From: Clostridia bacterium | GTDB taxonomy: Bacteria > Bacillota > Clostridia > UBA1212 > UBA1255 | Direction: 5' to 3' | DNA: 64,000 nucleotides | Assembly (NCBI GenBank): GCA_017508875.1 | Contig: JAFWQX010000066.1 | Coordinates: 1,584 to 65,583, forward strand | In this document: piece after piece, positions 1 through 64,000 of the stretch | How the letters are laid out: every line of letters begins with the position of its first letter | How positions within the stretch are numbered: position 1 is the stretch's first letter | Translations under genes and position numbers: made by a program | Notes under the pieces: model-generated | Database searches by the model: none | What the model was told of the DNA's origin: nothing | Seen by the model: the letters and a program-made list of their open reading frames with translations, nothing else

Positions 1-1
1 T

Positions 2-211
2 TACACGCTTGGTGAGATTCCTGTACCGGGCTACGTGACCAAGATCAGCGACGACGAGTACATCATCGTCAATGACTACATCAAACCTGAGCCGCCTCAG
101 ACCGGCGACTACGACGTGCTTGCATTCGCAGGAATCGTAATGATCGCGCTTACCGGGCTGTTCGTGCTCAGAAAGAAAAAGAAGGTCAATGAAGAGGCAA
201 TGGCTGAATAA
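2..211 (+). CDS. 3' end of a cell-surface protein with sortase-type sorting signal (PPQTG motif, hydrophobic helix, RKKKK tail); partial
   Basis: In-frame translation ...EPPQTGDYDVLAFAGIVMIALTGLFVLRKKKKVNEEAMAE* ending at TAA 209-211; LPXTG-like motif + TM + basic tail architecture. Confidence 0.5.
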   Translation, partial: YTLGEIPVPGYVTKISDDEYIIVNDYIKPEPPQTGDYDVLAFAGIVMIALTGLFVLRKKKKVNEEAMAE

Positions 212-263
212 GCCTGCCGTGCCCTTCTGATGCCAAAGAGCAATTAAAGCTTGAAGGCATAAT

Positions 264-300
264 AAAAGCGGGAAGCCGTTCGCAGCTTCCCGCTTTTATA
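264..300. terminator. Rho-independent terminator hairpin (aaaagcgggaagc...gcttcccgctttt) flanked by A/T runs on both sides; bidirectional
   Basis: Perfect 13-bp stem with 8-nt loop followed by TTTTATATTATTT. Confidence 0.5.
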
Positions 301-321
301 TTATTTGATTTGCCGGACATA

Positions 322-368
322 ATAAAAGAGCTTGGAAACGCCTGAACAGCTGAATCCGAGCTCTTTTA
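322..368. terminator. Second hairpin terminator (aaaagagcttgg...ccgagctctttt), likely serving the minus-strand gene ending at 521
   Basis: Imperfect 10-bp stem, A-run 5' and T-run 3'. Confidence 0.4.
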
Positions 369-520
369 TTCTGCCCGCTGCGGTTCCGGCCAATAACTGG
401 TAATTCCGTATATAACGGGCCGGTCAGGCCTTCATTTCTGCTACTTTGTCGTTCCGGGCTTCGGATCGATTTCGCAGAATTGCGGCCTTTTAACTTACGT
501 AAAATTTTATAGCGGCGGTA

Positions 521-1264
521 TCAGCCTGCTTGTGAATATTCAGTCAAAACAGTGATAAATTCATGATTTGTCGGTCTTTTTGTAAATTTCGGAAAACATG
601 ATTTCCAGCCTCCGCTGTTCCAGGCAACAAAAGATATGAGCCGTATTGCACGTTCTACCGACGCCCCGGTCCTGCCGTATTTATCGGCAATGGCAGGGTA
701 GAGATTTTTCATCAGCAGCTGGTCTCCGTTTGAGTACCTGATAGCCATTACTGCGTCAAGAACGTATTTATATCCTGTATAGGAAGGGTAAACTTCGAGT
801 TTCAGGAGAATGTTTTTTACGTCATCGATAAATCGGCTTTTTTCGTCGTCGATCTTCATGCGTCTCGGGAGCGATTCGTATGTTCGCATCAGTTTATCCG
901 CGATCTGGTACGGCTCCAGATGACTGATAAACTGGTACATCACGTTTGCTTCCGAAAGCCTTCTTGCCGCGTATTCAGATATGACGTTCGATAAGATAAG
1001 GACGTCAGACAGGCCGCCGAGAGGGTGTTTGGTACGGTAGGTGACAATAGCATCTATCTGTCTGCGGTATTCTGTTTCGCTTTCTGACGGGCTCAATATG
1101 AGCAGGTCCGGGAACGAACAAGCTGCTATAGACATGCATTCGTCAATATCGGTCAATGTGGCTATGATACTGAATACTTCCGTGCGTTCTATTTCGCGTT
1201 TCAAAAGTATTCTGTAGAATTTTGAATCAATATTCTGATTAATCAAGACGATTACTTTGTACAT
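521..1264 (-). CDS. Spo0A-like transcription factor: Spo0A C-terminal DNA-binding domain with degenerate (pseudo) receiver domain
   Basis: C-terminal region ...GYKYVLDAVMAIRYS...LYPAIADKYGRTGASVERAIRLISFVAWNSGG...KRPTNHEFITVL matches Spo0A_C signature helices (Spo0A: [28 protein letters not shown]...KPTNSEFIA); N-terminal receiver lacks DD pocket and phospho-Asp; RBS AAAGGAGAAAAC upstream of ATG. Confidence 0.6.
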   Translation of the reverse strand: MYKVIVLINQNIDSKFYRILLKREIERTEVFSIIATLTDIDECMSIAACSFPDLLILSPSESETEYRRQIDAIVTYRTKHPLGGLSDVLILSNVISEYAARRLSEANVMYQFISHLEPYQIADKLMRTYESLPRRMKIDDEKSRFIDDVKNILLKLEVYPSYTGYKYVLDAVMAIRYSNGDQLLMKNLYPAIADKYGRTGASVERAIRLISFVAWNSGGWKSCFPKFTKRPTNHEFITVLTEYSQAG

Positions 1265-1397
1265 AATGTTTTCTCCTTTCTTTAGTAGTCAAAAGCAGCT
1301 GCTCTGCGAAATACGTTCCGATACTCTAATTCTACAACAATTCGCAAAAAAAGCAACATATTTCCGACTTTTCCGGATATTTCCGGATTTTTCCGAA

Positions 1398-1491
1398 AAC
1401 GGAACGGGGGACAGAGACCCGTTTCACTCAGCCGGGCTCAGGTAAACCGGCAGTAGAATCGTGCGAAACGGGTCTCTGTCCCCCGTTCCGC
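1398..1491. repeat. Long perfect inverted repeat (28-bp arms, ~36-bp loop) between divergent genes
   Basis: aaacggaacgggggacagagacccgtttcac ... gtgcgaaacgggtctctgtcccccgttccg; arms are exact reverse complements. Confidence 0.6.
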
Positions 1492-1515
1492 CTCGTTCCG
1501 CCTCGTTCCGCCTCG
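1481..1515. repeat. 3 tandem copies of decamer TTCCGCCTCG (CTCGTTCC-type microsatellite) just upstream of promoter
   Basis: ccccgttccgcctcgttccgcctcgttccgcctcg read directly. Confidence 0.6.
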
Positions 1516-1545
1516 AAAACTCGTGCAAAAATTTATATAAAATTC

Positions 1546-1574
1546 TTGACAAGTTTCGTGCCCTGTATTATAAT
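1546..1574 (+). promoter_or_regulatory. Sigma-A type promoter: TTGACA -17- TATAAT
   Basis: TTGACA at 1546-1551, 17-bp spacer, TATAAT at 1569-1574, upstream of RHH gene. Confidence 0.5.
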
Positions 1575-1648
1575 AATAAGCACAAAGGAAGCTTCCGCAC
1601 GAAGCTCCTTCAGACCAACAGACCACCAAAAAGGAGATGCCTGATAAA

Positions 1649-2302
1649 ATGAAAAAAAGCCTTTACAGCCTGATGCTGATGGACGAAGTCGTAAACGAAG
1701 TTGACCGCCTCGCATTCAGACGCGGGACGAACCGGTCGAGCCTCATAAACCAGATACTCGCCGAATACTTGTCCATGGCAACGCCCGAAAAACGTATCGG
1801 GAACATCTTCCGGCACATAGAAAGCGCAATGAACCGCGACAGCGTCATTGTCCCGTTCATTGACGAAAACGCAGGTACGATGCTCCTGAAGAGCAGTCTT
1901 GAATACAAATACCGCCCCACGATCAAATACGAAGTGGAACTATATAAAATTCCGCGCGGCGCCATCGGCGAGCTTACGGTGATTTTCCGGACCCAGTCGG
2001 ACAGCCTTATCAACGGCGTAAACAGCTTCCTGCGGCTCTGGATGAACCTTGAAGAGCACTACCTTGGCAAATATTTTCCGGAGCAGCCCACGGATTACAA
2101 GGCAGGCGACGGTAAATTCATCCGGGCCATCCATCTGCGCACCGACCGCGACTACAGCGACGAATCCGTAGGAGAAGCGATATCGGCCTACATACGGAAT
2201 TTCGACGAGCTCATCAAAGGCTATCTTGCGGGCACGTACAAAGCCGCAGAAGTCGAGCGCAGATACGTTGACGCCCTGAACAGGGGGATCGGAATACTAT
2301 AA
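1649..2302 (+). CDS. Ribbon-helix-helix (CopG/Arc-like) domain protein with C-terminal domain of unknown function
   Basis: N-terminus MKKSLYSLMLMDEVVNEVDRLAFRRGTNRSSLINQIL fits RHH beta-strand + two helices; start ambiguous (ATG 1637 directly abuts GGAG, ATG 1649 chosen). Confidence 0.5.
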   Translation: MKKSLYSLMLMDEVVNEVDRLAFRRGTNRSSLINQILAEYLSMATPEKRIGNIFRHIESAMNRDSVIVPFIDENAGTMLLKSSLEYKYRPTIKYEVELYKIPRGAIGELTVIFRTQSDSLINGVNSFLRLWMNLEEHYLGKYFPEQPTDYKAGDGKFIRAIHLRTDRDYSDESVGEAISAYIRNFDELIKGYLAGTYKAAEVERRYVDALNRGIGIL

Positions 2303-2317
2303 TGAAAGTTTAATTAG

Positions 2318-2361
2318 CGTTTAATAAACGTTTAATGAACGTACAATGAACGTGCAATGAA
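2318..2361 (+). promoter_or_regulatory. Four tandem 11-bp direct repeats CGTNNAATRAA immediately upstream of clpB RBS (candidate operator)
   Basis: cgtttaataaa cgtttaatgaa cgtacaatgaa cgtgcaatgaa, then GGAGGG RBS. Confidence 0.35.
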
Positions 2362-2375
2362 CGGAGGGATAATTA

Positions 2376-4979
2376 ATGAATGCAGATAAATTTACAAAAA
2401 AATCGATGGAGGCGCTGACGACGGCGCAGAACATCGCGACAGAAAACGATAACCAGCAGATAACCCAGGAACACCTGCTTTACGCGCTGATCGACCAGGA
2501 CGGCGGGCTCATAGGCAGCCTGCTGAAATCGATCGGCGTTGACAACGACCGCATGCTTAGCGAGCTCGACGGCCTGATCAGGGCTTTGCCGAAAGTGACG
2601 GGAAGCGGCAGGGAACCGGATAAAATATATATTGCCCCCGATACGGATAAGGCGCTCTCGCTCGCCCAGACGATCGCGGAAAAAGCGAAGGACGAGTACG
2701 TTTCAGTCGAACATATTATGCTCGGCATCATCGAGCGGCCCTCGGAAAACATATCAAAACTGCTGAAAAAATACGGAATCGACCGCTCCGGATTCGTAAA
2801 AGCGCTCGAAAACGTTAAAAACGGCCGGATCACGAGCGACGACCCCGAGAGCACGTACGATGCGCTGAAAAAGTACGGCACCGACCTGGTCGAACGCGCA
2901 AGAGCACAGAAACTTGACCCCGTGATCGGCAGGGACAATGAGATCCGTAACGTCATCCGCATCCTGTCGCGTAAGACGAAAAACAACCCTGTACTGATCG
3001 GCGAACCGGGCGTGGGCAAGACGGCTATTGCCGAAGGCCTGGCGCAGAGGATCGTTGCCGGCGACGTGCCGGAGGGGCTTAAAAACAAAACGATCATCTC
3101 GCTCGACATGGGCGCGTTGATCGCCGGCGCGAAGTACCGCGGTGAATTTGAGGAAAGGCTCAAAGCGGTGCTGGAGGAAGTGCGGAAATCGGAAGGCCGC
3201 GTGATACTGTTTATTGATGAACTCCACACGATCGTCGGTGCGGGAAAGACGGACGGTGCGATGGACGCCGGAAACCTCTTAAAGCCCATGCTTGCGAGGG
3301 GCGAGCTTCACTGCATAGGCGCGACGACGCTCGACGAGTACAGGAAGTACATCGAGAAGGACGCGGCGCTCGAGCGAAGGTTCCAGCAGGTGCTGGTAGA
3401 CGAACCCACCGTCGAAGACACGATATCGATCTTAAGAGGGCTGAAGGAAAAATACGAGATATTCCACGGCGTAAAAATACACGACGGAGCACTTGTCGCC
3501 GCCGCAACACTTTCACACAGGTACATAACAGACCGGTTCCTGCCGGATAAAGCAATTGACCTCGTCGACGAAGCCTGCGCGATGATCCGCACGGAGATCG
3601 ACTCGATGCCTCAGGAACTTGACGACCTGCGCAGAAAGATCATGCAGCTCGAGATCGAAGAGACCGCGCTTAAGAAAGAAACGGATAAGCTTTCACAGGA
3701 GCGGCTCGAGGCACTGCGTTCTGAACTGGCCGAATCCAAGGACAAATTCAACGCCATGAAAGCGGACTGGGAGGCCGAAAAGCAGGACATTGACAGCGTA
3801 AAGAGCATAAAAGAGGAGATCGACGCGGTCAACGGCGAGATCGAAGCGGCGTCAAGGAATTATGAGTACGAAGTGGCCGCCAAACTCCGCTACGGAAAAC
3901 TGCCCGAACTCACAGCCAAACTTGCCGAAGCCGAAAAGCGCAGCGAGCAGTCTGCGGGCGACGTGAAGCTTGTCCGCAACACCGTGACCGCAGATGAGAT
4001 CGCCGGCATCGTTGCGCGCTGGACGGGTATACCGGTGGCGAAGCTGATGGAAGGCGAGCGCGAAAAAGTGCTCCATCTGGACGAAATACTGCATAAGCGT
4101 GTGATCGGTCAGGACGAGGCGGTGCAGAAGGTCAGCGAGGCCATACTGCGGTCAAGGGCCGGTATTTCGGATCCCAACAGACCCATCGGTTCGTTCATGT
4201 TCTTAGGACCTACGGGCGTAGGTAAAACGGAGCTCGCAAAAGCGCTCGCGGAGGCACTGTTCGACGATGAGCACAATATCGTCAGGATCGATATGAGCGA
4301 ATATATGGAGAAGTTCAGCGTGTCAAGGCTCGTGGGTGCGCCTCCCGGATACGTCGGATACGACGAGGGCGGCCAGCTTACGGAGGCCGTAAGGCGCAAA
4401 CCGTACTCGGTGGTACTGTTCGACGAGATCGAAAAGGCACATCCGGACGTCTTTAACATACTGCTGCAGGTGCTTGACGACGGACGTATAACCGATTCCC
4501 AGGGCAGGACGGTAGATTTCAAAAACACGATCATAATTATGACGAGCAACCTCGGCTCCGATTTCCTGCTGGAAGGCATCGGTCCGGACGGCGAGATTTC
4601 CGAGGAGGCCAGAAACAGCGTAAGCGCACTGCTCTCGAGAACGTTCAGACCGGAGTTCCTGAACAGGCTCGACGAGATCGTGTATTACAAACCGCTTACC
4701 AAGGACGATATAGGCAGGATCATTCAGCTGCTGATCGCGTCGCTGAGAAACAGGCTAAAGGAGAAGTCGCTCGATCTCGAGATCACACCGGCGGCTGTTG
4801 AAAAGATAATTGAAGAGGGGTATGATCCGCTTTACGGAGCAAGGCCGCTCAAACGGTATCTGCAGGCAAAAGTCGAGACGGTCATCGCGAGGGCAATGCT
4901 GTCAGGCGATTTCGGCATGGGGGACACGATCGTTGTTGACACCGGCGAAAACGGCGGGTTCACAACGAAGCGAAAATAA
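2376..4979 (+). CDS. clpB: ATP-dependent chaperone ClpB (two AAA+ modules with coiled-coil middle domain)
   Basis: 867 aa; Walker A GEPGVGKT and GPTGVGKT; Clp N-domain; long coiled-coil between NBD1 and NBD2; strong RBS GGAGGG. Confidence 0.95.
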
Positions 4980-5075
4980 TATATAATTTGAACAGATCTA
5001 TAGGGATCGATCCGGGGGAATAGATCCAAACGGATAAAAACAATGGGATAAATCTGAGGGGAGTTGAGCAGGAAC

Positions 5076-6272
5076 ATGGCTAAAAACACTACTCGATCCG
5101 AACGGGCCGGAATTATTGTCCGGGCTATTACGTGCGCAGTGCTTGCTGCGATAATGCTGCTGTCGCTTGCGACAGGGTGTAAGAACGGGACAGACGGCAA
5201 CGGAACTGTCATTGACCGCCCCACGGAAGTATTGACGACGTCACCGCAGCCGCCGGAAACGACGCCGGACGCGACTCCGACACCTGCTCCGACCGAACTC
5301 CCCGAAGAATTATTTGTTGACAACGTTTATCCGCTTTCGGAGAACATTAACAGCTTTAAGGTGTACGGCAGGCACGAAGTGAAAGAAAAAGGCGTTACTT
5401 GCGACTGGTCAGGCAGCGGCTTTGCGTTCCGGGCCGCGTTCGAAGGAGACGTGTACCTCGAAACGACCGTTCCCGGAGAATGCTACCTGACCGTGTTCCT
5501 CGACGGCGAGCGCCAGACGGACGTAATAAAAGCGAGTAAAAACACGCTGCTTCTGAAGGACGTACCCAGAGGCAGCCACCTCGTCGAAGTGTTCCGCCAG
5601 TCGGAGATCAGGCAATGCCTCTTAATGCTTAAAACCGTGAAAATGCACGGAACGCTCCTCGAACGCCCCGCTGATAATCAACTGTTTTTTGAGTTTGTAG
5701 GCGACAGTATAACTTCCGGGTACGGGACAAATGCTAAAGCTGACGCGGGCACTAACACCGACGCGACGATGGGGTATCCTTTCCTTCTGTCGAGGTCAAT
5801 GAACGCGGACCACAGCATCGTTTCCGTTACCGGTATCGGTATGGTCAAGGGTTACGTCAACGAAACCATGCCTGACGTTTATAAGCTGCTTGACCGCTAC
5901 AGGTCCGCGAAGACGGTGTTCGAGCCGGTTCGGGTGCCAAATGCCGTGATCGTTAATCTGGGCACGAACGATGCCACTATGAGTTCGGACCCTGCTAAAT
6001 ATATCGATGCAGTGAAGGCGCTGATCGGTGAGATCAGATCGTTCTACGGCAATGACGTGCCCGTGGTCTGGGTGTATAATTCCATGCGCTCGGATCACAG
6101 CAGCCATACGCTTAAGGCGCTTTCGGAGCTGGGCGGCGAGGCGGCAAAGCTCTATTCGTTCAAGATGGAGATGGATTCGTCTTCGTTCGGTCATCCTTCG
6201 GCCAACGCGCATAAGATGGACGCCGAGGCGCTGAAGGCATTTATTGAGACGCTGCCGGGTATCGTTCCTTGA
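5076..6272 (+). CDS. Lipoprotein SGNH/GDSL-family hydrolase with Pro/Thr-rich linker
   Basis: Signal peptide + lipobox LATGC; linker TPDATPTPAPTELPEE; GDSL block FVGDSITSGYG; C-terminal SGNH-like region. Confidence 0.7.
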   Translation: MAKNTTRSERAGIIVRAITCAVLAAIMLLSLATGCKNGTDGNGTVIDRPTEVLTTSPQPPETTPDATPTPAPTELPEELFVDNVYPLSENINSFKVYGRHEVKEKGVTCDWSGSGFAFRAAFEGDVYLETTVPGECYLTVFLDGERQTDVIKASKNTLLLKDVPRGSHLVEVFRQSEIRQCLLMLKTVKMHGTLLERPADNQLFFEFVGDSITSGYGTNAKADAGTNTDATMGYPFLLSRSMNADHSIVSVTGIGMVKGYVNETMPDVYKLLDRYRSAKTVFEPVRVPNAVIVNLGTNDATMSSDPAKYIDAVKALIGEIRSFYGNDVPVVWVYNSMRSDHSSHTLKALSELGGEAAKLYSFKMEMDSSSFGHPSANAHKMDAEALKAFIETLPGIVP

Positions 6273-6297
6273 CACCCGACCAAGATTATTATATAAT
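6269..6297 (+). promoter_or_regulatory. Promoter for tRNA-Gln: TTGACA -17- TATAAT
   Basis: TTGACA 6269-6274, TATAAT 6292-6297, tRNA begins 6310. Confidence 0.55.
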
Positions 6298-6309
6298 CCG
6301 CCTAGCCGT

Positions 6310-6381
6310 TGGGGTGTAGCCAAGCGGTAAGGCACCAGACTTTGACTCTGGCATTCGCAAGTCCGAATCTTGCCATCCCAG
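6310..6381 (+). tRNA. tRNA-Gln (anticodon TTG)
   Basis: Manual fold: acceptor TGGGGTG/CATCCCA (U1-A72 as in bacterial tRNA-Gln), D arm GCCAAGCGGTAAGGC, anticodon stem CCAGA/TCTGG with loop CTTTGAC, T arm GCAAG-TCCGAAT-CTTGC, discriminator G; CCA not encoded. Confidence 0.8.
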
Positions 6382-6478
6382 TCAAATAGCCATCGTTACA
6401 AAAGCGGTGGCTATAATTTTTAAAAAGCAGTCTGATCGGAAGATCGGTCTGTATCGTCGCAAAAGCTGCGGGGCGTGG

Positions 6479-7291
6479 ATGATGAGCGAGATTTATTTCG
6501 ATTTCAAAAAAGAACCGGATTTTACAGGAATACTGATCTGCACCGATTTTGACGGAACACTGTACAGCCACGGGATCGCCCCCGCGAACGTCCCTGCGAT
6601 CGACTATTTCATGAAGCGCGGCGGTAAATTTACGCTGTGCTCGGGGCGCGACGGAAGACTGCTGAACGGCGGAAATCTGCCTTTTACGCCTAATGCCCCC
6701 GCGGCGTGTATGAACGGCGGCATTATCTACGATTTTCAGAAAGACGCGATCTTAACGCGCAATCCCATGGCGGATAACTATTACGAGCTCCTGCAGGATC
6801 TGATAGACGGAATGGAACTCAGATGCGCGGATATTGTCTCCGAAAACCTGCGTATCGGATTTAACACGGCCGATCCAGACGATTTCGCACGTGCGCGGGC
6901 TCAGATAAGTTCACCTGTGTACAAGCTTGTCGTCTATAAGGCTGAACCCTCTGACGACTGGGTCCCGGAAGCCGCAAAAAGAATATGTTCAGGCCGCGCT
7001 AACGTACTTTCCAATTCACGCAACTGCTTCGAGCTCAACGCTCCGGGGATCGATAAGGCGTACGGCGCACGCACCGTAAAAGAATATACAGGGTCAAAAA
7101 TACTCATAACCGTCGGAGATTGCGACGGTGACATGTCAATGTTCCGGATCGCCGACGACAGTTTTGCGGTGGGCAACGCGATCCCGGAGCTTAAAGCTAT
7201 TTCCGGCCATGTCGCCGAAGCGACTGTTTCGGAAGGCGCATTCCCGGAGATCATCCACGCCATTGCCTGCCTTTACGGAGGAGCAGAATGA
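6479..7291 (+). CDS. HAD-superfamily hydrolase (Cof-like, HAD-IIB)
   Basis: Motif I DFDGTLY near N-terminus, later GDCDGDMSMF motif (HAD motif IV-like); start uncertain (GTG 6407 or ATG 6479/6482). Confidence 0.65.
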   Translation: MMSEIYFDFKKEPDFTGILICTDFDGTLYSHGIAPANVPAIDYFMKRGGKFTLCSGRDGRLLNGGNLPFTPNAPAACMNGGIIYDFQKDAILTRNPMADNYYELLQDLIDGMELRCADIVSENLRIGFNTADPDDFARARAQISSPVYKLVVYKAEPSDDWVPEAAKRICSGRANVLSNSRNCFELNAPGIDKAYGARTVKEYTGSKILITVGDCDGDMSMFRIADDSFAVGNAIPELKAISGHVAEATVSEGAFPEIIHAIACLYGGAE

Positions 7292-10152
7292 AGACCGCAC
7301 GCCTCGATAAAGCGGAAAAACCGTTAAGAGCGCTCCTGCTGATTGCCGCATTCATAATACCGGCGCTCACGGCATTGTCCGTATTCGCGGCGTACGGGAT
7401 GTATCCGTTCGGGGAAAAATCCGTTCTCATAATGGACATGTCCGGACAATACGTGGAATTTCTTGCCGGACTTAAGCATCTGCGTTCTCCCGCGGATATG
7501 TATTTCAACTGGGGGAAGGTGCTTGGCGGTAATTATTCGGGCGTCTTTGCGTATTACGCCTCGAGCCCGCTGTCGTTTCTGACCGTTTTCTGTCCGGACC
7601 AGTACATGGACGCCGGGCTGCTGTTCCTTACGGTGCTGAAAATAGGTCTCTGCGGGCTTACGATGGCGCTCTTCCTCACTAAATTTCTTATGCGTACGTT
7701 TAACCGTTCCGTGCGTTTCGCGCTGGGAGAGGCGTTTTCGCGCAACACTATAAGGGCGGGGATCGTGCTTCTGTTCTCAACGCTTTACGCTCTTTGCTCC
7801 TATAACTGCGTGTACTCGATGTGCGTGATGTGGCTCGACGGCGTGATAATGCTGCCGCTCATACTGTACTTTACGGAGGTACTGATCGACCGCGGAAAAA
7901 TCGCGGGACTCGTTGCCTGCTTCACGTATATTTTTATTGCGAACTATTACGTCGCGTTCATGTGCGGCGTGTTTACGGTGATATATTACGTATTTTACTG
8001 CATTGACCGCAGAAAAACCGACGCGGAACTGGCGCTGGACAAAAGTACGGCCGTACGGTTCCACGCAAACCGCTTCCTGAAATTCGCGCTTTCGGCAATA
8101 CTTGCCGCATGTCTCGCTGCCTTCATCCTGCTTCCCGCATTCTTCTCGCTGTTCGAAGGAAAAATCGGCGGCGCAAACAGCTCGTACCCGTCCGACTGGA
8201 ATTATTCTTTTACCCAATTCATCCGCAAACTGTTCATAGGCGAGTACGACGCCATTACCAACAGCGGTGCGCCTTTCTTCTACGGAGGCGCTGCGGTGCT
8301 GCTCGCAGTCCCGCTTTTCTTCATGAACCGGAGGATAAAGGTCCGAACACGTATTTCGGCAGCCGCTATACTCGCGTTCCTGCTCTTTTCTACAGCGCTT
8401 TCTCCGTTGGACAATATGTGGCACATTTTCCAGCATCCGAACTGGTTCCCGTACCGCTGGTCGTTCATTCTCACGTTTTTTGCAGTATTCATCGCTTTCC
8501 GCGCCGTGCTTGCGTTTCGCTTCGAGAGTCCGGGGGCAATACTTTTTTCGTCTTGCTTGATCGGTGCGCTTTGTCACGCGGCGGTCAATATGTCTGAGGA
8601 TAAACCTGGCGCTGATCACGTTTACAGACAATTTGCGCTGGCCCTGATCTTCGCCGCACTGATCATCGCATTGTCGCTGCTGATGAAATTTTTCCGGCTG
8701 AAAAAGCGAAACACTTACGCGCTTAAGACCGCGGCAGGATTATTCTGTGCGCTTGCATTGTCCGTGACCGTAATTGTCACGGCAGTCAGGGAGGAAACGT
8801 ACCACTGGAAGCCGCTGCTCGAAGGACTTGACCGCGCGCACCACTACGAGACCGCCGAATCATATATAACGTACAAAGAAGAAATGTCGGAGGCGCTCGG
8901 GATCGTTGACAAAGACAGAAACGCGCTCGGACTTTCGAAGTATTCCGGCATAAGTCAGAACTTCTCGCGCAGCTACAACGAAGCTGTCGGGTTCGGGTAC
9001 AGGTCGGTCGCTCACTACAGTTCCGCGTTTAACAGGAGCGTCAATGATTTTCTCGGGAAATTAGGCTATTCCTGCGCTTATCTCTGGAACCTCGATTTCG
9101 GGGCAACGGCAGTGACGGACAGTATTTTCGGCCTTAAATATTATCTGAGCGGGAACGGTATCCTCGCGTGGGACGCGGAAGAACTTGTTGAAAGAGGCAG
9201 TCCGGCGCTCCCGTACGAATACGAAAAAATCGGAAGCGTTGACGGCGCGTTCGGAATAGATATCTACAGAAATCCGTACGCCGCTGACGGACCGTTCCTG
9301 CTGGGAGCCGATCCGTCCGGTTTCAGCCTTACGAACAATTATTTTGAAAACCAGAACGCGCTTATCAAACTCTGTTCGGGCCTTGAAGGAGACGTCTTCA
9401 AGCCGCTCGACAGGGGATACGTTACACTCACGCTTCCGGCGCTTCTCACCGGAAATAACGGCGAGGACGGTAATTACAGAGGCAGCGGCGCCGAACTTGA
9501 ATACACCGTGATATTGCCCGAAGGCGGGGTCCTTTACGCATTCTTCAAAGATTACGGGCACGAAGGTAATCCCAGTCTGAAGCTGCGCTCGGATGAGACG
9601 GATATAGATCCGATCAGGCTTTTCCGCGGAGAGACCAGCTGCATCCAGCGCCTCGGAAGTGCGCGCCCGGGCGGAGGCGTAGCGTTTACGATCGAGATAG
9701 CCAGATCGCTTAATACCAACGGCTTTATGTTTTACGTGCTGGATGAAGATATGCTTAAACAGCACATGGATGCCATCAAGGCGGCATCTCTTAACATAAC
9801 AAAGTTCGGGACGGGATATATTAAAGGGTCGTTCACGGACGGGAGCGCGGCTGCGAACGGCGGGTATCTGCTGCTTCCGGCAGCGTACGATCAGGGCTGG
9901 ACGGTAAAGGCAGACGGCGGGAAAGTTTCGACAAGTTCGCTCGATGGCGGATTGCTGGTCGCAAAGATCCCCGCCGGGACAAAAAACGTGGAGCTCAGGT
10001 ACAGGGCTAAGGGGCAGGTCGCAGGTACGTTGCTGTCAATATCCGCATTCGTTTTCTGCGCGTCTGCCATTGCCGCGACGCTGATCAAAAAACGCCGTAA
10101 GCGCCTGGACGCCGGGGCCTTAAACGATCCCGAACCGGTTGATTTTAAGTGA
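7288..10152 (+). CDS. YfhO-family polytopic membrane protein (envelope glycosylation-associated)
   Basis: 954 aa, N-terminal region MYPFGEKSVLIMDMSGQYVEFLAG characteristic of YfhO, >10 predicted TM helices followed by large extracytoplasmic C-terminal domain; RBS GGAGGAG. Confidence 0.75.
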   Translation: MKTARLDKAEKPLRALLLIAAFIIPALTALSVFAAYGMYPFGEKSVLIMDMSGQYVEFLAGLKHLRSPADMYFNWGKVLGGNYSGVFAYYASSPLSFLTVFCPDQYMDAGLLFLTVLKIGLCGLTMALFLTKFLMRTFNRSVRFALGEAFSRNTIRAGIVLLFSTLYALCSYNCVYSMCVMWLDGVIMLPLILYFTEVLIDRGKIAGLVACFTYIFIANYYVAFMCGVFTVIYYVFYCIDRRKTDAELALDKSTAVRFHANRFLKFALSAILAACLAAFILLPAFFSLFEGKIGGANSSYPSDWNYSFTQFIRKLFIGEYDAITNSGAPFFYGGAAVLLAVPLFFMNRRIKVRTRISAAAILAFLLFSTALSPLDNMWHIFQHPNWFPYRWSFILTFFAVFIAFRAVLAFRFESPGAILFSSCLIGALCHAAVNMSEDKPGADHVYRQFALALIFAALIIALSLLMKFFRLKKRNTYALKTAAGLFCALALSVTVIVTAVREETYHWKPLLEGLDRAHHYETAESYITYKEEMSEALGIVDKDRNALGLSKYSGISQNFSRSYNEAVGFGYRSVAHYSSAFNRSVNDFLGKLGYSCAYLWNLDFGATAVTDSIFGLKYYLSGNGILAWDAEELVERGSPALPYEYEKIGSVDGAFGIDIYRNPYAADGPFLLGADPSGFSLTNNYFENQNALIKLCSGLEGDVFKPLDRGYVTLTLPALLTGNNGEDGNYRGSGAELEYTVILPEGGVLYAFFKDYGHEGNPSLKLRSDETDIDPIRLFRGETSCIQRLGSARPGGGVAFTIEIARSLNTNGFMFYVLDEDMLKQHMDAIKAASLNITKFGTGYIKGSFTDGSAAANGGYLLLPAAYDQGWTVKADGGKVSTSSLDGGLLVAKIPAGTKNVELRYRAKGQVAGTLLSISAFVFCASAIAATLIKKRRKRLDAGALNDPEPVDFK

Positions 10153-10237
10153 ATAATGTGCGAAAATAAGGGCGGAGATAATTGACACCTGGAACGCGTC
10201 CGGGAACGCATAAATATATGCGGGAGGGTTATAAAAT

Positions 10238-10834
10238 ATGGACAGATTTGCGGAGCAGCTGAACTTCCTGAAAGAGATCGACCGTATGAAAACGGTATAC
10301 AGGCGGAACGTCGTCATTGATAAGTCGCGTCAGGAGGACGATGCTTCGCATTCCTGGCATATGGCGATGTTCGCGTGCGTGCTGAAAGAATATGCCCCGG
10401 AAGGCACGGATCTATTGACCGTCATAAAAATGTGCCTTGTACACGATCTGGTGGAGGTATACGCCGGCGACACGTTCTGCTACGATGCGGAAGGTAATAA
10501 GGACAAGGCGGAGCGCGAGAGGATTGCCGCGGACAAGCTTTTTGCGCTGCTTCCGGGCGATGACGGGAAAGAATTCAGGGCGCTGTGGGAGGAATTTGAC
10601 GATCCGTCAACGAAAGAGGGCTGGTTTGCTGCGGCGCTCGACCGCCTGCAGCCTTTTTTGCTTAACTACCACACCGGCGGGCACACGTGGCACCTTGCGA
10701 AGGTGACGCGGGAGGACCTGCTGAACCGCCTCGCGCCGATCAAAAACGGGATGCCTGATAAATGGGACAAGGTCGTGGAAATGGTTGACGATGCTATCGC
10801 GAGGGGCATGGTGCCGTGGGCGAGGGAGTTATGA
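10238..10834 (+). CDS. HD-domain 5'-deoxynucleotidase (YfbR-like)
   Basis: HSWHMAMFACVL...VHDLVEVYAGD (H...HD...D metal-binding pattern of HD superfamily), ~200 aa. Confidence 0.8.
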   Translation: MDRFAEQLNFLKEIDRMKTVYRRNVVIDKSRQEDDASHSWHMAMFACVLKEYAPEGTDLLTVIKMCLVHDLVEVYAGDTFCYDAEGNKDKAERERIAADKLFALLPGDDGKEFRALWEEFDDPSTKEGWFAAALDRLQPFLLNYHTGGHTWHLAKVTREDLLNRLAPIKNGMPDKWDKVVEMVDDAIARGMVPWAREL

Positions 10835-11070
10835 GTTCAGAATTCAGAGTTAAGAGTTAAGAGGCGAACCGAGTGATGGCACGAATTTTGGGTCTCATGC
10901 GATCCCTTCATTAATTCGCATTTCGGTCAAACAAAATTCTTAGCCATTCACTCGGCTTCGCAGAAGTTCAAATGAAGTTTAGGAAGTTAAGAGTTATGAG
11001 TTCAGAGTTATGAGTTAAGAGTTAAGAGTTATGAGTTCAGAGTTAAGAGTCATTCACTCGGCTTCGCTGG
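10826..11070. repeat. MITE-like intergenic repeat element (copy A): ~105-bp core with terminal inverted repeats, flanked on both sides by GAGTTMA heptamer microsatellites
   Basis: Core gaggcgaaccgagtgatggc...gccattcactcggcttcgc nearly identical to 44727-44830; heptamers gagttca/gagttaa/gagttat x4 and x9. Confidence 0.65.
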
Positions 11071-11124
11071 CGAAAAATAAGGAAGTCAAAGAAACCTTAA
11101 ATCAATGGAAGATGGAGATTGGAT

Positions 11125-11868
11125 ATGAATAATTACAGGAAGCTTTCAGTTGTTTTATGTGCGATTTTAGCATTTGTGCTTGCAGCGGGAATGCTTGCGG
11201 GCTGCAGTGTTGGTGAAAAAGCTGATCAGGGCGGCGTTGTGACTGAGGCTCCGGTGACGGAGGCTGCAACTGATATTCCGACGGCTGCACCGACTGAAAA
11301 ACCGACACCTACGCCTGATCCGACACCCACGCCTGAGCCTACTGAGAAGCCGGATTATTCAGGCGGGATCGTAAAAGAAGCCCCCGTGAGCTACTCGTTC
11401 TTCGGCAGAAAGAATCAGGACGCGCTTTGCGGGACCGGGCGCAGGATTGCCGTGCAATTTTATGCCACGACCGAGTTTGTCGAGCTGGGATTCCATTCTC
11501 CGACCTGGACTGCCAAGAGCGGATACACAGTTGATTATGAATTGTACGCGTGGGATAAGGACTACGAAACAACAGTTTTTGACCGAGAACCGGTTCTGAC
11601 GGGCCATTTTGAAAACTGGCAGGACGGCGTGTTCGTAGGTCTGAAAACAGAAGGATTGCCCGCGGGAGAATACGTGCTGCTTGCTCTTTACGGCTCTAAT
11701 GAAGAGATGCATAACAGCGGCGTATGGTACGACACAGACGTAGAAAGAGAAGACCAGATCTCATACGTTGACGACGAAATCTGGTTCGATCACGCCGTCT
11801 GGTTCGAGATCAAATACGCCAAAACGCCCAAAAATCTTTACGGACCGCTTTCGGATCCGGGCTTCTGA
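11125..11868 (+). CDS. Lipoprotein with Pro/Thr-rich linker and uncharacterized C-terminal domain
   Basis: Signal peptide with lipobox LAGC; PTEKPTPTPDPTPTPEPTEKP linker; RBS GGAG 7 nt upstream of ATG. Confidence 0.6.
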   Translation: MNNYRKLSVVLCAILAFVLAAGMLAGCSVGEKADQGGVVTEAPVTEAATDIPTAAPTEKPTPTPDPTPTPEPTEKPDYSGGIVKEAPVSYSFFGRKNQDALCGTGRRIAVQFYATTEFVELGFHSPTWTAKSGYTVDYELYAWDKDYETTVFDREPVLTGHFENWQDGVFVGLKTEGLPAGEYVLLALYGSNEEMHNSGVWYDTDVEREDQISYVDDEIWFDHAVWFEIKYAKTPKNLYGPLSDPGF

Positions 11869-11891
11869 TCTCAGTCGGGAGGGGATAAAAA

Positions 11892-14507
11892 TTGTTGAAC
11901 GTGATCAGGCATAACGCGTGCCGGAATAAAAGCGCAAACTCAAATTTGTTAAAGAATATTTGCAGAATTATTTGCATGATCCTGTGTGCGTTTCTATGCT
12001 CCGGGCTCGTGCTGTTCGGGGGGACAATATCTATGGCAGCTTCTTATGAGACCGCTCTTTATGACAGCAGCGTTCCGTCCGATTCGTATCAGCAGCTTAA
12101 GCTGACGGACAATGACGTTGCGGTACAGTTCGGCGTTACCGGTCCTGTTAAATCAATCAGCATATTTATTGCAAAGGCTACGGCGGTAACGAGAGGTTCC
12201 GTTAAGGTGAGGCTTTTTCCGTGGGGCGGCAGCTACGGCGGAACGCTGAAAGGCACGCCTGTATTCGAAACTGAATTCACGGAATTGCGCAGCGGCATCA
12301 CTTTGGATGTTGAGCTGCCGTCAGGCGCGGCTGCGGGCGAGTATCTGCTCTTTATGACAGGTGTTAAGGGCAATACTCATATAGGTGTTACGGGCATGCC
12401 GGACGCCTGCAAAGAAAAAGTAAGACTGTACTACAACGGGTCGCAGGTCGTTGACCGCAGCGCCGCCGTCGGTATCACGTTCGAAGGGGAAACCGGAGAA
12501 CTTGCCGCCATTTCGGAAAATACGCCTAAATTTGTCACATCCTCCTCTACGTGGGTCGTGACGGACGGATTGGGCAGAAAAGTTGAAAACAGCTACACCG
12601 ATACGCGGCGCGAGAATAAGACTGTAGGTCTGTTTTTCCATACCTGGCATACGAGCAACGGCGCAACGGGTACGCGTAATATCACGCACATCCTGAAAGA
12701 GCACCCGGAGATACAGAACGATTACAGCAGCCCTCTATGGGGGAATGCCGGGGCTTATTTCTGGAACGAGCCGATCTGGGGCTACTACCGTTCGAACGAC
12801 GAATGGGTGCTGAGGAAGCAGGCGGAACTGCTTGCCGACGCGGGCGTGGACGCCGTGTTCTTTGACAATACGAACGGTACGGCGACGTTTATTGACGACG
12901 CGCTTACTCTTTGCAAGGTGTGGTCGAAAGCCCGCGCAGACGGCGTTAAGACACCGCAGATCTCATTTATGCTGCCCATGTTCAATTATGACGACGTGGC
13001 GGTCCAGTTAAGGGAGATCTACACGAAATTGTACGGAGCGGGGCTTTATCAGGATCTGTGGTTCTACTGGAAAGGAAAGCCGCTGATCGTGGGTTATCCC
13101 GGCAGATTGAACGTTGTGAAAAATCCGCTGGACAAGGAAATATCTGAATTCTTCAATTTCCGCGTGATCAATCACGCTCAGTCGCAGGATCATATCCAGG
13201 TCCAGGCAGAAGACGGTACGCCGGTGGTAATGGGTGCGATACAGTCGGAGGTAACGGACAGCTACCAGCTCTGGAACTGGATATCCACATACCCGCAGCT
13301 TATTAACCGCAACCCTGACGGCAGCCCCGAGCAGGTGGCTGTGGCGATCGCGCATAACTGGTGCGCGGAAACGCATCTGACCGCCATGAACAACCCGAAA
13401 TTCCAGGTGTTCGGAAGACATTACGACCCGGTAAAAGGCAAAGTTGACAGCCGCGAAAACGCGAAGCTGTACGGCGCCTATTTCAGCGCACAATGGGAGT
13501 ACGCACTGAATATTGACCCCGAATTTATCTGGGTCACCGGCTGGAACGAATGGGTCGCGGGGCGGTTCAAGGACTTCTGGGGCGTTGAGAACGCTTTCCC
13601 GGACAATTTCAGCGACGAATACAGCCGCGATATCGAGCCCTCAAGGGGAGATCTGAAGGACCATTACTATTATCTGCTCGTGGATTTCATACGCAGATAT
13701 AAAGGTGTTGAACCCGCTAAAGTGTCGGACGTACCGGTGTCGATCGATATCAATACCGGCGCGGGCTGGGAGAGCGTTGAAAATGTGTACGAGACGTACG
13801 CGGGCGATACTGAAGACCGGAATACAAAAGGGTACGTTAACTTCGATACGGGCAAACAGTTCGAATACGTTAACACCACCGGCCGCAACGATATTGTCCT
13901 CGCGAAAGCCGCATATGACAGCGACAACGTGTATTTTATGGCGGAAACGGCGAAAGACCTTACCCCTTATACCGATCCTTCGTGGATGAGGCTGCTGCTG
14001 GAAGTAGAAGAAACCGGAGGCAGAAAATTGTCCGACGGTACCCCGAACTGGGAGAGCTTTCAGTATATTATCGGGCGCGAGGCAGGCACGGACGGATCCG
14101 TCAGGACTATCGAGCGTTCGACCGGAGGCTGGAACTGGGAGAAGATCGGGGACGTCAATTTCAGCGTCAATGCGAATCGCATCCAGATCGCTGTGCCGAG
14201 AACGCTTCTCGGGATCGGCGAAGGAGACAGTTTCGTACTTAATTTCAAGTGGTCGGACAATATGCAGGTCGACGGCGATATACTTGATTTCTACGTGAAC
14301 GGAGACGTTGCCCCTGAAGGCAGATTCAAGTATCAGCTCGCGGCCGGGACCGTGCCGGAGAGGGAAAGCGCTAAGCAGGAGACCAAAAAAGATCCGGTGC
14401 CGTGGATCGTTGCCGGGGCGGCGGTAGTGGCCGCAGGCGCTGCAGTGACCGCGGCTGCCGTCATAGGAAAGAAAAATAAAGAGAAAGAAGGCAAAACGGA
14501 GCAGTAA
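11892..14507 (+). CDS. Secreted putative glycoside-hydrolase-like (TIM-barrel) protein with C-terminal membrane anchor
   Basis: Strong RBS GGGAGGGG before TTG start; signal peptide; region GLFFHTWH...WGYYRSNDEWVLRKQAELLADAGVDAVFFDNTNG resembles glycosidase catalytic modules; C-terminal hydrophobic segment PWIVAGAAVVAAGAAVTAAAVIGKKNKEK; family not assignable by eye. Confidence 0.45.
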   Translation: MLNVIRHNACRNKSANSNLLKNICRIICMILCAFLCSGLVLFGGTISMAASYETALYDSSVPSDSYQQLKLTDNDVAVQFGVTGPVKSISIFIAKATAVTRGSVKVRLFPWGGSYGGTLKGTPVFETEFTELRSGITLDVELPSGAAAGEYLLFMTGVKGNTHIGVTGMPDACKEKVRLYYNGSQVVDRSAAVGITFEGETGELAAISENTPKFVTSSSTWVVTDGLGRKVENSYTDTRRENKTVGLFFHTWHTSNGATGTRNITHILKEHPEIQNDYSSPLWGNAGAYFWNEPIWGYYRSNDEWVLRKQAELLADAGVDAVFFDNTNGTATFIDDALTLCKVWSKARADGVKTPQISFMLPMFNYDDVAVQLREIYTKLYGAGLYQDLWFYWKGKPLIVGYPGRLNVVKNPLDKEISEFFNFRVINHAQSQDHIQVQAEDGTPVVMGAIQSEVTDSYQLWNWISTYPQLINRNPDGSPEQVAVAIAHNWCAETHLTAMNNPKFQVFGRHYDPVKGKVDSRENAKLYGAYFSAQWEYALNIDPEFIWVTGWNEWVAGRFKDFWGVENAFPDNFSDEYSRDIEPSRGDLKDHYYYLLVDFIRRYKGVEPAKVSDVPVSIDINTGAGWESVENVYETYAGDTEDRNTKGYVNFDTGKQFEYVNTTGRNDIVLAKAAYDSDNVYFMAETAKDLTPYTDPSWMRLLLEVEETGGRKLSDGTPNWESFQYIIGREAGTDGSVRTIERSTGGWNWEKIGDVNFSVNANRIQIAVPRTLLGIGEGDSFVLNFKWSDNMQVDGDILDFYVNGDVAPEGRFKYQLAAGTVPERESAKQETKKDPVPWIVAGAAVVAAGAAVTAAAVIGKKNKEKEGKTEQ

Positions 14508-14543
14508 TCATCCGGAATTAATTGCCGAAGCAGGAGTTTTCAT

Positions 14544-15407
14544 ATGATCAGGATCGTTGAACTCGATACAATAGCAAAAGTGATGGAACTGATAGAAGAT
14601 CAGAAATATAACAGTTCTATTCACCGCATGCGCTCAACGTACTTTTACAGGGGGCTGCCGGACGCCGGGTTCAGACTTACGACGAGCCTGCGCATGAACT
14701 GCAAACATCTTTACGGCGACCTCGAGCCCGCGGTCTTAAAGGCATTTACAAAATATGCCCGCATCGAAGATCCCGAGCTGAGCGGTTCAATATGGCGGCA
14801 GATGATAATAGGGCAGCATCACGGCCTTCCGACAAGGCTTATGGACTGGACGCGCTCTCCGCTCACTGCGCTGCATTTTGCGAGCACAGAGACCAATTTT
14901 GATAAAATGGATACGCGCGACAGTGTTGTGTGGCGGATAGATATGAGCGACGTCAATAAAAATCTGCCGCAGAGATATATTGACGTCCTCGAGCGCAACC
15001 ACGCGTTCGTGTTCTCGGTAGAATCGCTCGACGAACTCGTTGACAACCTCTCCGAATACGACGAGGATATGGGCGGGAACGCATTTGTCAGCATCGAACC
15101 GCCGTCCGTTGACCAGCGCATAATCAACCAGTATTCGTTTTTCTCGATCATTCCCAACGGCATGACCGACATCGAGGGCTTCCTTTCAGGATGTACACAA
15201 AACACCGTAAAGTATATAATAAAAAAAGAGATCCGCTGGGACGTGCGCGACCTTCTGGATCAGCTTAACATAAACGAGAGGATCCTGTATCCGGGCCTCG
15301 ACGGACTCTCGAAATCGATCGCCCGGCATTACTTTGTAAAACGTGAACTTGTAAAAGAAGCGGGCTTCGATCCCGATGCATTCGTTGGCCACGGCAGGCC
15401 GGAGTAA
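14544..15407 (+). CDS. FRG-domain protein
   Basis: FYRGLPDAGFRLTTSL and GQHHGLPTRLMDWTRSPLTALHFAS match the two conserved FRG blocks. Confidence 0.7.
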   Translation: MIRIVELDTIAKVMELIEDQKYNSSIHRMRSTYFYRGLPDAGFRLTTSLRMNCKHLYGDLEPAVLKAFTKYARIEDPELSGSIWRQMIIGQHHGLPTRLMDWTRSPLTALHFASTETNFDKMDTRDSVVWRIDMSDVNKNLPQRYIDVLERNHAFVFSVESLDELVDNLSEYDEDMGGNAFVSIEPPSVDQRIINQYSFFSIIPNGMTDIEGFLSGCTQNTVKYIIKKEIRWDVRDLLDQLNINERILYPGLDGLSKSIARHYFVKRELVKEAGFDPDAFVGHGRPE

Positions 15408-15431
15408 GTGCCATAAATTGGAGGAAACTGT

Positions 15432-16535
15432 ATGAAAGTTGTTTTGGATCATTTAACGAAAAGATTCCCTAACCGGAACAAGAAGATCAAAACCGAAGTG
15501 GTGGCGGTTGACGATTTTAATTTTGAGATCCCTGACGGAAAACTTGTCGGACTGCTCGGACCGTCCGGCTGCGGAAAAAGCACTGCGCTGAATCTGATCT
15601 GCGGCCTTGAAACGCCGACTAAAGGAAAAGTTTTTTTCGGGGACGAGGACGTTACCGAATATCCGCCGGAGCGCCGCGGAGTGGGTATGGTCTTCCAGAA
15701 CTACGCACTGTATCCGCATATGACCGTACGCGATAATATCATTTTCCCGCTCACCAACCTGAAAGGTAATAACAAGCTCACGAAAGAGGAAATGAACACC
15801 CGCGCTGAAAAAGCCGCGGCACTCGTACAGATCTCCGAACTTATGGAGCGCAAACCGAGCGAAATGTCCGGCGGACAGCAGCAGAGAGTTGCCATCGCCA
15901 GAGCCCTTGTGAAAACGCCCAGAGTGCTGCTGCTCGACGAACCGCTGTCAAACCTTGACGCCAGGCTGAGGCTTCAGACGCGCGAGGAAATCAGAAAGAT
16001 CCAGAAGGAAACCGGCGTCACGACCATATTCGTAACGCATGACCAGGAGGAGGCAATGAGTATCTCCGACCTCATTATCGTTATGAAGCTCGGGCGCGTG
16101 CAGCAGATCGGAGCTCCTCAGGAGGTGTACGACGAGCCGGTCAATCTTTTCGTGGCCAAGTTCCTCGGAACGCCTGCGATCAACGTCTTCTCCGGCAACG
16201 TTTCGGGCGGGAAGCTTTTTATAGGTGACAAGTGCGTTCTCGAGACCGAAGGGGCGCGCGACGGAAAAGTTTACGTCGGTATCCGGCCCGAGGGCTTCGT
16301 TCCGGATGCGGAAGGTCCGTTCGAATCTAAGCTTCTGCGAGTTGAGGTCATGGGCAGAGATATAACGGTCGTATCCGAACACGAACTTGCGGAAAATCCG
16401 ACGGTAAGATCGATCATCAGCGCCGAAAATCGCATTGACGTCACCTCCGAGACCGTCCGTTTCACATTAAAGCCAAATAAAGTATTTCTGTTTGACGCCG
16501 ATACCGAAGAGCGCGTGTTCTTCAAGACCGAATAA
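15432..16535 (+). CDS. Sugar ABC transporter ATP-binding protein (MalK/MsmX/UgpC type)
   Basis: Walker A GPSGCGKST, signature LSGGQQQRVAIARAL, Walker B LLLDEPLSNLDA, C-terminal TOBE-like regulatory domain. Confidence 0.9.
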   Translation: MKVVLDHLTKRFPNRNKKIKTEVVAVDDFNFEIPDGKLVGLLGPSGCGKSTALNLICGLETPTKGKVFFGDEDVTEYPPERRGVGMVFQNYALYPHMTVRDNIIFPLTNLKGNNKLTKEEMNTRAEKAAALVQISELMERKPSEMSGGQQQRVAIARALVKTPRVLLLDEPLSNLDARLRLQTREEIRKIQKETGVTTIFVTHDQEEAMSISDLIIVMKLGRVQQIGAPQEVYDEPVNLFVAKFLGTPAINVFSGNVSGGKLFIGDKCVLETEGARDGKVYVGIRPEGFVPDAEGPFESKLLRVEVMGRDITVVSEHELAENPTVRSIISAENRIDVTSETVRFTLKPNKVFLFDADTEERVFFKTE

Positions 16536-16554
16536 TTATCCGGGAGTAAAGCAT

Positions 16555-17445
16555 ATGAAAAAAAGCGGATTTAAAGCATGGCTGTACCTCCTGCCCGCGT
16601 TTATCTTCCTGGCGGTATTTATGATATACCCCCTGGTGGACGTAGTCATTTATTCGCTCGAGGAGGGCTACAGCTTCACTTCACAGCAGAGCCTCGGCGT
16701 CGGTCTGTACAACTTCTCAAAAGTGCTGCGAGACCCGATGTTCCTCCAGGCCCTGAAAAACACGTTTCTGATGGTTATAATTACGGTACCGATCTCCACG
16801 GGGCTGTCGCTCCTGATCGCGTACGGACTCAGCTCTATAAAAAAGCTGCAGGAACTGTTCCAGACTATATATTTTCTGCCATACGTGACAAATACGCTCG
16901 CCGTAGGTATGGTTTTCATGATCCTGTTCAACGACACGGAACACAGCGCGGGACTGGTGAGCGCTATAATCCGGTTCTTCGGCGGCGCGGGGGTCAATTT
17001 TATTAAGGGGCCGTACTGGGCGAAGATGTTCGTGCTGTGCTTCTACACCATCTGGATCGTCATGCCGTTCAAAATACTGATATTGACCAGCGCGCTTGCT
17101 TCGGTGAATCCGAACTTTTACAAGGCGGCTAAGGTCGACGGCGCGTCAAATGCGAAGATATTCTTCAAAATCACGCTTCCGATGATCTCCCCGACGCTCT
17201 TCTATCTGATCATTACCGGATTTATCGGCGCGTTCAAAGCATACAGCGATGCGGTCGCACTGTTCGGTACGGATCTTAACGCGGAGGGAATGAATACCAT
17301 TGTGGGCTACGTTTACGATAAACTGTACGGCAGCGGAGGAGGTTACCCGTCCTACGCGAGCGCGGCGGCGCTGATACTGTTCTCGATAGTGCTCACGATC
17401 ACGGTAATAAATCTTATTATCCGCCGCAAGAAAGTAATTTATTGA
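16555..17445 (+). CDS. Carbohydrate ABC transporter permease (MalF/UgpA-like)
   Basis: 6 TM helices, EAA-like loop (AAKVDGASNAKIFFKITLP); start moved to ATG 16555 (RBS GGGAG). Confidence 0.85.
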   Translation: MKKSGFKAWLYLLPAFIFLAVFMIYPLVDVVIYSLEEGYSFTSQQSLGVGLYNFSKVLRDPMFLQALKNTFLMVIITVPISTGLSLLIAYGLSSIKKLQELFQTIYFLPYVTNTLAVGMVFMILFNDTEHSAGLVSAIIRFFGGAGVNFIKGPYWAKMFVLCFYTIWIVMPFKILILTSALASVNPNFYKAAKVDGASNAKIFFKITLPMISPTLFYLIITGFIGAFKAYSDAVALFGTDLNAEGMNTIVGYVYDKLYGSGGGYPSYASAAALILFSIVLTITVINLIIRRKKVIY

Positions 17446-17457
17446 GGGGGTGCTGCT

Positions 17458-18336
17458 ATGAACGAAAACAACGAACTTGACAGAGCGGAAGCGAAAAAGA
17501 CCGCACGTAAAAGCGTTGCCGGCGCCGTTATAAAGTATTTTCTGCTGACACTCTGGGCACTGATGGTACTGTTCCCGTTCTACTGGATGATATTGTCCTC
17601 GATCAAATCATACAGTGAGTACAGCCAGGAAGTTACGCCCAAACTTTACGCCGCCTCACCGACGCTTAAGAATTATATTGACTCGTTCAACGCAGTGCCG
17701 CTCGCACGGTACTTCCTGAACACGTTCATATTCACCGTTGTCACCACTGCGGTGATGCTCGTGGTATCGATCCTCGCGGCGTACGCCTTCTCCCGCCTTG
17801 AATTCAAAGGAAAAAATTTTGTGTTCACGCTGTTCCTTTCACTGATGATGATACCGAACGAACTTGTGATAATAACCAATTTCGTTACTGTCACGAACCT
17901 CGGACTCAGAAACTCTTTCCCGGGCCTTATACTGCCGTCGGTCGCGTCGGTGTTCTACATCTATCTGCTGAAAGAGAATTTTGAGCAGATCCCGGACGAG
18001 CTGTACAAAGCGGCGAAGGTAGACGGTACTTCAGACCTCAAATATCTGCTGAAAGTTGTCGTTCCGATCGCAAAACCTACGATCGTTACGGTGGCAATAC
18101 TTAAAGTTATCGAGTGCTGGAATTCGTACGTGTGGCCGAGGCTCATCACGGATAAACAGGAATACTACCTCGTTTCAAACGGTATTCAGGAAATACGCCA
18201 GAACGGCTTCGGAAGGGAAAATATTCCCGAAATGATGGCCGCGGTCGTGGTCGTTTCCGTCCCGCTGATCATCCTGTTCCTCGTGTTCCGCAAGAAGATC
18301 ATGGCCGGAGTTTCGAGAGGGGGACTGAAAGGATGA
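17458..18336 (+). CDS. Carbohydrate ABC transporter permease (MalG/UgpE-like)
   Basis: TM topology and EAA motif AAKVDGTSDLKYLLKVVVP; RBS GAGGGGG. Confidence 0.85.
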   Translation: MNENNELDRAEAKKTARKSVAGAVIKYFLLTLWALMVLFPFYWMILSSIKSYSEYSQEVTPKLYAASPTLKNYIDSFNAVPLARYFLNTFIFTVVTTAVMLVVSILAAYAFSRLEFKGKNFVFTLFLSLMMIPNELVIITNFVTVTNLGLRNSFPGLILPSVASVFYIYLLKENFEQIPDELYKAAKVDGTSDLKYLLKVVVPIAKPTIVTVAILKVIECWNSYVWPRLITDKQEYYLVSNGIQEIRQNGFGRENIPEMMAAVVVVSVPLIILFLVFRKKIMAGVSRGGLKG

Positions 18337-20000
18337 AAAACAGAAAGAACCTCTTTATAAAAATTGCCGCCGCCGCTGTATGCGCGCTGATGCTGTGTAC
18401 GCTCTTCGCATCCTGCCACAAAGGAAAGGCAATCGTCGGATTCGTTGTCCCCGGCCATTCCGTTAACGCGCAGGGAGAGGAAGTGATCGATCCCGGGTAC
18501 GAACTTTCCGGTAATTACGAGATAACGTTCTGGGCTAAAAATGATACGAACGTGGCGCAGACGAAGATATACAAAGAAGCCATAGAGGATTTCGAGGCGC
18601 TTTACCCGAACATAAAGGTGAATATGAAGCTGTATACGGACTACAATATGATATACCGCGACGTTATCACCAATATTCCTACTCACACCACGCCGAACCT
18701 CTGCATTTCGTATCCGGACAACGTCGCTGCGTACCTTGCGGGCGATAATACCGTCGTTCCGCTCGACGACCTTATCTCCGATCCATATTACGGCCTGGGC
18801 GGCAGCAAACTGAAATTTGACGGACCGTCTATGGCTGAGATCGTTCCGCAGTTCATAGAAGAAGGAAAACTCGAAGGACATTATTACTGCCTGCCTTATA
18901 TGCGCTCGACAGAAGCGCTTTACGTCAATAAAACTTTCGTGGAGAAGCTCGGCTACACTCTGCCGGATATCGTCACGTGGGATTTCGTGTTCGAAGTATC
19001 CGAAAAAGCGCTCGAAAAGAACGCGGACGGAACGTATAAGGTTTCGGGCAAGAACGTACTCATCCCGTTCATCTACAAGTCCACGGACAATATGATGATC
19101 CAGATGCTGAAGCAGCTCGGTGCGGGCTATTCGAAGGACAACGGCGAGGTGCTGATCTTTAACGACACTACCCGGAAACTGCTGCTCGACATTTCTCCGC
19201 ACGCAAAAACGAAAGCGTTCTCCACTTTCAAGATCGTGAGCTACCCGGGCAACTATTTTAACGCGGGCGAGTGTATTTTCGCGGTCGATTCGACTGCAGG
19301 CGCGACGTGGATCGGCAGCAATTCTCCGCTTAAAGAAATATCGGACGATAAACTCGTCGATTTCGAGACCGTGACGCTTCCCGTACCTCAGTTCGACACG
19401 AACGCTCCGAAGATGATATCACAGGGCCCGTCGATGTGCATATTCAACAAAGACGATCCCGAAGAAGTGCTCGCCACGTGGCTTTTCGCCCAGTTCCTGC
19501 TCACAGATAAGGTCCAGATAGCGTATGCGCGCACTGAGGGGTACGTTCCTGTGACGCTCAAGGCACAGGAGACCGAAGAGTATAAAGATTACCTTTCCAG
19601 AGCGGGAGAGGACAACGACGATTTTTACCACGTTAAGATCGATGCCGCGAAACTGCTGCTTTCCAATCAGGAGAATACTTTCGTAACGCCTGTATTCAAC
19701 CACAGCGCGGATCTCAGGAACGCCGCCGGTCAATTGATCGAGGAGGTAGTTAAGTCGAACAACCGCCGCGAGAAGGTCGATGACGCTTATATTGACGCTC
19801 TTTACGCGAAAGTGACGAAACTTTACGGTCTCGACGAGATCGAAGTGAAGAACGGCGGGGAAGAGGAAAATAAAAAGCAGGAGCTCGGAAGAATGCCCGG
19901 CGGGTCAATCGCGCTGCTTACGGTGCTCGGGGTCACGTGGGTCGGACTTGCAGCGTATTTTATAAGCGAAAAATTGAAAGAAAAGAAAAAAAGTGGTTGA
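18333..20000 (+). CDS. ABC transporter extracellular solute-binding lipoprotein (family 1) with additional C-terminal TM helix
   Basis: Signal peptide + lipobox LFASC; SBP-like body; C-terminal LLTVLGVTWVGLAAYFISEKLKEKKKSG. Confidence 0.75.
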   Translation: MKNRKNLFIKIAAAAVCALMLCTLFASCHKGKAIVGFVVPGHSVNAQGEEVIDPGYELSGNYEITFWAKNDTNVAQTKIYKEAIEDFEALYPNIKVNMKLYTDYNMIYRDVITNIPTHTTPNLCISYPDNVAAYLAGDNTVVPLDDLISDPYYGLGGSKLKFDGPSMAEIVPQFIEEGKLEGHYYCLPYMRSTEALYVNKTFVEKLGYTLPDIVTWDFVFEVSEKALEKNADGTYKVSGKNVLIPFIYKSTDNMMIQMLKQLGAGYSKDNGEVLIFNDTTRKLLLDISPHAKTKAFSTFKIVSYPGNYFNAGECIFAVDSTAGATWIGSNSPLKEISDDKLVDFETVTLPVPQFDTNAPKMISQGPSMCIFNKDDPEEVLATWLFAQFLLTDKVQIAYARTEGYVPVTLKAQETEEYKDYLSRAGEDNDDFYHVKIDAAKLLLSNQENTFVTPVFNHSADLRNAAGQLIEEVVKSNNRREKVDDAYIDALYAKVTKLYGLDEIEVKNGGEEENKKQELGRMPGGSIALLTVLGVTWVGLAAYFISEKLKEKKKSG

Positions 20001-20025
20001 CAACGTAAATTCATTTGAGTATAAT
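19997..20025 (+). promoter_or_regulatory. Promoter for tRNA-Leu: TTGACA -17- TATAAT (overlaps stop of upstream gene)
   Basis: TTGACA 19997-20002, TATAAT 20020-20025. Confidence 0.5.
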
Positions 20026-20071
20026 CACCATCGCTGACTGCGTTAGGTTTGGCCGGCGCTCTCAGTGATTC

Positions 20072-20151
20072 GCGAGTATGGTGGAATTGGCAGACACGTG
20101 CGTTTAAGGGGCGCATGGGAGACCGTATCGGTTCAAGTCCGATTACTCGCA
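20072..20151 (+). tRNA. tRNA-Leu (class II, long variable arm); anticodon reads AAG by canonical positional parse, TAA if loop is shifted by one
   Basis: Acceptor GCGAGTA/TACTCGC, D arm GTGGAATTGGCAGACAC (Leu-like), anticodon stem TGCGT/GCGCA with loop TTAAGGG, T arm ATCGG-TTCAAGT-CCGAT, discriminator A. Confidence 0.7.
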
Positions 20152-20158
20152 CTTGATC

Positions 20159-20200
20159 CAGCCCGGATGCTTATTAAGCGATTCGGGCTGTTTTCTTTTT
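20159..20200 (+). terminator. Rho-independent terminator after tRNA-Leu
   Basis: cagcccggatgcttattaagcgattcgggctg followed by TTTTCTTTTT. Confidence 0.6.
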
Positions 20201-20216
20201 GCCGGAGGTTTTGAAA

Positions 20217-20795
20217 ATGAACGAACACGAACTGAAATATATGCTTGACGGGGCCGGATACGACGCCTGCATGAAAGCGCTTTGCGACAAATGCAAAGAA
20301 TGCGGCACCGAACGCCTTATAATTAATTATTATTACGATACTGCCGCGCGTGCGCTTCATAAAGAGGGGATAACGCTCAGAATAAGGCAGATCGGTGACC
20401 GCCTCCAGGGCCAGATAAAACGCCACGATAAGGGGGCGAGCGCCGACAGTAATGAGTCATATTTTGAAGTAAGCGAACTTCCTTCAGCGATCAGATTTGA
20501 GGGGCGCAAAGCAAAACTGCTCGGCGCGCTGGTGAATAAACGTACTGTCTTCAAGGCTGACGGTATGGAATTCGATCTCGATGCTGTGAGCTATCTCGGA
20601 AAGTCTGATTATGAGCTGGAAATAGAATTTGCAGAAGGAAAAGAAGCTGAAGCACACGCCGCGGCGATCTCTCTCGGCGTCGCTTTTCTGCCGAAGCGCG
20701 GCGGCAAATTTTCACGGTTCCTTAAAGCACTTGCAAAAATAGAAGACAGCGTGATTGCCCCGGGCGCGGTTAGCGGAGAAGGGGACGAATTATAA
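20217..20795 (+). CDS. CYTH-domain protein (CyaB/thiamine-triphosphatase-like)
   Basis: N-terminal EHELKYML (ExExK signature of CYTH), ~190 aa; RBS GGAGG upstream of ATG 20217. Confidence 0.65.
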   Translation: MNEHELKYMLDGAGYDACMKALCDKCKECGTERLIINYYYDTAARALHKEGITLRIRQIGDRLQGQIKRHDKGASADSNESYFEVSELPSAIRFEGRKAKLLGALVNKRTVFKADGMEFDLDAVSYLGKSDYELEIEFAEGKEAEAHAAAISLGVAFLPKRGGKFSRFLKALAKIEDSVIAPGAVSGEGDEL

Positions 20796-20807
20796 TTTAC
20801 GGCAATA

Positions 20808-21677
20808 TCATTCCGTTAACCTTACGGATACTTCGCCCGTTGACAACGTAATTGTGTCTCCGCTGCTGTTTTTTACTATGAGCCCGAAGTCGTGCGTCAG
20901 GCCTGCGGCTTCGGCTGTGTACAGCGCCTGTCCGGCCGCATTTTTAACTGTAAGCTTTCTTCCGAACATCCATGAGATCCTTTTTAAATAGCTCTCGTAA
21001 AGCGCTTCCGGGGCGCTTTTTTCATTTTCGGAAAGGGCGCTGAGCTGAGTTTTCAGTTTTTTGATGATCCTCCCGGCGAGAAACTCCCGCGGGTAAGATG
21101 AAATGCGACTGACACAACCGGAACCGGCTTTGTCCCCGCTGATCGCCTGCTGCTTTTCGCTCACAGTTCCTGCGATGCCTTCAAGTTCGGACGGAAAACC
21201 ACCAAGCGGCCGGGAAATATTGACGCCGATACCGATGACCGCGAACGACAGCCCGCTTCCTGTTATCCTGCCTTCCGTCAGTATTCCTCCGGCCTTTTTG
21301 CCGTCAATAATAATATCGTTGACCCATTTAATGCGCGCCTTCGTGCCGAACAGTTCGTCGATGCTCCGGGCAACGCACGCTCCGGCCGCAACGGTCAATT
21401 TTGCGCATATTTCGTCTGTTTTTACGCTTTTCGGGAGCACGTCGTCCCGAATTATCAGACTAAGGTAAAGGCCGCTGCTTTCGGGCGAATAAAAAGTTCT
21501 CCCGAGTCTGCCGCGCCCTGCCGTCTGCGATTCCGCGATCACCGCCGTATACGAGGCAGCTCCGTCCGCGGCAAGTTTCGCTGCGAGCAGGTTGGTCGAA
21601 TCTACGCATTCTTCCGTGATAAGCATCCCGTCGCTAATTACTGCTTCGGTCAATATTATTTTACGCTGGAGTCCCAT
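20808..21677 (-). CDS. birA: Biotin--[acetyl-CoA-carboxylase] ligase (group I BirA, no HTH)
   Basis: GRGRLGRTFYSPESSGLYLSLI matches BirA GRGRxGRxWxSPxGxGLYxS motif; start set at internal ATG (MGLQRK) preceded by AGGTAAA RBS. Confidence 0.85.
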   Translation of the reverse strand: MGLQRKIILTEAVISDGMLITEECVDSTNLLAAKLAADGAASYTAVIAESQTAGRGRLGRTFYSPESSGLYLSLIIRDDVLPKSVKTDEICAKLTVAAGACVARSIDELFGTKARIKWVNDIIIDGKKAGGILTEGRITGSGLSFAVIGIGVNISRPLGGFPSELEGIAGTVSEKQQAISGDKAGSGCVSRISSYPREFLAGRIIKKLKTQLSALSENEKSAPEALYESYLKRISWMFGRKLTVKNAAGQALYTAEAAGLTHDFGLIVKNSSGDTITLSTGEVSVRLTE

Positions 21678-21898
21678 TTTACCTGCCGCCTGCCTTTGCC
21701 TTATGCCTCTTAGACGTATTGCCTTGTGCCGCAAAAGCACTACGCCTTCGCGGTGCTGCAACGTTGTCCGCTCGCTTCGCTGCATCCCGCCGATTGTAAC
21801 ATCGAAACGGAAAAGCGTCAATACTCGTCAATACGATCTTGCGCGCGGCTGAAAAACGCGAGACGCAACTAAAGACGCAACTTAAGAATTCTATATTT

Positions 21899-21917
21899 TT
21901 GAAAAATGTGCTATAAT
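21899..21917 (+). promoter_or_regulatory. Extended -10 promoter (TGcTATAAT) upstream of sufC
   Basis: TG at 21909-10, TATAAT 21912-21917; no well-spaced -35. Confidence 0.35.
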
Positions 21918-21969
21918 CTATTAACGCTCTTGCGGGCGCATTATATTGAGAATGGACAGGACGGAGAAA

Positions 21970-22692
21970 ATGCTCAAACTTGTTGACATCGAATTTTCTG
22001 CGAATACCGAAACGGGCAGAAAAGACATTTTAAAAGGAATAAATCTTGAGATCGGCGACGGGTTTACCGTTGTCACCGGACCGAACGGGGGCGGGAAGTC
22101 CTCTTTGGCGAAAGTGATCTCCGGCCTTTATAAGCCTACGGCAGGGCGCATTTATTTAAACGGCCGCGACGTTACTGATATGAGTATTACGGAGCGTGCG
22201 AAGGCCGGGATCAGTTACGCGTTCCAGCAGCCGGTGCGGTTCAAGGGGCTTACTGTTAAGGATCTTATTACGATCTCGGCGGGGAAAGACATATCTGTAT
22301 CGGAGGCGTGCGAATATCTTTCATCGGTAGGACTGTGCGCCAGAGATTATATTGACCGCGAAGTAAACGCGAGCCTTTCGGGCGGCGAGCTCAAGCGAAT
22401 AGAAATTGCCACCGTCCTTGCGCGCGGGACGGATTTTGCCGTATTTGACGAGCCCGAGGCCGGAATCGATCTGTGGAGCTTTCACAGCCTTATAAAGGTC
22501 TTCGAGCGTATGCGCGAAAAAACCAGCGGGGCTATAATGATAATATCGCACCAGGAGAGGATACTTGATATTGCCGACCGCATCGTCGTAATAAGCGAAG
22601 GCAGAGTGGAGCGCGAGGGGACAAAAGCGGAAATATTGCCCGGACTTATGTACGACCGCGCCTGCCCGAGGCTCGACGGCGTCAATGAATAA
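21970..22692 (+). CDS. sufC: Fe-S cluster assembly ATPase SufC
   Basis: Walker A GPNGGGKSS, signature LSGGELKRIEIATVL, Walker B FAVFDEPEAGIDL; RBS GGAGAA. Confidence 0.85.
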   Translation: MLKLVDIEFSANTETGRKDILKGINLEIGDGFTVVTGPNGGGKSSLAKVISGLYKPTAGRIYLNGRDVTDMSITERAKAGISYAFQQPVRFKGLTVKDLITISAGKDISVSEACEYLSSVGLCARDYIDREVNASLSGGELKRIEIATVLARGTDFAVFDEPEAGIDLWSFHSLIKVFERMREKTSGAIMIISHQERILDIADRIVVISEGRVEREGTKAEILPGLMYDRACPRLDGVNE

Positions 22693-22701
22693 GTTTTTGC
22701 T

Positions 22702-23679
22702 GTGTTTCGGAGGTTTGATATGGATCAGCTTAATTTTGATATAGATTTTGAAATGAAAGACGTCGCCGCGGTGGGACGCGGACTGCTCGATTCGATCGCC
22801 GGGATCACGGAAGTGCCCGACGGCGCGTTCAACATCAGGGCGGACGGCAGGTCGATAGGCCGCGCACAGACGAAAGCGGTGGAGATCGTTACAAAGAAGG
22901 ATAAGCCGGGGATTGATATATTCATTAAGCCCGGAACGACGGGAGAAAAAGTGTACATTCCCGTAATATTGACCGAACCCGGCCTCCAGGACCTCGTCTA
23001 TAATGATTTTTATGTCGGAGAAGCATCGACAGTCGAGATCATTGCCGGCTGCGGCATACACAACGACGGGTGCGGCGAGTCTCGCCACGACGGCATCCAC
23101 ACGTTCCACGTCGAAAAGAACGCGCACGTTAAATATGTCGAACGCCACTACGGTGAAGGCGGGGGAGAGGGCACGAACGTGATGAATCCGACGACTGTGG
23201 TCAATCTCGGAAAGAATGCTTATATGGAGATGGAAACGACGCAGATCAAAGGCGTGGATTCGACTGAACGTGTGACGCGCGGCGTGCTTGAAGACGGGGC
23301 GCAGCTCGTGGTCAATGAGAAGATTATGACGCATGGTGTACAGCATGCGACAACAGATTTTGTGGTCGAACTGAACGGCGACGGCTCTTCGGCAAACGTG
23401 GTTTCCCGCTCTGTTGCAAAGGACAATTCCCGCCAGCAGTTTACTGCCGATCTTCGCGGCAATGCCCGCTGCCACGGTCACAGCGAGTGTGACGCTATTA
23501 TTATGGACAACGCGGTCGTTTCTTCTCTGCCTCAGATCACGGCGAATTCAGTGGATGCCGAGCTGATACACGAGGCGGCAATAGGCAAGATCGCCGGCGA
23601 GCAGCTTGAGAAGCTTATGTCGCTCGGGCTTTCCGAGTCCGAAGCTGAGGCAAAGATCATCGATGGTTTCCTGAAGTAA
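22702..23679 (+). CDS. SufB/SufD-family Fe-S assembly protein (short form)
   Basis: 325 aa beta-helix-like region with conserved SufBD C-terminal pattern; immediately follows sufC. Confidence 0.7.
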   Translation: MFRRFDMDQLNFDIDFEMKDVAAVGRGLLDSIAGITEVPDGAFNIRADGRSIGRAQTKAVEIVTKKDKPGIDIFIKPGTTGEKVYIPVILTEPGLQDLVYNDFYVGEASTVEIIAGCGIHNDGCGESRHDGIHTFHVEKNAHVKYVERHYGEGGGEGTNVMNPTTVVNLGKNAYMEMETTQIKGVDSTERVTRGVLEDGAQLVVNEKIMTHGVQHATTDFVVELNGDGSSANVVSRSVAKDNSRQQFTADLRGNARCHGHSECDAIIMDNAVVSSLPQITANSVDAELIHEAAIGKIAGEQLEKLMSLGLSESEAEAKIIDGFLK

Positions 23680-23707
23680 AACCCGGGCGGTCTCCTGGTT
23701 TCCTGGA

Positions 23708-23815
23708 GGGTTTTCTTAAGGGCTTTCTTAAGGGCTTTTTTAAGGGGCTTCTCAAGGGCTTTCTCAAGTGGCTTCTCAAGGGCTTTCTCAAGTGGCTTCT
23801 CAAGGGCTTTCTCAA
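23708..23815. repeat. Nine tandem 12-bp repeats (GGGCTTTCTCAA / GTGGCTTCTCAA variants)
   Basis: Read directly; unit resembles the last 12 coding nt of sufB/D (GGTTTCCTGAAG). Confidence 0.8.
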
Positions 23816-23970
23816 GGAAAACTTAACAGTCTTTCAGCGACAGACTCTCCCGCTCTCGCTCCCCAGTCTCTCTTCGGGCTCTCCGCGGGCTCTGCGGGAA
23901 AAATTACTGTTGCATTTTATTTTTTGTTGTAGTATAATATGCTTCGCTGCTTGAAAAGGCGGCTATCTAT

Positions 23971-24046
<76 letters not shown>

Positions 24047-24049
24047 AAA

Positions 24050-24085
24050 AAGCAAGGCATCCGTCAGGGTGCCTTGTTTTTTTGG
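24050..24085 (+). terminator. Rho-independent terminator after tRNA-fMet
   Basis: gcaaggcatccgtcagggtgccttg + TTTTTTTGG. Confidence 0.7.
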
Positions 24086-24113
24086 TGGGGAAGAAAAGTC
24101 TGGCAGGGAAGGT

Positions 24114-24236
24114 CCGGGTTATGAGCACGACGAGCGGGCACCGCAAAGGGCGCGAAGCGATAACCCGGAGGTCGTTGGTTCAAATCCTTCCCCCGCAGCC
24201 ATACCACTTTAGCACTTTAATGTGGTAAATTTTCAC
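24114..24236. repeat. Degenerate tRNA-fMet remnant: inverted copy of anticodon arm (24114-24135) followed by direct copy of tRNA 3' half (24160-24197) and conserved tail; att-like scar
   Basis: ataacccggaggtcgttggttcaaatccttcccccgca duplicated exactly from 24003-24044; tail cataccactttagcactttaatgtggtaaattttcac recurs at 26425, 27875(partial), 30851. Confidence 0.65.
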
Positions 24237-24337
24237 TTTAGTGCTTGTGTTTTTTCTTTTTTAATCAAAAAGGTATTGACATCCTATATTTCATTTAATA
24301 TAATGGTTTCACCGATTCGGTGAAAGGATGGATTTCA

Positions 24338-25402
24338 ATGAAACAAGGCTTGACTGATTTGCAGTACGAACAACTTGCCAAAGAAGCTTTTACAAAGCTA
24401 ATGAGCAGTATCCCTTTCGTATCAGATATTGAAATAATAAAAACTGGGTTGCAACGCGGGTTTGGTGACTTTCGCGCTGTCGTTCACTTTACGGATTCAA
24501 AAGCAGTTCAGGATTTTTACGTAGAGGTTAAATCCAACGGTGAGAAGCGGTACGCTAATATCTTTTGCATGGAAGCAAAACAGCACATCGATGATTTATG
24601 CTACTTGTTTATGGCACCTTATGTATCGGAATCAACATCTGAATATCTGCGTGAAAACAATCTGAGTTTTTTGGATTTAAGTGGTAATTGTTTTATTTTG
24701 ACAAGACGAATGATAATTCATGTTAGCGGAAAACCGAATCAGTTCATTGAGAAACGAGAAAAGAAGAACTATTTATCAAAGTCGTCTTCGGCAGCTTCTG
24801 CGGTTATCAGAACGATGCTGAATGATCCGGATAAATGGTGGAAAGTCAAAGAATTGTCTGAGGTTTCGAAGAAAGCTATCGGAACTGTTTCGAACGTAAA
24901 AGTTTTTCTGACAGAAAAAGATTGGATTGACGACCATATTTATCAATTCCGTTTAAAAAATTTCAAGGAGCTACTTTATGTATGGAGCAAAGACTATCAT
25001 AAAAAAAAATCAATAACAAAGGAATATTATTCTTTGTTTTCTTTGCCAGAACTTGAGACAGAAATATCAAAATGGAGCAAAACGCATGACCGCAATGCCG
25101 TACTTGGCGGTTTTTCCGCCGCGGCAAGATATGTGCCAACTGTTCGGTATAACAAGATCAACGTTTATGTTGCAGAAGAAGGATTGTACGAATTTGAAAA
25201 AGATCTTGCTTTGACGCCGGTTAGTTCGGGAGGAAATATTGTTGTGACGATCCCTCATGACGATACTCCATGTATGTTCAATCAGGAAATCAATGATTCT
25301 ATAGTTTCATCACCGGCACAAACCGTTATTGATTTACTTGGAATGCCAAACCGCGGAGAAGAGGCCGCCGAAGCGATCATATCTAAATACTATAGGAGGT
25401 AG
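24338..25402 (+). CDS. Hypothetical protein, possible AbiEi-like partner of downstream nucleotidyltransferase
   Basis: Low-GC gene directly upstream (5-bp gap) of AbiEii-like gene; no recognizable motif; assignment by gene context only. Confidence 0.35.
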   Translation: MKQGLTDLQYEQLAKEAFTKLMSSIPFVSDIEIIKTGLQRGFGDFRAVVHFTDSKAVQDFYVEVKSNGEKRYANIFCMEAKQHIDDLCYLFMAPYVSESTSEYLRENNLSFLDLSGNCFILTRRMIIHVSGKPNQFIEKREKKNYLSKSSSAASAVIRTMLNDPDKWWKVKELSEVSKKAIGTVSNVKVFLTEKDWIDDHIYQFRLKNFKELLYVWSKDYHKKKSITKEYYSLFSLPELETEISKWSKTHDRNAVLGGFSAAARYVPTVRYNKINVYVAEEGLYEFEKDLALTPVSSGGNIVVTIPHDDTPCMFNQEINDSIVSSPAQTVIDLLGMPNRGEEAAEAIISKYYRR

Positions 25403-25407
25403 TCAAA

Positions 25408-26247
25408 ATGGATAAGAATGATAATTTGAAAAAATCGACAGATTATTCTCAAGGTCAAAAAGATGCCGCCTATTCCGTACTTGGCGAAATTGTTAACTTA
25501 CTTGCCGATTATTCTGACAATTTACGTATTATCGGAGGATGGGTTCCAACTCTTTTGTATCCGGACAAAGAGCATATCGGATCAATAGACGTTGACGTTT
25601 TGCTGAATCAGCAAAAGATCCAAAAAGCCCAAGGGTATGAGAATATCAGACGAATTCTGACCAGAAACGGTTATACAAAACATCCTGATAAGTACTTTTC
25701 TTTCGTTAAAACCGTGAGTATTCAAGGGGTTGACTATTCTGTCGATGTTGACTTCCTTTCAGGGAAATACGGAGGAGACGGAGGAAATATCAGTAAACAC
25801 GTAGACGGAATCAAAACTCTTCCTGCTACCGCGGGGAACTTTGCGTTTGAGTTTCAGCCGCAAAAAGTCAAAATCGAGTATCAACGTCCGGACGGTGCAA
25901 AAGATTTTGGAAACGTCAGCGTGATTTCCGTCATTCCGTATATAGTTATGAAAACCGACGCACTTGGCAGAGGAAAGCCAAAAGATGCATACGATATTTA
26001 CTGTACAATCACATCATACCCCGGTGGTATCATAGCCCTGGCTAAAGAATTTCTGCCATACTCAAAAAAGAAGCTCATCCAAGAAATGTGCGAAAAACTC
26101 AAAGAAAAATTTGCATCGCCGGATCATGCCGGCCCAACCGATATAGTAGCTTTTTTGGACATTTCAGATGAAGATGAGATCCTGAGAATAAAGCAGGATG
26201 CGTATCAGCGCGTCAAATATCTGATAGATATTTTAGACAAAGAGTAA
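25408..26247 (+). CDS. Nucleotidyltransferase of AbiEii/AbiGii (DUF1814) toxin family
   Basis: RIIGGWVPTLLYPDKEHIGSIDVDVLL = GS-x(n)-D-x-D minimal NTase motif in AbiEii-like context; ~280 aa; strong RBS AGGAGG. Confidence 0.55.
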   Translation: MDKNDNLKKSTDYSQGQKDAAYSVLGEIVNLLADYSDNLRIIGGWVPTLLYPDKEHIGSIDVDVLLNQQKIQKAQGYENIRRILTRNGYTKHPDKYFSFVKTVSIQGVDYSVDVDFLSGKYGGDGGNISKHVDGIKTLPATAGNFAFEFQPQKVKIEYQRPDGAKDFGNVSVISVIPYIVMKTDALGRGKPKDAYDIYCTITSYPGGIIALAKEFLPYSKKKLIQEMCEKLKEKFASPDHAGPTDIVAFLDISDEDEILRIKQDAYQRVKYLIDILDKE

Positions 26248-26339
26248 TCAAAACAGAAAAGTGAACTCCTCCCTTGCGATACCATTGTACCGCGAAGGAG
26301 GAGTTCTGTAAAATGTGCGATTTCAGGCTTGGTCGGTCA

Positions 26340-26470
26340 GCAGATAAGCGGATGAAAATGCGCGCAGGGGCCGTAAATACTTGATTTTATTGTGGTATGG
26401 TCAAATCCGTTATCTCCACTCGGACCATACCGCTTTAGTGCTTTAAAGTGATGAATTTTCAGTTGGGATA
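26340..26470. repeat. Island cassette-boundary repeat, copy 1 (mini-ORF MRAGAVNT 26358-26384 + hairpin 26394-26431 + conserved tail)
   Basis: Aligns with copies at 27790-27900 and 30768-30895 and with tRNA-fMet 3' end/flank. Confidence 0.65.
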
Positions 26471-26579
26471 GAAGACAATGCAGACCTGAATCTTTACTTT
26501 TTTGTAAATTGGAGCGAATCATCTTTACTTTTCCGCTTTCTTGTGTTATAATAAGTAAAGATGAAAGTGAGGTCACACT

Positions 26580-27494
26580 ATGTTTTCATATAAAGGGTTG
26601 GAACAAAAACTGAAAGAGCGGGGAATTGGACGTTCTGATCTGACAAAACTGTTAGGGCTTTCTTCGCGGACGGTCGCAAAGGTAGGCAAAGGCGAGAAGC
26701 TTTCGCGCGGGGTTATGGAAAAACTTGCAGATTTCTTTGGGTGTTCTCCCGAAGAATTGTGCAGGGAGGTTTCGGACAATCCAATTCTGCAAATGCTGCG
26801 GGAAGAAAAAGAGGCGAAAATTTCCGGAGGGCTTTATCACGAGCTGCAGGTGCGTATGACCTACAACTCCAACCACATCGAAGGAAGTAGGCTCACGGAA
26901 GATCAGACACGATTGATTTTCGAAACGAACACGCTGAACGTCGGAGACGGCGTTCCGGTGGACGACATTTTGGAGACGGTGCATCATTTCCGCGCCATTG
27001 ACTACGTCATCGATTCGGCGGATCAAGTTCTTACCGAAGACATCATCAAGGAACTGCATTATATCCTCAAGCACGATACCAAGGATTCAACGCTTGATTG
27101 GTTCGCGGTAGGTGATTATAAAAAACGTCCGAACGTGGTTGGCGGTCGGGAGACGGCAAAACCGAAGGATGTACCGGTGCAGATGAAAAAGTTGCTTGAC
27201 GAATATAACGCGAAGCAGGATATAACGGTCAACGATATCATCGCTTTCCACGCCGAATTTGAAAAGATCCATCCTTTCCAGGATGGCAACGGTCGCGTCG
27301 GCAGACTTATCGCGCTGAAAGAATGTCTGCGGTTCTGTATCGTGCCGTTCCTCATCGAAGACAGCAAAAAGATGTTTTACTATAGAGGCCTGTCAGAGTG
27401 GGATAACGAAAAAGGCTGGCTCACCGACACCTGTCTTGATGGTCAGGATACATTCAGAAAATTGCTTGAAATGTTTGAAATAGAACTGGACTGA
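26580..27494 (+). CDS. Fic-family protein with N-terminal XRE-type HTH
   Basis: Fic motif HPFQDGNGRVGR; N-terminal LGLSSRTVAKVGKGEK HTH. Confidence 0.85.
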   Translation: MFSYKGLEQKLKERGIGRSDLTKLLGLSSRTVAKVGKGEKLSRGVMEKLADFFGCSPEELCREVSDNPILQMLREEKEAKISGGLYHELQVRMTYNSNHIEGSRLTEDQTRLIFETNTLNVGDGVPVDDILETVHHFRAIDYVIDSADQVLTEDIIKELHYILKHDTKDSTLDWFAVGDYKKRPNVVGGRETAKPKDVPVQMKKLLDEYNAKQDITVNDIIAFHAEFEKIHPFQDGNGRVGRLIALKECLRFCIVPFLIEDSKKMFYYRGLSEWDNEKGWLTDTCLDGQDTFRKLLEMFEIELD

Positions 27495-27789
27495 GAAGGC
27501 AATGTTTAGTCAAAAACAAAAAAGTTAAACCCAAAAACAATCAATTCTATATATTAGTAACAATTTGAAAGCAAGCAGGAAAAACAGCAACATTAGTGTT
27601 ATCAAACTTTTATGTAATGATGCAAATTATATTTTGAGGGAAAGAGCAAAAGGCCTTAGGAAACTTTAAGCGATAACGTAAATCTAAAAGAATGGCAGCC
27701 CTATGATTGAGAGCTGTCATTCTTTATTCTATCTTAGTATACTGTTTTCAAAACGTTTGGCATGGTGGTTCCTCTTATGTTTTTGTTAA

Positions 27790-27900
27790 TGATCCATGGA
27801 GGAAAAATGCGCGCAGGTGCCGTAAACACTTAGTTTTATTTGTGGTTTGGTCAAATCCGTTATCTCCACTCAGACCAAATCTTTGTAGCCACAAATCCAG
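27790..27900. repeat. Island cassette-boundary repeat, copy 2 (mini-ORF 27807-27833, hairpin 27844-27881)
   Basis: Same element; hairpin stem carries compensatory changes relative to copy 1 (tat/ata -> ttt/aaa). Confidence 0.65.
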
Positions 27901-27931
27901 TGCTTGGGTATTTGATCAAAGCCTTGAAAAC

Positions 27932-29080
27932 CTAATCCTCGTCATACGTTATTTCATAATGCAGTTGGAACGCTCCGGCAAGGTATCTGCGGCGGAGGTC
28001 GCTGTTTATCCATTCGATATTCTTTTGAAAAACGCTGCTGCCGCCGTTCCATTCGACCAGCTCGTCATGCCGCGGATCTTTCTTGTCTTGGAGAATACGG
28101 ATCAACTCTGAGAATCCTCCCGGGCCGCCGCAGTCCTCCGGTGGTGCGTCGCCTTTCAACTCCGTACATACCGGGGCGGGTAGATCAGCGTCTTCAATTA
28201 TCTCGACAAGCCGAATCTCGTGAGTCCACCCGTCGCCGAAATCATATTCGTAAGAAATGCGGTCGGTCTTAGAAAAGACCTCCTCAAGCGTGATCTCCCG
28301 CTCGTCAACGATTTCGCACCCGCGTGCGCCGTATATGTCATCATCTTCCGGAGACGGTATTCTTGCTAACTGTATCGGACGGCCACTTTTTGACCGCTTC
28401 AGGATAAACTCATGCAAGTGGTAATCTTTCCACAAAAACAAATTCTGAATGATATCGTGCAGATAGAATAGCGAAAAGTTCATAGGTACCGTAACGCATC
28501 TGAGGCAAGGCGTTTCAAGCTCAAGTGATATGTCAAAAACGCCGGCACGGGTACTGTAGAGCTTGCCATATTTTTCTTTAAGCGCACGTTCTTGCTCTTC
28601 GTAGGTTGCGTAGACGTCCTTTTTGTCGGAGGTGAACCTGAGATCATCATTGATCATAGGAAGCAGAACCGTTTGAAAACGATCGTCGGGTTCAAAACAG
28701 TTTTCGTAGCGTTCAATTCTTTGGCAGAACTTGTTTAATCTTGCAACGGAAGACCTATCGCCTGTTTTACACAAGCTTGCCGGGAAACAGCAATCGGCGA
28801 TATAGCGGTCGATCACCTCTTGGGAGATGCTTTCCGATGCGAGCATATTCCGTAATCCTGCCTCCAACAGTTCTTGCAACTTCTTTTTATCGCCTGCCGT
28901 GATCCCGTACAGCAGGAAACCGCATCCCGTCGAATCATTGGCGATCACAATGCACTTTCTGCGATTCATCACGATAAGATTTGCGGAAAAAGCAAAAAGT
29001 GGATCAATTCCTTTTGTGGCCTGTTCCGGAGATATGCCTAAATAATCAATCAGTTTTTTTGTGCATCCGATTTGTATCAT
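27932..29080 (-). CDS. pRiA4b ORF-3-like family protein (PRiA4_ORF3 domain) with N-terminal uncharacterized domain
   Basis: YEYDFGDGWTHEIRLVEI matches YxYDFGDxWxH signature; RBS AGAAAGGAAAGG. Confidence 0.65.
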   Translation of the reverse strand: MIQIGCTKKLIDYLGISPEQATKGIDPLFAFSANLIVMNRRKCIVIANDSTGCGFLLYGITAGDKKKLQELLEAGLRNMLASESISQEVIDRYIADCCFPASLCKTGDRSSVARLNKFCQRIERYENCFEPDDRFQTVLLPMINDDLRFTSDKKDVYATYEEQERALKEKYGKLYSTRAGVFDISLELETPCLRCVTVPMNFSLFYLHDIIQNLFLWKDYHLHEFILKRSKSGRPIQLARIPSPEDDDIYGARGCEIVDEREITLEEVFSKTDRISYEYDFGDGWTHEIRLVEIIEDADLPAPVCTELKGDAPPEDCGGPGGFSELIRILQDKKDPRHDELVEWNGGSSVFQKNIEWINSDLRRRYLAGAFQLHYEITYDED

Positions 29081-29118
29081 AATTGCCTTTCCTTTCTAAG
29101 ACTTAACAAAATCTCAGA

Positions 29119-30630
29119 TCAATGTTCAACTCTGTAAAACTTTTGATACTTGCTCTTAGGTTTCTCCGGTATCGTCATCGCGAGTTTGCCCGCGACGACA
29201 AGCGGTCTCAGGTATTTTGTAACAACGTAATACGGCGTTTGGATGTTCAGCATTGAGGCGATCTCTTCCTTGCTTTTCGGCTCTGTGCAAAAAGTAAGTA
29301 TCCGTTCTTCGACGGTGACGGATGGACTGCCGGGAACGATCGACGTTTCCTTTTTTGAAAACAGCGTCGCCTTGAAAATGCCTCTGTAGTTTTCAAACAG
29401 CGGCTCGGGAAGCCCGGCTTTCCTCATTGCTTCACGAATCGTCGGAATACCGGAAAAACGGTTTTCGGTATCGATCATGACTTCGAGATTGCTTGCGATA
29501 AACGGGTTTCTTGTGTCTCCCGGGACTTTTCCGAGATCGTTGATCGTCAGGCGTCCGTAAAGCCCGCCAGGATTTTCTACCACAAGTCTGTCGCGGAAAA
29601 GGATCACTCTGACAGGGGAGCCCTCGGTATGAACGCTGTAATCTCGGTGGATCAGAGCGTTCAGGATCAATTCGCGGACGGCGACGAGCGGATATTCCGG
29701 CTTATCGGTCCTGCGACCGTTTTCATCCACAACAACGGCGGTTTTTATGTTTCGCCTTACAAAGTTCATTGCGCCTTCCAGCATCTCCGGTATCGTTCCG
29801 TCAAAGCGCTTGTTGTCGATAAAGCGTTCTCCGGACGCTCCGAGGTCGCCAATCTCATATCCGTCTACGACCATAGCGGTGATACCGAGCTGGGGGAAAA
29901 ACGCTTGGGGATAATCGCCGACAAGCATCAGCCCGGCGACGGTAGGCTTGCCGTTATCCGTGAGCCCTTGAAGTTTCATGATTCTGAGATCATCCTGATT
30001 TGCGAGCTGCGGCTTTTCCGTTTTTAGCTTTGCAAAATACAAACTCAGTTTTTCGCGGCTGAGATCATCCGTTTCCGCGCGGTCCACGATTCGCAGCTCG
30101 TCGCGGATCTTCTTTTTATAGACTTCGTAACTGTAGATTTCATATTCGGTCATCGGCATATCCGCGTCGCCTACGCGAACATAAGAGCCGCGGATCCTGC
30201 CGGCTGGCTTATAGAAGCAAGGTTTATTTTCGGGCTCGCACTCCGGTATTTCGGCGCTTACGACCACTTTTCCTTCGTATTCGGCAACCGTAAAAAACGG
30301 GCGAACGACCGGTTCCATCTGCTCCGCGGCGTTTTTGACCTGGACCTGCAGATCCTGCGCGTCATATACGCCCGTAACCTCATACCCAGCCTTTTCATCA
30401 ACGCCGAAAATGATCGTACCGCCGTCATTCTGGTTGGAAAAGCTTGACAGAGTATCGTAAAGCTTTTTAGACGTGCCGCCCAACGCCTTTTTGACTTCCA
30501 CATACTGTTTTTCGCATTTCTGACGCTTCAGAGCGTCTATCAGTTCTATCAGATCTTTCTCTGTCAATGCTGTTGCTCCTTTCGTTATCACAATCTTATT
30601 ATAGTGTTTTTCAAAACGATTGTCAAACAT
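29119..30630 (-). CDS. Schlafen-like AlbA_2 DNA-binding domain + HATPase_c_4 (RecG-C-terminal-like) putative regulator
   Basis: N-terminal AlbA_2-like block (IVITKGATALTEKDLIELID..., FGVDEKAGYEVTGV), C-terminal NALIHRDYS GHKL-like motif. Confidence 0.7.
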   Translation of the reverse strand: MFDNRFEKHYNKIVITKGATALTEKDLIELIDALKRQKCEKQYVEVKKALGGTSKKLYDTLSSFSNQNDGGTIIFGVDEKAGYEVTGVYDAQDLQVQVKNAAEQMEPVVRPFFTVAEYEGKVVVSAEIPECEPENKPCFYKPAGRIRGSYVRVGDADMPMTEYEIYSYEVYKKKIRDELRIVDRAETDDLSREKLSLYFAKLKTEKPQLANQDDLRIMKLQGLTDNGKPTVAGLMLVGDYPQAFFPQLGITAMVVDGYEIGDLGASGERFIDNKRFDGTIPEMLEGAMNFVRRNIKTAVVVDENGRRTDKPEYPLVAVRELILNALIHRDYSVHTEGSPVRVILFRDRLVVENPGGLYGRLTINDLGKVPGDTRNPFIASNLEVMIDTENRFSGIPTIREAMRKAGLPEPLFENYRGIFKATLFSKKETSIVPGSPSVTVEERILTFCTEPKSKEEIASMLNIQTPYYVVTKYLRPLVVAGKLAMTIPEKPKSKYQKFYRVEH

Positions 30631-30694
30631 TTTTCAAAACAAAATCACGTTTTTCAAAACGAATTTTGATATTTTAACAATTGTGTTTTGAAAA
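30631..30694. promoter_or_regulatory. Operator-like TTTTCAAAAC decamer repeats (two direct upstream + one inside first codons + one inverted) upstream of AlbA_2/HATPase gene
   Basis: TTTTCAAAAC at 30608, 30631, 30651; GTTTTGAAAA at 30685. Confidence 0.4.
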
Positions 30695-30767
30695 ATGCGG
30701 CTTTTGTCAAATTGCGGAAGTGTTTCAGTGCCGCTTTTCGACAAAAGCCGTTGTTTTTATTGTCTTA

Positions 30768-30895
30768 TGATCCTCGGAGGAAAAATGCGTGCAGGTGCCG
30801 TAAACACTTGATTTTGTTGGGATTTGGTCAAATCCGTTATCTCCACTCAGACCATACTACCTTAGCGCTGTAAAGTGATGAATTTTTACTTTCGG
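30768..30895. repeat. Island cassette-boundary repeat, copy 3 (mini-ORF 30785-30811, weaker hairpin, conserved tail)
   Basis: Alignment with copies 1 and 2. Confidence 0.6.
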
Positions 30896-31307
30896 AGAGG
30901 TATTTAACAATCGTTATAATCGACAGAACAATGAACATTGTCAAAAACTTGTCGAAAAGTTGCGTCGTAAATGACGTAACTTTTTGATATTATGCTTTGA
31001 CGTAGGCGTACTATAATGTTATAATATCGAAAAGTAGCGTCGGCCCAGACGATATTGTGAGGTATAGATATGATAAAAAGAGATTTGTATTTGAACCGCA
31101 TCATAATTATGATGATAACGGTATTTATCATGTGAATCTTATTGATTTTCTTTTGGGAAAAGTGGAATTGTTTTGAAAACAAGCAAGTCTTGCGCGACCG
31201 TTCAAAGCGCGATCAAACGCCTGACTTAACTCTGATCGATCAAACAAAACGGGTCAAATAAAACCGGATAACGAACCAATATAAAAAATTCGGGGAGAAT
31301 AATTGAT

Positions 31308-31901
31308 ATGAAAAAGACCGAACTCGTTGAACGCTCAAAAATGTATTTGAAATTACTTATTAACGGGATACATCCTGTAACAGGGGAGCAGATCCCGACA
31401 GATTCTGCCTTATTGGGGGATAGAGTTAAAAAATGTTTTAGCTTTATCAGCGGGATCCTTGATGAATACATTGAATTAACCGGCAAAGTTGAAAAGCTCG
31501 AGAAGGAAAAGGAAGCTAATACTGTTATTGTTATGAAAAAGCAGCCATTTGCAATTTCACACGAACAATGCCAGGACATCAAGCTTTCAAAAGAACCAAT
31601 ATCGATGTACTCACTTGTGAGAAATATCAACTCAGTAATCAATACAGAATCAATGGAAAAAATGACTTCAACCGTTATCAACAAGTGGTTATTAAACAGA
31701 GGATTTATAACGGCGTCAAAAGTTCCGACAACTGTGAACAAAACTGTATTCAGCCCGTCGGAACTTGCGGCAAAAATAGGAATAAAAACCGAATCTGTTA
31801 TTAATAAGGCTACCGGCGAAATTAATCCGCAGATCAAATTCAGCGAAAGCGCTCAACTGTTTATAATTGAAAACATAGAAGAAATATCCGGATGCGTTTG
31901 A
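31308..31901 (+). CDS. Hypothetical protein (low GC, island-associated)
   Basis: ORF of 197 aa with RBS; preceded by TTGACG-17-TATAAT promoter at ~31036-31064; no recognizable motif. Confidence 0.4.
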   Translation: MKKTELVERSKMYLKLLINGIHPVTGEQIPTDSALLGDRVKKCFSFISGILDEYIELTGKVEKLEKEKEANTVIVMKKQPFAISHEQCQDIKLSKEPISMYSLVRNINSVINTESMEKMTSTVINKWLLNRGFITASKVPTTVNKTVFSPSELAAKIGIKTESVINKATGEINPQIKFSESAQLFIIENIEEISGCV

Positions 31902-31920
31902 TCACACTGAACTACTCAAC

Positions 31921-33069
31921 TTAGCCTTTCACGAGCACGGTCTTCACGTTTTTGCCCGCGAGCGCATCGCGGAAAGCACGGTTCGTCTCGGAGACCGGAT
32001 ACGTTGTCGCCAGCGACCGGATAAGGGGCTGAAGTTCCGCGTGCTCTTTCAGGAAGGCGAGGTAGTCGTGAACGTCGATCATCGAATACTGCGAAGAACC
32101 GATGATCCGGAGCGCTTTAAACGTGATCAGCTCGGGCCGGATCTCAACGCCGCCCGCGTTACTGTATTGACCGGGAACGAGATAAACGCCGCGGTTTCGC
32201 AGAACGTTGATGCCGAGCGGGACAGCGGAAGGTGAGCCTGACGCCTCAAAGCACAGATCGACGCCGAGACCGCCGTTTTCCGCCTGGAGTTTTTTCTCAA
32301 CCGCGTCCGTGCCTTCCGCCTGAAGGCTCAGCACTTCGTCAGCGCCGAGTTCGAGCGCCAGTCTGCGCTTTTCAGGATTATCCCTGCCGGTCACAGCATA
32401 CAGTTTTTTTACGCCGATCGCGTGCAGATATACGATCGCGAAGCAGCCGACGGGGCCGAGCCCCTGAACGACGGCAACGGTTTCTTTTCCGGGGACAAAA
32501 CCCGCTCTTTGGCCCAGTCTGAATGCGTGTATTGCCGTGGGCCCGGGGCAGGCGAAGACCGCAGCTGCGACGGGGTCAATTCCTTCCGGTATCCGTACGA
32601 GGTTCGCAAGAGGAGTGAAATTGACCTCCGCGTACCCGCCGAACAGGTAAGGCGAAGTGTTTATGCTGCCCTCGTTCGTGACTTTCATATTCACGCAGTT
32701 CGCGTCGTCGCCGCTGAGGCAGAGGGGACATTCACCGCACGGCACCGCAATGTCGGCAATGACGTTGTCGCCGGGCTTCAGCCCGTATTTCGCCGCTTCC
32801 TCCGGATCGCAGTCATTAAGTCTTCCTACAAATTCATGTCCTACTATCGAATCCGCCGGTGCAAACAGCGTTCCTCTTTGAAAATGCAGGTCCGTGCCGC
32901 ATACGCCGCTCGCGATCAGCTCTGATCTTCCGTAGCCTTTCGGCGCCTTTACGACCTCGAATTCCCTGATCGCGAATGGCCTTCCGGGACCCTGAAACAC
33001 CGCGCCCTTTGCGGAAGGCGCTTTGATCTTATTGCTCCCGATGCAGTTGTTTTCAATAATTTCAGTCAT
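31921..33069 (-). CDS. Zinc-dependent alcohol dehydrogenase (MDR family)
   Basis: GVCGTDLH and GHEFVG catalytic-zinc motifs, structural-zinc Cys cluster CGECPLC, Rossmann GLGPVG; start set at MTEII with RBS AAAGGA. Confidence 0.85.
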   Translation of the reverse strand: MTEIIENNCIGSNKIKAPSAKGAVFQGPGRPFAIREFEVVKAPKGYGRSELIASGVCGTDLHFQRGTLFAPADSIVGHEFVGRLNDCDPEEAAKYGLKPGDNVIADIAVPCGECPLCLSGDDANCVNMKVTNEGSINTSPYLFGGYAEVNFTPLANLVRIPEGIDPVAAAVFACPGPTAIHAFRLGQRAGFVPGKETVAVVQGLGPVGCFAIVYLHAIGVKKLYAVTGRDNPEKRRLALELGADEVLSLQAEGTDAVEKKLQAENGGLGVDLCFEASGSPSAVPLGINVLRNRGVYLVPGQYSNAGGVEIRPELITFKALRIIGSSQYSMIDVHDYLAFLKEHAELQPLIRSLATTYPVSETNRAFRDALAGKNVKTVLVKG

Positions 33070-33101
33070 TTTAGCTAATCCTTTCTGGTACGAATAGTAA
33101 A

Positions 33102-33863
33102 TCACTCGACGGTACAATCGAAATATTGTCCGTAGATATTTTTTATGCGCGAAATTTCATCCGGGCCAGGCGGAGATGTCGATGCGTATGCGTATTCTTT
33201 CCCCATTGCCGCATATTTTGCACTTCCGAGCCGGTGAAAGGGGAGCAGATCCACTGACTTCACGCCCGCGCCAAGTAATTGACCGCACATGATTTCCGCG
33301 TCGTTTTCTGACAAATTAAACCCCGGTACGAGGGGTACACGCACGCGCACGTTCTCGCCGCGCCCCGTAAGTTTGCTGATATTGTTAAGTACCGCTTCCC
33401 GGTCTCCTCCGACGATTTTTGCGTACTTTTCGCTGTCCGCAGTTTTATAATCGATAAGGAACACCTGAATGCGGCCGAGCAGCGGCACGAACCGCTCCCA
33501 CGGAACGCACGCGGCTGTGTCTATGACCGTATTAACGCGTTCTTCAGCGAGCAGATCTATAAGCCCGGAGAACTCTTCGCTCTGAAGCATCGGCTCGCCT
33601 CCGCTTAAAGTGAGACCGCCGTCGTCCCCGTAAAATTCTTTATCTTCCAGCACTTCCTCCGCTATTCTCTCGATGGGCAAAAATCTCCCGTGAACGATAA
33701 CTTTCCCTGCCTGCGCGTATACCAGGCGCTCGGGCAATGCCGAAACCGTCTCGGGGTTATGGCACCACGGACAATGCAGGTTACAGCCCTTCAGGAATAC
33801 CGTCGTGCGTATCCCCGGACCGTCACCAGTGCTGAAGTGCTGTATTTCCGATACGTTTAACAT
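33102..33863 (-). CDS. Glycyl-radical enzyme activating protein (radical SAM)
   Basis: CNLHCPWCHNPE (CxxxCxxC), DGPGIRTTVFLKGC N-terminal block; start ATG 33863 or TTG 33869. Confidence 0.85.
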   Translation of the reverse strand: MLNVSEIQHFSTGDGPGIRTTVFLKGCNLHCPWCHNPETVSALPERLVYAQAGKVIVHGRFLPIERIAEEVLEDKEFYGDDGGLTLSGGEPMLQSEEFSGLIDLLAEERVNTVIDTAACVPWERFVPLLGRIQVFLIDYKTADSEKYAKIVGGDREAVLNNISKLTGRGENVRVRVPLVPGFNLSENDAEIMCGQLLGAGVKSVDLLPFHRLGSAKYAAMGKEYAYASTSPPGPDEISRIKNIYGQYFDCTVE

Positions 33864-33895
33864 GTTCAAAATTTCTGGCGCCCTGGCGGCAATTA

Positions 33896-36121
33896 TCAGA
33901 GATCGTCGTGCTGTGTGCGGCTAAGTATGTCGAGCTGGACCTCTTTCGCGAGCGTAACGTAGAGGGCTGAGAAACCGGAGACGCGGACAACGAGGGAACG
34001 GTAGTTTTCAGGATGTTCCATCGCGTCGATCAGTATCTTGCGCGAAGTCGAATTGATCTGGACTTCCTGGCCGCCGCGGCTGAAATACACGCGGATCAGC
34101 TTAAGCAGCTTTTCACGCTTCCCGTCCGCGAAGGCGGAAGGCGCAAATTTCTGATTAACCACCGTGCCGCACGCGCAATTCGTGTAATCGGGTTTAGAGA
34201 CGCTCAAGAGCGTTGACGTCACGCCGCGTGTATCGCATCCGTACGTGGGGGAGGCGGCGTCTGAAAGCGGCTTCCCGGCGAGTCTTCCGTCCGGCGTCGC
34301 GCCCAGAGCCATACCGGCGTTGATATTAGAAGTATTGGCCGCCATAGCGGTATAAAAACCGCCGCCGTCGTACGTGTGATACTTTCTGAACTCATCGGAC
34401 AAATGCTGCGTATACCAGACGGCGTAGCGGTCAACGAAATCGTCGTTGTTCCCGTATTTCGGCGCCGCGAGGGCAAGTGCGTGAAGTTCACCGTGACCTT
34501 CGTAATTATCGCGCATTGCCTGCACGATCTCCGAAAGCTTAGCGGCGCGGTCAACGAATACTATCTTTTCTATTGCCGCGAGCGAGTCGCTGACGGTCCC
34601 GACGCCCATAAGCGCCGCGCCGTGTATAGACGGATATTTCGAGCCGCCGTTGTTTATATCCTTGCCGCGCTCGATGCAGAACTGGGCGAAAAGCGACAGG
34701 AAGGAGCTGTTATAGTTTTCCGGATCAGGCACCGACATATAGCGGTTAGCGGTATCGACGTAATCTTTTACGGCCTTATCGAGCAGCAACGTATAGATCT
34801 TCATAAAATCTTCCATTGACTGAATGTCGTCAGGGCTGCTGAGTCTTCCGCCCTGTGCATCGCTTTTCACGCCGCATTCCGCAGCCGCACTCTGCAGCGT
34901 CTCACGGTCCAGAAGCATTTTTTCAAGGTAATTTATCGGGTCGAAACGCCCGTCGTTCCACGGCGGCTGCTGGCCGGGCAGGAAGTTTTCGATGCATCCC
35001 ACCATGCAGTAATTGCGCACGTCTTTAAGGTCGTATCCGTACCGCAGGAGGGCGGGAATATTCGCCATATCGTTCATAAGCGCGGGGTAGCCGAGACCGG
35101 TCCCGATGACTTTAAGGCATTCGTCCAGAAATTCGTCGGGCGTGTCAGGGGCAATGCGTGCAGAAAGGTTAGGACCGGGCATGTTGACGTCGCGTACGGC
35201 GCGAAGCACACAGAAGCTGAGCTCATTGACCGCGTTGATTCCGTCGGCGTCAACGCCCCCGATGCAGATATTTACGACGTCGTCTCCACCGAGAATCCTC
35301 TTTTCACAAATCTTCGCGAACGTGTTGGCAACGAGCAGTTCGGCTTCTTCGAACGTGATATTGCCGGCGTCAATATCTTTTTTGAACAGCGGGTACAGAT
35401 ACTGGTCGATCCTTCCGAGCGCCATGGCGTAGCGGCCCTCGTACAGATAGCAGCTGTGGATCATCCATACGAGCTGGAGCCCCTGCGCGAACGTCTGAGG
35501 CGCACCTTCCAAAAGCGCCTCGCAGTTGCTTTTTATGAAATCAAGCCGTGCAACTCCCGCAGGGTCGTTATCGCATTCCGCGGCAAGTTTTTTTGCAAGC
35601 TCCCCGTGTGCCCGGATACGCTCCGAGAGCCCCTTAAGCGCCAGCTCCATACTAAGCAGAAAGTCAACAACTTCCGGATCGTCAGAATGCTGCGCTTTCG
35701 ACGCTTCTATTTTGCGTTTCAGGCCTGGAATTCCGACGGTAAGAACGGTCTCGAAATCCGAAGCAAAATGGTCGCTATGCGTAGAAAAATTTCGCTCGGG
35801 ATACATCGCGTTAAGCCTGGCGGACTCAGCCTTCTGCTCGGGCGTAAGGTCAATAAACAGCGGCCTTATGCTTCCGACGATCAGGTCGTTTTTATATATT
35901 TGAGGCCGCGGCAACGTAAACAGCGAATAGATACCGGCCGCCCGTCTTCCTGACGGCGTGTCGCGGACAATATCTTCATCTGCGCCTTTTTCTTTTCTTT
36001 CAAAATAGCCGTATCCGACCGAGCGGAACCAGTCAGGTCTGTACTCTCCTGAAGCAGGGGAAAGCATCTCCTGCTTTAGCGTCTCTAAACTGTTGTTCCC
36101 GGCAAATTCACTGATTTTCAT
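33896..36121 (-). CDS. Glycyl radical enzyme, PFL2/glycerol-dehydratase-like family (substrate unknown)
   Basis: ~740 aa; C-terminal glycine-radical motif VRVSGFSALY; active-site Cys loop region; start taken at ATG 36121 with AGGAG 10 nt upstream (GTG 36130 alternative). Confidence 0.85.
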   Translation of the reverse strand: MKISEFAGNNSLETLKQEMLSPASGEYRPDWFRSVGYGYFERKEKGADEDIVRDTPSGRRAAGIYSLFTLPRPQIYKNDLIVGSIRPLFIDLTPEQKAESARLNAMYPERNFSTHSDHFASDFETVLTVGIPGLKRKIEASKAQHSDDPEVVDFLLSMELALKGLSERIRAHGELAKKLAAECDNDPAGVARLDFIKSNCEALLEGAPQTFAQGLQLVWMIHSCYLYEGRYAMALGRIDQYLYPLFKKDIDAGNITFEEAELLVANTFAKICEKRILGGDDVVNICIGGVDADGINAVNELSFCVLRAVRDVNMPGPNLSARIAPDTPDEFLDECLKVIGTGLGYPALMNDMANIPALLRYGYDLKDVRNYCMVGCIENFLPGQQPPWNDGRFDPINYLEKMLLDRETLQSAAAECGVKSDAQGGRLSSPDDIQSMEDFMKIYTLLLDKAVKDYVDTANRYMSVPDPENYNSSFLSLFAQFCIERGKDINNGGSKYPSIHGAALMGVGTVSDSLAAIEKIVFVDRAAKLSEIVQAMRDNYEGHGELHALALAAPKYGNNDDFVDRYAVWYTQHLSDEFRKYHTYDGGGFYTAMAANTSNINAGMALGATPDGRLAGKPLSDAASPTYGCDTRGVTSTLLSVSKPDYTNCACGTVVNQKFAPSAFADGKREKLLKLIRVYFSRGGQEVQINSTSRKILIDAMEHPENYRSLVVRVSGFSALYVTLAKEVQLDILSRTQHDDL

Positions 36122-36233
36122 CGGATCCACACTCCTGTACCGGTAAAAGTTTCAAAAACTGAAACTATACCCGCTGATCTTCGGAAAGTATATAATAAAA
36201 AAAGATAAAATGCAAACAAAAACTCTTTTTCCG

Positions 36234-36690
36234 CCGGGCGGCGGATAACTTTGGCACACAAAGTGGTAAAATCGGGTTTTGTGTGCCAGGCGGGCGCTGT
36301 CTCTTAGCCGGGCAGCAGCTAACTTTGGCACACAAAGTGGTAAAATCGGGTTTTGTGTGCCAGCAGGGCGCTGTCTCTCAGCCGGGCAGCAGCTAACTTT
36401 GGCACACAAAGTGGAAAAATCGAGATTTGTGTGCCAGCCCGGCTCTATCTTGAGAACATCAGAAGGCGAAAAATGAACAATTCGTGGCACACAAATCGCC
36501 GAAATTGAGGATCGTGTGCCACTCCTCCTAAATCTCCGGGAAAAAATGAGAAATTCGTGGCACACAAATCGCCGAAATCGAGGATCGTGTGCCACTCCTC
36601 CTAAATCTCCGGGGGAAAATGAGAAATTCGTGGCACACAAATCGACGAAATCGAGGATCGTGTGCCACTTCTCCTCAACCTCAGCAGGAA
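36234..36690. repeat. Array of six ~65-73-bp tandem units, each containing a long palindrome (type A x3: TGGCACACAAA-N15-TTTGTGTGCCA; type B x3: GTGGCACAC-N21-GTGTGCCAC)
   Basis: Palindromes at 36252-36288, 36326-36362, 36399-36436, 36485-36521, 36558-36594, 36630-36666; spacers between them nearly identical. Confidence 0.8.
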
Positions 36691-36761
36691 AATGAACAAT
36701 CCGTAGCGCGAGAAGATGTCAATACAATCATATGCAAATTAAGGCATAGATATACTCGCTG

Positions 36762-36813
36762 CTTGTTGCTCGTTCCTCGTTCCTCGTTCATCGTTACTCG
36801 TTGCTCGTCGTTC
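36762..36813. repeat. Heptamer microsatellite TTNCTCG x7 (CTCGTTCC-type) immediately upstream of promoter
   Basis: ttgctcg ttcctcg ttcctcg ttcatcg ttactcg ttgctcg tcgttcc. Confidence 0.6.
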
Positions 36814-36820
36814 CGCCGTA

Positions 36821-36849
36821 TTGATTTTTCCTCCTGAAATCTTTATAAT
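36821..36849 (+). promoter_or_regulatory. Promoter TTGATT -17- TATAAT for partner-switching operon
   Basis: TTGATT 36821-26, TATAAT 36844-49. Confidence 0.5.
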
Positions 36850-36893
36850 TGAAACGTAAACAACTGGCATTGAAGCAGAAAGGGGAACGCCTT

Positions 36894-37190
36894 ATGAACA
36901 TAACAAAAAACAGAGAAGAAAACAAATTGACCGTCGCCGTCGAAGGAAAGATCGACTCTGTTACCGCACCGGAATTCGAAGAATTTATCAGGGAAAATAT
37001 TGACGGCGTGACCGAACTGACGTTCGATCTCTCGTCGCTCGACTATATATCTTCCGCAGGACTGCGCGTGCTTCTGCTTACCCAGAAACGCATGAATGCA
37101 CAGGGTACGATGAAGGTTACAAACGTCAATGAAACAGTGAGTGAGATTTTTGAAGTTACCGGTTTTTCTGACATACTCACTATCGCTTAA
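36894..37190 (+). CDS. STAS-domain anti-sigma-factor antagonist (SpoIIAA/RsbV-like)
   Basis: 98 aa; DLSSLDYISSAGLRVLL with conserved phosphorylatable Ser context; RBS AAAGGGGA. Confidence 0.8.
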   Translation: MNITKNREENKLTVAVEGKIDSVTAPEFEEFIRENIDGVTELTFDLSSLDYISSAGLRVLLLTQKRMNAQGTMKVTNVNETVSEIFEVTGFSDILTIA

Positions 37191-37217
37191 GCGGATGCTT
37201 TTAATAAGGAGCGCACA

Positions 37218-39356
37218 ATGCCCGAAAAAAGTGTAAGAGAGATGAATAAATACGAGAGGCTGCGTTATTCGCTCGCTTCCCGTACGTTCCATACTGCGAT
37301 AGGCGGAGCTGCGATCCTGGGGATCGTTGCCCTGGTCATCGGCCTCGGATGGTACGCTTATTCATACTCGAGCCAGCTTATCAAAGGAGCGTTCGGCGTT
37401 TCGAAGAACGCCCAGATGATAATATCGAAAATCATCGATCCGACCGATCTGGGGCGCGACGTGATGGATCTGTACAGATTGGTTCCTGAAGAAACCCGCG
37501 GTGACGGGGATGACGCGGAATACCTTTCACTGTACGACTCGTTTAAAACGCGGGAGGATTACGTACAGATATTGTCGATCCTTAAAGATTTTCGCGATTC
37601 CAGCACTGTCAGCGACGTGTACTACGCTATGTACGACGAAGAAACGGGTATGCTGGTATATTTTGCGGATCCGGACGAAGACGAAGACACTGTATGCCCT
37701 ACGGGCTTTTTTGAGACCGCCACGAAGAAAGAACTCAATACGTTCCTTCGCTGGAACGGCAAAAAAACGCCTTATTATATAGAAAAGACCGAAAGATACG
37801 GCTGGATCTGCACGACCGGAATAAGTGTAAAGGATCAGGACGGAAGCATTGCCGGATTCATACTCGCGGACGTAACGCTAAAAGAAGTGGGAAGCGGAAT
37901 GCTCAGGTTCCTGCTCCAGTACGGAATATCGATGTTCGTACTCATAAATCTTGTCGCGATATTCATGACGCGCCACATGAAGAAAAAGCTGGTAAAGCCC
38001 ATAAACGAGATCGCTGAGGCTGCCGAAGCGTATCTGAAAGATAAGAAAGACGGCGCAAGGGTGACGGATCATTTCTCGAAACTCAATATAAATACGGGTG
38101 ACGAAGTTGAGAATCTTGCCCTTATTATGGCAGATATGGAAACCGACCTGGCGGATTACGAGGACGATCTTACCAGAGTTGCCGCGGAAAAAGAGCGCAT
38201 CAGCATCGAACTTTCGCTCGCGACAAGGATCCAGGCGGATATGCTGCCGAATATTTTCCCCGCATTTCCTGAAAGAAGCGAGTTTGACGTGTTTGCGTCA
38301 ATGAAACCCGCGAAAGAAGTTGGCGGCGATTTTTACGACTTCTTCCTTATTGACGAAGACCACCTCGGACTCGTAATGGCTGACGTATCGGGGAAAGGTG
38401 TCCCCGCGGCGCTGTTTATGATGGTATCGAAGATACTTGTCCAGAACATAGCGATGTCAGGTAAAAGCCCGGCGGAGGTCATTAAGACTATCAACGCTCA
38501 GATCTGCGCCAATAACCGCGAAGAAATGTTCGTGACGGTGTGGTTCGGAGTGCTGGACGTTCGCGACGGCACGCTTAGGGCGGTCAATGCGGGCCATGAA
38601 TATCCGATGCTTAAGAAGCCCGGCGGCGACTTCGAACTGGTAAAAGACACACACGGATTCGTTGTGGGCGGATTCGCATCTTCAAAATACAAAGAATATG
38701 AACTGAAGCTTGAACCCGGTGCGAAGCTGTTTTTGTATACCGACGGAGTTACGGAAGCGTCTAACGAAGATTCCGTGCTTTTCGGAACGGGGCGAACGCT
38801 CGAAGTGCTGAATAAAAATAAAAATGAGGAGCCGGAGAAGGTCGTTCAGAGTGTAAACAATGCGATCTCTGAGTTTTGCGGAAGCGCTCCGCAGTTCGAT
38901 GATATTACGCTTATGTGTCTCGAGTATTTCGGGAAAGGGAACACGGAAATGAAGGAAATTACTGTCGAAGCCAAAATTGAAAATATCCCTGAAGTCACTG
39001 ATTTTGTCAACGGCGAACTTGAGAAACTTGAGTGTTCACTTAAGGCGCAGATGCAGATAGACGTGGCGATAGACGAAATGTTCGGCAACATTGCCCGCTA
39101 CGCATACGGCGGGGGCGCGGGAAACGCGACAGTTCAGATTCGCGCAAAGAAAGAACCCAAAGCGGTGGAACTGACGTTTATTGACGGCGGCACCCCGTAC
39201 GATCCTCTGAAGAAAGACGATCCGGATATCTCTCTCGGAGCTGACGAGAGGGAAGTCGGAGGGCTCGGGATCTTCCTGGTCAAAAAAACGATGGATGATA
39301 TGAAATACGAATATAAAGACGGGCAGAACAGACTTACGGTAACCAAATTGCTGTGA
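37218..39356 (+). CDS. Membrane sensor - PP2C (SpoIIE/RsbU-type) phosphatase - HATPase_c (RsbW/SpoIIAB-type kinase) fusion protein
   Basis: Two TM segments flanking ~180-aa extracytoplasmic domain; PP2C motifs GGDFYDFF, DVSGKGVPAALFM, TDGVTEA; C-terminal GHKL region VELTFIDGG...GGLGIFLVKK. Confidence 0.8.
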   Translation: MPEKSVREMNKYERLRYSLASRTFHTAIGGAAILGIVALVIGLGWYAYSYSSQLIKGAFGVSKNAQMIISKIIDPTDLGRDVMDLYRLVPEETRGDGDDAEYLSLYDSFKTREDYVQILSILKDFRDSSTVSDVYYAMYDEETGMLVYFADPDEDEDTVCPTGFFETATKKELNTFLRWNGKKTPYYIEKTERYGWICTTGISVKDQDGSIAGFILADVTLKEVGSGMLRFLLQYGISMFVLINLVAIFMTRHMKKKLVKPINEIAEAAEAYLKDKKDGARVTDHFSKLNINTGDEVENLALIMADMETDLADYEDDLTRVAAEKERISIELSLATRIQADMLPNIFPAFPERSEFDVFASMKPAKEVGGDFYDFFLIDEDHLGLVMADVSGKGVPAALFMMVSKILVQNIAMSGKSPAEVIKTINAQICANNREEMFVTVWFGVLDVRDGTLRAVNAGHEYPMLKKPGGDFELVKDTHGFVVGGFASSKYKEYELKLEPGAKLFLYTDGVTEASNEDSVLFGTGRTLEVLNKNKNEEPEKVVQSVNNAISEFCGSAPQFDDITLMCLEYFGKGNTEMKEITVEAKIENIPEVTDFVNGELEKLECSLKAQMQIDVAIDEMFGNIARYAYGGGAGNATVQIRAKKEPKAVELTFIDGGTPYDPLKKDDPDISLGADEREVGGLGIFLVKKTMDDMKYEYKDGQNRLTVTKLL

Positions 39357-39397
39357 CCTGCACAAGCTGCACTTCAAATAAAAAGGAGACAGAAGAT

Positions 39398-40570
39398 ATG
39401 AAATATAAAGAAAACGGCAGTGAATTGACAATAAATTTTGAGGGGCACATTGATTCCGCAAACGCGAAGGAGATAGAAGACGAGATCAGCGCCATAAAGG
39501 CAAAGGCACACCCGGAAAAACTTGTCATTGACTGCGAGAATCTTCAGTATATATCAAGCGCCGGACTCAGGATAGTTCTGCGCCTGATGAAAGAGATCAA
39601 ACCTATTTCTATCGTCAACGTCTCTTCCGAGGTTTACGAGATATTCGATATGACCGGTTTTACGGAGATGGCGGAGGTGCACAAAGCGTACAGAAAAGTG
39701 TCCGTCGACGGCTGCGAAATTATCGGAAAAGGTGCGAACGGAACCGTGTACAGAATTGACCGCGACACGATCGTAAAGGTCTACGTGAACCCGGATTCGC
39801 TGCCGGAAATCCAGCGCGAACGCGAGCTTGCCCGAAAAGCATTCGTGCTCGGTATCCCGACCGCTATACCGTACGACGTTGTCCGCGTAGGCGAAGGCTA
39901 CGGTTCGGTTTTTGAACTGCTCAGCGCAAAAAGCCTCGCTGAGATCCTCTCCAAAGATCCCGGCCAGTTCGACAGCGTACTTAAATACAGCGTGGATCTG
40001 CTCAAAACGATCCATTCGAAAGAACTTCCGAAAGGCGAGATGCCTGACTGCAAAGCCACGGTGCTGGGATGGGTGGAATTTCTGAAAGACTACCTTCCGG
40101 AAGCGCAATATAAAAAACTCAAGGCGCTCGTGGAGGCTGTCCCCGAGGATAACCATATTATGCACGGCGATTATCATATGAAAAACGTCATGCTGCAGGA
40201 CGGAGAAGCGCTGCTGATAGATATGGACACGCTGTGCCTCGGCCACCCGGTGTTCGAATTCGGCTCGATTTTTAATTCGTATATCGGATATTCTGAACTC
40301 GATACGGAAAACGTCAGAAAATTCCTCGGCATTCCTTTTGAAACCGCGAAACAGATATGGGACAGGACGGTGCGTATGTATTTCGGAACCGACGACGAGG
40401 CATTCATTCAGGCGGTAAAGGACAAGGCGAAGGTCGTAGGTTATACGAGAGTTATGCGCCGCGCGATTCGCCGCGGGTCAATGGACGATCCCGCCACGCT
40501 TGCTGTCGTCAATAACTGCAGAAAGCATTTTGACGAACTGCTTGCGCGCCTTGACACACTTGAATTCTGA
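39398..40570 (+). CDS. STAS domain fused to aminoglycoside-phosphotransferase/choline-kinase-like (protein-kinase fold) domain
   Basis: N-terminal STAS (LQYISSAGLRIVLRL); kinase-like Gly loop GKGANGTVY, Lys in VKVY, catalytic HGDYHMKNVML, IDMDT metal-binding loop. Confidence 0.7.
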   Translation: MKYKENGSELTINFEGHIDSANAKEIEDEISAIKAKAHPEKLVIDCENLQYISSAGLRIVLRLMKEIKPISIVNVSSEVYEIFDMTGFTEMAEVHKAYRKVSVDGCEIIGKGANGTVYRIDRDTIVKVYVNPDSLPEIQRERELARKAFVLGIPTAIPYDVVRVGEGYGSVFELLSAKSLAEILSKDPGQFDSVLKYSVDLLKTIHSKELPKGEMPDCKATVLGWVEFLKDYLPEAQYKKLKALVEAVPEDNHIMHGDYHMKNVMLQDGEALLIDMDTLCLGHPVFEFGSIFNSYIGYSELDTENVRKFLGIPFETAKQIWDRTVRMYFGTDDEAFIQAVKDKAKVVGYTRVMRRAIRRGSMDDPATLAVVNNCRKHFDELLARLDTLEF

Positions 40571-40583
40571 GAGGGGCGCCGCC

Positions 40584-41774
40584 ATGAAGATATACGTGCG
40601 AAAAAAGAAGCCGAAGCTTTACGGCCTGCTGATATTCTCGATAGTGTTTGTGATCGCCGTCGCGGTCCTTTATGCGATCTCGCAAAGCACGAGCTTTAAT
40701 GCGCTGCCTTACATAACGGTATCGATGCCGCTGTATTTTGCCGCAGTGCTTGTTATACTTGTGATATCGCTCAAAAGGCAGATCGAGTACAATCCTTATT
40801 CGTACAATACGATCTATTATTTCGGCTTTTCGCTGTTCGTATTGTCCGTGCTCGTCACCCATATTGCCGCGGCGATCAGATATTTCATGAACACCGGGGA
40901 ATACGGATTCCGCGATACGGCCAGAATCATACTCTGGTCTGCGCGGCAATACATGATCGTAACGTTTCCGCTGCTCGCTGTTTTCTCGATAGGCCTTCTG
41001 GTCTCGAATATTGTCCTAATTAAGAAAGAGGGGAAGAGCCTCGCCAATACTCTGGGCATTCTGCTCGCCGTAGCACTGATGGCGGGAGAGGGAGTGCTTA
41101 TCTGGCTCGGAAGCATTGCGTCGGGTCCTTTCGGTATCGCGATCAATCTTTTATGCGCCATTTTTGTTTACGCGGAATGTATGCTGTTCGGGGCGATTTT
41201 CGCTGACATTCTGGTGGCAACGCACGTTCCGGCGTATGACAAGGATTATATTCTGATATTGGGCTGCAAGGTAGCGAAAAACGGCGAACCGATGCCGATA
41301 CTTCAAAAACGTATTGACCGCGCCATCGCTTTTTATGACGAGCAGGTGAGCAGGACGGGGAAAGCTCCCGTATTCATTCCGTCCGGCGGAAAAGGGGCCG
41401 ATGAGCCGTTGTCCGAAGCGGAATGCATGCGCAATTACCTGATCGCCAAAGGGTTTACCGATGAGCAGATAATAATGGAAGACGAATCGAAAAATACCAT
41501 ACAGAACATGCGTTTTTCCTTTAAAAAAGTTCCCGAAGAGGCGAAATGCGCCTTTTCAACTTCCGGATATCACGTTTTCAGAAGCGGCATAGCAGCTAAC
41601 AGGGCGCAGAAATTCAAGGCGGAAGGCGTAGGCGCTCCGTCCAGATGGTATTTCTGGCCGAACGCTTCGGTGAGAGAATTCATCGGACTGCTTACGGGCC
41701 ACAGGGGAAAGCAGCTGCTCGTGCTGTTCGGGCTGATCGCGGCGTACCTGCTGCTGAGCTTTCTGGCCGGATGA
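40584..41774 (+). CDS. Polytopic membrane protein with C-terminal DUF218 (YdcF/SanA/ElyC-like) domain
   Basis: 6 predicted TM helices then ILGCKV...PILQKRIDRAIAFY...FIPSGGKG...ECMRNYL (DUF218 pattern). Confidence 0.6.
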   Translation: MKIYVRKKKPKLYGLLIFSIVFVIAVAVLYAISQSTSFNALPYITVSMPLYFAAVLVILVISLKRQIEYNPYSYNTIYYFGFSLFVLSVLVTHIAAAIRYFMNTGEYGFRDTARIILWSARQYMIVTFPLLAVFSIGLLVSNIVLIKKEGKSLANTLGILLAVALMAGEGVLIWLGSIASGPFGIAINLLCAIFVYAECMLFGAIFADILVATHVPAYDKDYILILGCKVAKNGEPMPILQKRIDRAIAFYDEQVSRTGKAPVFIPSGGKGADEPLSEAECMRNYLIAKGFTDEQIIMEDESKNTIQNMRFSFKKVPEEAKCAFSTSGYHVFRSGIAANRAQKFKAEGVGAPSRWYFWPNASVREFIGLLTGHRGKQLLVLFGLIAAYLLLSFLAG

Positions 41775-41859
41775 TCTTTTTGCTCGCGTTTTGCTCGCGA
41801 TGAGTTGCCAATCCGGGCAGATCAGTATATAATATAAAAAAATACCCGGAGGTAACTGT

Positions 41860-43590
41860 ATGTTTTGTCCATTTTGCGGAAACGAAGTAAAAGACGGATC
41901 GGTCTTTTGTCAGAAATGTGGAAAACGGCTTGTAAATGAGGCTGCGAACAGCGTTCAGATAAAAAAGAAAGCGGAGACCTCTGCAGAGGCTGCAGCAGCA
42001 GAAAAAGAAGCAAAAACAGAAGCAAAAGCTGCCAAACCTGTTTCAAACACGCCCAAAAAGAAACTAAGCAAAAAAGCGTTGACCGGAATAATTGCCGGAG
42101 CAGCCGCACTGGTACTGGCGATAATCCTTATAGTAGTACTTGTGTCTGTTAACAGAAATAAAGGCGGAAAGTCTAATTTTGCAGTTCCTTCAGGGGCAAT
42201 AGAGTATTTTGAAAAAGACGGATATTTATATCTTGTCAACTCGAAAGGCGCGCTCACCAGAGTGGACCTTGACGGCGGCGAACTCAACAGGTACAACATC
42301 AAGTTCGATACGAACAACGAAAAGGCTGTGTTCGCCGTTGAACGCAAGTCTGATAACTGGCTTTCGAGCAGTTCATACGACGTATATTATTATGACGGAA
42401 AAAGTGCTGTTAAGATCGATGAGATCACAGATGAGTACTACTATGACGGTTTCCGGATCTCTGCCGGCGGAAATGTCGTCGTTTATGCAAAAGACGATAA
42501 TATTTACTCATATTCCGGAGGAAAGAGCGCTCTGATCGCTGAAGACGCCGAACTTTCTGCTTTGTCTCCGAACGGAAAAACGATCGGGTATTACAAGCGT
42601 ACTGAAGATAAAGTGCAGGGTTATTATTTCACCGGAGGAAAAGAACATTTCGTGATCAATTCCGGCTATCCCGTTTTTATAACGAATAACGCAGATCTCG
42701 TTTATATAGAGCGCGAAGGCAGTTCGGACTCCAGCACGTTCTATGCCCAGAAGAAGGACAAAGAAGATACGAGAGTAAAGCTGTGGAATGAAAGTGACGT
42801 AAGCAGCGGCGGCACAGTAAATTATGACGGCACCCAGCTGCTTATTTTAAAGGGAAACGGATCGTATTTCTGCAAGAACGGCAATGAACCTGTAAAAGTT
42901 TCGAATAAAAAGTTGACTCCGCTTATCCCGTATAGGGTATTTGGCAGAAGTTATAATTCGGGGGAACAGGTCATCAAAAATCTGGAAAATGCTATATATT
43001 TAGAGAGATCAGGCAGCGACTCGTATTCTTCCGGCGCTGATATTGTCGTATTGAGAGCCGGAAAAACAGAGAAAGTCGTATCCGGACTGGATTCAGATTC
43101 GATCATTGACGCTACTATCTCGCTTGACGGAAGGTCGTTCGGATACGAGGACGACGAAGGTCTGCATTATATCAGGCTCGCGAAGGACGCAAAGGAACAA
43201 TTGGTAATTGACGCTAATGATTATGAGACGTATTTCGTTGACCCTGATCTGACGGTAGCATTTTACTGGAATGAATTCGACGAATTGTATTTCCAGAAGC
43301 TTAACGGCAAGGCAGTGAAGGTATTTGACGCAAGCAGCAATAAAACGGCAAAGACCAGCTGCCTGTTCGGCAAAAAGTTGTATTTTGTACAAGACAATAC
43401 GTTGTACTGCTCGAACGGCGGGAAAGCCTTTGAAGTCCGAAAAGACGTTGCAAATGTATACGCCGGCCTAAAAGTGCTGCTTATTAGCGACGTAGAAGGG
43501 AACGTTTATTCTTCTACAGACGGTAAGAGCTTCACAAAGATAGCGGACACCGATTTCATTGCCGAAGAAAGCGGATCTATCTGGGATTGA
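41860..43590 (+). CDS. Zinc-ribbon (CxxC-x10-CxxC) single-pass membrane protein with large extracytoplasmic beta-rich domain
   Basis: MFCPFCGNEVKDGSVFCQKCG; Lys/Ala-rich linker; TM helix LTGIIAGAAALVLAIILIVVLV; ~470-aa Tyr/Gly/Asp-rich domain. Confidence 0.55.
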   Translation: MFCPFCGNEVKDGSVFCQKCGKRLVNEAANSVQIKKKAETSAEAAAAEKEAKTEAKAAKPVSNTPKKKLSKKALTGIIAGAAALVLAIILIVVLVSVNRNKGGKSNFAVPSGAIEYFEKDGYLYLVNSKGALTRVDLDGGELNRYNIKFDTNNEKAVFAVERKSDNWLSSSSYDVYYYDGKSAVKIDEITDEYYYDGFRISAGGNVVVYAKDDNIYSYSGGKSALIAEDAELSALSPNGKTIGYYKRTEDKVQGYYFTGGKEHFVINSGYPVFITNNADLVYIEREGSSDSSTFYAQKKDKEDTRVKLWNESDVSSGGTVNYDGTQLLILKGNGSYFCKNGNEPVKVSNKKLTPLIPYRVFGRSYNSGEQVIKNLENAIYLERSGSDSYSSGADIVVLRAGKTEKVVSGLDSDSIIDATISLDGRSFGYEDDEGLHYIRLAKDAKEQLVIDANDYETYFVDPDLTVAFYWNEFDELYFQKLNGKAVKVFDASSNKTAKTSCLFGKKLYFVQDNTLYCSNGGKAFEVRKDVANVYAGLKVLLISDVEGNVYSSTDGKSFTKIADTDFIAEESGSIWD

Positions 43591-43636
43591 CCGGCGCAGA
43601 TAATAATACGTCAATCGAATACATGGAAGGGTTAAT

Positions 43637-44710
43637 ATGAGCAAAAAAAGGATTATATGTACGATTATTATTGCCGCCGTACTCACTGCCGCTGCGTGCC
43701 TGACGGCCTGCAGTACTTCGGCGCCCGAGCCGCAGAAAACGGATAAACCCGCTGCGACCGCGACAGAAATTATTGGCAACGCGACGAAGGCGCCCGATTC
43801 CGAAGCGACTGAGTTGATCACGACTGCTCCGACTGACGAACCTGTAATAACCCCCACGGACGCTCCGACTCCGGCTCCTACCGAAGCACCGCTTCCCGAA
43901 CCCGGAACGATGGTCTATTACGAGGACTTTTCTTCATACGGAAACGTCAGCAAAAACGATGAAGTAGCTAAAACGCTCGGCTGGAAGCTCCTGACCGTAG
44001 AAGCTGACGGAGCACCGAGCGATCTTACAGCGACGCTTGCGATCAAAGACGGAAAGCTTGAAGTGACGAACTTTAACGCTGACGGGGACAGCGACGGAAA
44101 AGACGGATATCTTATGATGCTTGACGACGCGTATATGGACAAGGTGCTTCGCGCGGGTGAATATACCGTCGAGTATGACGTTACGTACAACGACGCGGCT
44201 AATTACAAGCGCTACGTCAACGTTGTTACTGAATATAACAGCGAAGGGTTTAATTCGTTCCATTTCAGAATAGGCGGTTACGGCAACAATCAGCTTTATT
44301 ATCAGGGAACGTGGTTCAAATACGAGGAAAACACCGAGAGAAACTTATATGCCGCAAGGAAGGGTAACAACGAGATCGGGCAGACTATCGCGTTTAAGCT
44401 TCGCGGAATAGAGGGGAAAATAGAGGATAACAACGCTATTCCCAACTTTAAAGGTGTTCCGGTCACGATACGCGTCGTACGGTCGAACGGGTATGCGTCG
44501 GTTTATATGAAGACCGCGGAAATGAATGATTTTATTCAGGTGAGTGAAACTACCGAAACTTCCGAAGCGTTTAATACGGGCAAGTTGCTGAAGGGCAAGG
44601 CGGTCTGTTTTAAGGTCGGCGGAAAGATCAATGCTTCGGTGGATCGCATTGCTATCTGGACGGGCAGCGGAGAAATGCCTGCGGATCATACGGTGACGTA
44701 TGTGCCTTAA
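43637..44710 (+). CDS. Lipoprotein with Pro/Thr/Ala-rich linker, uncharacterized domain
   Basis: Signal peptide + lipobox LTACS; TDEPVITPTDAPTPAPTEAPLPEP linker; RBS GGAAGGG. Confidence 0.6.
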   Translation: MSKKRIICTIIIAAVLTAAACLTACSTSAPEPQKTDKPAATATEIIGNATKAPDSEATELITTAPTDEPVITPTDAPTPAPTEAPLPEPGTMVYYEDFSSYGNVSKNDEVAKTLGWKLLTVEADGAPSDLTATLAIKDGKLEVTNFNADGDSDGKDGYLMMLDDAYMDKVLRAGEYTVEYDVTYNDAANYKRYVNVVTEYNSEGFNSFHFRIGGYGNNQLYYQGTWFKYEENTERNLYAARKGNNEIGQTIAFKLRGIEGKIEDNNAIPNFKGVPVTIRVVRSNGYASVYMKTAEMNDFIQVSETTETSEAFNTGKLLKGKAVCFKVGGKINASVDRIAIWTGSGEMPADHTVTYVP

Positions 44711-44897
44711 GAGTTAAGAGTTCAGAGGCGAACCGAGTGATGGCACGAATTTTGGGTCTCATGCGTTCCCTTCATTAATTCGCATTTCGGTCAAACAAAA
44801 TTCTTAGCCATTCACTCGGCTTCGCAGAAGTTTAAGTGGAGTTTAGTGAGTTCAGAGTTAAGAGTTAAGAGTTCAGAGTTCAGAGTTAATAGTTATC
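44708..44897. repeat. MITE-like intergenic repeat element (copy B) with flanking GAGTTMA heptamer microsatellites
   Basis: Core 44727-44830 ~95% identical to 10861-10965. Confidence 0.65.
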
Positions 44898-44922
44898 AGA
44901 TATGAGGCTGCATTCTGCAGAG

Positions 44923-46269
44923 ATGAATATGACGGAAGGACCGATCGCGAAGCAGATCGTTATTTTCGCCATACCGCTTTTTCTGGGGAATCTTTTCCAG
45001 CAGCTGTACAACACCGCGGACACGTTCGTTGTGGGAAATCTGCTGGGCGATGACGCTCTGGCGGCGGTCAGTTCGTCAGGCAGCCTGATCTTTCTGCTTG
45101 TGGGCTTTTTCAGCGGGATCGCTATGGGCGCCGGAGTGGCGATAGCGCGCTTTTACGGGGCGGGAGAAGTGGCGCTTATGCGCAAAGCCATACACACGTC
45201 GCTCGCCACGTTTTTTCTTGCCGGGATCGTGATGTCGGTCGCCGGGGCGTTCGGGGCAAGGTCAATGCTTCAGCTGATGAGTACGCCGTCCGAGGTCCTC
45301 GCGCAGGCAACGGAATACGTTGCCACCTACTTCGCCGGGCTTGTTACTATGATCATGTACAACGTGTGCATGGGCATTATGCAGGCCGTGGGCGACTCGC
45401 GCCACCCGCTTTATTACCTCATCATTTCATCTGTTGTCAACATCGTGCTGGACTATGCGTTCATAGGGCTGTTCGGATTCGGAGTGTGGTCCGCGGCGAT
45501 TGCCACCGTCCTGTCTCAGCTTTTAAGCGTGTGCCTTTGCTTATGGAGACTTATGCGGATCGATGCGGATTACCGCGTAAACTTTAAAGAACTCCGTATT
45601 GACCGCAAAACACTCGCCCTTATCCTCAAATACGGCCTGCCGTCCGGATTTCAGAATTCAGTGATTTCGATAGCGAACGTCGTGGTCCAGTCTCACATCA
45701 ATCATTTCGGTAAGGAGGCAATGGCAGGCTGCGGTGCGTACGCTAAGATCGAAGGGTTCGCGTTCCTGCCGGTTACGTGCTTCAGCGCCGCTATCACCAC
45801 TTTCGTAAGTCAGAACCTCGGGGCGCGCAATCCCGAGAGAGCGAAGAAGGGAGCAAGGTTCGGGATATTGACCGCGGTACTTGCTGCGGAGGTCATAGGA
45901 GGCATTATAATCCTGGCTGCCCCGTATCTGATCGACGCGTTTACGGAAAGCAAAGAAGCGCTCGCGTTCGGCGTTGACAAATCGCGCATCTGCAGCGGCT
46001 TCTTCTTCCTGTGTGCGCTCTGCCACTGTCTCGCGGCGGTGCTGCGCGGCGCGGGAAAGGCGGTGGTGCCGATGGCGGCGATGCTTGCCTGCTGGTGCCT
46101 TATCCGCGTCACGATCCTGTTTATCTTCGTCCCTGTCCTCGGCACTATCGACATAGTTAACTGGGTCTATCCGATCACCTGGTTCCTGTGCGCCGGAGTT
46201 TTAGCCATATATTATTTTACTGCCGACTGGGCGGGACAGCGAAAAAAAGAAGCCGTAACGGGTGACTGA
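44923..46269 (+). CDS. MATE-family multidrug/oligosaccharidyl-lipid efflux transporter
   Basis: 12 TM helices, N-terminal AIPLFLGNLFQQLYNTADTFVVGNL typical of MATE; start ATG 44923 (44902 alternative). Confidence 0.8.
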   Translation: MNMTEGPIAKQIVIFAIPLFLGNLFQQLYNTADTFVVGNLLGDDALAAVSSSGSLIFLLVGFFSGIAMGAGVAIARFYGAGEVALMRKAIHTSLATFFLAGIVMSVAGAFGARSMLQLMSTPSEVLAQATEYVATYFAGLVTMIMYNVCMGIMQAVGDSRHPLYYLIISSVVNIVLDYAFIGLFGFGVWSAAIATVLSQLLSVCLCLWRLMRIDADYRVNFKELRIDRKTLALILKYGLPSGFQNSVISIANVVVQSHINHFGKEAMAGCGAYAKIEGFAFLPVTCFSAAITTFVSQNLGARNPERAKKGARFGILTAVLAAEVIGGIIILAAPYLIDAFTESKEALAFGVDKSRICSGFFFLCALCHCLAAVLRGAGKAVVPMAAMLACWCLIRVTILFIFVPVLGTIDIVNWVYPITWFLCAGVLAIYYFTADWAGQRKKEAVTGD

Positions 46270-46316
46270 CGCCCGCGCAGGCTTCGCGTGTATTTCGGCA
46301 ATTACTAACTTTTTTA

Positions 46317-47252
46317 TTATTTTTCAGTCATCAGCTTTTCCGCACGCGATGCGAAAACGCGCCCCGTCCGGGCAATGAATTTCATAAGATCCGGGCAAAG
46401 TTCGTTGTCAACGACGTTCCAGATATTAAACGTTTCGAAGCTCAGAGTTTTGTCGAACCCGATAGCCGCGAGACCGGCAACGAAATTGTCCCAGTTCAGC
46501 ACACCCATATACGGTGCGAGATGCTGATCCCTGCTGCCGTCGTTGTCATGAACGTGGAAAACCTCGATGCGGTCTCCGAGCTCGGCCATAGAATTGTATA
46601 TATTCTTTCCGACGAGCAGATTATGACCGGTATCGAAGCAGAACGCGAAGCGCCTCTCTCCGGCTATGCTGTTTAACGTATCTATATACCGGCACGCCGT
46701 CGTAATATCAGAGCAGCACGCCTCATATATCTTCCCCTTATACGAATCAAACATATTTTCAAGGCAGATGATAACGTCGTACTTTTTCGCCGCGCCGATC
46801 AGCTTTGAATAGCTTTCGATATTGAGGTTCCATTCTTCTTCCGGATCAAGCTTCCCGGCCGCTGATTTGAAAAAGAACGGGTGGACGACAAGCCTTTTGC
46901 AGCCGATATACGCCGAGCACTGTATGGTCTTCTGAAGGCATCTGATCAGATACTCGTTATAATCGGGATGCTCCGGGTCAAAGGGCAGGACGGTCGGGAA
47001 CAGCGCGTGCGCCTGATAATTATCGATGCCGTATTTTTCGGCCGCGAGCTTGTAGCAGTCGCAGGAGGCAAGCATATTTTCCTCCGGTCCGTCGAAGATC
47101 GTGCTCCGGGCTTTCGCGCGGATCTCATGCCCTCTGAAAAGATGGTCGAGATTAACGTCAACGCCGTCAAAACCCGCTTCTTTTATTATCCTGTAAGTCT
47201 CGTCGCATCCCAGTCTTTCGGAGATACCGCCTGTCTGAACCGCAATTTTCAT
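46317..47252 (-). CDS. Sugar phosphate isomerase/epimerase (xylose-isomerase-like TIM barrel)
   Basis: AP-endonuclease-2/TIM-barrel pattern (MKIAVQTGG, HVHDNDG metal site); start at MKIAV with RBS GGAGGAA. Confidence 0.7.
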   Translation of the reverse strand: MKIAVQTGGISERLGCDETYRIIKEAGFDGVDVNLDHLFRGHEIRAKARSTIFDGPEENMLASCDCYKLAAEKYGIDNYQAHALFPTVLPFDPEHPDYNEYLIRCLQKTIQCSAYIGCKRLVVHPFFFKSAAGKLDPEEEWNLNIESYSKLIGAAKKYDVIICLENMFDSYKGKIYEACCSDITTACRYIDTLNSIAGERRFAFCFDTGHNLLVGKNIYNSMAELGDRIEVFHVHDNDGSRDQHLAPYMGVLNWDNFVAGLAAIGFDKTLSFETFNIWNVVDNELCPDLMKFIARTGRVFASRAEKLMTEK

Positions 47253-47497
47253 ATCAAATTCCTCCTGCCCTCTGGCAATACCGGCTGTCAATTATTTCTC
47301 CTGAGATATATACGTAAGCAGACAAAAACCGGCTGTTTTCAAGCTGGATTTTACCACCTGCCGCCTGCCGCCGTCAATAACTCCGCTATTGATTTTGCGC
47401 TCTAAATATACTACAATATGTCCGTGGGTAAAGGGCGGCATGAAATGCCTTTTAACGCCGCCTCTGTATCTGATATTTCGATTGGGAATGATTTTTT

Positions 47498-48307
47498 ATG
47501 GCTAACGAAAACGATTACAATTATAGACGGACTTCTTCAAACGGCACGCCGCAGCAGCGCGCGGGGACTCACAGCAGTGCGCTTGCGAACCAGCGTTCTT
47601 CAGACGTCAGGACCGCGGGAACGTCTTCTGCGGGAGCCCGCAGACCTTCACCGAGCGGCGCGGGAGCAGATGCTTCGAGGAACCAGAGCAGCAGTAAAGC
47701 TCAGGCCGATCAAAAAAAATATATGATCCGCCGCATCGCTTTCCTTGTGATCGCGTTGCTTATAATACTTCTTATCATTCTTGCTATCGTAGGCATCGTT
47801 AAGGCGGTTTCTAAGCCCAGGAAGAAAACGCAGGACGTCTTAATGAAAGAAGTGTTGTTCGAGGCCGGAGAATACGGCCCTGCTGCGGAACAGCTTCTCA
47901 CAGAAACGGGCAGAGACGCCGTGCTTAAAGGCGCACGCGTTGAATTCGAGACGGATATCGGGCAGATCAATTTCCACGTACTCGGAGCATATAAAGTAAA
48001 TATGTTATATACTGACCTCGATGGCAATATTTCGAGGCACTCAGTGCAGATCAAAGTCGTTGACACCGTACCTCCGACGGGTGTGGCGGTCGACAGATTT
48101 ACGGAAAAGGGGCAGGCGCTGAAAGTCGAAGATTTCATTGCCTCCGGCTCGGTCCGCGACGAAACAGACGTGGCTGTGTCGATAGAGAACGAACCTGATT
48201 ACAATAAAGTAGGAACACAGACGATCAGCATACTCCTCGTTGACCGGGGAGGAAACCAGACGAGACTGACCGCTTCGGTCACGGTAACGGAAGCGTCCGA
48301 AGATTGA
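47498..48307 (+). CDS. Membrane-anchored protein with disordered N-terminus and Ig-like (DUF5011-like) extracytoplasmic domain
   Basis: Ser/Ala/Arg-rich N-terminus, TM helix IAFLVIALLIILLIILAIVGIV, C-terminal VVDTVPPTG Ig-like block. Confidence 0.45.
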   Translation: MANENDYNYRRTSSNGTPQQRAGTHSSALANQRSSDVRTAGTSSAGARRPSPSGAGADASRNQSSSKAQADQKKYMIRRIAFLVIALLIILLIILAIVGIVKAVSKPRKKTQDVLMKEVLFEAGEYGPAAEQLLTETGRDAVLKGARVEFETDIGQINFHVLGAYKVNMLYTDLDGNISRHSVQIKVVDTVPPTGVAVDRFTEKGQALKVEDFIASGSVRDETDVAVSIENEPDYNKVGTQTISILLVDRGGNQTRLTASVTVTEASED

Positions 48308-48343
48308 GACGCAGAGTATTAACAAAAGAAAAAGGAGAAGAAA

Positions 48344-49768
48344 ATGAGCGGGGATAAAGCTAAGAGCAACGGCCTTAAAATTATGATAATAGTTATGGTG
48401 GCGATAATCGTAGCGCTTGTAGTTATTATCGCAAAAATCAGTACGGATAAGCCTTCCGATCCCGGCAGGGTGGTCATCAATACTTCCGGCGCCGACGGCA
48501 CGCCCGGAGTTATGACAGCGCTTCCGCACGGAGGCGACACTACCGGCGAACCGTACGATCCTTCTAAAACGGATTCTCCCGAAGGGCAAACCGGAGCGCC
48601 TGCCACCGGAGAGGTCGTTACACCTATTGTGACTGCGACTCCTGTTCCTACGGCCACGAAAAAGCCTTCCGGAGATCTTCCTCTTGTTGACTATACCGGA
48701 ATAGTTGAACACGTTTTCACTCACTCGCTCGTCGCTTTCCCGGAACTCGGGTATCCGAAGGACATTTCCGACGTCGATAAAGTGATGAACACGTATTTCA
48801 TCGACTGCATAACCGTGCCGGAATTCAAGGCGATACTTCAGGCGCTTTACGACGACGGATATATGCTGGTGAATATCAATTACGTTTACGAGAAGGACAG
48901 CAACGGTATACCGCGCCTTAAAAAAACGTTTAAATTCCCCGAAGGAAAGAAGCCTCTCGTATTCTCCTTTGACGATACGTGCTATTACAGTAACAAGATG
49001 GGCCGCGGAATGATCGATAAACTCATCATCATTGACGGAAAGATCGGTACGTATACAAAACATAAAGACGGAACGGTGGTACAGGGATTTGACGAAGAAC
49101 ATATTCCGATCCTTGACCGCTTTGTAGAAGAGCATCCGGACTTTTCGTTCAACGGCGCAAAAGGAATGATCTGCCTTACGGGCTATGACGGAATACTCGG
49201 CTACCGTACTCAGCGTGTTTCCGAGGGAGACGGAAGAACGGAAGCGGACAGGCAGCGCGAGATCGAAGCAGTTAAGCCCATCATTCAGCTGCTTAAAGAC
49301 ACGGGCTGGTACTTTGCGAGCCATTCATATAAACACGGCGTGATGGAAAAATATTCTACCGAGAGCATGGAAGACTGTGCATACAAATTCCAAAATGAAG
49401 TAATTCCGCTTATCGGTGAAACGAAGATATACGTATATCCTTACGGAAGCTGGAAACGTTCATCCGACGGAAAGACCTGCCCCGGTCCTCAGAGAGTGCT
49501 CAACGATCTCGGCTTCGAATATTTCTGCAGCGTGGGCGCTAACTGGTACGCTAATACCCGCGCAGATCTGGGCAACGTGATCCTTCAGGACCGCGCTAAT
49601 ATCGACGGTACGGCTTTCGTATGGTTCCAGGATCTTTTCACGACCCACGAAGAAACCGGTAAGCCGCGTTTCCCGAGCATCAACTTCCGTGAAATATATG
49701 ACGATGCCAGAAACATCTCTTATGATGACGCAGTGGCCGCATATAAAAAGTGGAAGGGAATAGAGTAA
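48344..49768 (+). CDS. Membrane-anchored polysaccharide deacetylase (CE4/NodB homology)
   Basis: N-terminal TM; LVFSFDDT (NodB motif 1, DD) and HSYKH (H-S-x-x-H motif); RBS AAAGGAG. Confidence 0.6.
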   Translation: MSGDKAKSNGLKIMIIVMVAIIVALVVIIAKISTDKPSDPGRVVINTSGADGTPGVMTALPHGGDTTGEPYDPSKTDSPEGQTGAPATGEVVTPIVTATPVPTATKKPSGDLPLVDYTGIVEHVFTHSLVAFPELGYPKDISDVDKVMNTYFIDCITVPEFKAILQALYDDGYMLVNINYVYEKDSNGIPRLKKTFKFPEGKKPLVFSFDDTCYYSNKMGRGMIDKLIIIDGKIGTYTKHKDGTVVQGFDEEHIPILDRFVEEHPDFSFNGAKGMICLTGYDGILGYRTQRVSEGDGRTEADRQREIEAVKPIIQLLKDTGWYFASHSYKHGVMEKYSTESMEDCAYKFQNEVIPLIGETKIYVYPYGSWKRSSDGKTCPGPQRVLNDLGFEYFCSVGANWYANTRADLGNVILQDRANIDGTAFVWFQDLFTTHEETGKPRFPSINFREIYDDARNISYDDAVAAYKKWKGIE

Positions 49769-49771
49769 AAT

Positions 49772-50737
49772 ATGGAGATATCATACGGCCGCGGGGTCCC
49801 TTTACGTCAATTAAATTCCGGTAAAGAGAATACTTCCGCGGCCGGAACAGCTGTTGCCCTCGGCTTTTTCGACGGAGTACACGAGGGTCACAGGGCTTTA
49901 CTCAGAGAGCTTAAAACTCTTTCCGAAAAGGAAGGACTTAAGAGCGTCGTTTATACGTTTGTAAACCATCCGGCCGAAGCTTTGGGGAAAGAAGTTAAAC
50001 TGCTTTGCTCTAACAGGCAGAAGGCCGCGTATATATCCGAAGAAGGCGCAGATCAGCTCGTATTCGACTGGTTCGATGAAGAATTCAGCAGGATGCCTCC
50101 GGAACAGTTCGTGCGCGACGTGCTCGCCGGGTATCTGAATGCGCAGATAGTGGTGGCTGGAGAGAATTATACATTCGGTTTTAAGGGAAGCGGAAACGTC
50201 AGGCTGCTTTCGGAGCTTGGAGAGCGGTACGGATTTAAGACTGTTATCATTCCGCGGATCGAGACAGTGACCGGAGGAAACAGGGTCACTGTATCAAGCT
50301 CGCTTTTGAGGGAGCTTATTGCCCGCGGGCAGCTGCGGGAGTACGCAAAACTTACCGGACACCCGTTCGTGATCGAAGGAATTGTCCGGACCGGGCGCGA
50401 AGTAGGAAGAAAAATAGGTTTTCCTACCGCGAACATTAAGCCTGACCGCAGGCTGGCGCTTCCCGAAAGGGGAGTATACGCGACTTTGACCCGGATATCG
50501 TCCGAACCGGGCGCGGCGTATAAAAGTATCACGAATATAGGCATAAATCCGACGTTCACTGACGCCGGCGGAGTAAGTATAGAAACAAACATTCTCGATT
50601 TTGAAGGCGATCTGTACGGCAGAACACTTACTGTGGAAGTGCTCGAAAAAATGAGGGACGAGTTCCATTTCCTGGATCCGGACGCTCTCAGAAAGCAGAT
50701 AGCCAGTGACGCAGAAAAACGGAGGCATATCATATGA
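49772..50737 (+). CDS. ribF: Bifunctional riboflavin kinase / FAD synthetase
   Basis: GFFDGVHEGH nucleotidyltransferase motif; C-terminal riboflavin kinase GFPTANI...TNIGINPTF. Confidence 0.9.
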   Translation: MEISYGRGVPLRQLNSGKENTSAAGTAVALGFFDGVHEGHRALLRELKTLSEKEGLKSVVYTFVNHPAEALGKEVKLLCSNRQKAAYISEEGADQLVFDWFDEEFSRMPPEQFVRDVLAGYLNAQIVVAGENYTFGFKGSGNVRLLSELGERYGFKTVIIPRIETVTGGNRVTVSSSLLRELIARGQLREYAKLTGHPFVIEGIVRTGREVGRKIGFPTANIKPDRRLALPERGVYATLTRISSEPGAAYKSITNIGINPTFTDAGGVSIETNILDFEGDLYGRTLTVEVLEKMRDEFHFLDPDALRKQIASDAEKRRHII

Positions 50738-51861
50738 TGTTAATAACTAATTCGATAAGGATGCTTGCGGAGAAAGGGTTCGTGGAATTCCCGAATCTGT
50801 TCAAAAATCACGGCCTTAAACTGAATATAAATGACGTAGCGTTTAAAATAGGCTCGTTCGAAGTGCGGTGGTACGGTCTGCTGATCAGCTTCGTCGTGCT
50901 GCTGAGCATTTTCCTTGGTATGAGATCGTGTAAGAAATACAATATCGATCCTAATGATCTTCTTGATTATCGTATATTCGCGCTTCCCGCCGCGATAATC
51001 GGACTCAGGGTATACTACGTGGCGTTTAATTTCTCCCAGTACAAAGACAATCTTCTCTCCGTCTTTTATTTCTGGGAAGGCGGGCTCGCGATCTACGGCG
51101 GCATTATAGGCGCTGTAATAGCGATATTCATAGTTTCAAAGGTCAAGAAGCAGAAGTTTTTGCATATTGTCGATTTCCTGATTGGTTACGTCGCGCTCGG
51201 GCAGGCCGTGGGCCGCTGGGGAAATTTCTTCAACCAGGAAGCTTTCGGAGGTCCTACGACGCTCCCCTGGGGAATGACAGGCGATAAGATCGCGCTTTTC
51301 GTACGCAGCCAGGGCTGGGACATAGGAACGCTCGTTCATCCTACGTTTTTATATGAATCGCTGTGGTGCTTTATTGTGTTTACGGCGATAATGCTTTACA
51401 GACGCAGCAAGTTTTACAAAAGCGACGGCGAATGCCTTGCATTGTATATGATCATGTACGGCTTCGAGCGAATGCTCGTGGAAGGATTGAGGACAGACAG
51501 CCTTTATATCGGAAAAACGGGAATACGCGTTTCGCAGCTGCTCTCGGCTATTCTGGTCATTGTCGGCATAGCGCTGTTTATCGACCTGAAAGTCCGCTAC
51601 CGCAAGGCCGTTTATGAAGGAACGATCGGCGAAGGCGCGGAAGTTGACACCGGCTTCGGGAAGGCAAGGGAACTGATGGACGGCGTAGAAAATGCAGATG
51701 CTGAAAACGGCGGCGATATTGACGCCGGGAGTGCCGTATCTATTGCCGCCGAAGGCGCAGACGTGGCTGACGCGGTTGATGAGGTCGAGGCGGCCGAGAC
51801 CGCCGATGCCGAAGCGGAAGATCCCGATGACGCAGAAAAACAGTCCGAAACCGATGCATAA
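50734..51861 (+). CDS. lgt: Prolipoprotein diacylglyceryl transferase with ~90-aa acidic Ala/Asp/Glu-rich C-terminal extension
   Basis: Lgt signature GQAVGRWGNFFNQEAFG, GGLAIYGGIIGA; overlaps ribF stop. Confidence 0.85.
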   Translation: MMLITNSIRMLAEKGFVEFPNLFKNHGLKLNINDVAFKIGSFEVRWYGLLISFVVLLSIFLGMRSCKKYNIDPNDLLDYRIFALPAAIIGLRVYYVAFNFSQYKDNLLSVFYFWEGGLAIYGGIIGAVIAIFIVSKVKKQKFLHIVDFLIGYVALGQAVGRWGNFFNQEAFGGPTTLPWGMTGDKIALFVRSQGWDIGTLVHPTFLYESLWCFIVFTAIMLYRRSKFYKSDGECLALYMIMYGFERMLVEGLRTDSLYIGKTGIRVSQLLSAILVIVGIALFIDLKVRYRKAVYEGTIGEGAEVDTGFGKARELMDGVENADAENGGDIDAGSAVSIAAEGADVADAVDEVEAAETADAEAEDPDDAEKQSETDA

Positions 51862-51875
51862 ATGACGTTTTACAG

Positions 51876-53054
51876 ATGTTTAAAAGAAAGTCGTCAAAAA
51901 TTATAACGAAGGATGAAGGCCGCCTGTTCCGCGAAGTCTCCGCAAACAGGACGGTCGATTTCCTCGTGGAATTCGATTACTTTCTCCTAATAATCGTACT
52001 CGCGATAACCGTGATCGGAATGATATTCCTCGGGAGCGCCATGAGCAACATGTACGCCGACGGGGGCAGAGCGGCAATGCGTTCTCAGATCGCGGGACTG
52101 ATCATAGGAGTCATTGCCGCCATCGTACTGGCATTTTTTGACTACAACCTTCTGAAAAAAATAACCTGGCCTTTTTACGCGGTCAACGTACTTCTGATGC
52201 TCAGCGTATTTACGCCTCTCGGCATAGAAGATTACGGCAGCCGCGCCTGGATCGGTTTCGGCTCATTTACGTACCAGCCGTCGGAACTTATGAAACTCGC
52301 GATGGTGCTCGTAATAGCGGTGGAACTCGAAAAAGCCCTGGAAAACGGCTTCGGCCTCAGGCAGGTAATAATCATATCTGTCGCATTTATGATACCGCTC
52401 GGCCTGATAGTGCTCCAGAAAGACATAGGGCAGGCGATGGTACTCACGTTTTCCTTCCTGATGGTCCTGTTCGTCGGGAAAGCTAAATTCTGGTATGTGC
52501 TCGGGGTGATCGCGCTCGGAGCCGCAACGGTACCGTTTTTGTGGAAATTTTATTTTAACGATACGCGGCGGGCAAGGCTCTTCGCTTTCCTTGATCCCGC
52601 GAAATATCCCGACTATTCGCTTCAGCTCGTACGCTCCGAGACGGCGATAGGCTCCGGAGGTCTTACCGGCCAGGGGCTCGGCAGGGGGGCAATGAACGGC
52701 GGTAAGAAGATCCTGGTTAAGATGTCCGACTCGATCTTCGCAGTGATAGGCGAGGAAGGCGGGTTCATCGTCGCGGCGCTTCTGATATTGCTTTTCGGGA
52801 TCCTGCTTATGCGTATGTGCTATATTTCATCGCGCGCAAAAGATATTTACGGAAAATGCGTTGCCGTAGGGATTCTGGCGATGTTTCTGTTCAATATTTT
52901 CGAAAATATCGGAATGAATCTCGGCATCATGCCGATAACAGGCCTCCCGCTTCCGTTCGTAAGCAAAGGCGGAAGTGCGATGATCACGAATTACATCTGT
53001 ATCGGCGTGCTTCTTAGTGTTTCACTGAGGCGGAAGAGGGACCTCTTTGAGTAA
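51876..53054 (+). CDS. FtsW/RodA/SpoVE-family peptidoglycan glycosyltransferase
   Basis: 10-TM SEDS topology, conserved RSETAIGSGGLTGQGLG and PLPFVSKGGSAMI blocks. Confidence 0.85.
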   Translation: MFKRKSSKIITKDEGRLFREVSANRTVDFLVEFDYFLLIIVLAITVIGMIFLGSAMSNMYADGGRAAMRSQIAGLIIGVIAAIVLAFFDYNLLKKITWPFYAVNVLLMLSVFTPLGIEDYGSRAWIGFGSFTYQPSELMKLAMVLVIAVELEKALENGFGLRQVIIISVAFMIPLGLIVLQKDIGQAMVLTFSFLMVLFVGKAKFWYVLGVIALGAATVPFLWKFYFNDTRRARLFAFLDPAKYPDYSLQLVRSETAIGSGGLTGQGLGRGAMNGGKKILVKMSDSIFAVIGEEGGFIVAALLILLFGILLMRMCYISSRAKDIYGKCVAVGILAMFLFNIFENIGMNLGIMPITGLPLPFVSKGGSAMITNYICIGVLLSVSLRRKRDLFE

Positions 53055-53871
53055 ACTGATCAAAGAAGTTAACAGCATTTTCGTACAAGATCATTGACCG
53101 CTCCGACTCCGTAAGCTCGAGGGCGTTAAAACGCGCAAACTCATCGACGTGGTTCCACATCGGCGAATCGGTGCCGAAAAACACGTGCGAAACACCGTGA
53201 GCGCGGATGATATTGACCGCTTTCTCCGGCGGCACGAACATCAGCGAGCTCGACGTATCGATATAGACGCGCGGATGACCGTAATTGACCTTCGCCGTAT
53301 CCCAGTCCCTGTAGCCCCCGAGATGCGCGGCGATGGCGATCAGCTTCGGAAAACGTTCGAGCACTCTGTTCAGCCTGCGCGGATCCGAAAAATCGTACCT
53401 GTCATCACCCGTATGGAAAAGGATCGGGAGCCTTCCCTCGGCAGCTTCATAGATAGGAAACGCAGATTCGTCGTCAATATTGAATTTCTGAAAATCCGGA
53501 TGCAGCTTTATGCCTTTGAGTCCCAGCGAGATCATGCGGTCAATCTCCGCCGCGGGATCTTCGAAATCCGGATGCAGCGAACCGAACCCGATGAACTCCG
53601 GGTGCTTCTGTACCTCGGCGGCAACAAAATCGTCTATCGACTTTACCTGATGCGCTGTTGTCGCGGTAGAGCAGACGAGGTACTTGGTAACTCCGATCTT
53701 CGCGCCGTCCTCGAGCAGATACTCCGAAGTCCCTTTGTTCTCCATAGGGATACCGTAAAATTGCCCGATCGCATCGACCGCTTTCTCCTCGATCTTAGAC
53801 GGGAAGATATGAGTGTGCATATTGATCAAAGGCTTGACTGTTTTTTTATCATCAAAAGAAGGTTTTGGCAT
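53014..53871 (-). CDS. Amidohydrolase-2 family metal-dependent hydrolase (TIM barrel)
   Basis: NMHTHIFP N-terminal His pair, HLGG, conserved Asp near C-terminus; RBS AGGAGA. Confidence 0.65.
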   Translation of the reverse strand: MPKPSFDDKKTVKPLINMHTHIFPSKIEEKAVDAIGQFYGIPMENKGTSEYLLEDGAKIGVTKYLVCSTATTAHQVKSIDDFVAAEVQKHPEFIGFGSLHPDFEDPAAEIDRMISLGLKGIKLHPDFQKFNIDDESAFPIYEAAEGRLPILFHTGDDRYDFSDPRRLNRVLERFPKLIAIAAHLGGYRDWDTAKVNYGHPRVYIDTSSSLMFVPPEKAVNIIRAHGVSHVFFGTDSPMWNHVDEFARFNALELTESERSMILYENAVNFFDQFTQRGPSSASVKH

Positions 53872-53905
53872 AAAATAATCTCCTGAAAAATCCTGTTCGT
53901 AGAAA

Positions 53906-54745
53906 TCAAACGTCTATCACCATTCCGTCAAACGCAGGGGTCACGCCGAGCGGCTCCAGTTCTTTTACGAGCTGCGCGTGAGAGGAATGGAGCGTTCTCG
54001 CCATGTGTGAAGTATAAAATCTGACGTCAGGCGAAAAATAATGGTATTTGCGGAACGTTTCAAGCATCAGCTTAAGCATTTCGAGAGTATTGTGCTCAAA
54101 AATGCGCCAGTCGTTCGGAGCGGTAACGCCGCAGGTCAGCTCCATCACCATTGCATTGACCGGCTTCTCTTTTATAACGTTCCAGGACTGCGTCGGGATC
54201 CACGCGCTGTCACAGCCGTAATACAGCATTCTTACGTCAGCCGCCGGCAGCACGCCGTCCGGAAGGGAAGGATCGGGCGGATCTACGCCTTCGATGAGGT
54301 ACAGACGCGTATCTTCGTCCCAGTAATCGCCCTGATGGTTGCTGCGGAGCGACCAGATATTGTAATCACCTATCCTGTACGGCTCGCGGGAAACGGGGAT
54401 CGCGGTAAAATCTATTTTTGAAGCGAGCTCATCTCCGAGAGTAGCCTTAAGCTTTTTCATACACGCGGGATCGCCCCAGAGTTTAACGCTCCTGCCGCAG
54501 CAGAGGAGCTTCACCGTATCGGGCCAGAAATGGTCGTTATGCGTGTGGGTGACAATGATATTTTTTACGTTGTCGAAAAGCTCAGGCTTTCCGGCCGAGA
54601 CGGCAAAGTGAAATATATGCGGCCCGGGGTCAATGAGCAGGTCGTCGTTTACAAGTGCGGATGAAAACCGCCTGAATTCCAAAGCAGGATCATACGCGTT
54701 AATATCCCAGTCTGCCGCGCCCGTTCCCAAAAACGTCAATTTCAT
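53906..54745 (-). CDS. MBL-fold metallo-hydrolase
   Basis: THTHNDH (HxHxDH) zinc-binding motif. Confidence 0.7.
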   Translation of the reverse strand: MKLTFLGTGAADWDINAYDPALEFRRFSSALVNDDLLIDPGPHIFHFAVSAGKPELFDNVKNIIVTHTHNDHFWPDTVKLLCCGRSVKLWGDPACMKKLKATLGDELASKIDFTAIPVSREPYRIGDYNIWSLRSNHQGDYWDEDTRLYLIEGVDPPDPSLPDGVLPAADVRMLYYGCDSAWIPTQSWNVIKEKPVNAMVMELTCGVTAPNDWRIFEHNTLEMLKLMLETFRKYHYFSPDVRFYTSHMARTLHSSHAQLVKELEPLGVTPAFDGMVIDV

Positions 54746-55585
54746 AATATCACCTGTCCCGTTATTTCAAACACTAACAATCGATCCGAGCGGCTTCTTA
54801 AAAAGAAACCTGCACAAATATATCACTGCCGCGCCATTTTATCAATCAAAAAAATATTTTAACTTTTCAGTTTCACTTCACTTCCTGCCAATTGACACAA
54901 AGCCCGCGGAAATAAATAAAAATCGTGAATTGTTAGAGTGAATTCCGGTTTCTTCAGAGAAGCAAGGAATTCTTAAACTAAATTCAAATTTGGGTTCGCG
55001 AACTGGAAATTTGCATTTAAAAACCAAAGCAGCAAACAAGAAAAATACGTGCACTTATCTAAACCGGCTTAATTCGGTTCTCAGGCTAATTTCCGGTTAA
55101 ACAGTGTTCTCGTCTAGTTGTTTTTTGATTTTACTAAACGTTGTTCTGTTTGCGGTGGAGAGTGTTAATATTCTCGGCGCGCAACCGCCCTCAATGCACA
55201 ACGACAAACAAGATCTGTTTCGTCATTGCTCATTGAGGGCGGCGTAAAATAGATAGTGTGTTTCTTTTCATAAAGAGATAATTGCAGTTAGTAAGTCATT
55301 TAAAACATCTTCTCCGTATACAGGGATAATGTTTCCGTTGGAGTAAATCCACTCAAAGGAGAAACGCGGAGATTGTTAATATAATTCATCACAGTTTCAT
55401 ATCTTTATGAGTGCATCTGTCAACTGATGCCTTTTGGAAAGTACTTTCTAAGCTGTTTATTCATGTTTTCAACAGATGCTTTTTTGATTTGACTTATATG
55501 CATCGCAGAAAAAAAGATTTTTGATGTTTTTTGGCGTTTTTTTTGCGTTTGGCTTTGCGTTTGGCTTTTCGATAATAAAAAAGTG

Positions 55586-55614
55586 TTGACATTCACATAT
55601 TTTTACGTTACAAT
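55586..55614 (+). promoter_or_regulatory. Promoter TTGACA -17- TACAAT
   Basis: TTGACA 55586-91, TACAAT 55609-14, ~90 nt upstream of ATG 55706. Confidence 0.5.
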
Positions 55615-55705
55615 AATAGCGAAAAATAATTTTAGTATCAATTAAGATATAAAAATTATTTTTATCGGTTTTTTTCTGTTGGATTTTATGAAAGGAGATG
55701 ATTGT

Positions 55706-57199
55706 ATGAATCGAATTGTTCGTTGCTTAAGTACTCTCTTGCTAAGTATTATTTTTTTGACGAATGCTTCTTTTTTTAAAAAGAAAGATCCATTATACAA
55801 ATTCGACGATTCAAATAGTTATGAGAATCGGTTAGTAACAGAAGAGCAGTTTTTAAATCAAAAGATTTACGTATATGATAAGTATGCGGAATCATATTTT
55901 TTTAGTTATCCAGTCAAAAAATATGATCCTAGTAAAGATCAAATTACAGATATTGACAGCGGAGATGTTTTGCCGTCAAACATTTTCTGCTATGAAAAGA
56001 ACCTTGAGACTAACCTTTGGCTAGAAACGAAGAATAGCAACTTATATTTTTTGTTTGACAAATTGCTTCTTGATCAATATTGGGATCTGATAATAGATGA
56101 GGTTGAATTGATTATTAATATCAATGATTTATCCCACGTTTTTCAGATTTCTTCTGGTTTTTATGATGCTATGAAGGACGCTAAAAATAATACTACATCT
56201 TCTGTCGTTGCTTTAAAAATCAATGAATTTTTAAATTTGCCTGATAATTACTCAATTCAACTTAAAATTGTTACTGAATTACCAATCCAAAATAATCCAT
56301 CCAAAGGAACTAATTCTATCTCGTCTGGCTACTATTTTCTTTATCCATATGGTGAAAACGACACATACGCAATGGACGCTAATACTTTATCGGATTATAA
56401 AGTTTTTTTATGGGCGTTTACGGGTACCAATACGCAAGTGTGGAATATTACAGTTTCTGTTCTTAATGGGTATGCAGTATTAAAGAATGTTTACAATAAC
56501 ATGTATCTGCGTTGGGATTTAACAAATATGAATGTTACCCTTGACATAGGGGGTGTTGTGGGCAATAGATTTACTATTGATTATTATGATTCAAATTGCT
56601 ACACATTGAAACCATGGTACTCGAATAAAATAGTAAAATATAATTCGGTTTCGAATTATTCAAATGTTTGTTTGACAAATGCTTCAAGTACAGTTTTATC
56701 CACAGAAAAATGGACATTTGTTCCTGTTTCTACAATTGGTATGGCAGGAAGCTATCGGCCAGAATATTCAAGTACATTTAGATGTTATCCATATGCAATG
56801 AGATTAAGTATATCATTAAATGTACCATCTTTAAGTAGCAACTATACTGTTCAAGAAGTTGCTCAAAATGTTGTCAATGATCCCGCTTTGTATGCTAATA
56901 ACAGGAAAGCAAGAATATTAGAATCAAATATGAATTATACTTCATATATTAAAAATACCGAATACAGGGTTGCGGTTAGAGTTGGAACAAATAATCCTGA
57001 TTACCCGGGATTGCATGATTATCATTTTATGGAACAATTGAATGACGGAAGTTGGGCACATAAACCCGCAGTTAATTATTCAAGAAACGATATCTTAAAT
57101 CCTGAAACTGATGATTGGAATCAATACGCTAATAATATTCTCGTTAGAGAGAAATTTTATGATAGCGTTATAATTTATCTGGCCATAAGTTATATTTAA
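55706..57199 (+). CDS. Secreted protein with ricin-B-like beta-trefoil (QxW) lectin region; low-GC, likely horizontally acquired
   Basis: Signal peptide MNRIVRCLSTLLLSIIFLTNASF; QxW-type repeats (TQVW, EKWTF); gene ~33% GC vs ~55% flanks; RBS AAAGGAG. Confidence 0.45.
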   Translation: MNRIVRCLSTLLLSIIFLTNASFFKKKDPLYKFDDSNSYENRLVTEEQFLNQKIYVYDKYAESYFFSYPVKKYDPSKDQITDIDSGDVLPSNIFCYEKNLETNLWLETKNSNLYFLFDKLLLDQYWDLIIDEVELIININDLSHVFQISSGFYDAMKDAKNNTTSSVVALKINEFLNLPDNYSIQLKIVTELPIQNNPSKGTNSISSGYYFLYPYGENDTYAMDANTLSDYKVFLWAFTGTNTQVWNITVSVLNGYAVLKNVYNNMYLRWDLTNMNVTLDIGGVVGNRFTIDYYDSNCYTLKPWYSNKIVKYNSVSNYSNVCLTNASSTVLSTEKWTFVPVSTIGMAGSYRPEYSSTFRCYPYAMRLSISLNVPSLSSNYTVQEVAQNVVNDPALYANNRKARILESNMNYTSYIKNTEYRVAVRVGTNNPDYPGLHDYHFMEQLNDGSWAHKPAVNYSRNDILNPETDDWNQYANNILVREKFYDSVIIYLAISYI

Positions 57200-57222
57200 A
57201 TATCACGAGGAGGAAACAGATC

Positions 57223-57870
57223 ATGAAAAAGAAAAAAATTATTATTATGACGCTTTTCATAATATCTATTATGAGCGTTCTTGCCACATCACTTTTTGTC
57301 GCTTTTGCGAATCTTTCTATGGAGAGCAATAACAAGGGGAGAAACAGTAATCAAATCGAAAACACTCCGGATCCCAAAACCGGTATTGTCCCTCCGAAAT
57401 TGATTACCGATTATAAAAACGGGACAGACGAATTACTCAGTGAAAAGCGAAAATATTACGACGATAATAATATTGAATTCGATATTCTTCTGGTTTTCAA
57501 TACATACACTGAAAACATATACAGCGATGCACTAAATTGTGTCGGTCACCGCCTGTTTGTCCTTCCGGCAGAGGGAAGCGATTATAAGATCATTAATCTG
57601 AAAGGCAACTTTTGCCCTATAAGCTATTATGAAGAGGATAATGCTTTTTATGACATATGCGGCAACGCAGATTCTACCGCGCCATGGTTTGACATATCGT
57701 TTGAAATCGCATCCGATAAGAAAGGAAACGAATCAGTTACTCTGCAATTTGAATATATTACAGATGAAAACGGAGATAAGCGTTTAGAGCTTGTTTCCTG
57801 TTCGGCGCAAAAGACTAAAGTGTTTATTGAAAACTATGATATGATTAGTAAGGCGAACAGTACCATATAA
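57223..57870 (+). CDS. Hypothetical secreted/membrane-anchored protein (low GC)
   Basis: N-terminal hydrophobic segment IIIMTLFIISIMSVLATSLFVAFA; strong RBS GAGGAGGAAA. Confidence 0.5.
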   Translation: MKKKKIIIMTLFIISIMSVLATSLFVAFANLSMESNNKGRNSNQIENTPDPKTGIVPPKLITDYKNGTDELLSEKRKYYDDNNIEFDILLVFNTYTENIYSDALNCVGHRLFVLPAEGSDYKIINLKGNFCPISYYEEDNAFYDICGNADSTAPWFDISFEIASDKKGNESVTLQFEYITDENGDKRLELVSCSAQKTKVFIENYDMISKANSTI

Positions 57871-58204
57871 AATTGAGAAAATAAAACCAACGGTTTAATG
57901 CTCCCGGCGAGAGTTTCTTATCAAGGTGGAAGTCATAGCATACAGAGCCACAATTGCTTTTCTCGAGGGACATAAGGTGTTATTTTAAAGTAGAACGCTC
58001 CGGCTGAACGTGAATACGGCGGCCGGTTTTTTTGCTCGGAAAGTTGCGTGAGAAGCCCTGATCAGAATTATCCAAAAAATATTACTTCATAGATTGTGAT
58101 CCGGATCAGTGCTGCATTTGACTAGAAGGGGTCTGAAAAGCTATAATTCAGCAGGCCGCACAGCAGCGTTGCTTTTTGCGGCGAACGGGAGGCAGCATTC
58201 TTCG

Positions 58205-58792
58205 ATGGTAAAAGGGAAAAAGCAGGAGCAGGATATAAAAGTGATCGAACGCGAACTCAGAAAGTGCAGACGTTCTTTATCGATCTGCGGGATAAGCGTT
58301 ATTGCCCTGGGACTGTGGAGCGTCGCAAAAGCAATTCTAAACAGCATACTGAACCAGACCGTCCTTGACACCATGCTCAATAAGATCAGTTTTAACAAAT
58401 TGCCGCTGCTGAAAAGCGAGTCTGATACTATCACTTTTACGGTGTACCTGACCTCCGCACTTGTCCTTATATTTGAACTCGGGCTGCGTGTCTACGTTGG
58501 TCTTACAGCTATATCTGAATCACACGGAACGAAAAGGAGACCGGTTTATATCGTTCTCACTGTAATTATTGACGGCCTGATATTGATAAGCCTGCTTCCT
58601 TCTGTTATTTCAACAATATTTTCGCGCGGCTTTCTGCTCACAAAAATCGCTTCGCTGCTGCTGGATATAACGTCCTTCGCAGTATTGACCGAACTCGCTA
58701 TAGATGCAATAAAGCTGCGGATATATCTGAAACGGTTTGAAGTCGCGGCAGTGTCCGCTGTTGACGCAGACGTATCCGGGCAGGAGGTATGA
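58205..58792 (+). CDS. Hypothetical polytopic membrane protein
   Basis: 4 predicted TM helices; start uncertain (GTG 58109 or ATG 58205). Confidence 0.4.
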   Translation: MVKGKKQEQDIKVIERELRKCRRSLSICGISVIALGLWSVAKAILNSILNQTVLDTMLNKISFNKLPLLKSESDTITFTVYLTSALVLIFELGLRVYVGLTAISESHGTKRRPVYIVLTVIIDGLILISLLPSVISTIFSRGFLLTKIASLLLDITSFAVLTELAIDAIKLRIYLKRFEVAAVSAVDADVSGQEV

Positions 58793-58796
58793 GCGT

Positions 58797-59987
58797 ATGG
58801 AAAAAGACTTTCATTATTACGCTACGTACTGCGCCGCATATATAGCCGGATTTACACACGAAGAGAGCGTCAGGATCGCCTGGAGCGCGGCATTCGTTGA
58901 CAACTGCTCTAAAACTTTCCTTGCCAGAGCGAAGGCCCCTTTGAGCGCGGCGACTACTCAGCTTCAGATGGAGCTGATGGAAATGCGTACCGACGTCATA
59001 GGGCTTCAGGAGATCACCAGGATCTGGACGTCGTTTCATTTCCTGCCCAGGGACCTTTATGCGCCGGTAAAAGGTGCGAAGCGCTACAGAAATAAATACA
59101 GACTGCTCTGCGGGCCCAACGGACCGCTGCTGAAAGATACGATCGAACTTGCCAAAAGCAGCGGAACACTCGAAGCTATAGGCCTGTCGATGCACGTGCT
59201 CGCCGATACCTGGGCGCATATGTATTTCATCGGAACGACTTCGCTCGTGTTCAACACTTCAAATTATCATTTTTATGAGAAGATTGCCGACGGAAACGGC
59301 GGCTTTTATGAAAAGCATATAACCTTCCGCCATAATCCGGGCATCCCTGACGATGCGGTGAATTCGCTCTATACTGCCACGCCATTCTCACTGAGAGAAA
59401 ATGCTGTTTTCAATCTCGGCCACGGACGGCTTACGCACCTGCCTGATTATGCTTACGCGAGATACAGGTACATGCCTTCATGGAAGAATTACGAAGAAGT
59501 GTATAAAGACAATCCTGAAGATTTCTACAAAGCGTTCTGCCAGATGATCTATGCGCTTAAATATCTGCGCGGTGCAACAGACCGCTTCGAAACGGACACT
59601 TATGATTTCGAGGCTGCAAAGCCGTACGAACATGAAATACGTACGTTCTTCGAAAAGAGGCAGATCGAGCTAGCGAAAGAATGGAAGGCACTTTCGCTGA
59701 AATTGTCCGGGAAAGAATTTGCACCGTTTGAAATAGAACCTGCGGCAGTAGAATACATTGACGCCGGGGAAGATCGCGACAATACTGTGCTCGGCAGGTT
59801 CATAAAAGCGGCGCTCGCCCAGAAAAGCATGGTGACTAATAAAGTATTCAAGTCCGGAAATCTGACGTGCGGCTACTCCGTTAATTATGAAGAAAAGGGG
59901 CTAAAGGGCATAAAAGATTATTTCAAGCTGCTCGAACTCCACAATGAAGACAGAATAAACCAGAGGCGGAAGGGGAGAGAACAGTGA
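58797..59987 (+). CDS. Hypothetical protein with His-rich putative metal site (HYYATY...HVLADTWAHMYF)
   Basis: ORF with RBS GGAGGT; no family assignable by eye. Confidence 0.45.
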   Translation: MEKDFHYYATYCAAYIAGFTHEESVRIAWSAAFVDNCSKTFLARAKAPLSAATTQLQMELMEMRTDVIGLQEITRIWTSFHFLPRDLYAPVKGAKRYRNKYRLLCGPNGPLLKDTIELAKSSGTLEAIGLSMHVLADTWAHMYFIGTTSLVFNTSNYHFYEKIADGNGGFYEKHITFRHNPGIPDDAVNSLYTATPFSLRENAVFNLGHGRLTHLPDYAYARYRYMPSWKNYEEVYKDNPEDFYKAFCQMIYALKYLRGATDRFETDTYDFEAAKPYEHEIRTFFEKRQIELAKEWKALSLKLSGKEFAPFEIEPAAVEYIDAGEDRDNTVLGRFIKAALAQKSMVTNKVFKSGNLTCGYSVNYEEKGLKGIKDYFKLLELHNEDRINQRRKGREQ

Positions 59988-60556
59988 CCAAATTCAAACG
60001 CGCCACCATTTTAATGATCTCGGCGGCAATGATATTGACAGCCATCGTTTTTATGGTATCTCCTAAAGAAAGTTATCCCGTAGTAACGCTGATCCTGAGC
60101 TTCATGCTGCTCGCCTACGGCATCCGGCAGATCATTTACTATATTGTTATGGCACGCCATATGGTCGGAGGCAGATTGATCCTTTATATCGGGCTGATAC
60201 TGCTCGATCTGGGACTGTTTACAGCGACGCTTTCAGTCATTCCGCTTCCGTACGTTATGCTTTATCTGCTCGGCGGATACGCTTTTGCGGGGGCAATAGA
60301 TCTGATGCGCGCGAAGGAGGCCAGGCGCCTGCACTCTCCCGAATGGAAATTCATTTTGTTCAAAGGCGTGGTCAATATTCTGATCGCCGTTATCTGCCTC
60401 GTGCTGATCTTCGTAGGGACAACTATTGCCGCGGTGTACATTTATTCTGCAGGCCTGATCTATTCGTCGATTTTGCGTATCGTTACGGCAATGCGCAAAA
60501 CGGCCGTCGTATACATTCCTCAGACTGAAATAGAAAGGATAATGTCGTTAAAATGA
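59984..60556 (+). CDS. Hypothetical membrane protein (4-5 TM; HdeD/DUF308-like topology)
   Basis: Hydrophobicity pattern only. Confidence 0.45.
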   Translation: MTKFKRATILMISAAMILTAIVFMVSPKESYPVVTLILSFMLLAYGIRQIIYYIVMARHMVGGRLILYIGLILLDLGLFTATLSVIPLPYVMLYLLGGYAFAGAIDLMRAKEARRLHSPEWKFILFKGVVNILIAVICLVLIFVGTTIAAVYIYSAGLIYSSILRIVTAMRKTAVVYIPQTEIERIMSLK

Positions 60557-61155
60557 AAAGATCATTCAACAAGACTGTTCCGGCAAAGCTTATAGCAGCC
60601 TTACTTGCAGTTGCCGCCGTGTTTATGCTCGCGTCGTGCGAAAAACTCAACGAACTTGTCGGAGGGTGGGGCGACGAATTCGGAAATCTAATCCAGGAGC
60701 TCGAAAATGAAGAGAACGGTACGTCGCAGCCCGAAGGCACAAACGGAAAGTACGATTTCGTATCCAAAGACGTTGACGGACGAACGGTCCGGCTTTCGGA
60801 TTTTAAGGACGCCTCCGTCGTGATGATCAATTACTGGGAGCCCTGGTGCGGCCCTTGCCTCAGAGAAATGCCCGACCTCGCCCGCCTTTATGAAAATTAT
60901 AAAGACAAAGGCCTCGTGATCGTAGGCGTTTTCAGCGAGACCGGTATGGATAAAGAAGTGCGCGACATCATTGCCGACGACGGTATAACGTATCCTGTCG
61001 TACGCAAACAGGGCGTGCTCAAAAACTTCAACGGACCGTACGTTCCGACGACGCTGTTCGTTGACGCGAACGGAAATCCGCTTTCGGATTCGGAAGTAGT
61101 CGGATCGAAAAGCTACGACGAGTGGGAGAGCATTTTAAAACTGTATCTTGAATGA
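60553..61155 (+). CDS. TlpA/ResA-like thiol-disulfide oxidoreductase lipoprotein
   Basis: Lipobox LASC; thioredoxin active site [13 protein letters not shown]. Confidence 0.75.
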
Positions 61156-61274
61156 ACTTCGAGGCAGGCGGGACTTAGCTATGGAAGGCAAAACGGTCAA
61201 TAAAAAAACGGTTCGCCTGGTTTTATCCGTGCTGGCGCTCGCTTTGGGCGCGGCAATGATCATCTTCGGCGTGC

Positions 61275-62264
61275 TTGGCGGTCAGTTCGTTTCTGTTTTC
61301 CGCAAGGCGGCGACAATATGTCTGGAGTGTGTCGGGATTGGATAAGGCGGGCAGAGCATCGGTTTTTAAAAATTTTATATTCCGCTACCGCCTCGCTTTC
61401 CAGGGCATCGCTGCGCTTCTGCAGAACGCCAATTTCAAAGGCTTTTTCACCGGAAAGCCGTTTTCCGGCGCCGCGAAAGGCGTCTGCGTACCCGGGCTCA
61501 ACTGCTATTCCTGCCCCGGAGCGATAGGCGCGTGTCCGATAGGTTCTCTTCAGAGTTTTATGTCTGCGAGGCGGTTCAAATTTCCGTATTACGTGCTCGG
61601 GCTGCTGATTTTTTTCGGCGTGCTGCTGGGCAGGGCGGTGTGCGGTTTTCTCTGCCCGTTCGGGCTTCTGCAGGATCTGCTATTTAAGATCCCGCTCGGG
61701 AAAATACCGGTATTCGGGAAGCTTAGGCAGAAACTGCATAAAAACCGCGTTGACCGCGTACTGCGCAAATTGAAATACGCCGTACTCGTACTGTGCGTGA
61801 TAGTACTGCCGCTGTTCTTTAAATTGACACCCGTATTCTGCAAATATATCTGCCCCTCCGGAACCGTCTCCGGAATACTCGTCGGTCTGGCCGATTCATC
61901 GGTCGGAGCGCTGTTCGGCAGTATGTTTATGTGGAAAGTGTCCGTGCTGTCAATGATCGTGCTTGCGTGCGTACTGGTAAGCCGCCCGTTCTGCAGATAT
62001 CTCTGCCCGCTGGGCGCGTTTTACGCCCCGTTCAACAAGATCTCGCTCGTTCGATTAAGCGTCGATGCTTCGAAGTGCGTCTCCTGCGGGAAGTGCTCGT
62101 CCGTCTGCGGCATGGGCGTCGATCCGGTCAAATCTCCCGACGACCTCGAATGTATACGCTGCGGTAAGTGCGCGGTCAATTGCCCGGCCGGTGCGATACA
62201 TATCGGTGTAAAAAGCTGCGTAAAAAGCCGCGTAAAAAGCCGGAGCTCAAAATCAAGTATTTAA
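61275..62264 (+). CDS. Membrane-bound polyferredoxin (NapH/CcoG-like, multiple CxxC and 2x[4Fe-4S] motifs); N-terminal boundary uncertain, possible frameshift with ORF 61181-61345
   Basis: [54 protein letters not shown]. Confidence 0.55.
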
Positions 62265-62361
62265 AATTGAAAATCACCGCTGAAGAATGTATAATATAAC
62301 AGCCCGAAAGGGCGGTTAATTATTATACGCAAAAGCGTCCGGTAAACGGAGGAACACTAAC

Positions 62362-64000
62362 ATGGCAGAAAATAAAGAAAACGAAAGAAAAACATATTAT
62401 ATTACGACCCCGATATATTACCCGAGCGGAAATATGCACATCGGACACTCATATACGACCGTCGCCGCAGACGCCGAGGCGAGGTACAGGCGCCTTAAAG
62501 GCTACGACGTGATGTTCCTCACCGGCACCGACGAACACGGCCAGAAGATACAGAGAAAAGCCGCGGAAAAAGGCGTTACGCCTAAAGAATACGTTGACGA
62601 GATCGTCGCGAATACGAAAGAACTCTGGAAGCTTATGAACGTTTCTAACGATCAGTTCATTCGCACCACGGACGATTTCCACGTAAAAGCCGTGCAGAAG
62701 ATATTCAAGAAGCTGTACGACCAGGGGGATATATACAAGAGCGAATACGAGGGCTGGTACTGTACGCCTTGCGAATCGTTCTGGACCGAAACGCAGCTCG
62801 TTGACGGGAAATGCCCGGACTGCGGACGGCCGGTCGAGAGGACGCGCGAAGAGAGCTACTTCTTCAGGCTTTCTAAATATCAGCAGCGGCTCATCGATTT
62901 CATCGAAAGCCATCCCGATTTTATTCAGCCCGTTTCAAGAAAGAACGAGATGCTGAATAATTTCCTGCGTCCCGGACTCGAAGATCTGTGCGTTTCGAGA
63001 ACTTCGTTCGACTGGGGGATCCCGGTGACGTTCGACGAGAAGCACGTAGTTTACGTATGGGTCGACGCACTTTCAAACTACATAACCGCACTGGGATACG
63101 GCAGCGACGACGACAGCAGATTTAAAAAATACTGGCCCGCACAGGTCCATCTGGTCGGAAAAGAAATTGTCCGCTTCCACACTATCATCTGGCCTGCGCT
63201 GCTGATGGCGCTCGATCTGCCTCTGCCGGAACAGGTGTACGGGCACGGCTGGCTGCTGATCGACGGCGGAAAAATGTCCAAATCCAAGGGCAACGTCGTT
63301 GACCCGCGCATTCTTTGCGCAAAGTACGGCTGCGACGCCATCCGCTATTTCCTGCTGCGCGAAGTCCCGTTCGGATCGGACGGCGTGTTTACGAACGAAG
63401 CGCTGATAGGCAGGATCAACGCGGATCTTGCGAACGACCTCGGAAATCTCGTGTCGCGCACTGTGTCGATGCAGCTCAAATATTTCGGCGGAGTTCAGAG
63501 CGCGGACAAAGTTTTTGCGGATGCTGACAATGAAATCCGCGGCCTTTTCAAAGAGATCTACGATAACGTTCAGGTCCAGATGGACGCGCTTCAGTTCCCG
63601 ACGGCGCTCGTGGAAATATGGCGCGGCGTATCGAGGCTCAATAAATTCATCGATGAGACCGCACCGTGGGTACTCGCCAAAACTGCTGATACCGTGAAAG
63701 CGGATAAGGACAGGCTCGCAGGAGTTATGTATACGCTGCTCGAAGGCATTCGCGCGATCTCCGTACTTATCGAACCTTTTATGCCCGAAACTCCTGCAAA
63801 AATACGCGAACAGCTCGGCATCGCAGAAAGACCGGAGCTTACCGCGTGGGAAACGGCGGCGCAGTGGGGCGTATACCCCGACGGCACCGAAGTGAAAAAA
63901 GGCGAAGCGCTGTTCCCGAGGATAGATCCTCAAAAAGAACTCGAAGAGCTTGAAAAAATAAACGCACTGGCCAAAGAAAAAGCGGGCGGGAGCGATAAGG
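62362..64000 (+). CDS. metG: Methionyl-tRNA synthetase (partial, continues past window end)
   Basis: HIGH motif ([10 protein letters not shown]), zinc knuckle CTPC...CPDCG, KMSKS motif; RBS GGAGGAA. Confidence 0.9.

Follow-up and report, generated by a model that had tools for sequence, protein, structure and literature searches.

A probable mobile cassette with a putatively self-repressed Schlafen-GHKL ATPase gene and a separable pRiA4 passenger gene in a Clostridia bacterium

Do a Schlafen gene and a pRiA4 gene that lie next to each other on a contig of a Clostridia bacterium form a dedicated system, or do they simply travel together? The question arises from a stretch of 64,000 nucleotides (the window), for which an earlier note described two minus-strand genes 38 bp apart, bounded by island repeats and preceded by four copies of a 10-bp motif, one of them inverted. 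The note read these genes as an undescribed two-gene system under a palindromic operator. The layout itself was borne out by the ORF calls, by island repeats at 27789-27888 and 30767-30891, and by the positions of the motif. The explanation that accounts best for the data, and that we consider probable, is one small mobile cassette with one transcript and two separable genes, a self-repressed Schlafen gene and a promiscuous pRiA4 passenger.

The first gene was called as an ORF at 29119-30630 on the minus strand, with 503 amino acids from ATG 30630. Pfam matches were found to SLFN_AlbA_2 (PF04326, E 1.9e-15) and HATPase_c_4 (PF13749, E 1.4e-20), and residues 449-498 of the 503 match the Fic-like_C winged helix (E 3.7e-7). 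The motifs CExQxxExK, SSFSNQ, GGxIxFGxDE, REhhLNAhhHRDY and ENPGGLYG are kept in 19 homologues; in the window protein they comprise the nuclease motif C-E-K-Q-Y-V-E-V-K, the stretch SSFSNQ...GGTIIFGVDE and the GHKL ATP-binding motifs RELILNALIHRDY and ENPGGLYG. The nuclease and ATPase motifs agree with the Ex4(E/D)xK, SAFAN and GHKL E/N residues of active Schlafens (PMC13056530; bioRxiv 10.64898/2026.05.29.728809). With all three domains matched, the predicted protein is a member of the published class of Schlafen proteins with a GHKL ATPase and an HTH. The start at ATG 30630 was rejected because the -35 box of the single strong promoter is found downstream of this codon and because the ATG codons of the homologues align with TTG 30567. 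A Shine-Dalgarno sequence (GAAAGGAG, 30576-30583, minus strand) is located 8 nt before this TTG and is invariant in the homologous loci L001, L002 and L004. The ATG of the homologues and the ribosome binding site point to TTG 30567 as the most likely start, so that the gene would occupy 29119-30567 and encode an AlbA_2, HATPase_c_4 and C-terminal winged-helix protein of 482 amino acids. With this start all four motif copies would be promoter DNA, and the earlier description of one copy as overlapping the first codons holds only for ATG 30630.

The second gene of the predicted transcript (27932-29080, minus strand) encodes 382 amino acids and matches DUF6933 (E 7e-34) and PRiA4_ORF3 (E 3e-45) in Pfam; both the PF07929 domain and the MM3350 fold are present. 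The DUF6933 domain has the RNase H-like catalytic-core (integrase-like) fold of the DDE transposase / retroviral integrase superfamily. A D,D,E/D triad was not found, as no acidic residue within residues 1-175 is conserved in at least 90% of 73 family members. The conserved positions in these 73 members are T7, K8, K9, A33, R40, K42, G59, Y93, N116, C119 and N144. Within an N-terminal subset of 20 sequences, E83 never varies and D96 is at least 90% conserved, which still gives no D,D,E triad. The fusion of DUF6933 to PRiA4_ORF3 is almost confined to Bacillota among the family sequences found, and compared with the pRiA4b ORF-3 / MM3350 family (PF07929; PDB 2I1S) it is DUF6933 that is added at the N-terminus. 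When the PDB was searched by sequence, no relative of characterised function came up for the Schlafen or the pRiA4 protein.

The PADLOC search proposed in the earlier note returned a match for each protein. Residues 42-428 of the Schlafen protein match the pAgo model (E 3e-18) in the part that represents the N-terminal SLFN-pAgo module, and residues 1-124 of the pRiA4 protein match candidate PDC-S63 (E 9e-12) over model positions 1-136 of 190. The PDC-S63 models have about 190-200 positions and match the DUF6933 part only, whereas the window protein is fused to PRiA4_ORF3. PDC-S63 is a computational candidate for which no validation was found in the literature.

The 38-nt spacer between the two genes (29081-29118, minus strand) carries a ribosome binding site (GAAAGGAAAGG) for the pRiA4 gene, and no promoter or terminator was predicted in it by promoter and terminator scans. 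It is homologous in L001 and L002 and is replaced in L005 and L155. A terminator-like hairpin with a T-run (27696-27716, minus strand; consensus scan) lies downstream of both the pRiA4 gene and the left-hand island repeat, and is a possible end of a bicistronic transcript.

The edges of the unit are sharp. The left-hand repeat, rep2 (27789-27888, core 27789-27877, plus strand), is followed directly after its last bases by the start of the cassette. The repeat rep3 (30767-30891, core 30767-30855, plus strand) forms the right-hand, promoter-side edge, and a third copy of this direct repeat of about 90-110 nt is found at 26340-26464. Homology with L001, L005 and L143 begins at 27871-27876, and homology with L086, L089 and L153 stops at 30854-30855. 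Judged from these junctions, the region 27878-30855 is a discrete small mobile cassette. In the related locus L001 this same unit is inserted into a glutathione peroxidase gene, which it splits between ...IPCNQ and FGGQAPGTDEEIQ; at an empty site the gene would be uninterrupted, with the sequence ...TGCAACCAGTTCGG....

Does the cassette encode one system? In a dedicated two-gene defence system, a self-repressed operon, the Schlafen/GHKL protein would be the effector and the DUF6933-PRiA4 protein the sensor or regulator, or the reverse. Such a system would suit the constant spacing of 37-38 nt with intact reading frames at four to five loci in different surroundings, the defence links of both families (the PDC-S63 and SLFN-pAgo module matches), and the AbiE-like (AbiEi/AbiEii) and Fic (PDC-S04) genes that the island also holds. 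However, the pair was found only in the window, L001, L002/L004 and L143, and all of these are one nucleotide-homologous block, 83-95% identical, and therefore one evolutionary event. The earlier note had suggested examining the co-occurrence of the two families, and in independent lineages none was found beyond this single block. Relatives that are equally close have swapped partners. Behind Schlafen genes of 91-94% identity lies either a SWIM-finger gene or nothing related, and pRiA4 genes that are 67-90% identical sit behind unrelated AAA_14-DUF4143 ATPase genes; that a 90% identical pRiA4 protein does so disfavours specific protein-protein co-adaptation. The pRiA4 relatives at 77%, 70%, 63%, 62%, 61%, 59% and less than 45% identity have unrelated neighbours, no Schlafen gene occurs in about 17 more distant pRiA4 contexts, and the family sizes are far apart (at least 7,700 matches for Schlafen versus 559 for pRiA4). 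The proposal of an undescribed two-gene system is thus improbable. As the neighbourhoods indicate, the Schlafen-pRiA4 pairing is no conserved system and represents one inherited block within a cassette of about 3 kb, and the pRiA4 gene is a lineage-specific passenger in the Schlafen cassette with no fixed partner.

One aspect of the pRiA4 gene still speaks for a functional connection. In its clade (at least 67% identity) the gene occurs in three independent contexts, each time following an ATPase gene at a distance of 31-38 nt, and each of these ATPase genes has a promoter of its own that bears operator-like sites. The ATPase genes are the Schlafen gene and two AAA_14-DUF4143 genes that are only 24% identical to each other. 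AAA_14-DUF4143 as the ancestral partner of pRiA4 was rejected on account of this low identity, which suggests independent juxtapositions. The threefold position directly behind an ATPase gene is a hint of more than hitch-hiking.

The repeats upstream of the Schlafen gene surround a promoter that matches the sigma-70/sigma-A consensus at 12 of 12 positions (30598-30626, minus strand) and is conserved in homologous loci. The promoter scan places TTGACA at 30626-30621 and TATAAT at 30603-30598, with a 17-nt spacer. Exact copies of TTTTCAAAAC are located at 30608, 30631 and 30651 on the plus strand and at 30685 on the minus strand. The corresponding putative operators are O1 (GTTTTGAAAA, 30608-30617, minus strand), which lies within the -35/-10 spacer, O2 (30631-30640, minus strand), which ends 4 nt upstream of the -35 box, O3 (30651-30660, minus strand), 20 nt upstream of O2, and O4 (30685-30694, plus strand), which is inverted relative to O1-O3. 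Each site is a near-palindrome of 11-12 bp, GTTTT-GA-AAAAC, and the three direct copies are 20-23 bp apart. Seven exact copies occur in the window against 0.44 expected, a number reached in none of 100 shuffles. An imperfect hairpin with 32-nt arms and T-runs on both strands (inverted repeat I1, 30691-30757) is conserved in L001, L089, L152 and L153. It is likely to be a bidirectional terminator, shielding the promoter against transcription that enters from outside.

The four sites are conserved in L001, L002/L004, L086-L090, L152 and L153, although the intervening DNA has diverged, so the repeats did prove to be kept upstream of homologues. In L001, L002 and L004 the conservation resembles a footprint, in that the motifs, the -35 and -10 boxes and the ribosome binding site are invariant and the spacers are substituted. 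The operator proposed in the earlier note gains from this pattern, since near-palindromic sites that bracket and invade a consensus promoter are held constant, and the sites are best described as putative operators. An array of 3-7 copies of GTTTTGAAAA precedes every Schlafen gene that is at least 80% identical, regardless of whether pRiA4, SWIM or convergent unrelated genes lie downstream, and it accompanies the Schlafen gene in at least six different genomic contexts. These putative operators track the Schlafen gene, not the Schlafen-pRiA4 pair. In the neighbourhoods of homologous loci no other regulator gene is consistently adjacent to the Schlafen gene.

More distant Schlafen clades have other arrays, with a periodicity of about 20-21 bp and a copy in the promoter spacer. 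The array motif is TTTWAGAAAAC in L092, TTGAGTAAAA in L107/L109 and ATTTCACTAA in L146. Winged-helix identity is 84-89% within the clade that shares the window motif, with L090 and L091 as two outliers at 72-77%, and drops to 37-58% in clades whose arrays have a different motif. Variation also affects the putative recognition segment, from IQTPYYVVTKY to IETPAYVVRKY, FSSISYMMSKY and others. The agreement between motif and winged helix is qualitative over about 16 clades, and the repeat statistic is only moderately specific in the control.

Could the repeats instead be sites of a host global regulator, or plain A/T-rich elements that enhance the promoter, and not be bound by the Schlafen protein at all? 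The motif is A/T-rich and loosely resembles the palindromic boxes recognised by CodY and similar global regulators in Firmicutes, and three further exact copies are present elsewhere in the window (20208, 27745 and 31170). Repeated 10-mers are also not rare in front of other genes: at least four near-copies of some 10-mer were counted in 5 of 32 other upstream regions of the window. Of about 16 Schlafen clades only 8 reach this number, and the generalisation to the whole family is therefore moderate. However, the array stays in front of the Schlafen gene across six or more genomic contexts, the motif shifts along with the winged helix, and a copy within the -35/-10 spacer suggests repression and not enhancement. 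As extra operators the copies at 27745 and 20208 were rejected, and they look incidental because L002 and L153 do not preserve the former in their homologous flanks, and the latter overlaps a ribosome binding site and start codon. Taken together, a host regulator or a plain enhancing element is quite unlikely. As a measure, the count of repeated 10-mers is weakly discriminating against control promoters.

A toxin-antitoxin-like pair, with the Schlafen nuclease as toxin, the pRiA4 protein as antitoxin or immunity factor and conditional autoregulation as in type II systems, is very improbable, for although the close spacing, single promoter and palindromic operators, the TA-type cargo of neighbouring cassettes (AbiEi/AbiEii here, HipA in the L153 cassette) and the growth arrest caused by the Schlafen/GHKL protein TrlG in Photorhabdus (bioRxiv 10.1101/2020.06.02.129163) would be in keeping with it, it is the putative toxin that carries the DNA-binding domain, where an antitoxin would be expected to, and the majority of Schlafen homologues, even at 91-94% identity, have no pRiA4 gene. 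The pRiA4 gene in turn is widespread without a Schlafen gene, and with 482 and 382 amino acids the two proteins greatly exceed the size of classical type II toxins and antitoxins.

For a self-repressed Schlafen gene with a passenger, the following course of events may be proposed. The winged helix of the Schlafen protein, assigned as the operator binder by association, would bind the four sites as an oligomer and repress its own promoter. Repression would set a low level of expression both for the nuclease, which is potentially toxic, and for the second gene on its transcript, and the pRiA4 gene, having no promoter of its own, would ride on the Schlafen transcript. If the protein behaves like characterised Schlafens, oligomerisation driven by ATP and some trigger may then release the cleavage of tRNA or RNA. 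We infer that the Schlafen protein may act in repression and as a nuclease and may have some role in defence.

The same three-part architecture is described for pSlfn HisKinase-HTH proteins (Nat Microbiol 2026, PMC13056530) and for the 'Schlatpase' supradomain with a C-terminal HTH (bioRxiv 10.64898/2026.05.29.728809). The window protein has the Ex4ExK and GHKL ATP-binding motifs of the pSlfn class and a Schlafen box that reads SSFSN versus SAFAN, and it lies in a defence-type island. Schlafen proteins with a GHKL domain, with or without the HTH, are reported as the commonest prokaryotic Schlafens, a class that is not known to confer a phenotype. When Schlafens of the HisKinase type were assayed in E. 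coli from their native promoters, they did not protect against phage (PMC13056530), and a defence role for the class is therefore unproven. Neither term searches of PMC13056530 nor the parts of the bioRxiv preprint that were consulted brought up operator arrays in promoters or self-regulation. The conserved, clade-specific arrays in these promoters suggest a testable idea, namely that the C-terminal HTH is a self-repressor that keeps the Schlafen nuclease almost silent. If true, self-repression would explain the negative phage assays and show how such genes could be de-repressed. A false lead is removed as well, in that the Schlafen-pRiA4 pairing appears to be no system, and DUF6933 can now be assigned an integrase-like, triad-less fold within a unit recognised as a discrete mobile cassette.

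Two other proteins invite comparison. In SLFN-pAgo of Runella zeae (RzAgo) the N-terminal Schlafen and GHKL module is homologous to the window protein, and ATP binding drives tetramerisation and tRNA cleavage. The window protein has no Argonaute core, and a 60-residue winged helix takes the place of the guide-dependent sensor. TrlG, from the temperature-restriction locus of Photorhabdus, combines AlbA_2 and HATPase_c_4, arrests growth and belongs to a short regulated operon, a likeness drawn from its description and not from its sequence. Its locus differs in having a separate 79-aa regulator, a histidinol-phosphatase-like partner gene and a proteobacterial host.

How do such cassettes move? 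The order of units in the repeat array is permuted between genomes, with the crossover at a fixed point of the repeat, and the 3' end of a tRNA serves as the anchor of the array. Like integron cassettes and att-flanked tRNA arrays, it holds promoter-carrying TA or defence units between similar repeats of about 90 nt. CIME/ICE accretion and tycheposons are att-flanked accretion arrays at tRNA genes. The array differs from integrons in having no RYYYAAC / GTTRRRY boxes in the island repeat consensus, no stable single-strand hairpin and no nearby integrase. An attC/integron reading was rejected because single-strand DNA folding was no better than in shuffles (z -1.4 to +0.8), and no Pfam recombinase domain was found in the scanned ORFs of about 18.3-39.4 kb, nor any integrase over about 6 kb towards the tRNA and 9 kb in the other direction. 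A structured RNA was rejected as well (no Rfam match at E up to 10, and a consensus fold without compensatory pairs), as were a tRNA or tmRNA gene, with nothing found by ARAGORN or the Rfam tRNA model, and a phage origin, since the 23-nt core has no exact match in viral contigs. It is tentatively suggested that the repeats of about 90 nt may be attachment sites carried by the cassettes themselves, in a gene-cassette system of rumen Clostridia that is distinct from integrons and uses a recombinase encoded elsewhere. Insertion, stacking and reshuffling of promoter-carrying TA or defence units, the Schlafen-pRiA4 unit among them, would take place at the tRNA-Met 3' end as well as at intragenic pseudo-sites resembling '...AACCA'. 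In such cassettes the protein with the integrase fold and the MM3350 domain would recur behind self-regulated ATPase-nuclease genes and possibly be a modular accessory of them. The repeat also contains an 8-codon micro-ORF (MRAGAVNT), which is frameshifted in L002, absent in L155 and shows synonymous-looking changes in several copies. By eye, the 3' part of the repeat alone resembles the T-arm/acceptor end of a tRNA.

The earlier note described two minus-strand genes 38 bp apart, and both ORFs and their spacing were found: the pRiA4 ORF at 27932-29080 (382 aa) and the Schlafen ORF, as first called, at 29119-30630 (503 aa). In Pfam the pRiA4 protein contains DUF6933 (E 7e-34) and PRiA4_ORF3 (E 3e-45), and the Schlafen protein contains SLFN_AlbA_2 (E 2e-15), HATPase_c_4 (E 1e-20) and a Fic-like_C winged helix (E 4e-7). 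A perfect TTGACA-17-TATAAT promoter, the sole 12/12 match in 5 kb, is located on the minus strand at 30626-30598. The ATG at 30630 lies ahead of its -35 box and was rejected as the Schlafen start. A TTG at 30567, 21 codons downstream, has the ribosome-binding sequence GAAAGGAG 8 nt before it, and the homologous loci L001, L002 and L004 have an ATG exactly at its position; the Schlafen product is therefore most likely 482 aa. Apart from this start-codon detail, all the features in the note are present and non-random. The 38-nt gap contains no predicted promoter or terminator, and the pRiA4 gene is preceded by a ribosome-binding site of its own, which suggests that both genes are carried on one bicistronic transcript.

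The best supported reading, which we consider probable, is that of an autonomous gene whose Schlafen-GHKL-HTH product would repress its own promoter, with the pRiA4 gene riding as a passenger on the Schlafen transcript and the two genes packaged together as one cassette. The note had proposed a two-gene module, but outside one lineage the two families were not found paired, the outcome that the note had named as refuting the module. A search from the pRiA4 protein gave 559 relatives, nearly all fused DUF6933 and PRiA4_ORF3, and a Schlafen gene is directly upstream only in the window, L001, L002/L004 and L143 (pRiA4 identities to the window of 85%, 80% and 98%). All pair-bearing loci have a single nucleotide-homologous block in common and thus represent one evolutionary juxtaposition. 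In L005/L163 (90% and 89%) and L155 (67%) the gene 31-38 nt upstream instead encodes an AAA_14-DUF4143 protein, and the ATPases of L005/L163 share only 24% identity with that of L155. Relatives at 77%, 70%, 63%, 62%, 61%, 59%, 44% and 40% identity have unrelated neighbours, as do eleven full-length homologues in reference genomes; among these neighbours are Ntox50, a SEC-C protein, glutaredoxin, MMPL-GNAT, APH, a small HTH, SNF2_assoc (after a distant pRiA4 gene in L161), TetR and GGDEF. The search from the Schlafen side gave more than 7,700 matches. Schlafen genes 94% identical to that of the window (L086/L087) are followed 10 nt downstream by a 554-aa SWIM zinc-finger protein (2815-4479 and 1951-3615, respectively), with no pRiA4 there. 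Downstream of those in L088 (91%) and L091 (83%) lie unrelated genes in convergent orientation, downstream of that in L092 (74%) a GH38 mannosidase and downstream of that in L139 (63%) an AAA_14-DUF4143 gene; the remaining loci have unrelated neighbours. The pairing is not a new system. A true two-gene system is unlikely, but keeps some weight from the three independent occasions on which a pRiA4 gene of this clade came to lie directly behind an ATPase gene.

Self-repression by the Schlafen protein would involve an array of repeats at the promoter. The motif TTTTCAAAAC has 7 copies in the window vs 0.44 expected, and four of these lie within 87 bp (30608-30694), three in the same orientation and one inverted, as had been noted. 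With the start at TTG 30567 all four are promoter DNA, so that none overlaps the first codons as had been claimed. O1 (30608) is inside the -35/-10 spacer, O2 (30631) stops 4 nt short of the -35 box on its upstream side, O3 (30651) is 20 nt further upstream and the inverted O4 (30685) follows after another 34 nt. With its adjoining bases each copy makes a 12-bp near-palindrome, GTTTT-GA-AAAAC. Two extra copies, GTTTTCAAAAC at 27744-27754 and GTTTTGAAAAC at 31169-31180, form perfect palindromes of 11 bp; homologous flanks do not keep the first, and the second, about 130 nt upstream of a 197-aa ORF, could be a real extra site. A hairpin with 32-nt arms and T-runs on both sides (30691-30757) lies between the promoter and the outer island repeat.

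Over the homologous block L001, L002 and L004 are 83-90% identical to the window in nucleotides; substitutions fall between the four motifs, the two promoter hexamers and the ribosome-binding site, which are themselves kept. The other refuting outcome in the note, a lack of the repeats upstream of homologues, did not occur. In a metagenome scan with the Schlafen protein as query (69 loci), an array of 3-7 copies of GTTTTGAAAA precedes every Schlafen gene at least 80% identical, irrespective of downstream content. In more distant clades the arrays differ, and often show a period of about 20-21 bp and one copy in the promoter spacer: TTTWAGAAAAC in L092 (74%), GTTYACTAAA in L093/L139 (about 61-63%), TTGAGTAAAA in L107/L109 (55-56%) and ATTTCACTAA in L146. 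At least four near-copies of some 10-mer were found in 8 of about 16 Schlafen clades, but also in 5 of 32 other upstream regions of the window, which tempers the family-wide claim; the array is firmly established for the GTTTTGAAAA clade and plausibly general across the family. Compared with the window protein, the winged helix is 84-89% identical in four GTTTTGAAAA-clade loci, 72-77% in two more (L090 and L091) and 37-58% in loci outside the clade, and the putative recognition segment varies along with the motif. This association suggests that the Schlafen protein's own winged helix binds the putative operators; that a host regulator binds the repeats is improbable. Of the palindromic self-regulatory operator in the note, the conserved near-palindromic sites at the promoter stand, and the binder is assigned by association. 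Overall its observations hold and its interpretation is half right, in the operator and not in the new system. Where an AAA_14-DUF4143 gene takes the Schlafen gene's place upstream of pRiA4, its promoter follows the same design with repeats of its own, AAATTGCGAT three times in L005 (6540-6640, one inside the spacer of TTGACA-N17-TATAAT) and GCGCAAA three times in L155 (3500-3640).

The nuclease motif C-E-x-Q-x-x-E-x-K (Ex4ExK), the Schlafen box (SSFSNQ), GGxIxFGxDE and the GHKL motifs REhhLNAhhHRDY and ENPGGLYG are kept in 19 Schlafen homologues with identity down to 45%. The Schlafen protein has the architecture of HisKinase-HTH, the second most frequent prokaryotic Schlafen class (19.2%), and no protection was seen with the HisKinase Schlafen fusions tested in E. 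coli (PMC13056530). The Schlafen and GHKL core has been named the "Schlatpase" supradomain, usually found alone or with a C-terminal HTH, in bioRxiv 10.64898/2026.05.29.728809. Operators and self-regulation are not mentioned in the examined parts of that preprint, nor, by term search, in PMC13056530. The protein class is thus known, and the window locus is a new member of it that offers a useful lead on regulation. TrlG, a Photorhabdus Schlafen/GHKL protein, causes growth arrest at 37 C (bioRxiv 10.1101/2020.06.02.129163). That Schlafen and pRiA4 form a toxin-antitoxin pair is very improbable.

The pRiA4 protein model is confident (pLDDT 93.5). Conserved positions in the 73-member family alignment are mainly basic and none is a conserved acidic residue; DUF6933 is thus a predicted integrase-like fold in which the catalytic triad is absent, and it probably binds nucleic acid. 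Plasmids frequently carry PRiA4 domains, often next to IS66 transposases; such domains have also been described as passengers of ISAzba1-type transposons (PMC3942029). This fold and the mobility of the cassette are the more original by-products of the analysis.

The island (23971-31900) is split into units by three direct repeats of about 90-110 nt (26340-26464, 27789-27888 and 30767-30891), the last two bounding the pair as the note had it, and by a junction at a duplicated tRNA-Met 3' end (24160-24240). The order is AbiEi/AbiEii, Fic-HTH, pRiA4 and Schlafen (leftward) and the 197-aa ORF, then core metabolism genes. The Fic-HTH protein is a very strong match to the PADLOC candidate PDC-S04 (E 5e-104). 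In the neighbour cassettes (24320-27494; AbiEi-like, E 3e-9, and HTH-Fic) the AbiEii-like partner is weak (E 0.0055, below the Pfam cut-off). In other loci the repeat also flanks Schlafen, AAA_14 and pRiA4, Fic and HipA units, with such cassettes in L001, L152, L153, L155 and L165. The order of the cassettes varies from genome to genome; in L152 a Fic unit with 96% identity lies on the other side of the Schlafen unit than in the window. Homology with other loci runs from 27871-27876 to 30854-30855, the last repeat-core bases (...CTCRGACCA), and the crossover is always directly after ...CCA; the 3' part of the repeats resembles a tRNA 3' end. The L001 unit (5855-9202, 3.35 kb) consists of repeat core, 96-aa ORF, hairpin, promoter, Schlafen and pRiA4, and interrupts a glutathione peroxidase gene, with ...IPCNQ (TGCAACCA, up to the junction) on one side and GTTCGG... 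(FGGQAPGTDEEIQ) on the other. The insertion is clean and its site resembles the tRNA-Met 3' end (GCAACCA), and thus the "module" is a mobile cassette. The units are discrete and mobile, and the cassettes are a promoter-carrying TA/defence array anchored at tRNA-Met.

The repeats were considered as attC-like sites and rejected, having no stable single-strand fold and no Rfam match, with no recombinase domain nearby among the scanned ORFs. Most copies contain GGAGG, 5 nt and an 8-codon ORF (MRAGAVNT-stop; 26355-26390, 27804-27840 and 30782-30817) with synonymous-looking differences and alternative stop codons; it has a frameshift in L002 and is missing from L155. An inverted copy of the tRNA-Met anticodon arm (24114-24134, in the 23993-24134 region) lies between the tRNA and its duplicated 3' end. 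At 23685-23828, behind a SufBD-like gene, a 12-nt unit (GGCTTTCTCAAG-like) is repeated eight times in tandem. Two copies of an intergenic element with tandem heptamers GAGTTAA / GAGTTCA (17 near-matches vs 3 expected) occur at 10843-11060, with heptamers on both sides of a GGCGAACCGAGTGA...TCACTCGGCTTCGC inverted repeat, and at 44707-44895; they precede a 249-aa gene in one case and a MatE transporter gene in the other.

Follow-up and report, generated by a model that had tools for sequence, protein, structure and literature searches.

This locus from a rumen Clostridia bacterium raises the question of which substrate is handled by an oxygen-sensitive glycyl-radical enzyme (GRE) whose gene is accompanied by those of an activase and of a zinc-dependent dehydrogenase of the MDR type (Zn-MDR). 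The reading that we prefer, and to which we give roughly even prospects, is a radical C-O elimination resembling that of glycerol dehydratase (GD), with a neutral diol or polyol of carbohydrate origin as the substrate and coupled to an NAD(P)H-dependent carbonyl/alcohol conversion by the Zn-MDR.

Organization of the operon

ORF and Pfam analyses of the window, the whole stretch of 64,000 nucleotides, located all three genes where the first-pass annotation of this DNA had placed them, on the minus strand and in the order GRE (33896..36121), activase (33102..33869) and Zn-MDR (31921..33069). The genes are spaced like a single operon, and this three-gene module is a real operon. The GRE open reading frame spans 33896..36130 (minus strand), and the start codon had been left ambiguous between GTG 36130 and ATG 36121. 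The ATG has an AGGAG sequence 10 nt upstream, whereas only 1 nt separates that sequence from the GTG; this spacing, together with same-species gene calls of 741 aa, sets the start at ATG 36121. The resulting 741-aa protein matches the Pfam families PFL-like (4e-113) and Gly_radical (8.5e-25).

The activase gene begins 26-32 nt past the GRE stop, with TTG 33869 and ATG 33863 both being candidate starts, and encodes a radical-SAM protein of 253-255 aa, depending on the start (Radical_SAM/Fer4_12; it scores 222.7 bits with TIGR02494, whose cut-off is 174). Its CX3CX2C cluster motif, CNLHCPWC, is located at 33785-33762, and the only cysteines conserved in 30 family activases are the three radical-SAM cysteines. 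By alignment the activase is unusually small: the ferredoxin-like auxiliary-cluster domain is absent, and a segment of ~42 residues with extra cysteines is cleanly missing in comparison with GD-AE, HypD-AE and PD-AE. The Zn-MDR reading frame covers 31921..33117, and its most likely start is ATG 33069, which is preceded by AAAGGA 9 nt upstream and would give a protein of 382 aa (ADH_N and ADH_zinc_N) without overlap with the activase. This dehydrogenase contains the catalytic-zinc motifs GVCGTD, GHEFVG and FACPGPT, the structural-zinc motif CGECPLCLSGDDANC and the Rossmann motif GLGPVG, and these zinc and Rossmann motifs are kept across the MDR family. The apparent ligands of the catalytic zinc are Cys-His-Cys, the pattern of ADH and PbfG, and not the Cys-His-Glu of threonine and sorbitol dehydrogenases, which speaks against the polyol/threonine dehydrogenase type proposed at first.

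Upstream of the GRE, a consensus scan identified TTTGCA-18-TATACT (36187..36216, minus strand), 66 nt from the GRE start and with 9 of 12 consensus matches, as a candidate sigma-70-type promoter. Promoter-like sites were no more frequent than in shuffled sequences, and the proximal sequence around this site is conserved in a 96%-identical relative (L006); tentatively, this site may serve as the operon promoter. The array of six palindromes noticed earlier in this region (TGGCACAC-N21-GTGTGCCA; six found, none expected) is real. It is absent from two same-species assemblies and therefore lies outside the conserved design of the operon, which ruled it out as a conserved operator; from this comparison, the array is a strain-specific insertion.

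Family placement and active site of the GRE

The GRE represents an uncharacterised, deep-branching family that is distinct from the characterised GREs with which it was compared. Its identity to GD, a PD-like enzyme (PD, 1,2-propanediol dehydratase), CutC, HypD, YbiW and PflD is 28-32%, and in a neighbor-joining tree the family branched deeply as a separate clade, apart from every one of these enzymes. All curated NCBIfam equivalogs failed (230-330 bits against cut-offs of 1000-1150), and the GRE neither grouped inside any characterised clade nor carried the active-site residue set of one, in line with the first-pass annotation. A review of June 2026 describes 13 characterised GRE eliminases and isomerases; the GRE is remote by sequence from those of the review's families that were scored, and no zinc-MDR partner is named in its descriptions of the characterised enzymes. 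No paper on this GRE family was found in a literature search.

Membership in the PFL2 group, which had been assigned at first, holds in a loose sense: the Cys-x-Glu (CXE) motif and GD and PD as best matches agree with it, whereas the score against the general PFL2 model TIGR01774 (408 bits) is below its cut-off (678 bits). The best PDB sequence match was the GD of C. butyricum (4e-98). In the Foldseek search with an AF2 model (pLDDT 80, pTM 0.84; weakest, with pLDDT <50, at residues 596-626 and the Gly loop 708-724), GD was the top hit, followed by three PD structures, with TM-scores of 0.80-0.82. Contrary to an earlier statement that a PFL N-terminal region is missing, the PFL2 N-terminal helices and an ELIVGS-type motif are present; in the alignment, the short length of the protein results from a clean deletion of ~47 residues (GD residues ~84-130) and smaller deletions.

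Judging from the aligned residues, the GRE keeps the catalytic set of a dehydratase: Cys376 (34996-34994) and Glu378 (34990-34988) of the CXE motif, His118 (35770-35768; GD His164), Asp390 (34954-34952; GD Asp447) and the radical Gly716 in the RVSGF motif that had been reported (33976-33974, coordinates checked), all on the minus strand. G-C376-I-E378, His118, Asp390, Trp388 and RVSG716F each occur in all or almost all of the family (188-189 of 189 members). According to the June 2026 review, CXE is retained in all characterised GRE eliminases and isomerases, and Glu435 and His164 hold in GD the roles that we propose for Glu378 and His118. The residues that contact glycerol in GD are exchanged (H281Y, S282A, Y339V and Y640A), with further changes in the pocket shell (Q340V, P641A and S642N). 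Because of these exchanged contacts and two deletions relative to GD, the 47-residue N-terminal one and one of 8 residues in the loop before the catalytic His, the substrate pocket is, judging by the alignment, probably larger than that of GD. Furthermore, Asp117, adjacent to His118, is invariant in the family, and neither GD nor PD has an equivalent residue. Asp117 could bind an amine, which would point to C-N chemistry, and thus counts against the C-O elimination that we prefer.

Conservation of the GRE and Zn-MDR partnership

The pairing of the GRE with a Zn-MDR had been called unusual, which it is relative to GD and its Fe-ADH, and its significance was undersold: it is a conserved, co-inherited trait of the family and not a quirk of the window. 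The GRE was found in 340 species genomes from herbivore guts, and the identical gene set occurs in dozens of them. An ortholog of the Zn-MDR (58-80% identity) adjoins the GRE in 54 of the 70 informative loci and is missing from the adjacent position in 16; the two genes are also found on shared contigs. Pairwise identities of the two proteins were correlated with r = 0.67 in a mirror-tree comparison, which ignores shared species phylogeny. GREs of sister clades (38-49% identity) likewise adjoin orthologous MDRs (41-55%), in a different gene order.

Carbohydrate-related genes are among the other neighbours. In 17 of 65 loci the MDR gene is followed by one for a CE6-like/SGNH esterase, 23 of 67 have an AraC regulator, and further neighbours encode GH43, a GH43/32-like protein, a GDSL esterase, AKRs and Gfo/Idh/MocA oxidoreductases, while sister loci contain a monosaccharide-type ABC transporter, GH123, GH42, GH18 and polysaccharide-lyase-like genes. 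These esterase and CAZyme neighbours are variable and found in a minority of loci, and no conserved transporter was detected among the related loci. As the first-pass annotation had claimed, there are no microcompartment (BMC) shell genes in the window, nor are there any in 85 related loci. Genes for kinases, aldolases, CoA-acylating aldehyde dehydrogenases and BMCs do not recur among the related loci, which fits a short dehydrate-then-reduce route, and the operon may constitute a self-contained catabolic module.

Proposed reaction, alternatives and known systems

We infer that the members of this family are glycyl-radical 1,2-eliminases and that the substrate is probably a neutral compound of plant-carbohydrate origin that exceeds glycerol and propanediol in size. 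The small activase, with a single [4Fe-4S] cluster and SAM, would take a hydrogen from Gly716, and the glycyl radical would generate a thiyl radical on Cys376, which would remove hydrogen from the carbinol carbon of the substrate. Glu378 would deprotonate the carbinol hydroxyl, and His118, backed by Asp390, would protonate the vicinal oxygen leaving group, so that water or a ring/ether oxygen departs. The alpha-carbonyl radical would then regain hydrogen from Cys376 to yield an aldehyde or ketone, which the co-evolving Zn-MDR could reduce with NAD(P)H as an electron sink, like DhaT after glycerol dehydratase. Alternatively, the Zn-MDR may convert a carbonyl precursor into the hydroxylated substrate. 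The CE6/SGNH esterase, found in about one locus in four, could release the substrate from an acetyl ester. Against this reading speak the curated family nearest to the Zn-MDR, which is a phosphonate-associated alcohol dehydrogenase and not a reductase of sugars or aldehydes, the 16 loci in which no MDR adjoins the GRE, the variability of the esterase and CAZyme neighbours, and the lack of a conserved transporter.

A rival reading, in which the GRE would be no more than a diverged dehydratase of glycerol or 1,2-propanediol, with known chemistry and with the Zn-MDR in place of the usual Fe-ADH (1,3-propanediol/propanol dehydrogenase), is unlikely. GD and PD are the top matches by sequence and fold, the gene order, with an AraC regulator, is that of dhaB1-dhaB2-dhaT in C. 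butyricum, and the hydrophobic distal pocket parallels the PD-like changes Y339F and S642V. In addition, two of the sister-clade GREs have rhamnose-rich polysaccharide-lyase-like genes beside them, and 1,2-propanediol is a product of rhamnose catabolism. However, the GRE is only 31-32% identical to GD and to the PD-like enzyme, which share 64% with each other, seven substrate-shell positions are unlike both, the loop with GD Asn156 is deleted, the PFL2 cut-off is missed, PD enzymes are normally BMC-associated whereas BMC genes were not found here, and the invariant Asp117 would be left unaccounted for.

Quite improbable is an isomerase that opens rings or cleaves ethers, like YbiW, PflD or HplG; its substrate would be an anhydro-sugar or cyclic carbohydrate without a phosphate group, and the MDR would reduce the deoxy-ketose formed. 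YbiW and PflD retain CXE and the His164 equivalent, an enlarged pocket would accept a ring, and the carbohydrate neighbours, the AKR and Gfo/Idh/MocA reductases present in some loci and the monosaccharide ABC transporter of a sister locus would fit; yet the PTS, kinase and aldolase genes that accompany YbiW/PflD were not found in the related loci, the identity of 28-29% is below that to GD, and Asp390 matches GD, PD and PflD but not YbiW.

Very doubtful is a C-N, C-S or C-P lyase with the logic of isethionate degradation, in which an aldehyde resembling aminoacetaldehyde, sulfoacetaldehyde or phosphonoacetaldehyde would first be reduced by the MDR, giving a beta-substituted alcohol for cleavage by the GRE, for instance 2-hydroxyethylphosphonate (HEP) from the 2-aminoethylphosphonate of rumen protozoa. 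The rumen habitat, the Cys-His-Cys zinc pattern shared with the HEP dehydrogenase PbfG, the phosphonate-catabolism-associated TIGR03366 as best NCBIfam of the MDR, and Asp117 beside the catalytic His (CutC holds its ammonium group by an Asp at the His position) are outweighed by an MDR score too low for TIGR03366 membership (126 against 328 bits), by Thr/His and Ala in place of the two Arg and one Gln of IslA, IseG and HpsG (from alignment positions and the review's residue list), by the lack of aminotransferase, phosphonate/sulfonate transporter and sulfite/phosphite handling genes in 85 loci, and by a His164 equivalent kept as in the C-O cleavers GD, PD-like, HypD, YbiW and PflD, not CutC.

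Compared with known systems, the preferred C-O elimination is closest to the B12-independent DhaB1-DhaB2-DhaT of C. butyricum, which is the best match by sequence and fold, shares CXE, His164, Asp447, Trp445 and the Gly motif, and has the identical order of GRE, activase and alcohol dehydrogenase; an AraC-type regulator upstream is common in the present family as well. It differs by ~32% identity, the four exchanged glycerol contacts, the 47- and 8-residue deletions, an activase with a ferredoxin-like domain, and an Fe-ADH instead of a Zn-MDR. PD of Roseburia inulinivorans (PDB 5i2g, 9rco) is the second-best fold (TM 0.82), with the same CXE, His and Asp set and a distal pocket more hydrophobic than that of GD, as here, although PD is BMC-associated and has ~840 aa; the PD-like Citrobacter enzyme has two shell differences from GD, against seven or more in this family. 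YbiW and PflD, which isomerize anhydro-sugar phosphates, are also carbohydrate GREs that pass a carbonyl product downstream, but their substrates are phosphorylated, their partners are PTS and aldolase rather than an MDR, and their activases are of the ferredoxin type. CutC and IslA/IseG share the superfamily fold and CXE, and IslA with its sulfoacetaldehyde reductase follows the same logic of an alcohol dehydrogenase/reductase beside a GRE; CutC, however, has Asp where this family has His, the sulfonate-binding Arg, Gln and Arg of IslA are absent here, and the GRE scores are far below the cut-offs for these enzymes (>1000 bits). PbfG/TIGR03366 and Thermotoga TM0436 (1vj0, the best PDB match of the Zn-MDR; phmmer 2.4e-36) are Zn-MDRs that share their structural Cys4 site and apparent Cys-His-Cys catalytic site with the enzyme described here, which is distant from them and is encoded beside a GRE and carbohydrate genes, not phosphonate genes.

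Placement and active site of the glycyl radical enzyme

On sequence comparison, the glycyl radical enzyme (GRE) encoded on the minus strand of the window at 33896-36121 represents a deep-branching family of predicted GRE eliminases with internal deletions, a minimal activase and an ancestral partner, a zinc-dependent medium-chain dehydrogenase/reductase (Zn-MDR). Two Pfam profiles match, PF02901 (PFL-like, 4e-113, from profile position 144) and PF01228 (Gly_radical, 8.5e-25), and the glycine-radical motif RVSGF named in the first-pass annotation is present, with Gly716 as the radical glycine (RVSG716F) and RV.G[FY] in 189 of 189 family members. That annotation had also assigned the enzyme to the PFL2/dehydratase-lyase group, which agrees with its CXE motif, retained in all eliminases and isomerases according to a June 2026 review of GREs, but not with the NCBIfam PFL2 subfamily model TIGR01774, for which the score, 408.1 bits, fell short of the 678.2-bit cut-off and the match started at model position 153. 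Scores for the other NCBIfam models were 331.6 bits for CutC (TIGR04394, cut-off 1050), 321 for HypD (NF043068, 1100), 318.9 for HpfG (1000), 312.7 for HpsG (1000), 294 for PflD (1109), 252 for HPAD (1150), 229 for IAD (1100) and 131.8 for PFL (TIGR01255, 994).

When the PDB was searched with the GRE, the top match was the glycerol dehydratase (GD) of C. butyricum (4e-98), and other characterised GREs scored lower, IslA and IseG at 221-233 bits. An AF2 model of the GRE (pLDDT 80, pTM 0.84) matched the fold of GD first, then three 1,2-propanediol dehydratase (PD) structures, and then CutC and the rest, with a TM of about 0.8 throughout. We aligned 22 family members with GD, a microcompartment (BMC)-associated PD-like enzyme, CutC, HypD, YbiW, PflD and PflB taken from annotated plasmid records. 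The window GRE was 28-32% identical to each reference eliminase or isomerase, while the references were 31-64% identical among themselves, and in a neighbour-joining tree rooted with PflB the window family formed a separate deep clade outside every one of them. Phylogenetic placement, which had been proposed as a check, thus put the GRE within none of the reference clades, and by this measure together with the model scores it belongs to no characterised family. The review counts 13 characterised eliminases and isomerases (GD, PD, HpfG, HypD, HpyG, HpzG, CutC, IslA, IseG, HpsG, HplG, YbiW and PflD) and describes whole GRE clades as still unvalidated; because unannotated GRE clades are already known, the GRE module is not a categorically new system. 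Literature searches on the core family, or on a GRE linked to an MDR, polyol, quinate or rhamnogalacturonan, found nothing relevant. Beyond the core family, a search of 1.84 billion cluster representatives recovered other short GREs (690-726 aa) at 39-43% identity, followed by PFL2 enzymes of about 790 aa; the sister short GREs carry a D/S-H, GC[IV]E, W.D, A[AS]N signature.

The catalytic residues of GD are retained in the window GRE: Cys433/Glu435 correspond to Cys376/Glu378, His164 to His118, Asp447 to Asp390, Trp445 to Trp388 and Gly763 to Gly716. In GD, the review assigns to Glu435 the role of base towards the C1-OH and to His164 that of acid towards the departing C2-OH, and since the counterparts of both are present, both roles could be filled in the window GRE. 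In contrast, the surrounding shell is changed, with Tyr231 for His281, Ala232 for Ser282, Val282/Val283 for Tyr339/Gln340, Asn379/Phe380 for Pro436/Gln437 and Ala594/Ala595/Asn596 for Tyr640/Pro641/Ser642. The comparison of active-site residues, also suggested as a check in the first-pass annotation, therefore found shell residues not identical to those of characterised enzymes. We infer from the alignment a GD-like catalytic machinery and a substrate cavity of greater size with a different lining. The signature is uniform in the family: GC.E was found in 189 of 189 members (G-C376-I-E378 in the window GRE, CCVS in PflB) and GCIEN[FL] with DH[FY] in 188 of 189, an invariant Asp117 directly precedes the catalytic His118, and no active-site subtype among family members tracked the presence of the MDR. 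The enzyme had been described as lacking the PFL N-terminal region; this proved incorrect, as the PFL2 N-terminal helices and an ELIVGS-type motif are present and it is an internal stretch of about 47 residues (GD ~84-130) that is cleanly deleted. In addition, the 8-residue loop preceding the catalytic His, which bears Asn156 in GD, is deleted.

The activase and the Zn-MDR partner

The adjacent activase scored 222.7 bits with TIGR02494 (cut-off 174) and carries the CX3CX2C motif as CNLHCPWC. An activase adjoins the GRE in 57 of the 70 related loci with enough downstream DNA. In 30 family activases the only conserved cysteines are the CX3CX2C trio, and the ferredoxin-like segment that holds the extra cysteines in the activases of GD, the PD-like enzyme and HypD is cleanly missing; PflC has a shorter version of this segment. 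According to the review, a radical-SAM domain alone is found only in the activases of PFL and class III RNR. Because Fer4 domains persist in the activase of a sister-clade locus, L095 (298 aa, 38% identical), the auxiliary ferredoxin domain appears, from these sequences, to have been lost within the core-family lineage.

The MDR matches both PF08240 and PF00107, and the motifs GVCGTD, GHEFVG, FACPGPT, CGECPLCLSGDDANC and GLGPVG are conserved family-wide. Read from its motifs, it has a structural Cys4 site and an apparent Cys-His-Cys catalytic zinc site, and the cofactor-specificity loop is variable across the family. The nearest curated family was TIGR03366 (125.6 bits against a cut-off of 328.1) and the nearest structure 1vj0; the literature on TM0436 held only passing mentions. 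An MDR 58-80% identical to that of the window is adjacent in 54 of the same 70 loci, in which the activases are 42-68% and the GREs 52-72% identical to those of the window. The database family of the MDR parallels that of the GRE, shared contigs included. For 29 complete loci the mean pairwise identity was 0.60 for the GRE, 0.52 for the activase and 0.67 for the MDR, and the pairwise identities of GRE and MDR correlated with r = 0.67, a value from raw identities that includes shared phylogeny. An orthologous MDR also adjoins the GRE in three of seven sister loci, in two of them upstream; at 41-55% identity it clearly exceeds the distant matches to any solved MDR. This arrangement in the sister clades argues that the pairing is older than the core family and survives gene rearrangement, and that the Zn-MDR is the cognate partner of the GRE. 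The pairing had been singled out as unusual before any database search, and it holds up across these loci, while C. butyricum GD has an iron-dependent alcohol dehydrogenase (Fe-ADH). An apparent neighbour family, c5, was discarded, as tblastn identified its members as antisense shadow ORFs over the MDR.

The operon, its surroundings and distribution

The three close-set minus-strand ORFs lie within 31921-36130, and an operon of GRE, activase and Zn-MDR, as read in the first-pass annotation, was borne out by Pfam domains and spacing with some corrections. For the GRE ORF (33896-36130; 744 or 741 aa), GTG 36130 and ATG 36121 had been left as alternative starts. ATG 36121 is favoured over GTG 36130 by an AGGAG placed 10 nt rather than 1 nt upstream and by database and same-species gene calls of 741 aa. 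The activase (33102-33869, radical-SAM, 255-aa product) starts at TTG 33869 or ATG 33863. The MDR (31921-33069, a 398-aa ORF) most likely starts at ATG 33069, which is preceded by AAAGGA, gives 382 aa and avoids overlap with the activase. The intergenic gaps are about 30 nt, with no terminator-like site in either; the coding sequences hold two weak terminator-like stem-loops, a number below chance expectation. A weak candidate sigma-70-like site was found by sequence scan at 36216-36187 (minus strand). A 203-aa ORF at 31226-31837 (minus strand) was rejected as a fourth gene, since it had no Pfam match and the same-species gene call there is a convergent 197-aa gene (31308-31901, plus strand); with this as the real downstream neighbour, the operon consists of three genes.

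Two adjacent triple tandem repeats occupy 36233-36707, with 74-bp units at 36233-36454 and a 73-bp spacing at 36465-36707, between the GRE promoter region and a divergent STAS gene, and a spurious 162-aa ORF (36152-36640) crosses them. Each unit holds a palindrome, TGGCACAC-N21-GTGTGCCA, and the six copies already noticed just upstream of the GRE were recovered where none is expected by chance. The pattern was found in none of 93 related loci, including L006, a 96%-identical relative, and in L006 and the same-species locus L101 the corresponding intergenic region is only about 260-280 bp; on these grounds the array was rejected as an operator of the operon, and it resembles a repeat element whose insertion is strain-specific. 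Degenerate short TCGTT[GC]C-type repeats lie beside the STAS promoter (36756-36808), and L006 has a different gtaatttg/caatttg repeat at the equivalent site (9870-9915). Repeats seem to turn over especially readily in the GRE-STAS intergenic region.

The divergent plus-strand cluster at 36897-43590 encodes a STAS protein (36897-37190), a fusion protein that joins a PP2C SpoIIE phosphatase to an RsbW-like HATPase_c_2 kinase (37218-39356), a second fusion protein with a STAS and an APH-type kinase domain (39353-40570), a DUF218 protein (40500-41774) and a zinc-ribbon protein (41860-43590), and looks like a partner-switching system. It adjoins the GRE in the closest relatives alone, those of 70% GRE identity or more (L001, L002, L006-L008 and L101). 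Other loci have unrelated genes there, such as those for PolC, GcpE or an AraC regulator, and a functional link of the GRE to the STAS, SpoIIE-RsbW and STAS-APH proteins was rejected in favour of synteny. Directly downstream of the MDR, a stretch at about 24000-31900 has a GC content of 0.40-0.43 in three of its four 2-kb segments, lower than most of the remaining sequence (about 0.50-0.55), and carries toxin-antitoxin, defence or mobile-type genes, namely those for an AbiEi-like protein (24320-25402), an HTH + Fic/DOC protein (26580-27494), a DUF6933 + PRiA4_ORF3 protein (27932-29080, minus strand) and an AlbA_2/Schlafen + HATPase_c_4 protein (29119-30630, minus strand). This stretch is probably an inserted island. 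In L001, L002 and L007 (72%-identical relatives), an unrelated second radical-SAM protein of 260-291 aa is encoded downstream of the MDR (12121-12996); the window has no counterpart.

Relatives of the GRE were found in 340 genomes in a scan of one genome per species. Almost all of the best 80 of the 340 are rumen or hindgut Clostridia MAGs, the relatives listed are almost all uncultured bacteria of animal (mostly herbivore) guts, and a Clostridia MAG from yak rumen comes nearest to the window (96% GRE identity). A CE6-like SASA esterase, whose nearest structures are acetylxylan-esterase-related proteins, is located downstream of the MDR in 17 of 65 core loci, and a divergent AraC regulator was found in 23 of 67. 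Occasional neighbours in the core family include GH43, a GH43/32-like protein, a GDSL esterase, aldo-keto reductases, Gfo/Idh/MocA oxidoreductases and EamA and TAXI-TRAP transporters. Neighbours in the sister loci include a monosaccharide-type ABC transporter, GH123, GH42, GH18, CE4 and rhamnogalacturonan-lyase-like and ulvan-lyase-like genes. A shared polysaccharide-lyase partner in the sister clades was rejected, as the large neighbours in five sister loci (L094, L096, L098, L099 and L100) had no detectable homology to one another; none to core-family neighbours was detected either. No recurrent kinase, aldolase or acylating aldehyde dehydrogenase gene was found across the related loci.

Two MAGs hold two copies of the GRE-MDR module, SIG629 (L037/L038), in which an esterase accompanies both, and SIG424 (L069/L071), which suggests paralogous expansion, perhaps for related substrates. 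The sister locus L098 encodes two different GREs in tandem (35% mutual identity). In L098 (2394-11319) and L100 (4418-9046) a URO-D-family protein, possibly a methyltransferase, occurs with the orthologous Zn-MDR and a short GRE, and in the core-family locus L076 a B12-binding corrinoid protein is encoded directly downstream of the GRE; such neighbours could hint that methyl transfer or demethylation is involved.

Possible function and comparison with known systems

The overall interpretation offered in the first-pass annotation, a GRE in an unusual pairing with a Zn-MDR, is supported with the corrections described here. With about even confidence, we propose from the sequence comparisons, as the best-supported mechanism, that the GRE would eliminate a C-O bond by GD-type radical chemistry, acting on a diol or polyol that is neutral, derived from carbohydrate and larger than glycerol. 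An MDR step dependent on NAD(P)H would accompany the elimination; in its simplest form the MDR would reduce the carbonyl product and thereby act as an electron sink. This proposal leaves the invariant Asp117 and the affinity of the MDR to phosphonate alcohol dehydrogenases unexplained. Only tentatively, the short-GRE clade with its ancestral Zn-MDR may carry out radical deoxygenation of unphosphorylated sugars, alditols or cyclitols derived from plant cell walls; the MDR would form a polyol, the GRE would dehydrate it to a deoxy-carbonyl and the MDR would reduce it again. If so, the GRE substrate class would be one not described before, and rumen and hindgut Clostridia would commonly hold a fermentative electron-sink pathway, likewise undescribed, whose GRE activase does without the auxiliary Fe-S domain.

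GRE chemistry shapes gut metabolism through the formation of TMA, H2S, p-cresol and propanol, and the present clade is both large (340 species-level genomes) and isolated in sequence from every characterised GRE. With a plant-carbohydrate-derived polyol as the substrate, there would be one more fermentation or electron-sink route that bears on the balance of hydrogen and methane in the rumen. Since the MDR can serve as a coupled-assay partner with an NAD(P)H read-out and only three genes are involved, function discovery is directly tractable. A natural eliminase-type GRE with a minimal PflA-like activase, set against a sister clade that retains the ferredoxin domain, also provides a contrast for the role of the auxiliary clusters, and expression may be easier with minimal activases.

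Among the alternatives, an ordinary glycerol or propanediol dehydratase is unlikely. The window GRE shares His164 and Asp447 with GD, and AraC, GRE, activase and alcohol dehydrogenase are laid out in the same way at the GD locus of C. butyricum; however, the identity to GD DhaB1 is 31.6%, the changed residues include the glycerol-binding His281, Ser282, Tyr339 and Tyr640 (Tyr, Ala, Val and Ala in the window GRE), and the C. butyricum partner is the Fe-ADH DhaT instead of a Zn-MDR. PD has Phe at 339 and Val at 642, where the window GRE has Val282 and Asn596, and, as had been stated for the window in the first-pass annotation, BMC shell genes are absent, both there and in 85 related loci. A ring-opening isomerase resembling YbiW is quite unlikely; the CXE motif is common to isomerases and eliminases, but the window GRE is less identical to YbiW and PflD (28-29%) than to GD. 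An E. coli origin of the window, or an ortholog of YbiW/PflD, was rejected, as a megablast search of 5,426 E. coli genomes found nothing matching. A lyase for C-N, C-S or C-P bonds that works after the MDR, as in a hydroxyethylphosphonate or isethionate-type pathway, would accommodate the affinity to TIGR03366/PbfG but is improbable, because the MDR fails the cut-off of that model, phosphonate genes were found in none of the related loci, and the window GRE has no Arg at the shell positions aligned with the Arg/Gln/Arg clamp of the sulfonate GREs HpfG, HpsG and IslA/IseG.

The remaining systems differ from the window GRE as well: HypD is 28.9% identical to it, CutC has Asp at the GD His164 position, where the window GRE has His118, and pyruvate formate-lyase has an adjacent Cys-Cys pair where the window GRE reads G-C.

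Follow-up and report, generated by a model that had tools for sequence, protein, structure and literature searches.

The window (the stretch of 64,000 nucleotides of Clostridia bacterium DNA analysed here) contains an array of long palindromes that we interpret, with a probability of about 0.85, as one copy of a composite, MITE/BOX-like family of repeats that is carried by uncultured rumen Clostridia and has not been described before. The copy is inserted between two divergent promoters and is polymorphic within the species. In a preliminary description made from the sequence, the array was taken for a device of this region, namely a centromere, a repressor array or a set of hairpin RNA genes. 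Such a locus-specific reading is not upheld, because arrays of this kind occur at dozens of unrelated loci, canonical copies have IS-type ends, and four alleles of the same locus in the same species lack the array. A dispersed element or IS terminal repeats had been named at the outset as findings that would speak against the device, and genome and metagenome searches have now revealed both.

The gene context as first described, a divergent region between the operon of a glycyl radical enzyme (GRE) and a partner-switching operon, is confirmed by Pfam. Leftwards from the ATG at 36121, the minus strand encodes a PFL-like/Gly_radical enzyme, a radical-SAM activase and an alcohol dehydrogenase (ADH). 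Rightwards from the ATG at 36894, the plus strand encodes a STAS protein, a SpoIIE+HATPase_c_2 fusion and a STAS-APH protein. The window ORFs at 20-60 kb also include the HTH-containing proteins AbiEi and Fic+HTH_26; nothing links either to the array.

Repeat finders agree on an array of three type A and three type B units at 36233-36695. A 74-nt unit is present three times at 36233-36454, with copies 92% and 81% identical to the first, and is adjoined by a 73-nt unit, also present three times, at ~36465-36695 (copies 81-93% identical). The program TRF gives a period of 74 with 2.8 copies and 93% matches at 36233-36438, and a period of 73 with 3.1 copies and 92% matches at 36470-36695. The two subtypes of three copies each are thus the same as in the preliminary description, and its period of 65-73 bp is corrected to 73-74 nt. 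All six palindromes are 37 nt long, follow each other with start-to-start steps of 74, 74, 85, 73 and 73 and share one geometry, TGGCACAC-N21-GTGTGCCA. The longer arms of 11 nt, TGGCACACAAA/TTTGTGTGCCA, are perfect in the three type A units only, while the complementary arms of type B are restricted to the 8 nt of TGGCACAC/GTGTGCCA (left TGGCACACAAATCG, right GGATCGTGTGCCA). The perfect preservation of the arms noted before therefore applies to the 11-nt arms of type A, and type B retains 8 nt. Likewise, the centres, said to be 15-21 bp and to differ by type, amount to N21 in all six palindromes if counted between the 8-nt arms and to N15 between the 11-nt arms of type A. The word TGGCACAC occurs 12 times in the 64 kb of the window and every time inside the array; the chance expectation is 0.69, and none of 100 shuffles reached 12. 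Measured upstream from the respective ATG, the palindromes are located at 131-546 nt for GRE and at 227-642 nt for STAS, roughly as previously stated. The coordinates of all features are given in Table 1.

Table 1. Features of the window copy and of its surroundings (TIR, terminal inverted repeat of the family; L numbers denote other loci)
Feature	Position	Strand	Remarks
Repeat-element copy, 560 nt, present in the window and missing from the empty alleles of the same species	36223..36782	+	L109 has 15 nt instead; flanks ~99% identical as far as 36222 and homologous again from 36783 (alignment)
Left terminus CTCTTTTTCC, fused directly to the first A linker	36223..36232	+	Resembles the first 11 nt of the family TIR (GGCTCTTTTCC); the corresponding position in L095 reads GCTCGTTTCC
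Three type A modules, 74 nt each	36233..36454	+	Palindromes TGGCACACAAA-N15-TTTGTGTGCCA at 36252-36288, 36326-36362 and 36400-36436; GC-rich linker GCCGGGCGCTGTCTCTCA...TAACTT
A/B junction, then three type B modules, 73 nt each	36455..36695	+	Palindromes TGGCACAC-N21-GTGTGCCA at 36485-36521, 36558-36594 and 36631-36667; linker CTCCTCC..CTCCGG(A)nATGAGAAATTCG
'Type 2' tail module, a degenerate fourth unit (GTAGCGCGAGAAGATGTCAATACAATCATATGCAAAT...)	36696..36752	+	Common to the family copies L095, L055 and L090
Heptamer tandem tract, CTCGTTC-like, ~6-8 copies	36753..36808	+	First ~30 nt specific to the filled allele; last ~26 nt matched by a decayed stretch in the empty alleles
Glycyl radical enzyme gene, flanking, outside the element	33896..36121	-	Pfam
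STAS anti-sigma-antagonist gene, flanking, outside the element	36894..37190	+	Pfam
Sigma-70-type promoter-like site, GRE operon	36187..36216	-	Native: outside the insertion, identical in the empty alleles
Sigma-70-type promoter-like site TTGATT-17-TATAAT, STAS/partner-switching operon	36821..36849	+	Native: also in the empty alleles and in L110

The comparison with orthologous regions, which had been proposed together with the first description, provides four alleles of the same species without the array. One of them, L109, was found by homologue search (GRE 99% identical) and shows the divergent STAS/GRE arrangement of the window with 227 bp between the genes. The same empty allele, with a spacer of ~225 bp and both promoters, is present in L115, L116 and L118, which originate from other samples and encode an identical STAS protein. 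In the window the GRE-STAS spacer measures ~770 bp, compared to ~225 bp in the empty alleles. A further locus, L117, begins 87 nt upstream of STAS with the allele-specific sequence of the window and is probably a second filled allele that was broken by the assembler at the repeat, which gives two filled (the window and L117) and four empty alleles within the species. At farther orthologous loci (GRE 82%, 72% and 71% identical) the spacers are 158-230 bp long, with promoters arranged back to back and without the array. All alleles retain both promoter-like sites intact, and the element is positioned exactly between them. The window locus thereby displays the presence/absence polymorphism that characterizes a MITE, and the window copy offers a natural strain polymorphism for asking if insertions alter the expression of the GRE and partner-switching operons.

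Could the six phased palindromes instead be native to the locus and be bound by a multimerising protein (nucleoid-associated, ParB/KorB-like or a repressor) that controls the divergent operons? The position between two divergent promoters would suit such a protein, as would arms that are conserved far above the rest of the unit and a phasing of 73-74 bp, which corresponds arithmetically to ~7 helical turns. We consider this very unlikely, since promoters and gene order are kept without the array not only in the four alleles of the same species but also in all farther orthologous loci, and since the same arrays adjoin unrelated genes elsewhere (108 Pfam families in 78 flanking proteins). In addition, a Pfam scan of the window ORFs at 20-60 kb found neither a ParB/KorB-like gene nor a transposase.

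The ends of the window copy show the canonical inverted repeat on neither side, which argues against a mobile element, and a clean target-site duplication is missing from this copy. Its left terminus may be a remnant of the terminal inverted repeat or may resemble it by chance. The right part, consisting of the 'type 2' tail and the heptamer tract, is common to L095, L055 and L090; in L095 another ~75 nt of the element lead up to a degenerate right repeat (..AAGAGAGCC), a stretch that is not present in the window. At the junction, the empty alleles contain two tandem copies of the 13-nt sequence AATGCAAACAAAA, together with a short, decayed tract of heptamers. The exchange of 560 nt for 15 nt could reflect either a simple insertion or an old insertion followed by imprecise loss, and the empty alleles could accordingly be sites that were never occupied or old losses. 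Because it is devoid of canonical inverted repeats, the window copy is probably immobile now.

We scanned one genome per species with the pattern TGGCACACAAA-N18-GTGTGCCA and obtained 33 loci, ~23 of which are on separate contigs of two MAGs, 'Mageeibacillus sp. UBA1255' and 'Clostridia bacterium RGIG10101' (yak rumen), with 11 or 12 in each. The matches are frequently found at contig ends, and the few in other phyla are single and chance-like. A scan of metagenomes added 75 loci, nearly all of them from rumen assemblies. Such arrays account for many contig breaks in MAG assemblies of rumen Clostridia. Similarity to the window is confined to the array (67-89% identity), and the flanking genes are unmatched. 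All of the ~86 arrays have the form A(n) followed by B(m), with 1-7 A units and 1-3 B units, with a fixed polarity and with constant spacing across loci (A units 74 nt apart, a step of 85 nt, B units 73 nt apart). Orthologous loci of the two MAGs have the same flanks and differ in copy number, with A3B3 in L001 and A1B1 in L009.

The genes next to the arrays do not point to a common function. No Pfam family is found in more than two of the 78 non-redundant flanking proteins, which include a tRNA synthetase, ribosomal protein S2, EPSP synthase and PlsX, and we therefore reject a regulon. No transposase, RAYT or DNA-binding gene is recurrent among these proteins according to Pfam, and a 263-aa ORF between two arrays in L075/L071 has no Pfam match even at an E-value of 0.1. 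With a crude ORF caller, the gene at the A end is divergent in 29 cases and co-directional in 13, and the gene at the B end is co-directional in 24 and convergent in 16 of 40 non-redundant cases, a bias that is not significant. A strict rule that the array is always upstream of a co-directional gene is therefore rejected. Based on the same crude caller, array flanks face the 5' ends of genes more often than the 3' ends (53:29). Viral contigs contain neither the palindrome nor the terminal repeat, and plasmids gave a single match, to a simple repeat, so that a phage or plasmid origin is rejected as well. A literature search on the palindrome words returned nothing relevant.

In many copies, conserved sequence continues past the arrays, as a head of ~95 nt on one side and a tail of ~125 nt on the other, and canonical copies are bounded by ISL3-type terminal inverted repeats (GGCTCTTTTCCTGKTTCCGTGAA). 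The terminal inverted repeat is ~23 nt long, reads GGCTCTTTTCCTG[G/T]TTCCGTGAA and is inverted at both ends of many copies. Three of the ~9 copies bounded in this way have direct repeats of 7-8 bp at the junctions: TTTCGACA in L078 (8/8), TTTCGTGC in L077 (offset by 1 nt) and TTAGGAA[C/G] in L002 (7/8). The ~6 others are without a target duplication, which argues against a mobile element. The elements range in size from 264-319 bp to more than 1 kb, have no consistent ORF and exist in dozens of copies, all of them intergenic. The family is thus small, non-coding, multi-copy and intergenic, as is typical of ISL3-type MITEs, and has inverted repeats that match an IS family (ISL3), although the window copy does not. 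The same inverted repeats also enclose elements with different cargo and different short tandem repeats (L108:997-1260 and L033), which indicates that the superfamily is a mosaic.

The ISL3 element ISArsp7 has the IRR GGCTCTTCGCGTTTCGTGGTGAAT and an 8-bp direct repeat (PMC6305408), and a MITE of Microcystis aeruginosa attributed to ISL3 combines GGCTCTTCG termini with direct repeats of 8 nt (PMC11448079). In view of these published features, the family resembles ISL3-type MITEs: the termini (GGCTCTT to ..GTGAA), the junction repeats of 7-8 bp seen in three copies and the non-coding, intergenic, multi-copy character are held in common (PMC11448079, PMC6305408). It differs from them by its large internal tandem arrays, with elements exceeding 1 kb, and by a window copy without canonical ends. 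The similarity of the ends together with the three target duplications makes it likely that canonical members are mobilised in the manner of ISL3 elements. In 809 kb sampled from the host organisms we found no IS-sized pair of terminal inverted repeats that would mark an autonomous ISL3 element with matching ends, which is a weak negative. The A linker (CTGTCTCTTGATC) also resembles the inside end of IS50; other copies differ at those positions, and the likeness is judged to be coincidental.

The smallest array-bearing copy, L077, is 319 bp long and contains one palindrome with an A-type linker on its left and a B-type linker on its right. This hybrid unit suggests that A units are duplications of the left linker plus palindrome and B units are duplications of the palindrome plus right linker, which explains both the fixed polarity and the common arms. 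Units are more similar within arrays (0.79 for A and 0.77 for B) than between loci (0.69 and 0.70; arms excluded in each case), which is consistent with amplification in place. We propose that the canonical element would comprise terminal inverted repeats of ~23 nt that enclose the head, a core palindrome TGGCACAC-N21-GTGTGCCA and the tail, and that it would generate target duplications of 8 bp when moved in trans by an ISL3-family transposase. The core would subsequently be amplified in place, the left linker with the palindrome giving rise to the 74-nt A units and the palindrome with the right linker to the 73-nt B units. Slippage or unequal recombination could produce this amplification, as has been proposed for the boxB modules of pneumococcal BOX. 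The window copy, made up of A3B3, the 'type 2' tail and the heptamers, moves the back-to-back GRE and STAS promoters ~560 bp apart and may affect their activity.

Among known systems, the architecture is closest to the BOX elements of Streptococcus pneumoniae and S. suis, which are composed of boxA-boxB(n)-boxC, with additional boxD modules and boxE/boxF ends in S. suis (PMC3049150). Both are composite intergenic repeats with fixed end modules whose ends are IS-like inverted repeats, both have tandem internal modules with a copy number that varies at the same locus, alternative end modules and more than one type of internal module, and both are dispersed next to unrelated genes and have a predicted stem-loop per module. 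The head + A(0-7) + B(0-3) + tail organization of the family and the A3B3/A1B1 pair of orthologous loci conform to this composite type. The likeness is one of architecture, without sequence similarity, and the host clade of the family is the rumen Clostridia. There are also differences in the modules, which are 73-74 nt long in the family and 45 nt in BOX; each module of the family carries a 37-nt palindrome with near-invariant arms of 7-8 nt, and the modules form two ordered arrays, A then B, with common arms. Furthermore, the termini of the family are clearly ISL3-like, with duplications of 7-8 bp in three copies, whereas the likeness of BOX to the ends of ISSpn2 has been described as weak (PMC3049150).

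Some MITEs, among them the Correia elements (CREE) of Neisseria, contain promoters or IHF sites (reviewed in PMC10969869). Like the family, Correia elements are mobile intergenic repeats near promoters and are able to deliver binding sites or promoters to neighbouring genes (PMC10969869), and co-option of this kind was considered for the invariant half-sites described below. However, they are single units with inverted repeats of 26 bp and a TA duplication, while a promoter or a binding protein is only putative for the family.

Palindromes in tandem clusters are also reminiscent of the REP/BIME type of element, in which palindromes are mobilised by a RAYT, an IS200/IS605-like tyrosine transposase, and build mosaic tandem clusters. 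The BIMEs of Enterobacteria are extragenic mosaic tandem clusters of REP palindromes of two types with conserved linkers, and REPs are usually located at the 3' ends of genes. The elements described here are likewise extragenic, palindromic and dispersed and form mosaic tandem clusters of modules of two alternating types with conserved linkers. Nevertheless, we regard a REP/BIME origin as extremely improbable, as long terminal inverted repeats delimit the canonical copies and target duplications of 7-8 bp accompany three of them, features that are both missing from REPs. No RAYT was seen for the family: among the 78 flanking proteins, the Pfam families that rank in the top 25 by frequency, a list that singletons would not reach, include no transposase family such as Y1. 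The palindromes have centres of 15-21 nt and no conserved GTAG-like 5' tetranucleotide, and the flanks prefer the 5' ends of genes, unlike REPs.

The most unusual property of the family is the conservation of the arms. Among 227 unique units, detected with at most one mismatch per arm, the 8-nt arms are ~99% conserved, compared to ~82% for the centres and 68-76% for the linkers. This conservation is real despite the detection rule, because hardly any unit is missing from the arrays where the period predicts one. At positions 1-7 the arms are essentially without variation, while position 8 shows a compensatory change of C:G to T:A in seven palindromes. The RNAalifold covariation term is -0.03 for 26 diverse A units, and the neighbours of the arms in B units are conserved and non-complementary (AAAT on the left, GATC on the right). 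Arms that are invariant and do not covary indicate a constraint on the sequence that goes beyond pairing.

These observations bear on the possibility that the arrays are small hairpin RNAs or structured RNAs, with transcribed units whose stem-loops would serve in stability, processing or termination. Single units do fold better than shuffled sequences on the plus strand (z-scores of -2.7 for A and -3.1 for B) and more weakly on the minus strand, the compensatory change at position 8 agrees with a paired stem, and some canonical heads contain a weak promoter-like TTGAGT-17-TATCAT, below the scan threshold, that reads into the array. On the other hand, the invariance of positions 1-7, the covariation term and the non-complementary neighbours in B units do not conform to an RNA stem, and no Rfam family matches (best 19-24 bits, compared to gathering thresholds of 41-249). 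The unit size of 73-74 nt suggested a check for tRNAs, and ARAGORN found none. In the window, the scan detects no sigma-70-type promoter-like site within the array, and the two weak terminator-like hairpins, at 36283-36297 (+) and 36500-36476 (-), are no excess over the 1.2 expected from shuffled sequences. An RNA family is therefore clearly unlikely.

The constraint on the sequence is better explained by a protein that recognizes the sequence, or by strong conversion, than by a plain hairpin. Near-invariant arms amid a divergence of 20-30% imply function and would be unexpected for a purely selfish, decaying repeat; the arms are most likely near-invariant since they are half-sites for a predicted sequence-specific protein. 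The DNA-binding protein suggested in the preliminary description is in this sense reasonable for the whole family, given arms at ~99% and the other parts at 68-82%, but not as a device of this locus. In the repeat family proposed here, it is the near-invariance and the helical phasing of the arms that remain of interest.

A specific candidate for such a protein is sigma-54. The B modules, with TGGCAC-N5-T[T/C]GC, would act as mobile -24/-12 promoters that fire from A towards B, and the A palindromes, which are more symmetrical and lie upstream, would be sites for an enhancer-binding protein. The spacing GG-N10-GC is present in 79 of the 102 B units (TTGC in 31, TCGC in 38), compared to 8 of the 125 A units, and the motif reads correctly in the A-to-B direction only. 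The A modules are at least 85 nt upstream of the B modules, and the activator sites of sigma-54 promoters typically sit at such distances. In the window, the motif is found in B1, B2 and one intragenic site, with 0.2 expected; B1 and B2 read TGGCAC-N5-TCGC with the correct spacing, and B3 reads TCGA. Sigma-54 promoters had been dismissed before on the grounds that TTGC is missing, which is true of the window units, yet the dismissal was too quick in view of B1 and B2 and of the perfect TGGCAC-N5-TTGC in 31 of the 102 B units of the relatives. There is no other evidence for the use of sigma-54. Co-directional genes beyond the B end make up only 24 of the 40 cases (crude ORF caller), such a promoter leaves the inverted second arm, 21 nt downstream, without a role, and the B units of the window have TCGC or TCGA in place of TTGC. 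Six-frame translations of 809 kb sampled from the host organisms contain no RpoN box, GAFTGA or GESGTGKE (Walker-A), and the window ORFs scanned with Pfam at 20-60 kb contain no sigma-54 or activator gene. Taken together, we consider a sigma-54 promoter cassette quite improbable.

In a broader form, the TGGCACA half-sites, which are 23 nt apart and recur every 73-74 bp on one face of the helix, might be high-affinity sites for a host factor or, in the B modules, for the sigma-54 holoenzyme. The family would then distribute promoter cassettes or phased arrays of binding sites to positions upstream of unrelated genes and act as a mobile regulatory or nucleoid-organising module, not as inert selfish DNA, a reading that we hold to be possible but not probable. 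If a protein partner exists, the family would represent a transposon that spreads phased arrays of binding sites, and the GRE and partner-switching operons would be tied to that factor in some strains only.

For annotation, such arrays in MAGs of rumen Clostridia are best treated as a repeat/MITE family and not as operators, CRISPR-like arrays or sRNA genes. A CRISPR array, already discounted in the preliminary description, is rejected because the sequences between the palindromes are themselves repeated (81-93%) and conserved across loci; there are also no cas domains among the neighbouring genes of the window (Pfam). We also reject the suggestion that B units encode a repeated mini-peptide, MxNSWHTNRRN. 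While 81 of 94 B units have the ATG, which is replaced by ACG in some, the ORFs vary in length from 3 to 104 aa, with only 24 of them being 11 aa long, and an SD-like core precedes 26 of the 81. The repeated 'WHTN' arises because it is the translation of the invariant arm.

At the exact position of the element in the window, same-species alleles that lack the array carry a 13-nt tandem duplication (AATGCAAACAAAA x2), imperfect in one of them (L109), whereas the window holds a single copy of AATGCAAACAAAA. This duplication could be the footprint of an excision, or else a coincidence. Tandem repeats of 6-14 nt units accompany many family members, either inside the element or immediately beside it, and their sequence is specific to the locus: CTCGTTC in the window, and CTCTTAA, CAATTTG, GCCGTC, ATAATTGCAAATGG and CTTCATCCAG elsewhere.

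The head module of canonical copies, those with ISL3-type terminal inverted repeats, a head and a tail, contains a weak sigma-70-like site (TTGAGT-17-TATCAT). The corresponding site of one copy, L066 (TATCAC), falls below the scan threshold, and the window copy is devoid of a head module. Were this head site active, transcription would run across the palindromes of the canonical copies. The sigma-54-like motif of the B units, TGGCAC-N5-TYGC, finds its sole further match in the window within an AbiEi-like ORF, and this match probably arose by chance. The A linker GCTGTCTCTTGATC shares 13 nt with the IS50 inside end (CTGTCTCTTGATCAGATCT). Because the matching positions vary in other family copies, the likeness of the two sequences is probably fortuitous.

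A 263-aa ORF with no Pfam match, even at an E-value of 0.1, is flanked on two contigs (L075 and L071) by two arrays in direct orientation, in the order A7B3, ORF, A1B2, which may represent a composite arrangement.

The gene order around the window element is kept in relatives down to 71% identity of the glycyl radical enzyme (GRE), with a GRE-activase-ADH operon divergent from an operon for STAS, a SpoIIE/HATPase fusion, STAS-APH, DUF218 and a zinc-ribbon protein. A functional link may underlie this association of a GRE cluster with a partner-switching module. PRiA4/DUF6933 and AAA_14/DUF4143 genes lie near the GRE cluster of one relative (L114). The window itself harbors a low-GC island (GC 0.40-0.49) with defence- or mobile-type genes; arrays in L005/L021 and L102/L106 also adjoin Schlafen-AlbA_2 proteins.

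Locations of the features discussed (L-numbers, other contigs or loci)
Feature	Location	Remark
Short tandem repeats	window 36753-36808; L095; L055/L090; L015/L059; L108/L032; L108:997-1260; L033:1704-2274	
Empty alleles	L109:1360-1600 (reverse complement); L115:2740-3005; L116:705-970; L118:620-885	opposite window 36210-36800
Sigma-70-like head site	canonical heads, e.g. L045:560-640, L047, L069	toward array
TGGCAC-N5-TYGC match	window 25124-25138	minus strand
A linker/IS50 likeness	L001:6380-6470; L009:3380-3420	
Two arrays with ORF	L075:3150-5144; L071	
Conserved gene order	window 33102-41774; L111, L112, L114	
Low-GC island	window 24320-30630	AbiEi antitoxin-like; Fic+HTH; PRiA4_ORF3/DUF6933; Schlafen AlbA_2/HATPase_c_4 protein
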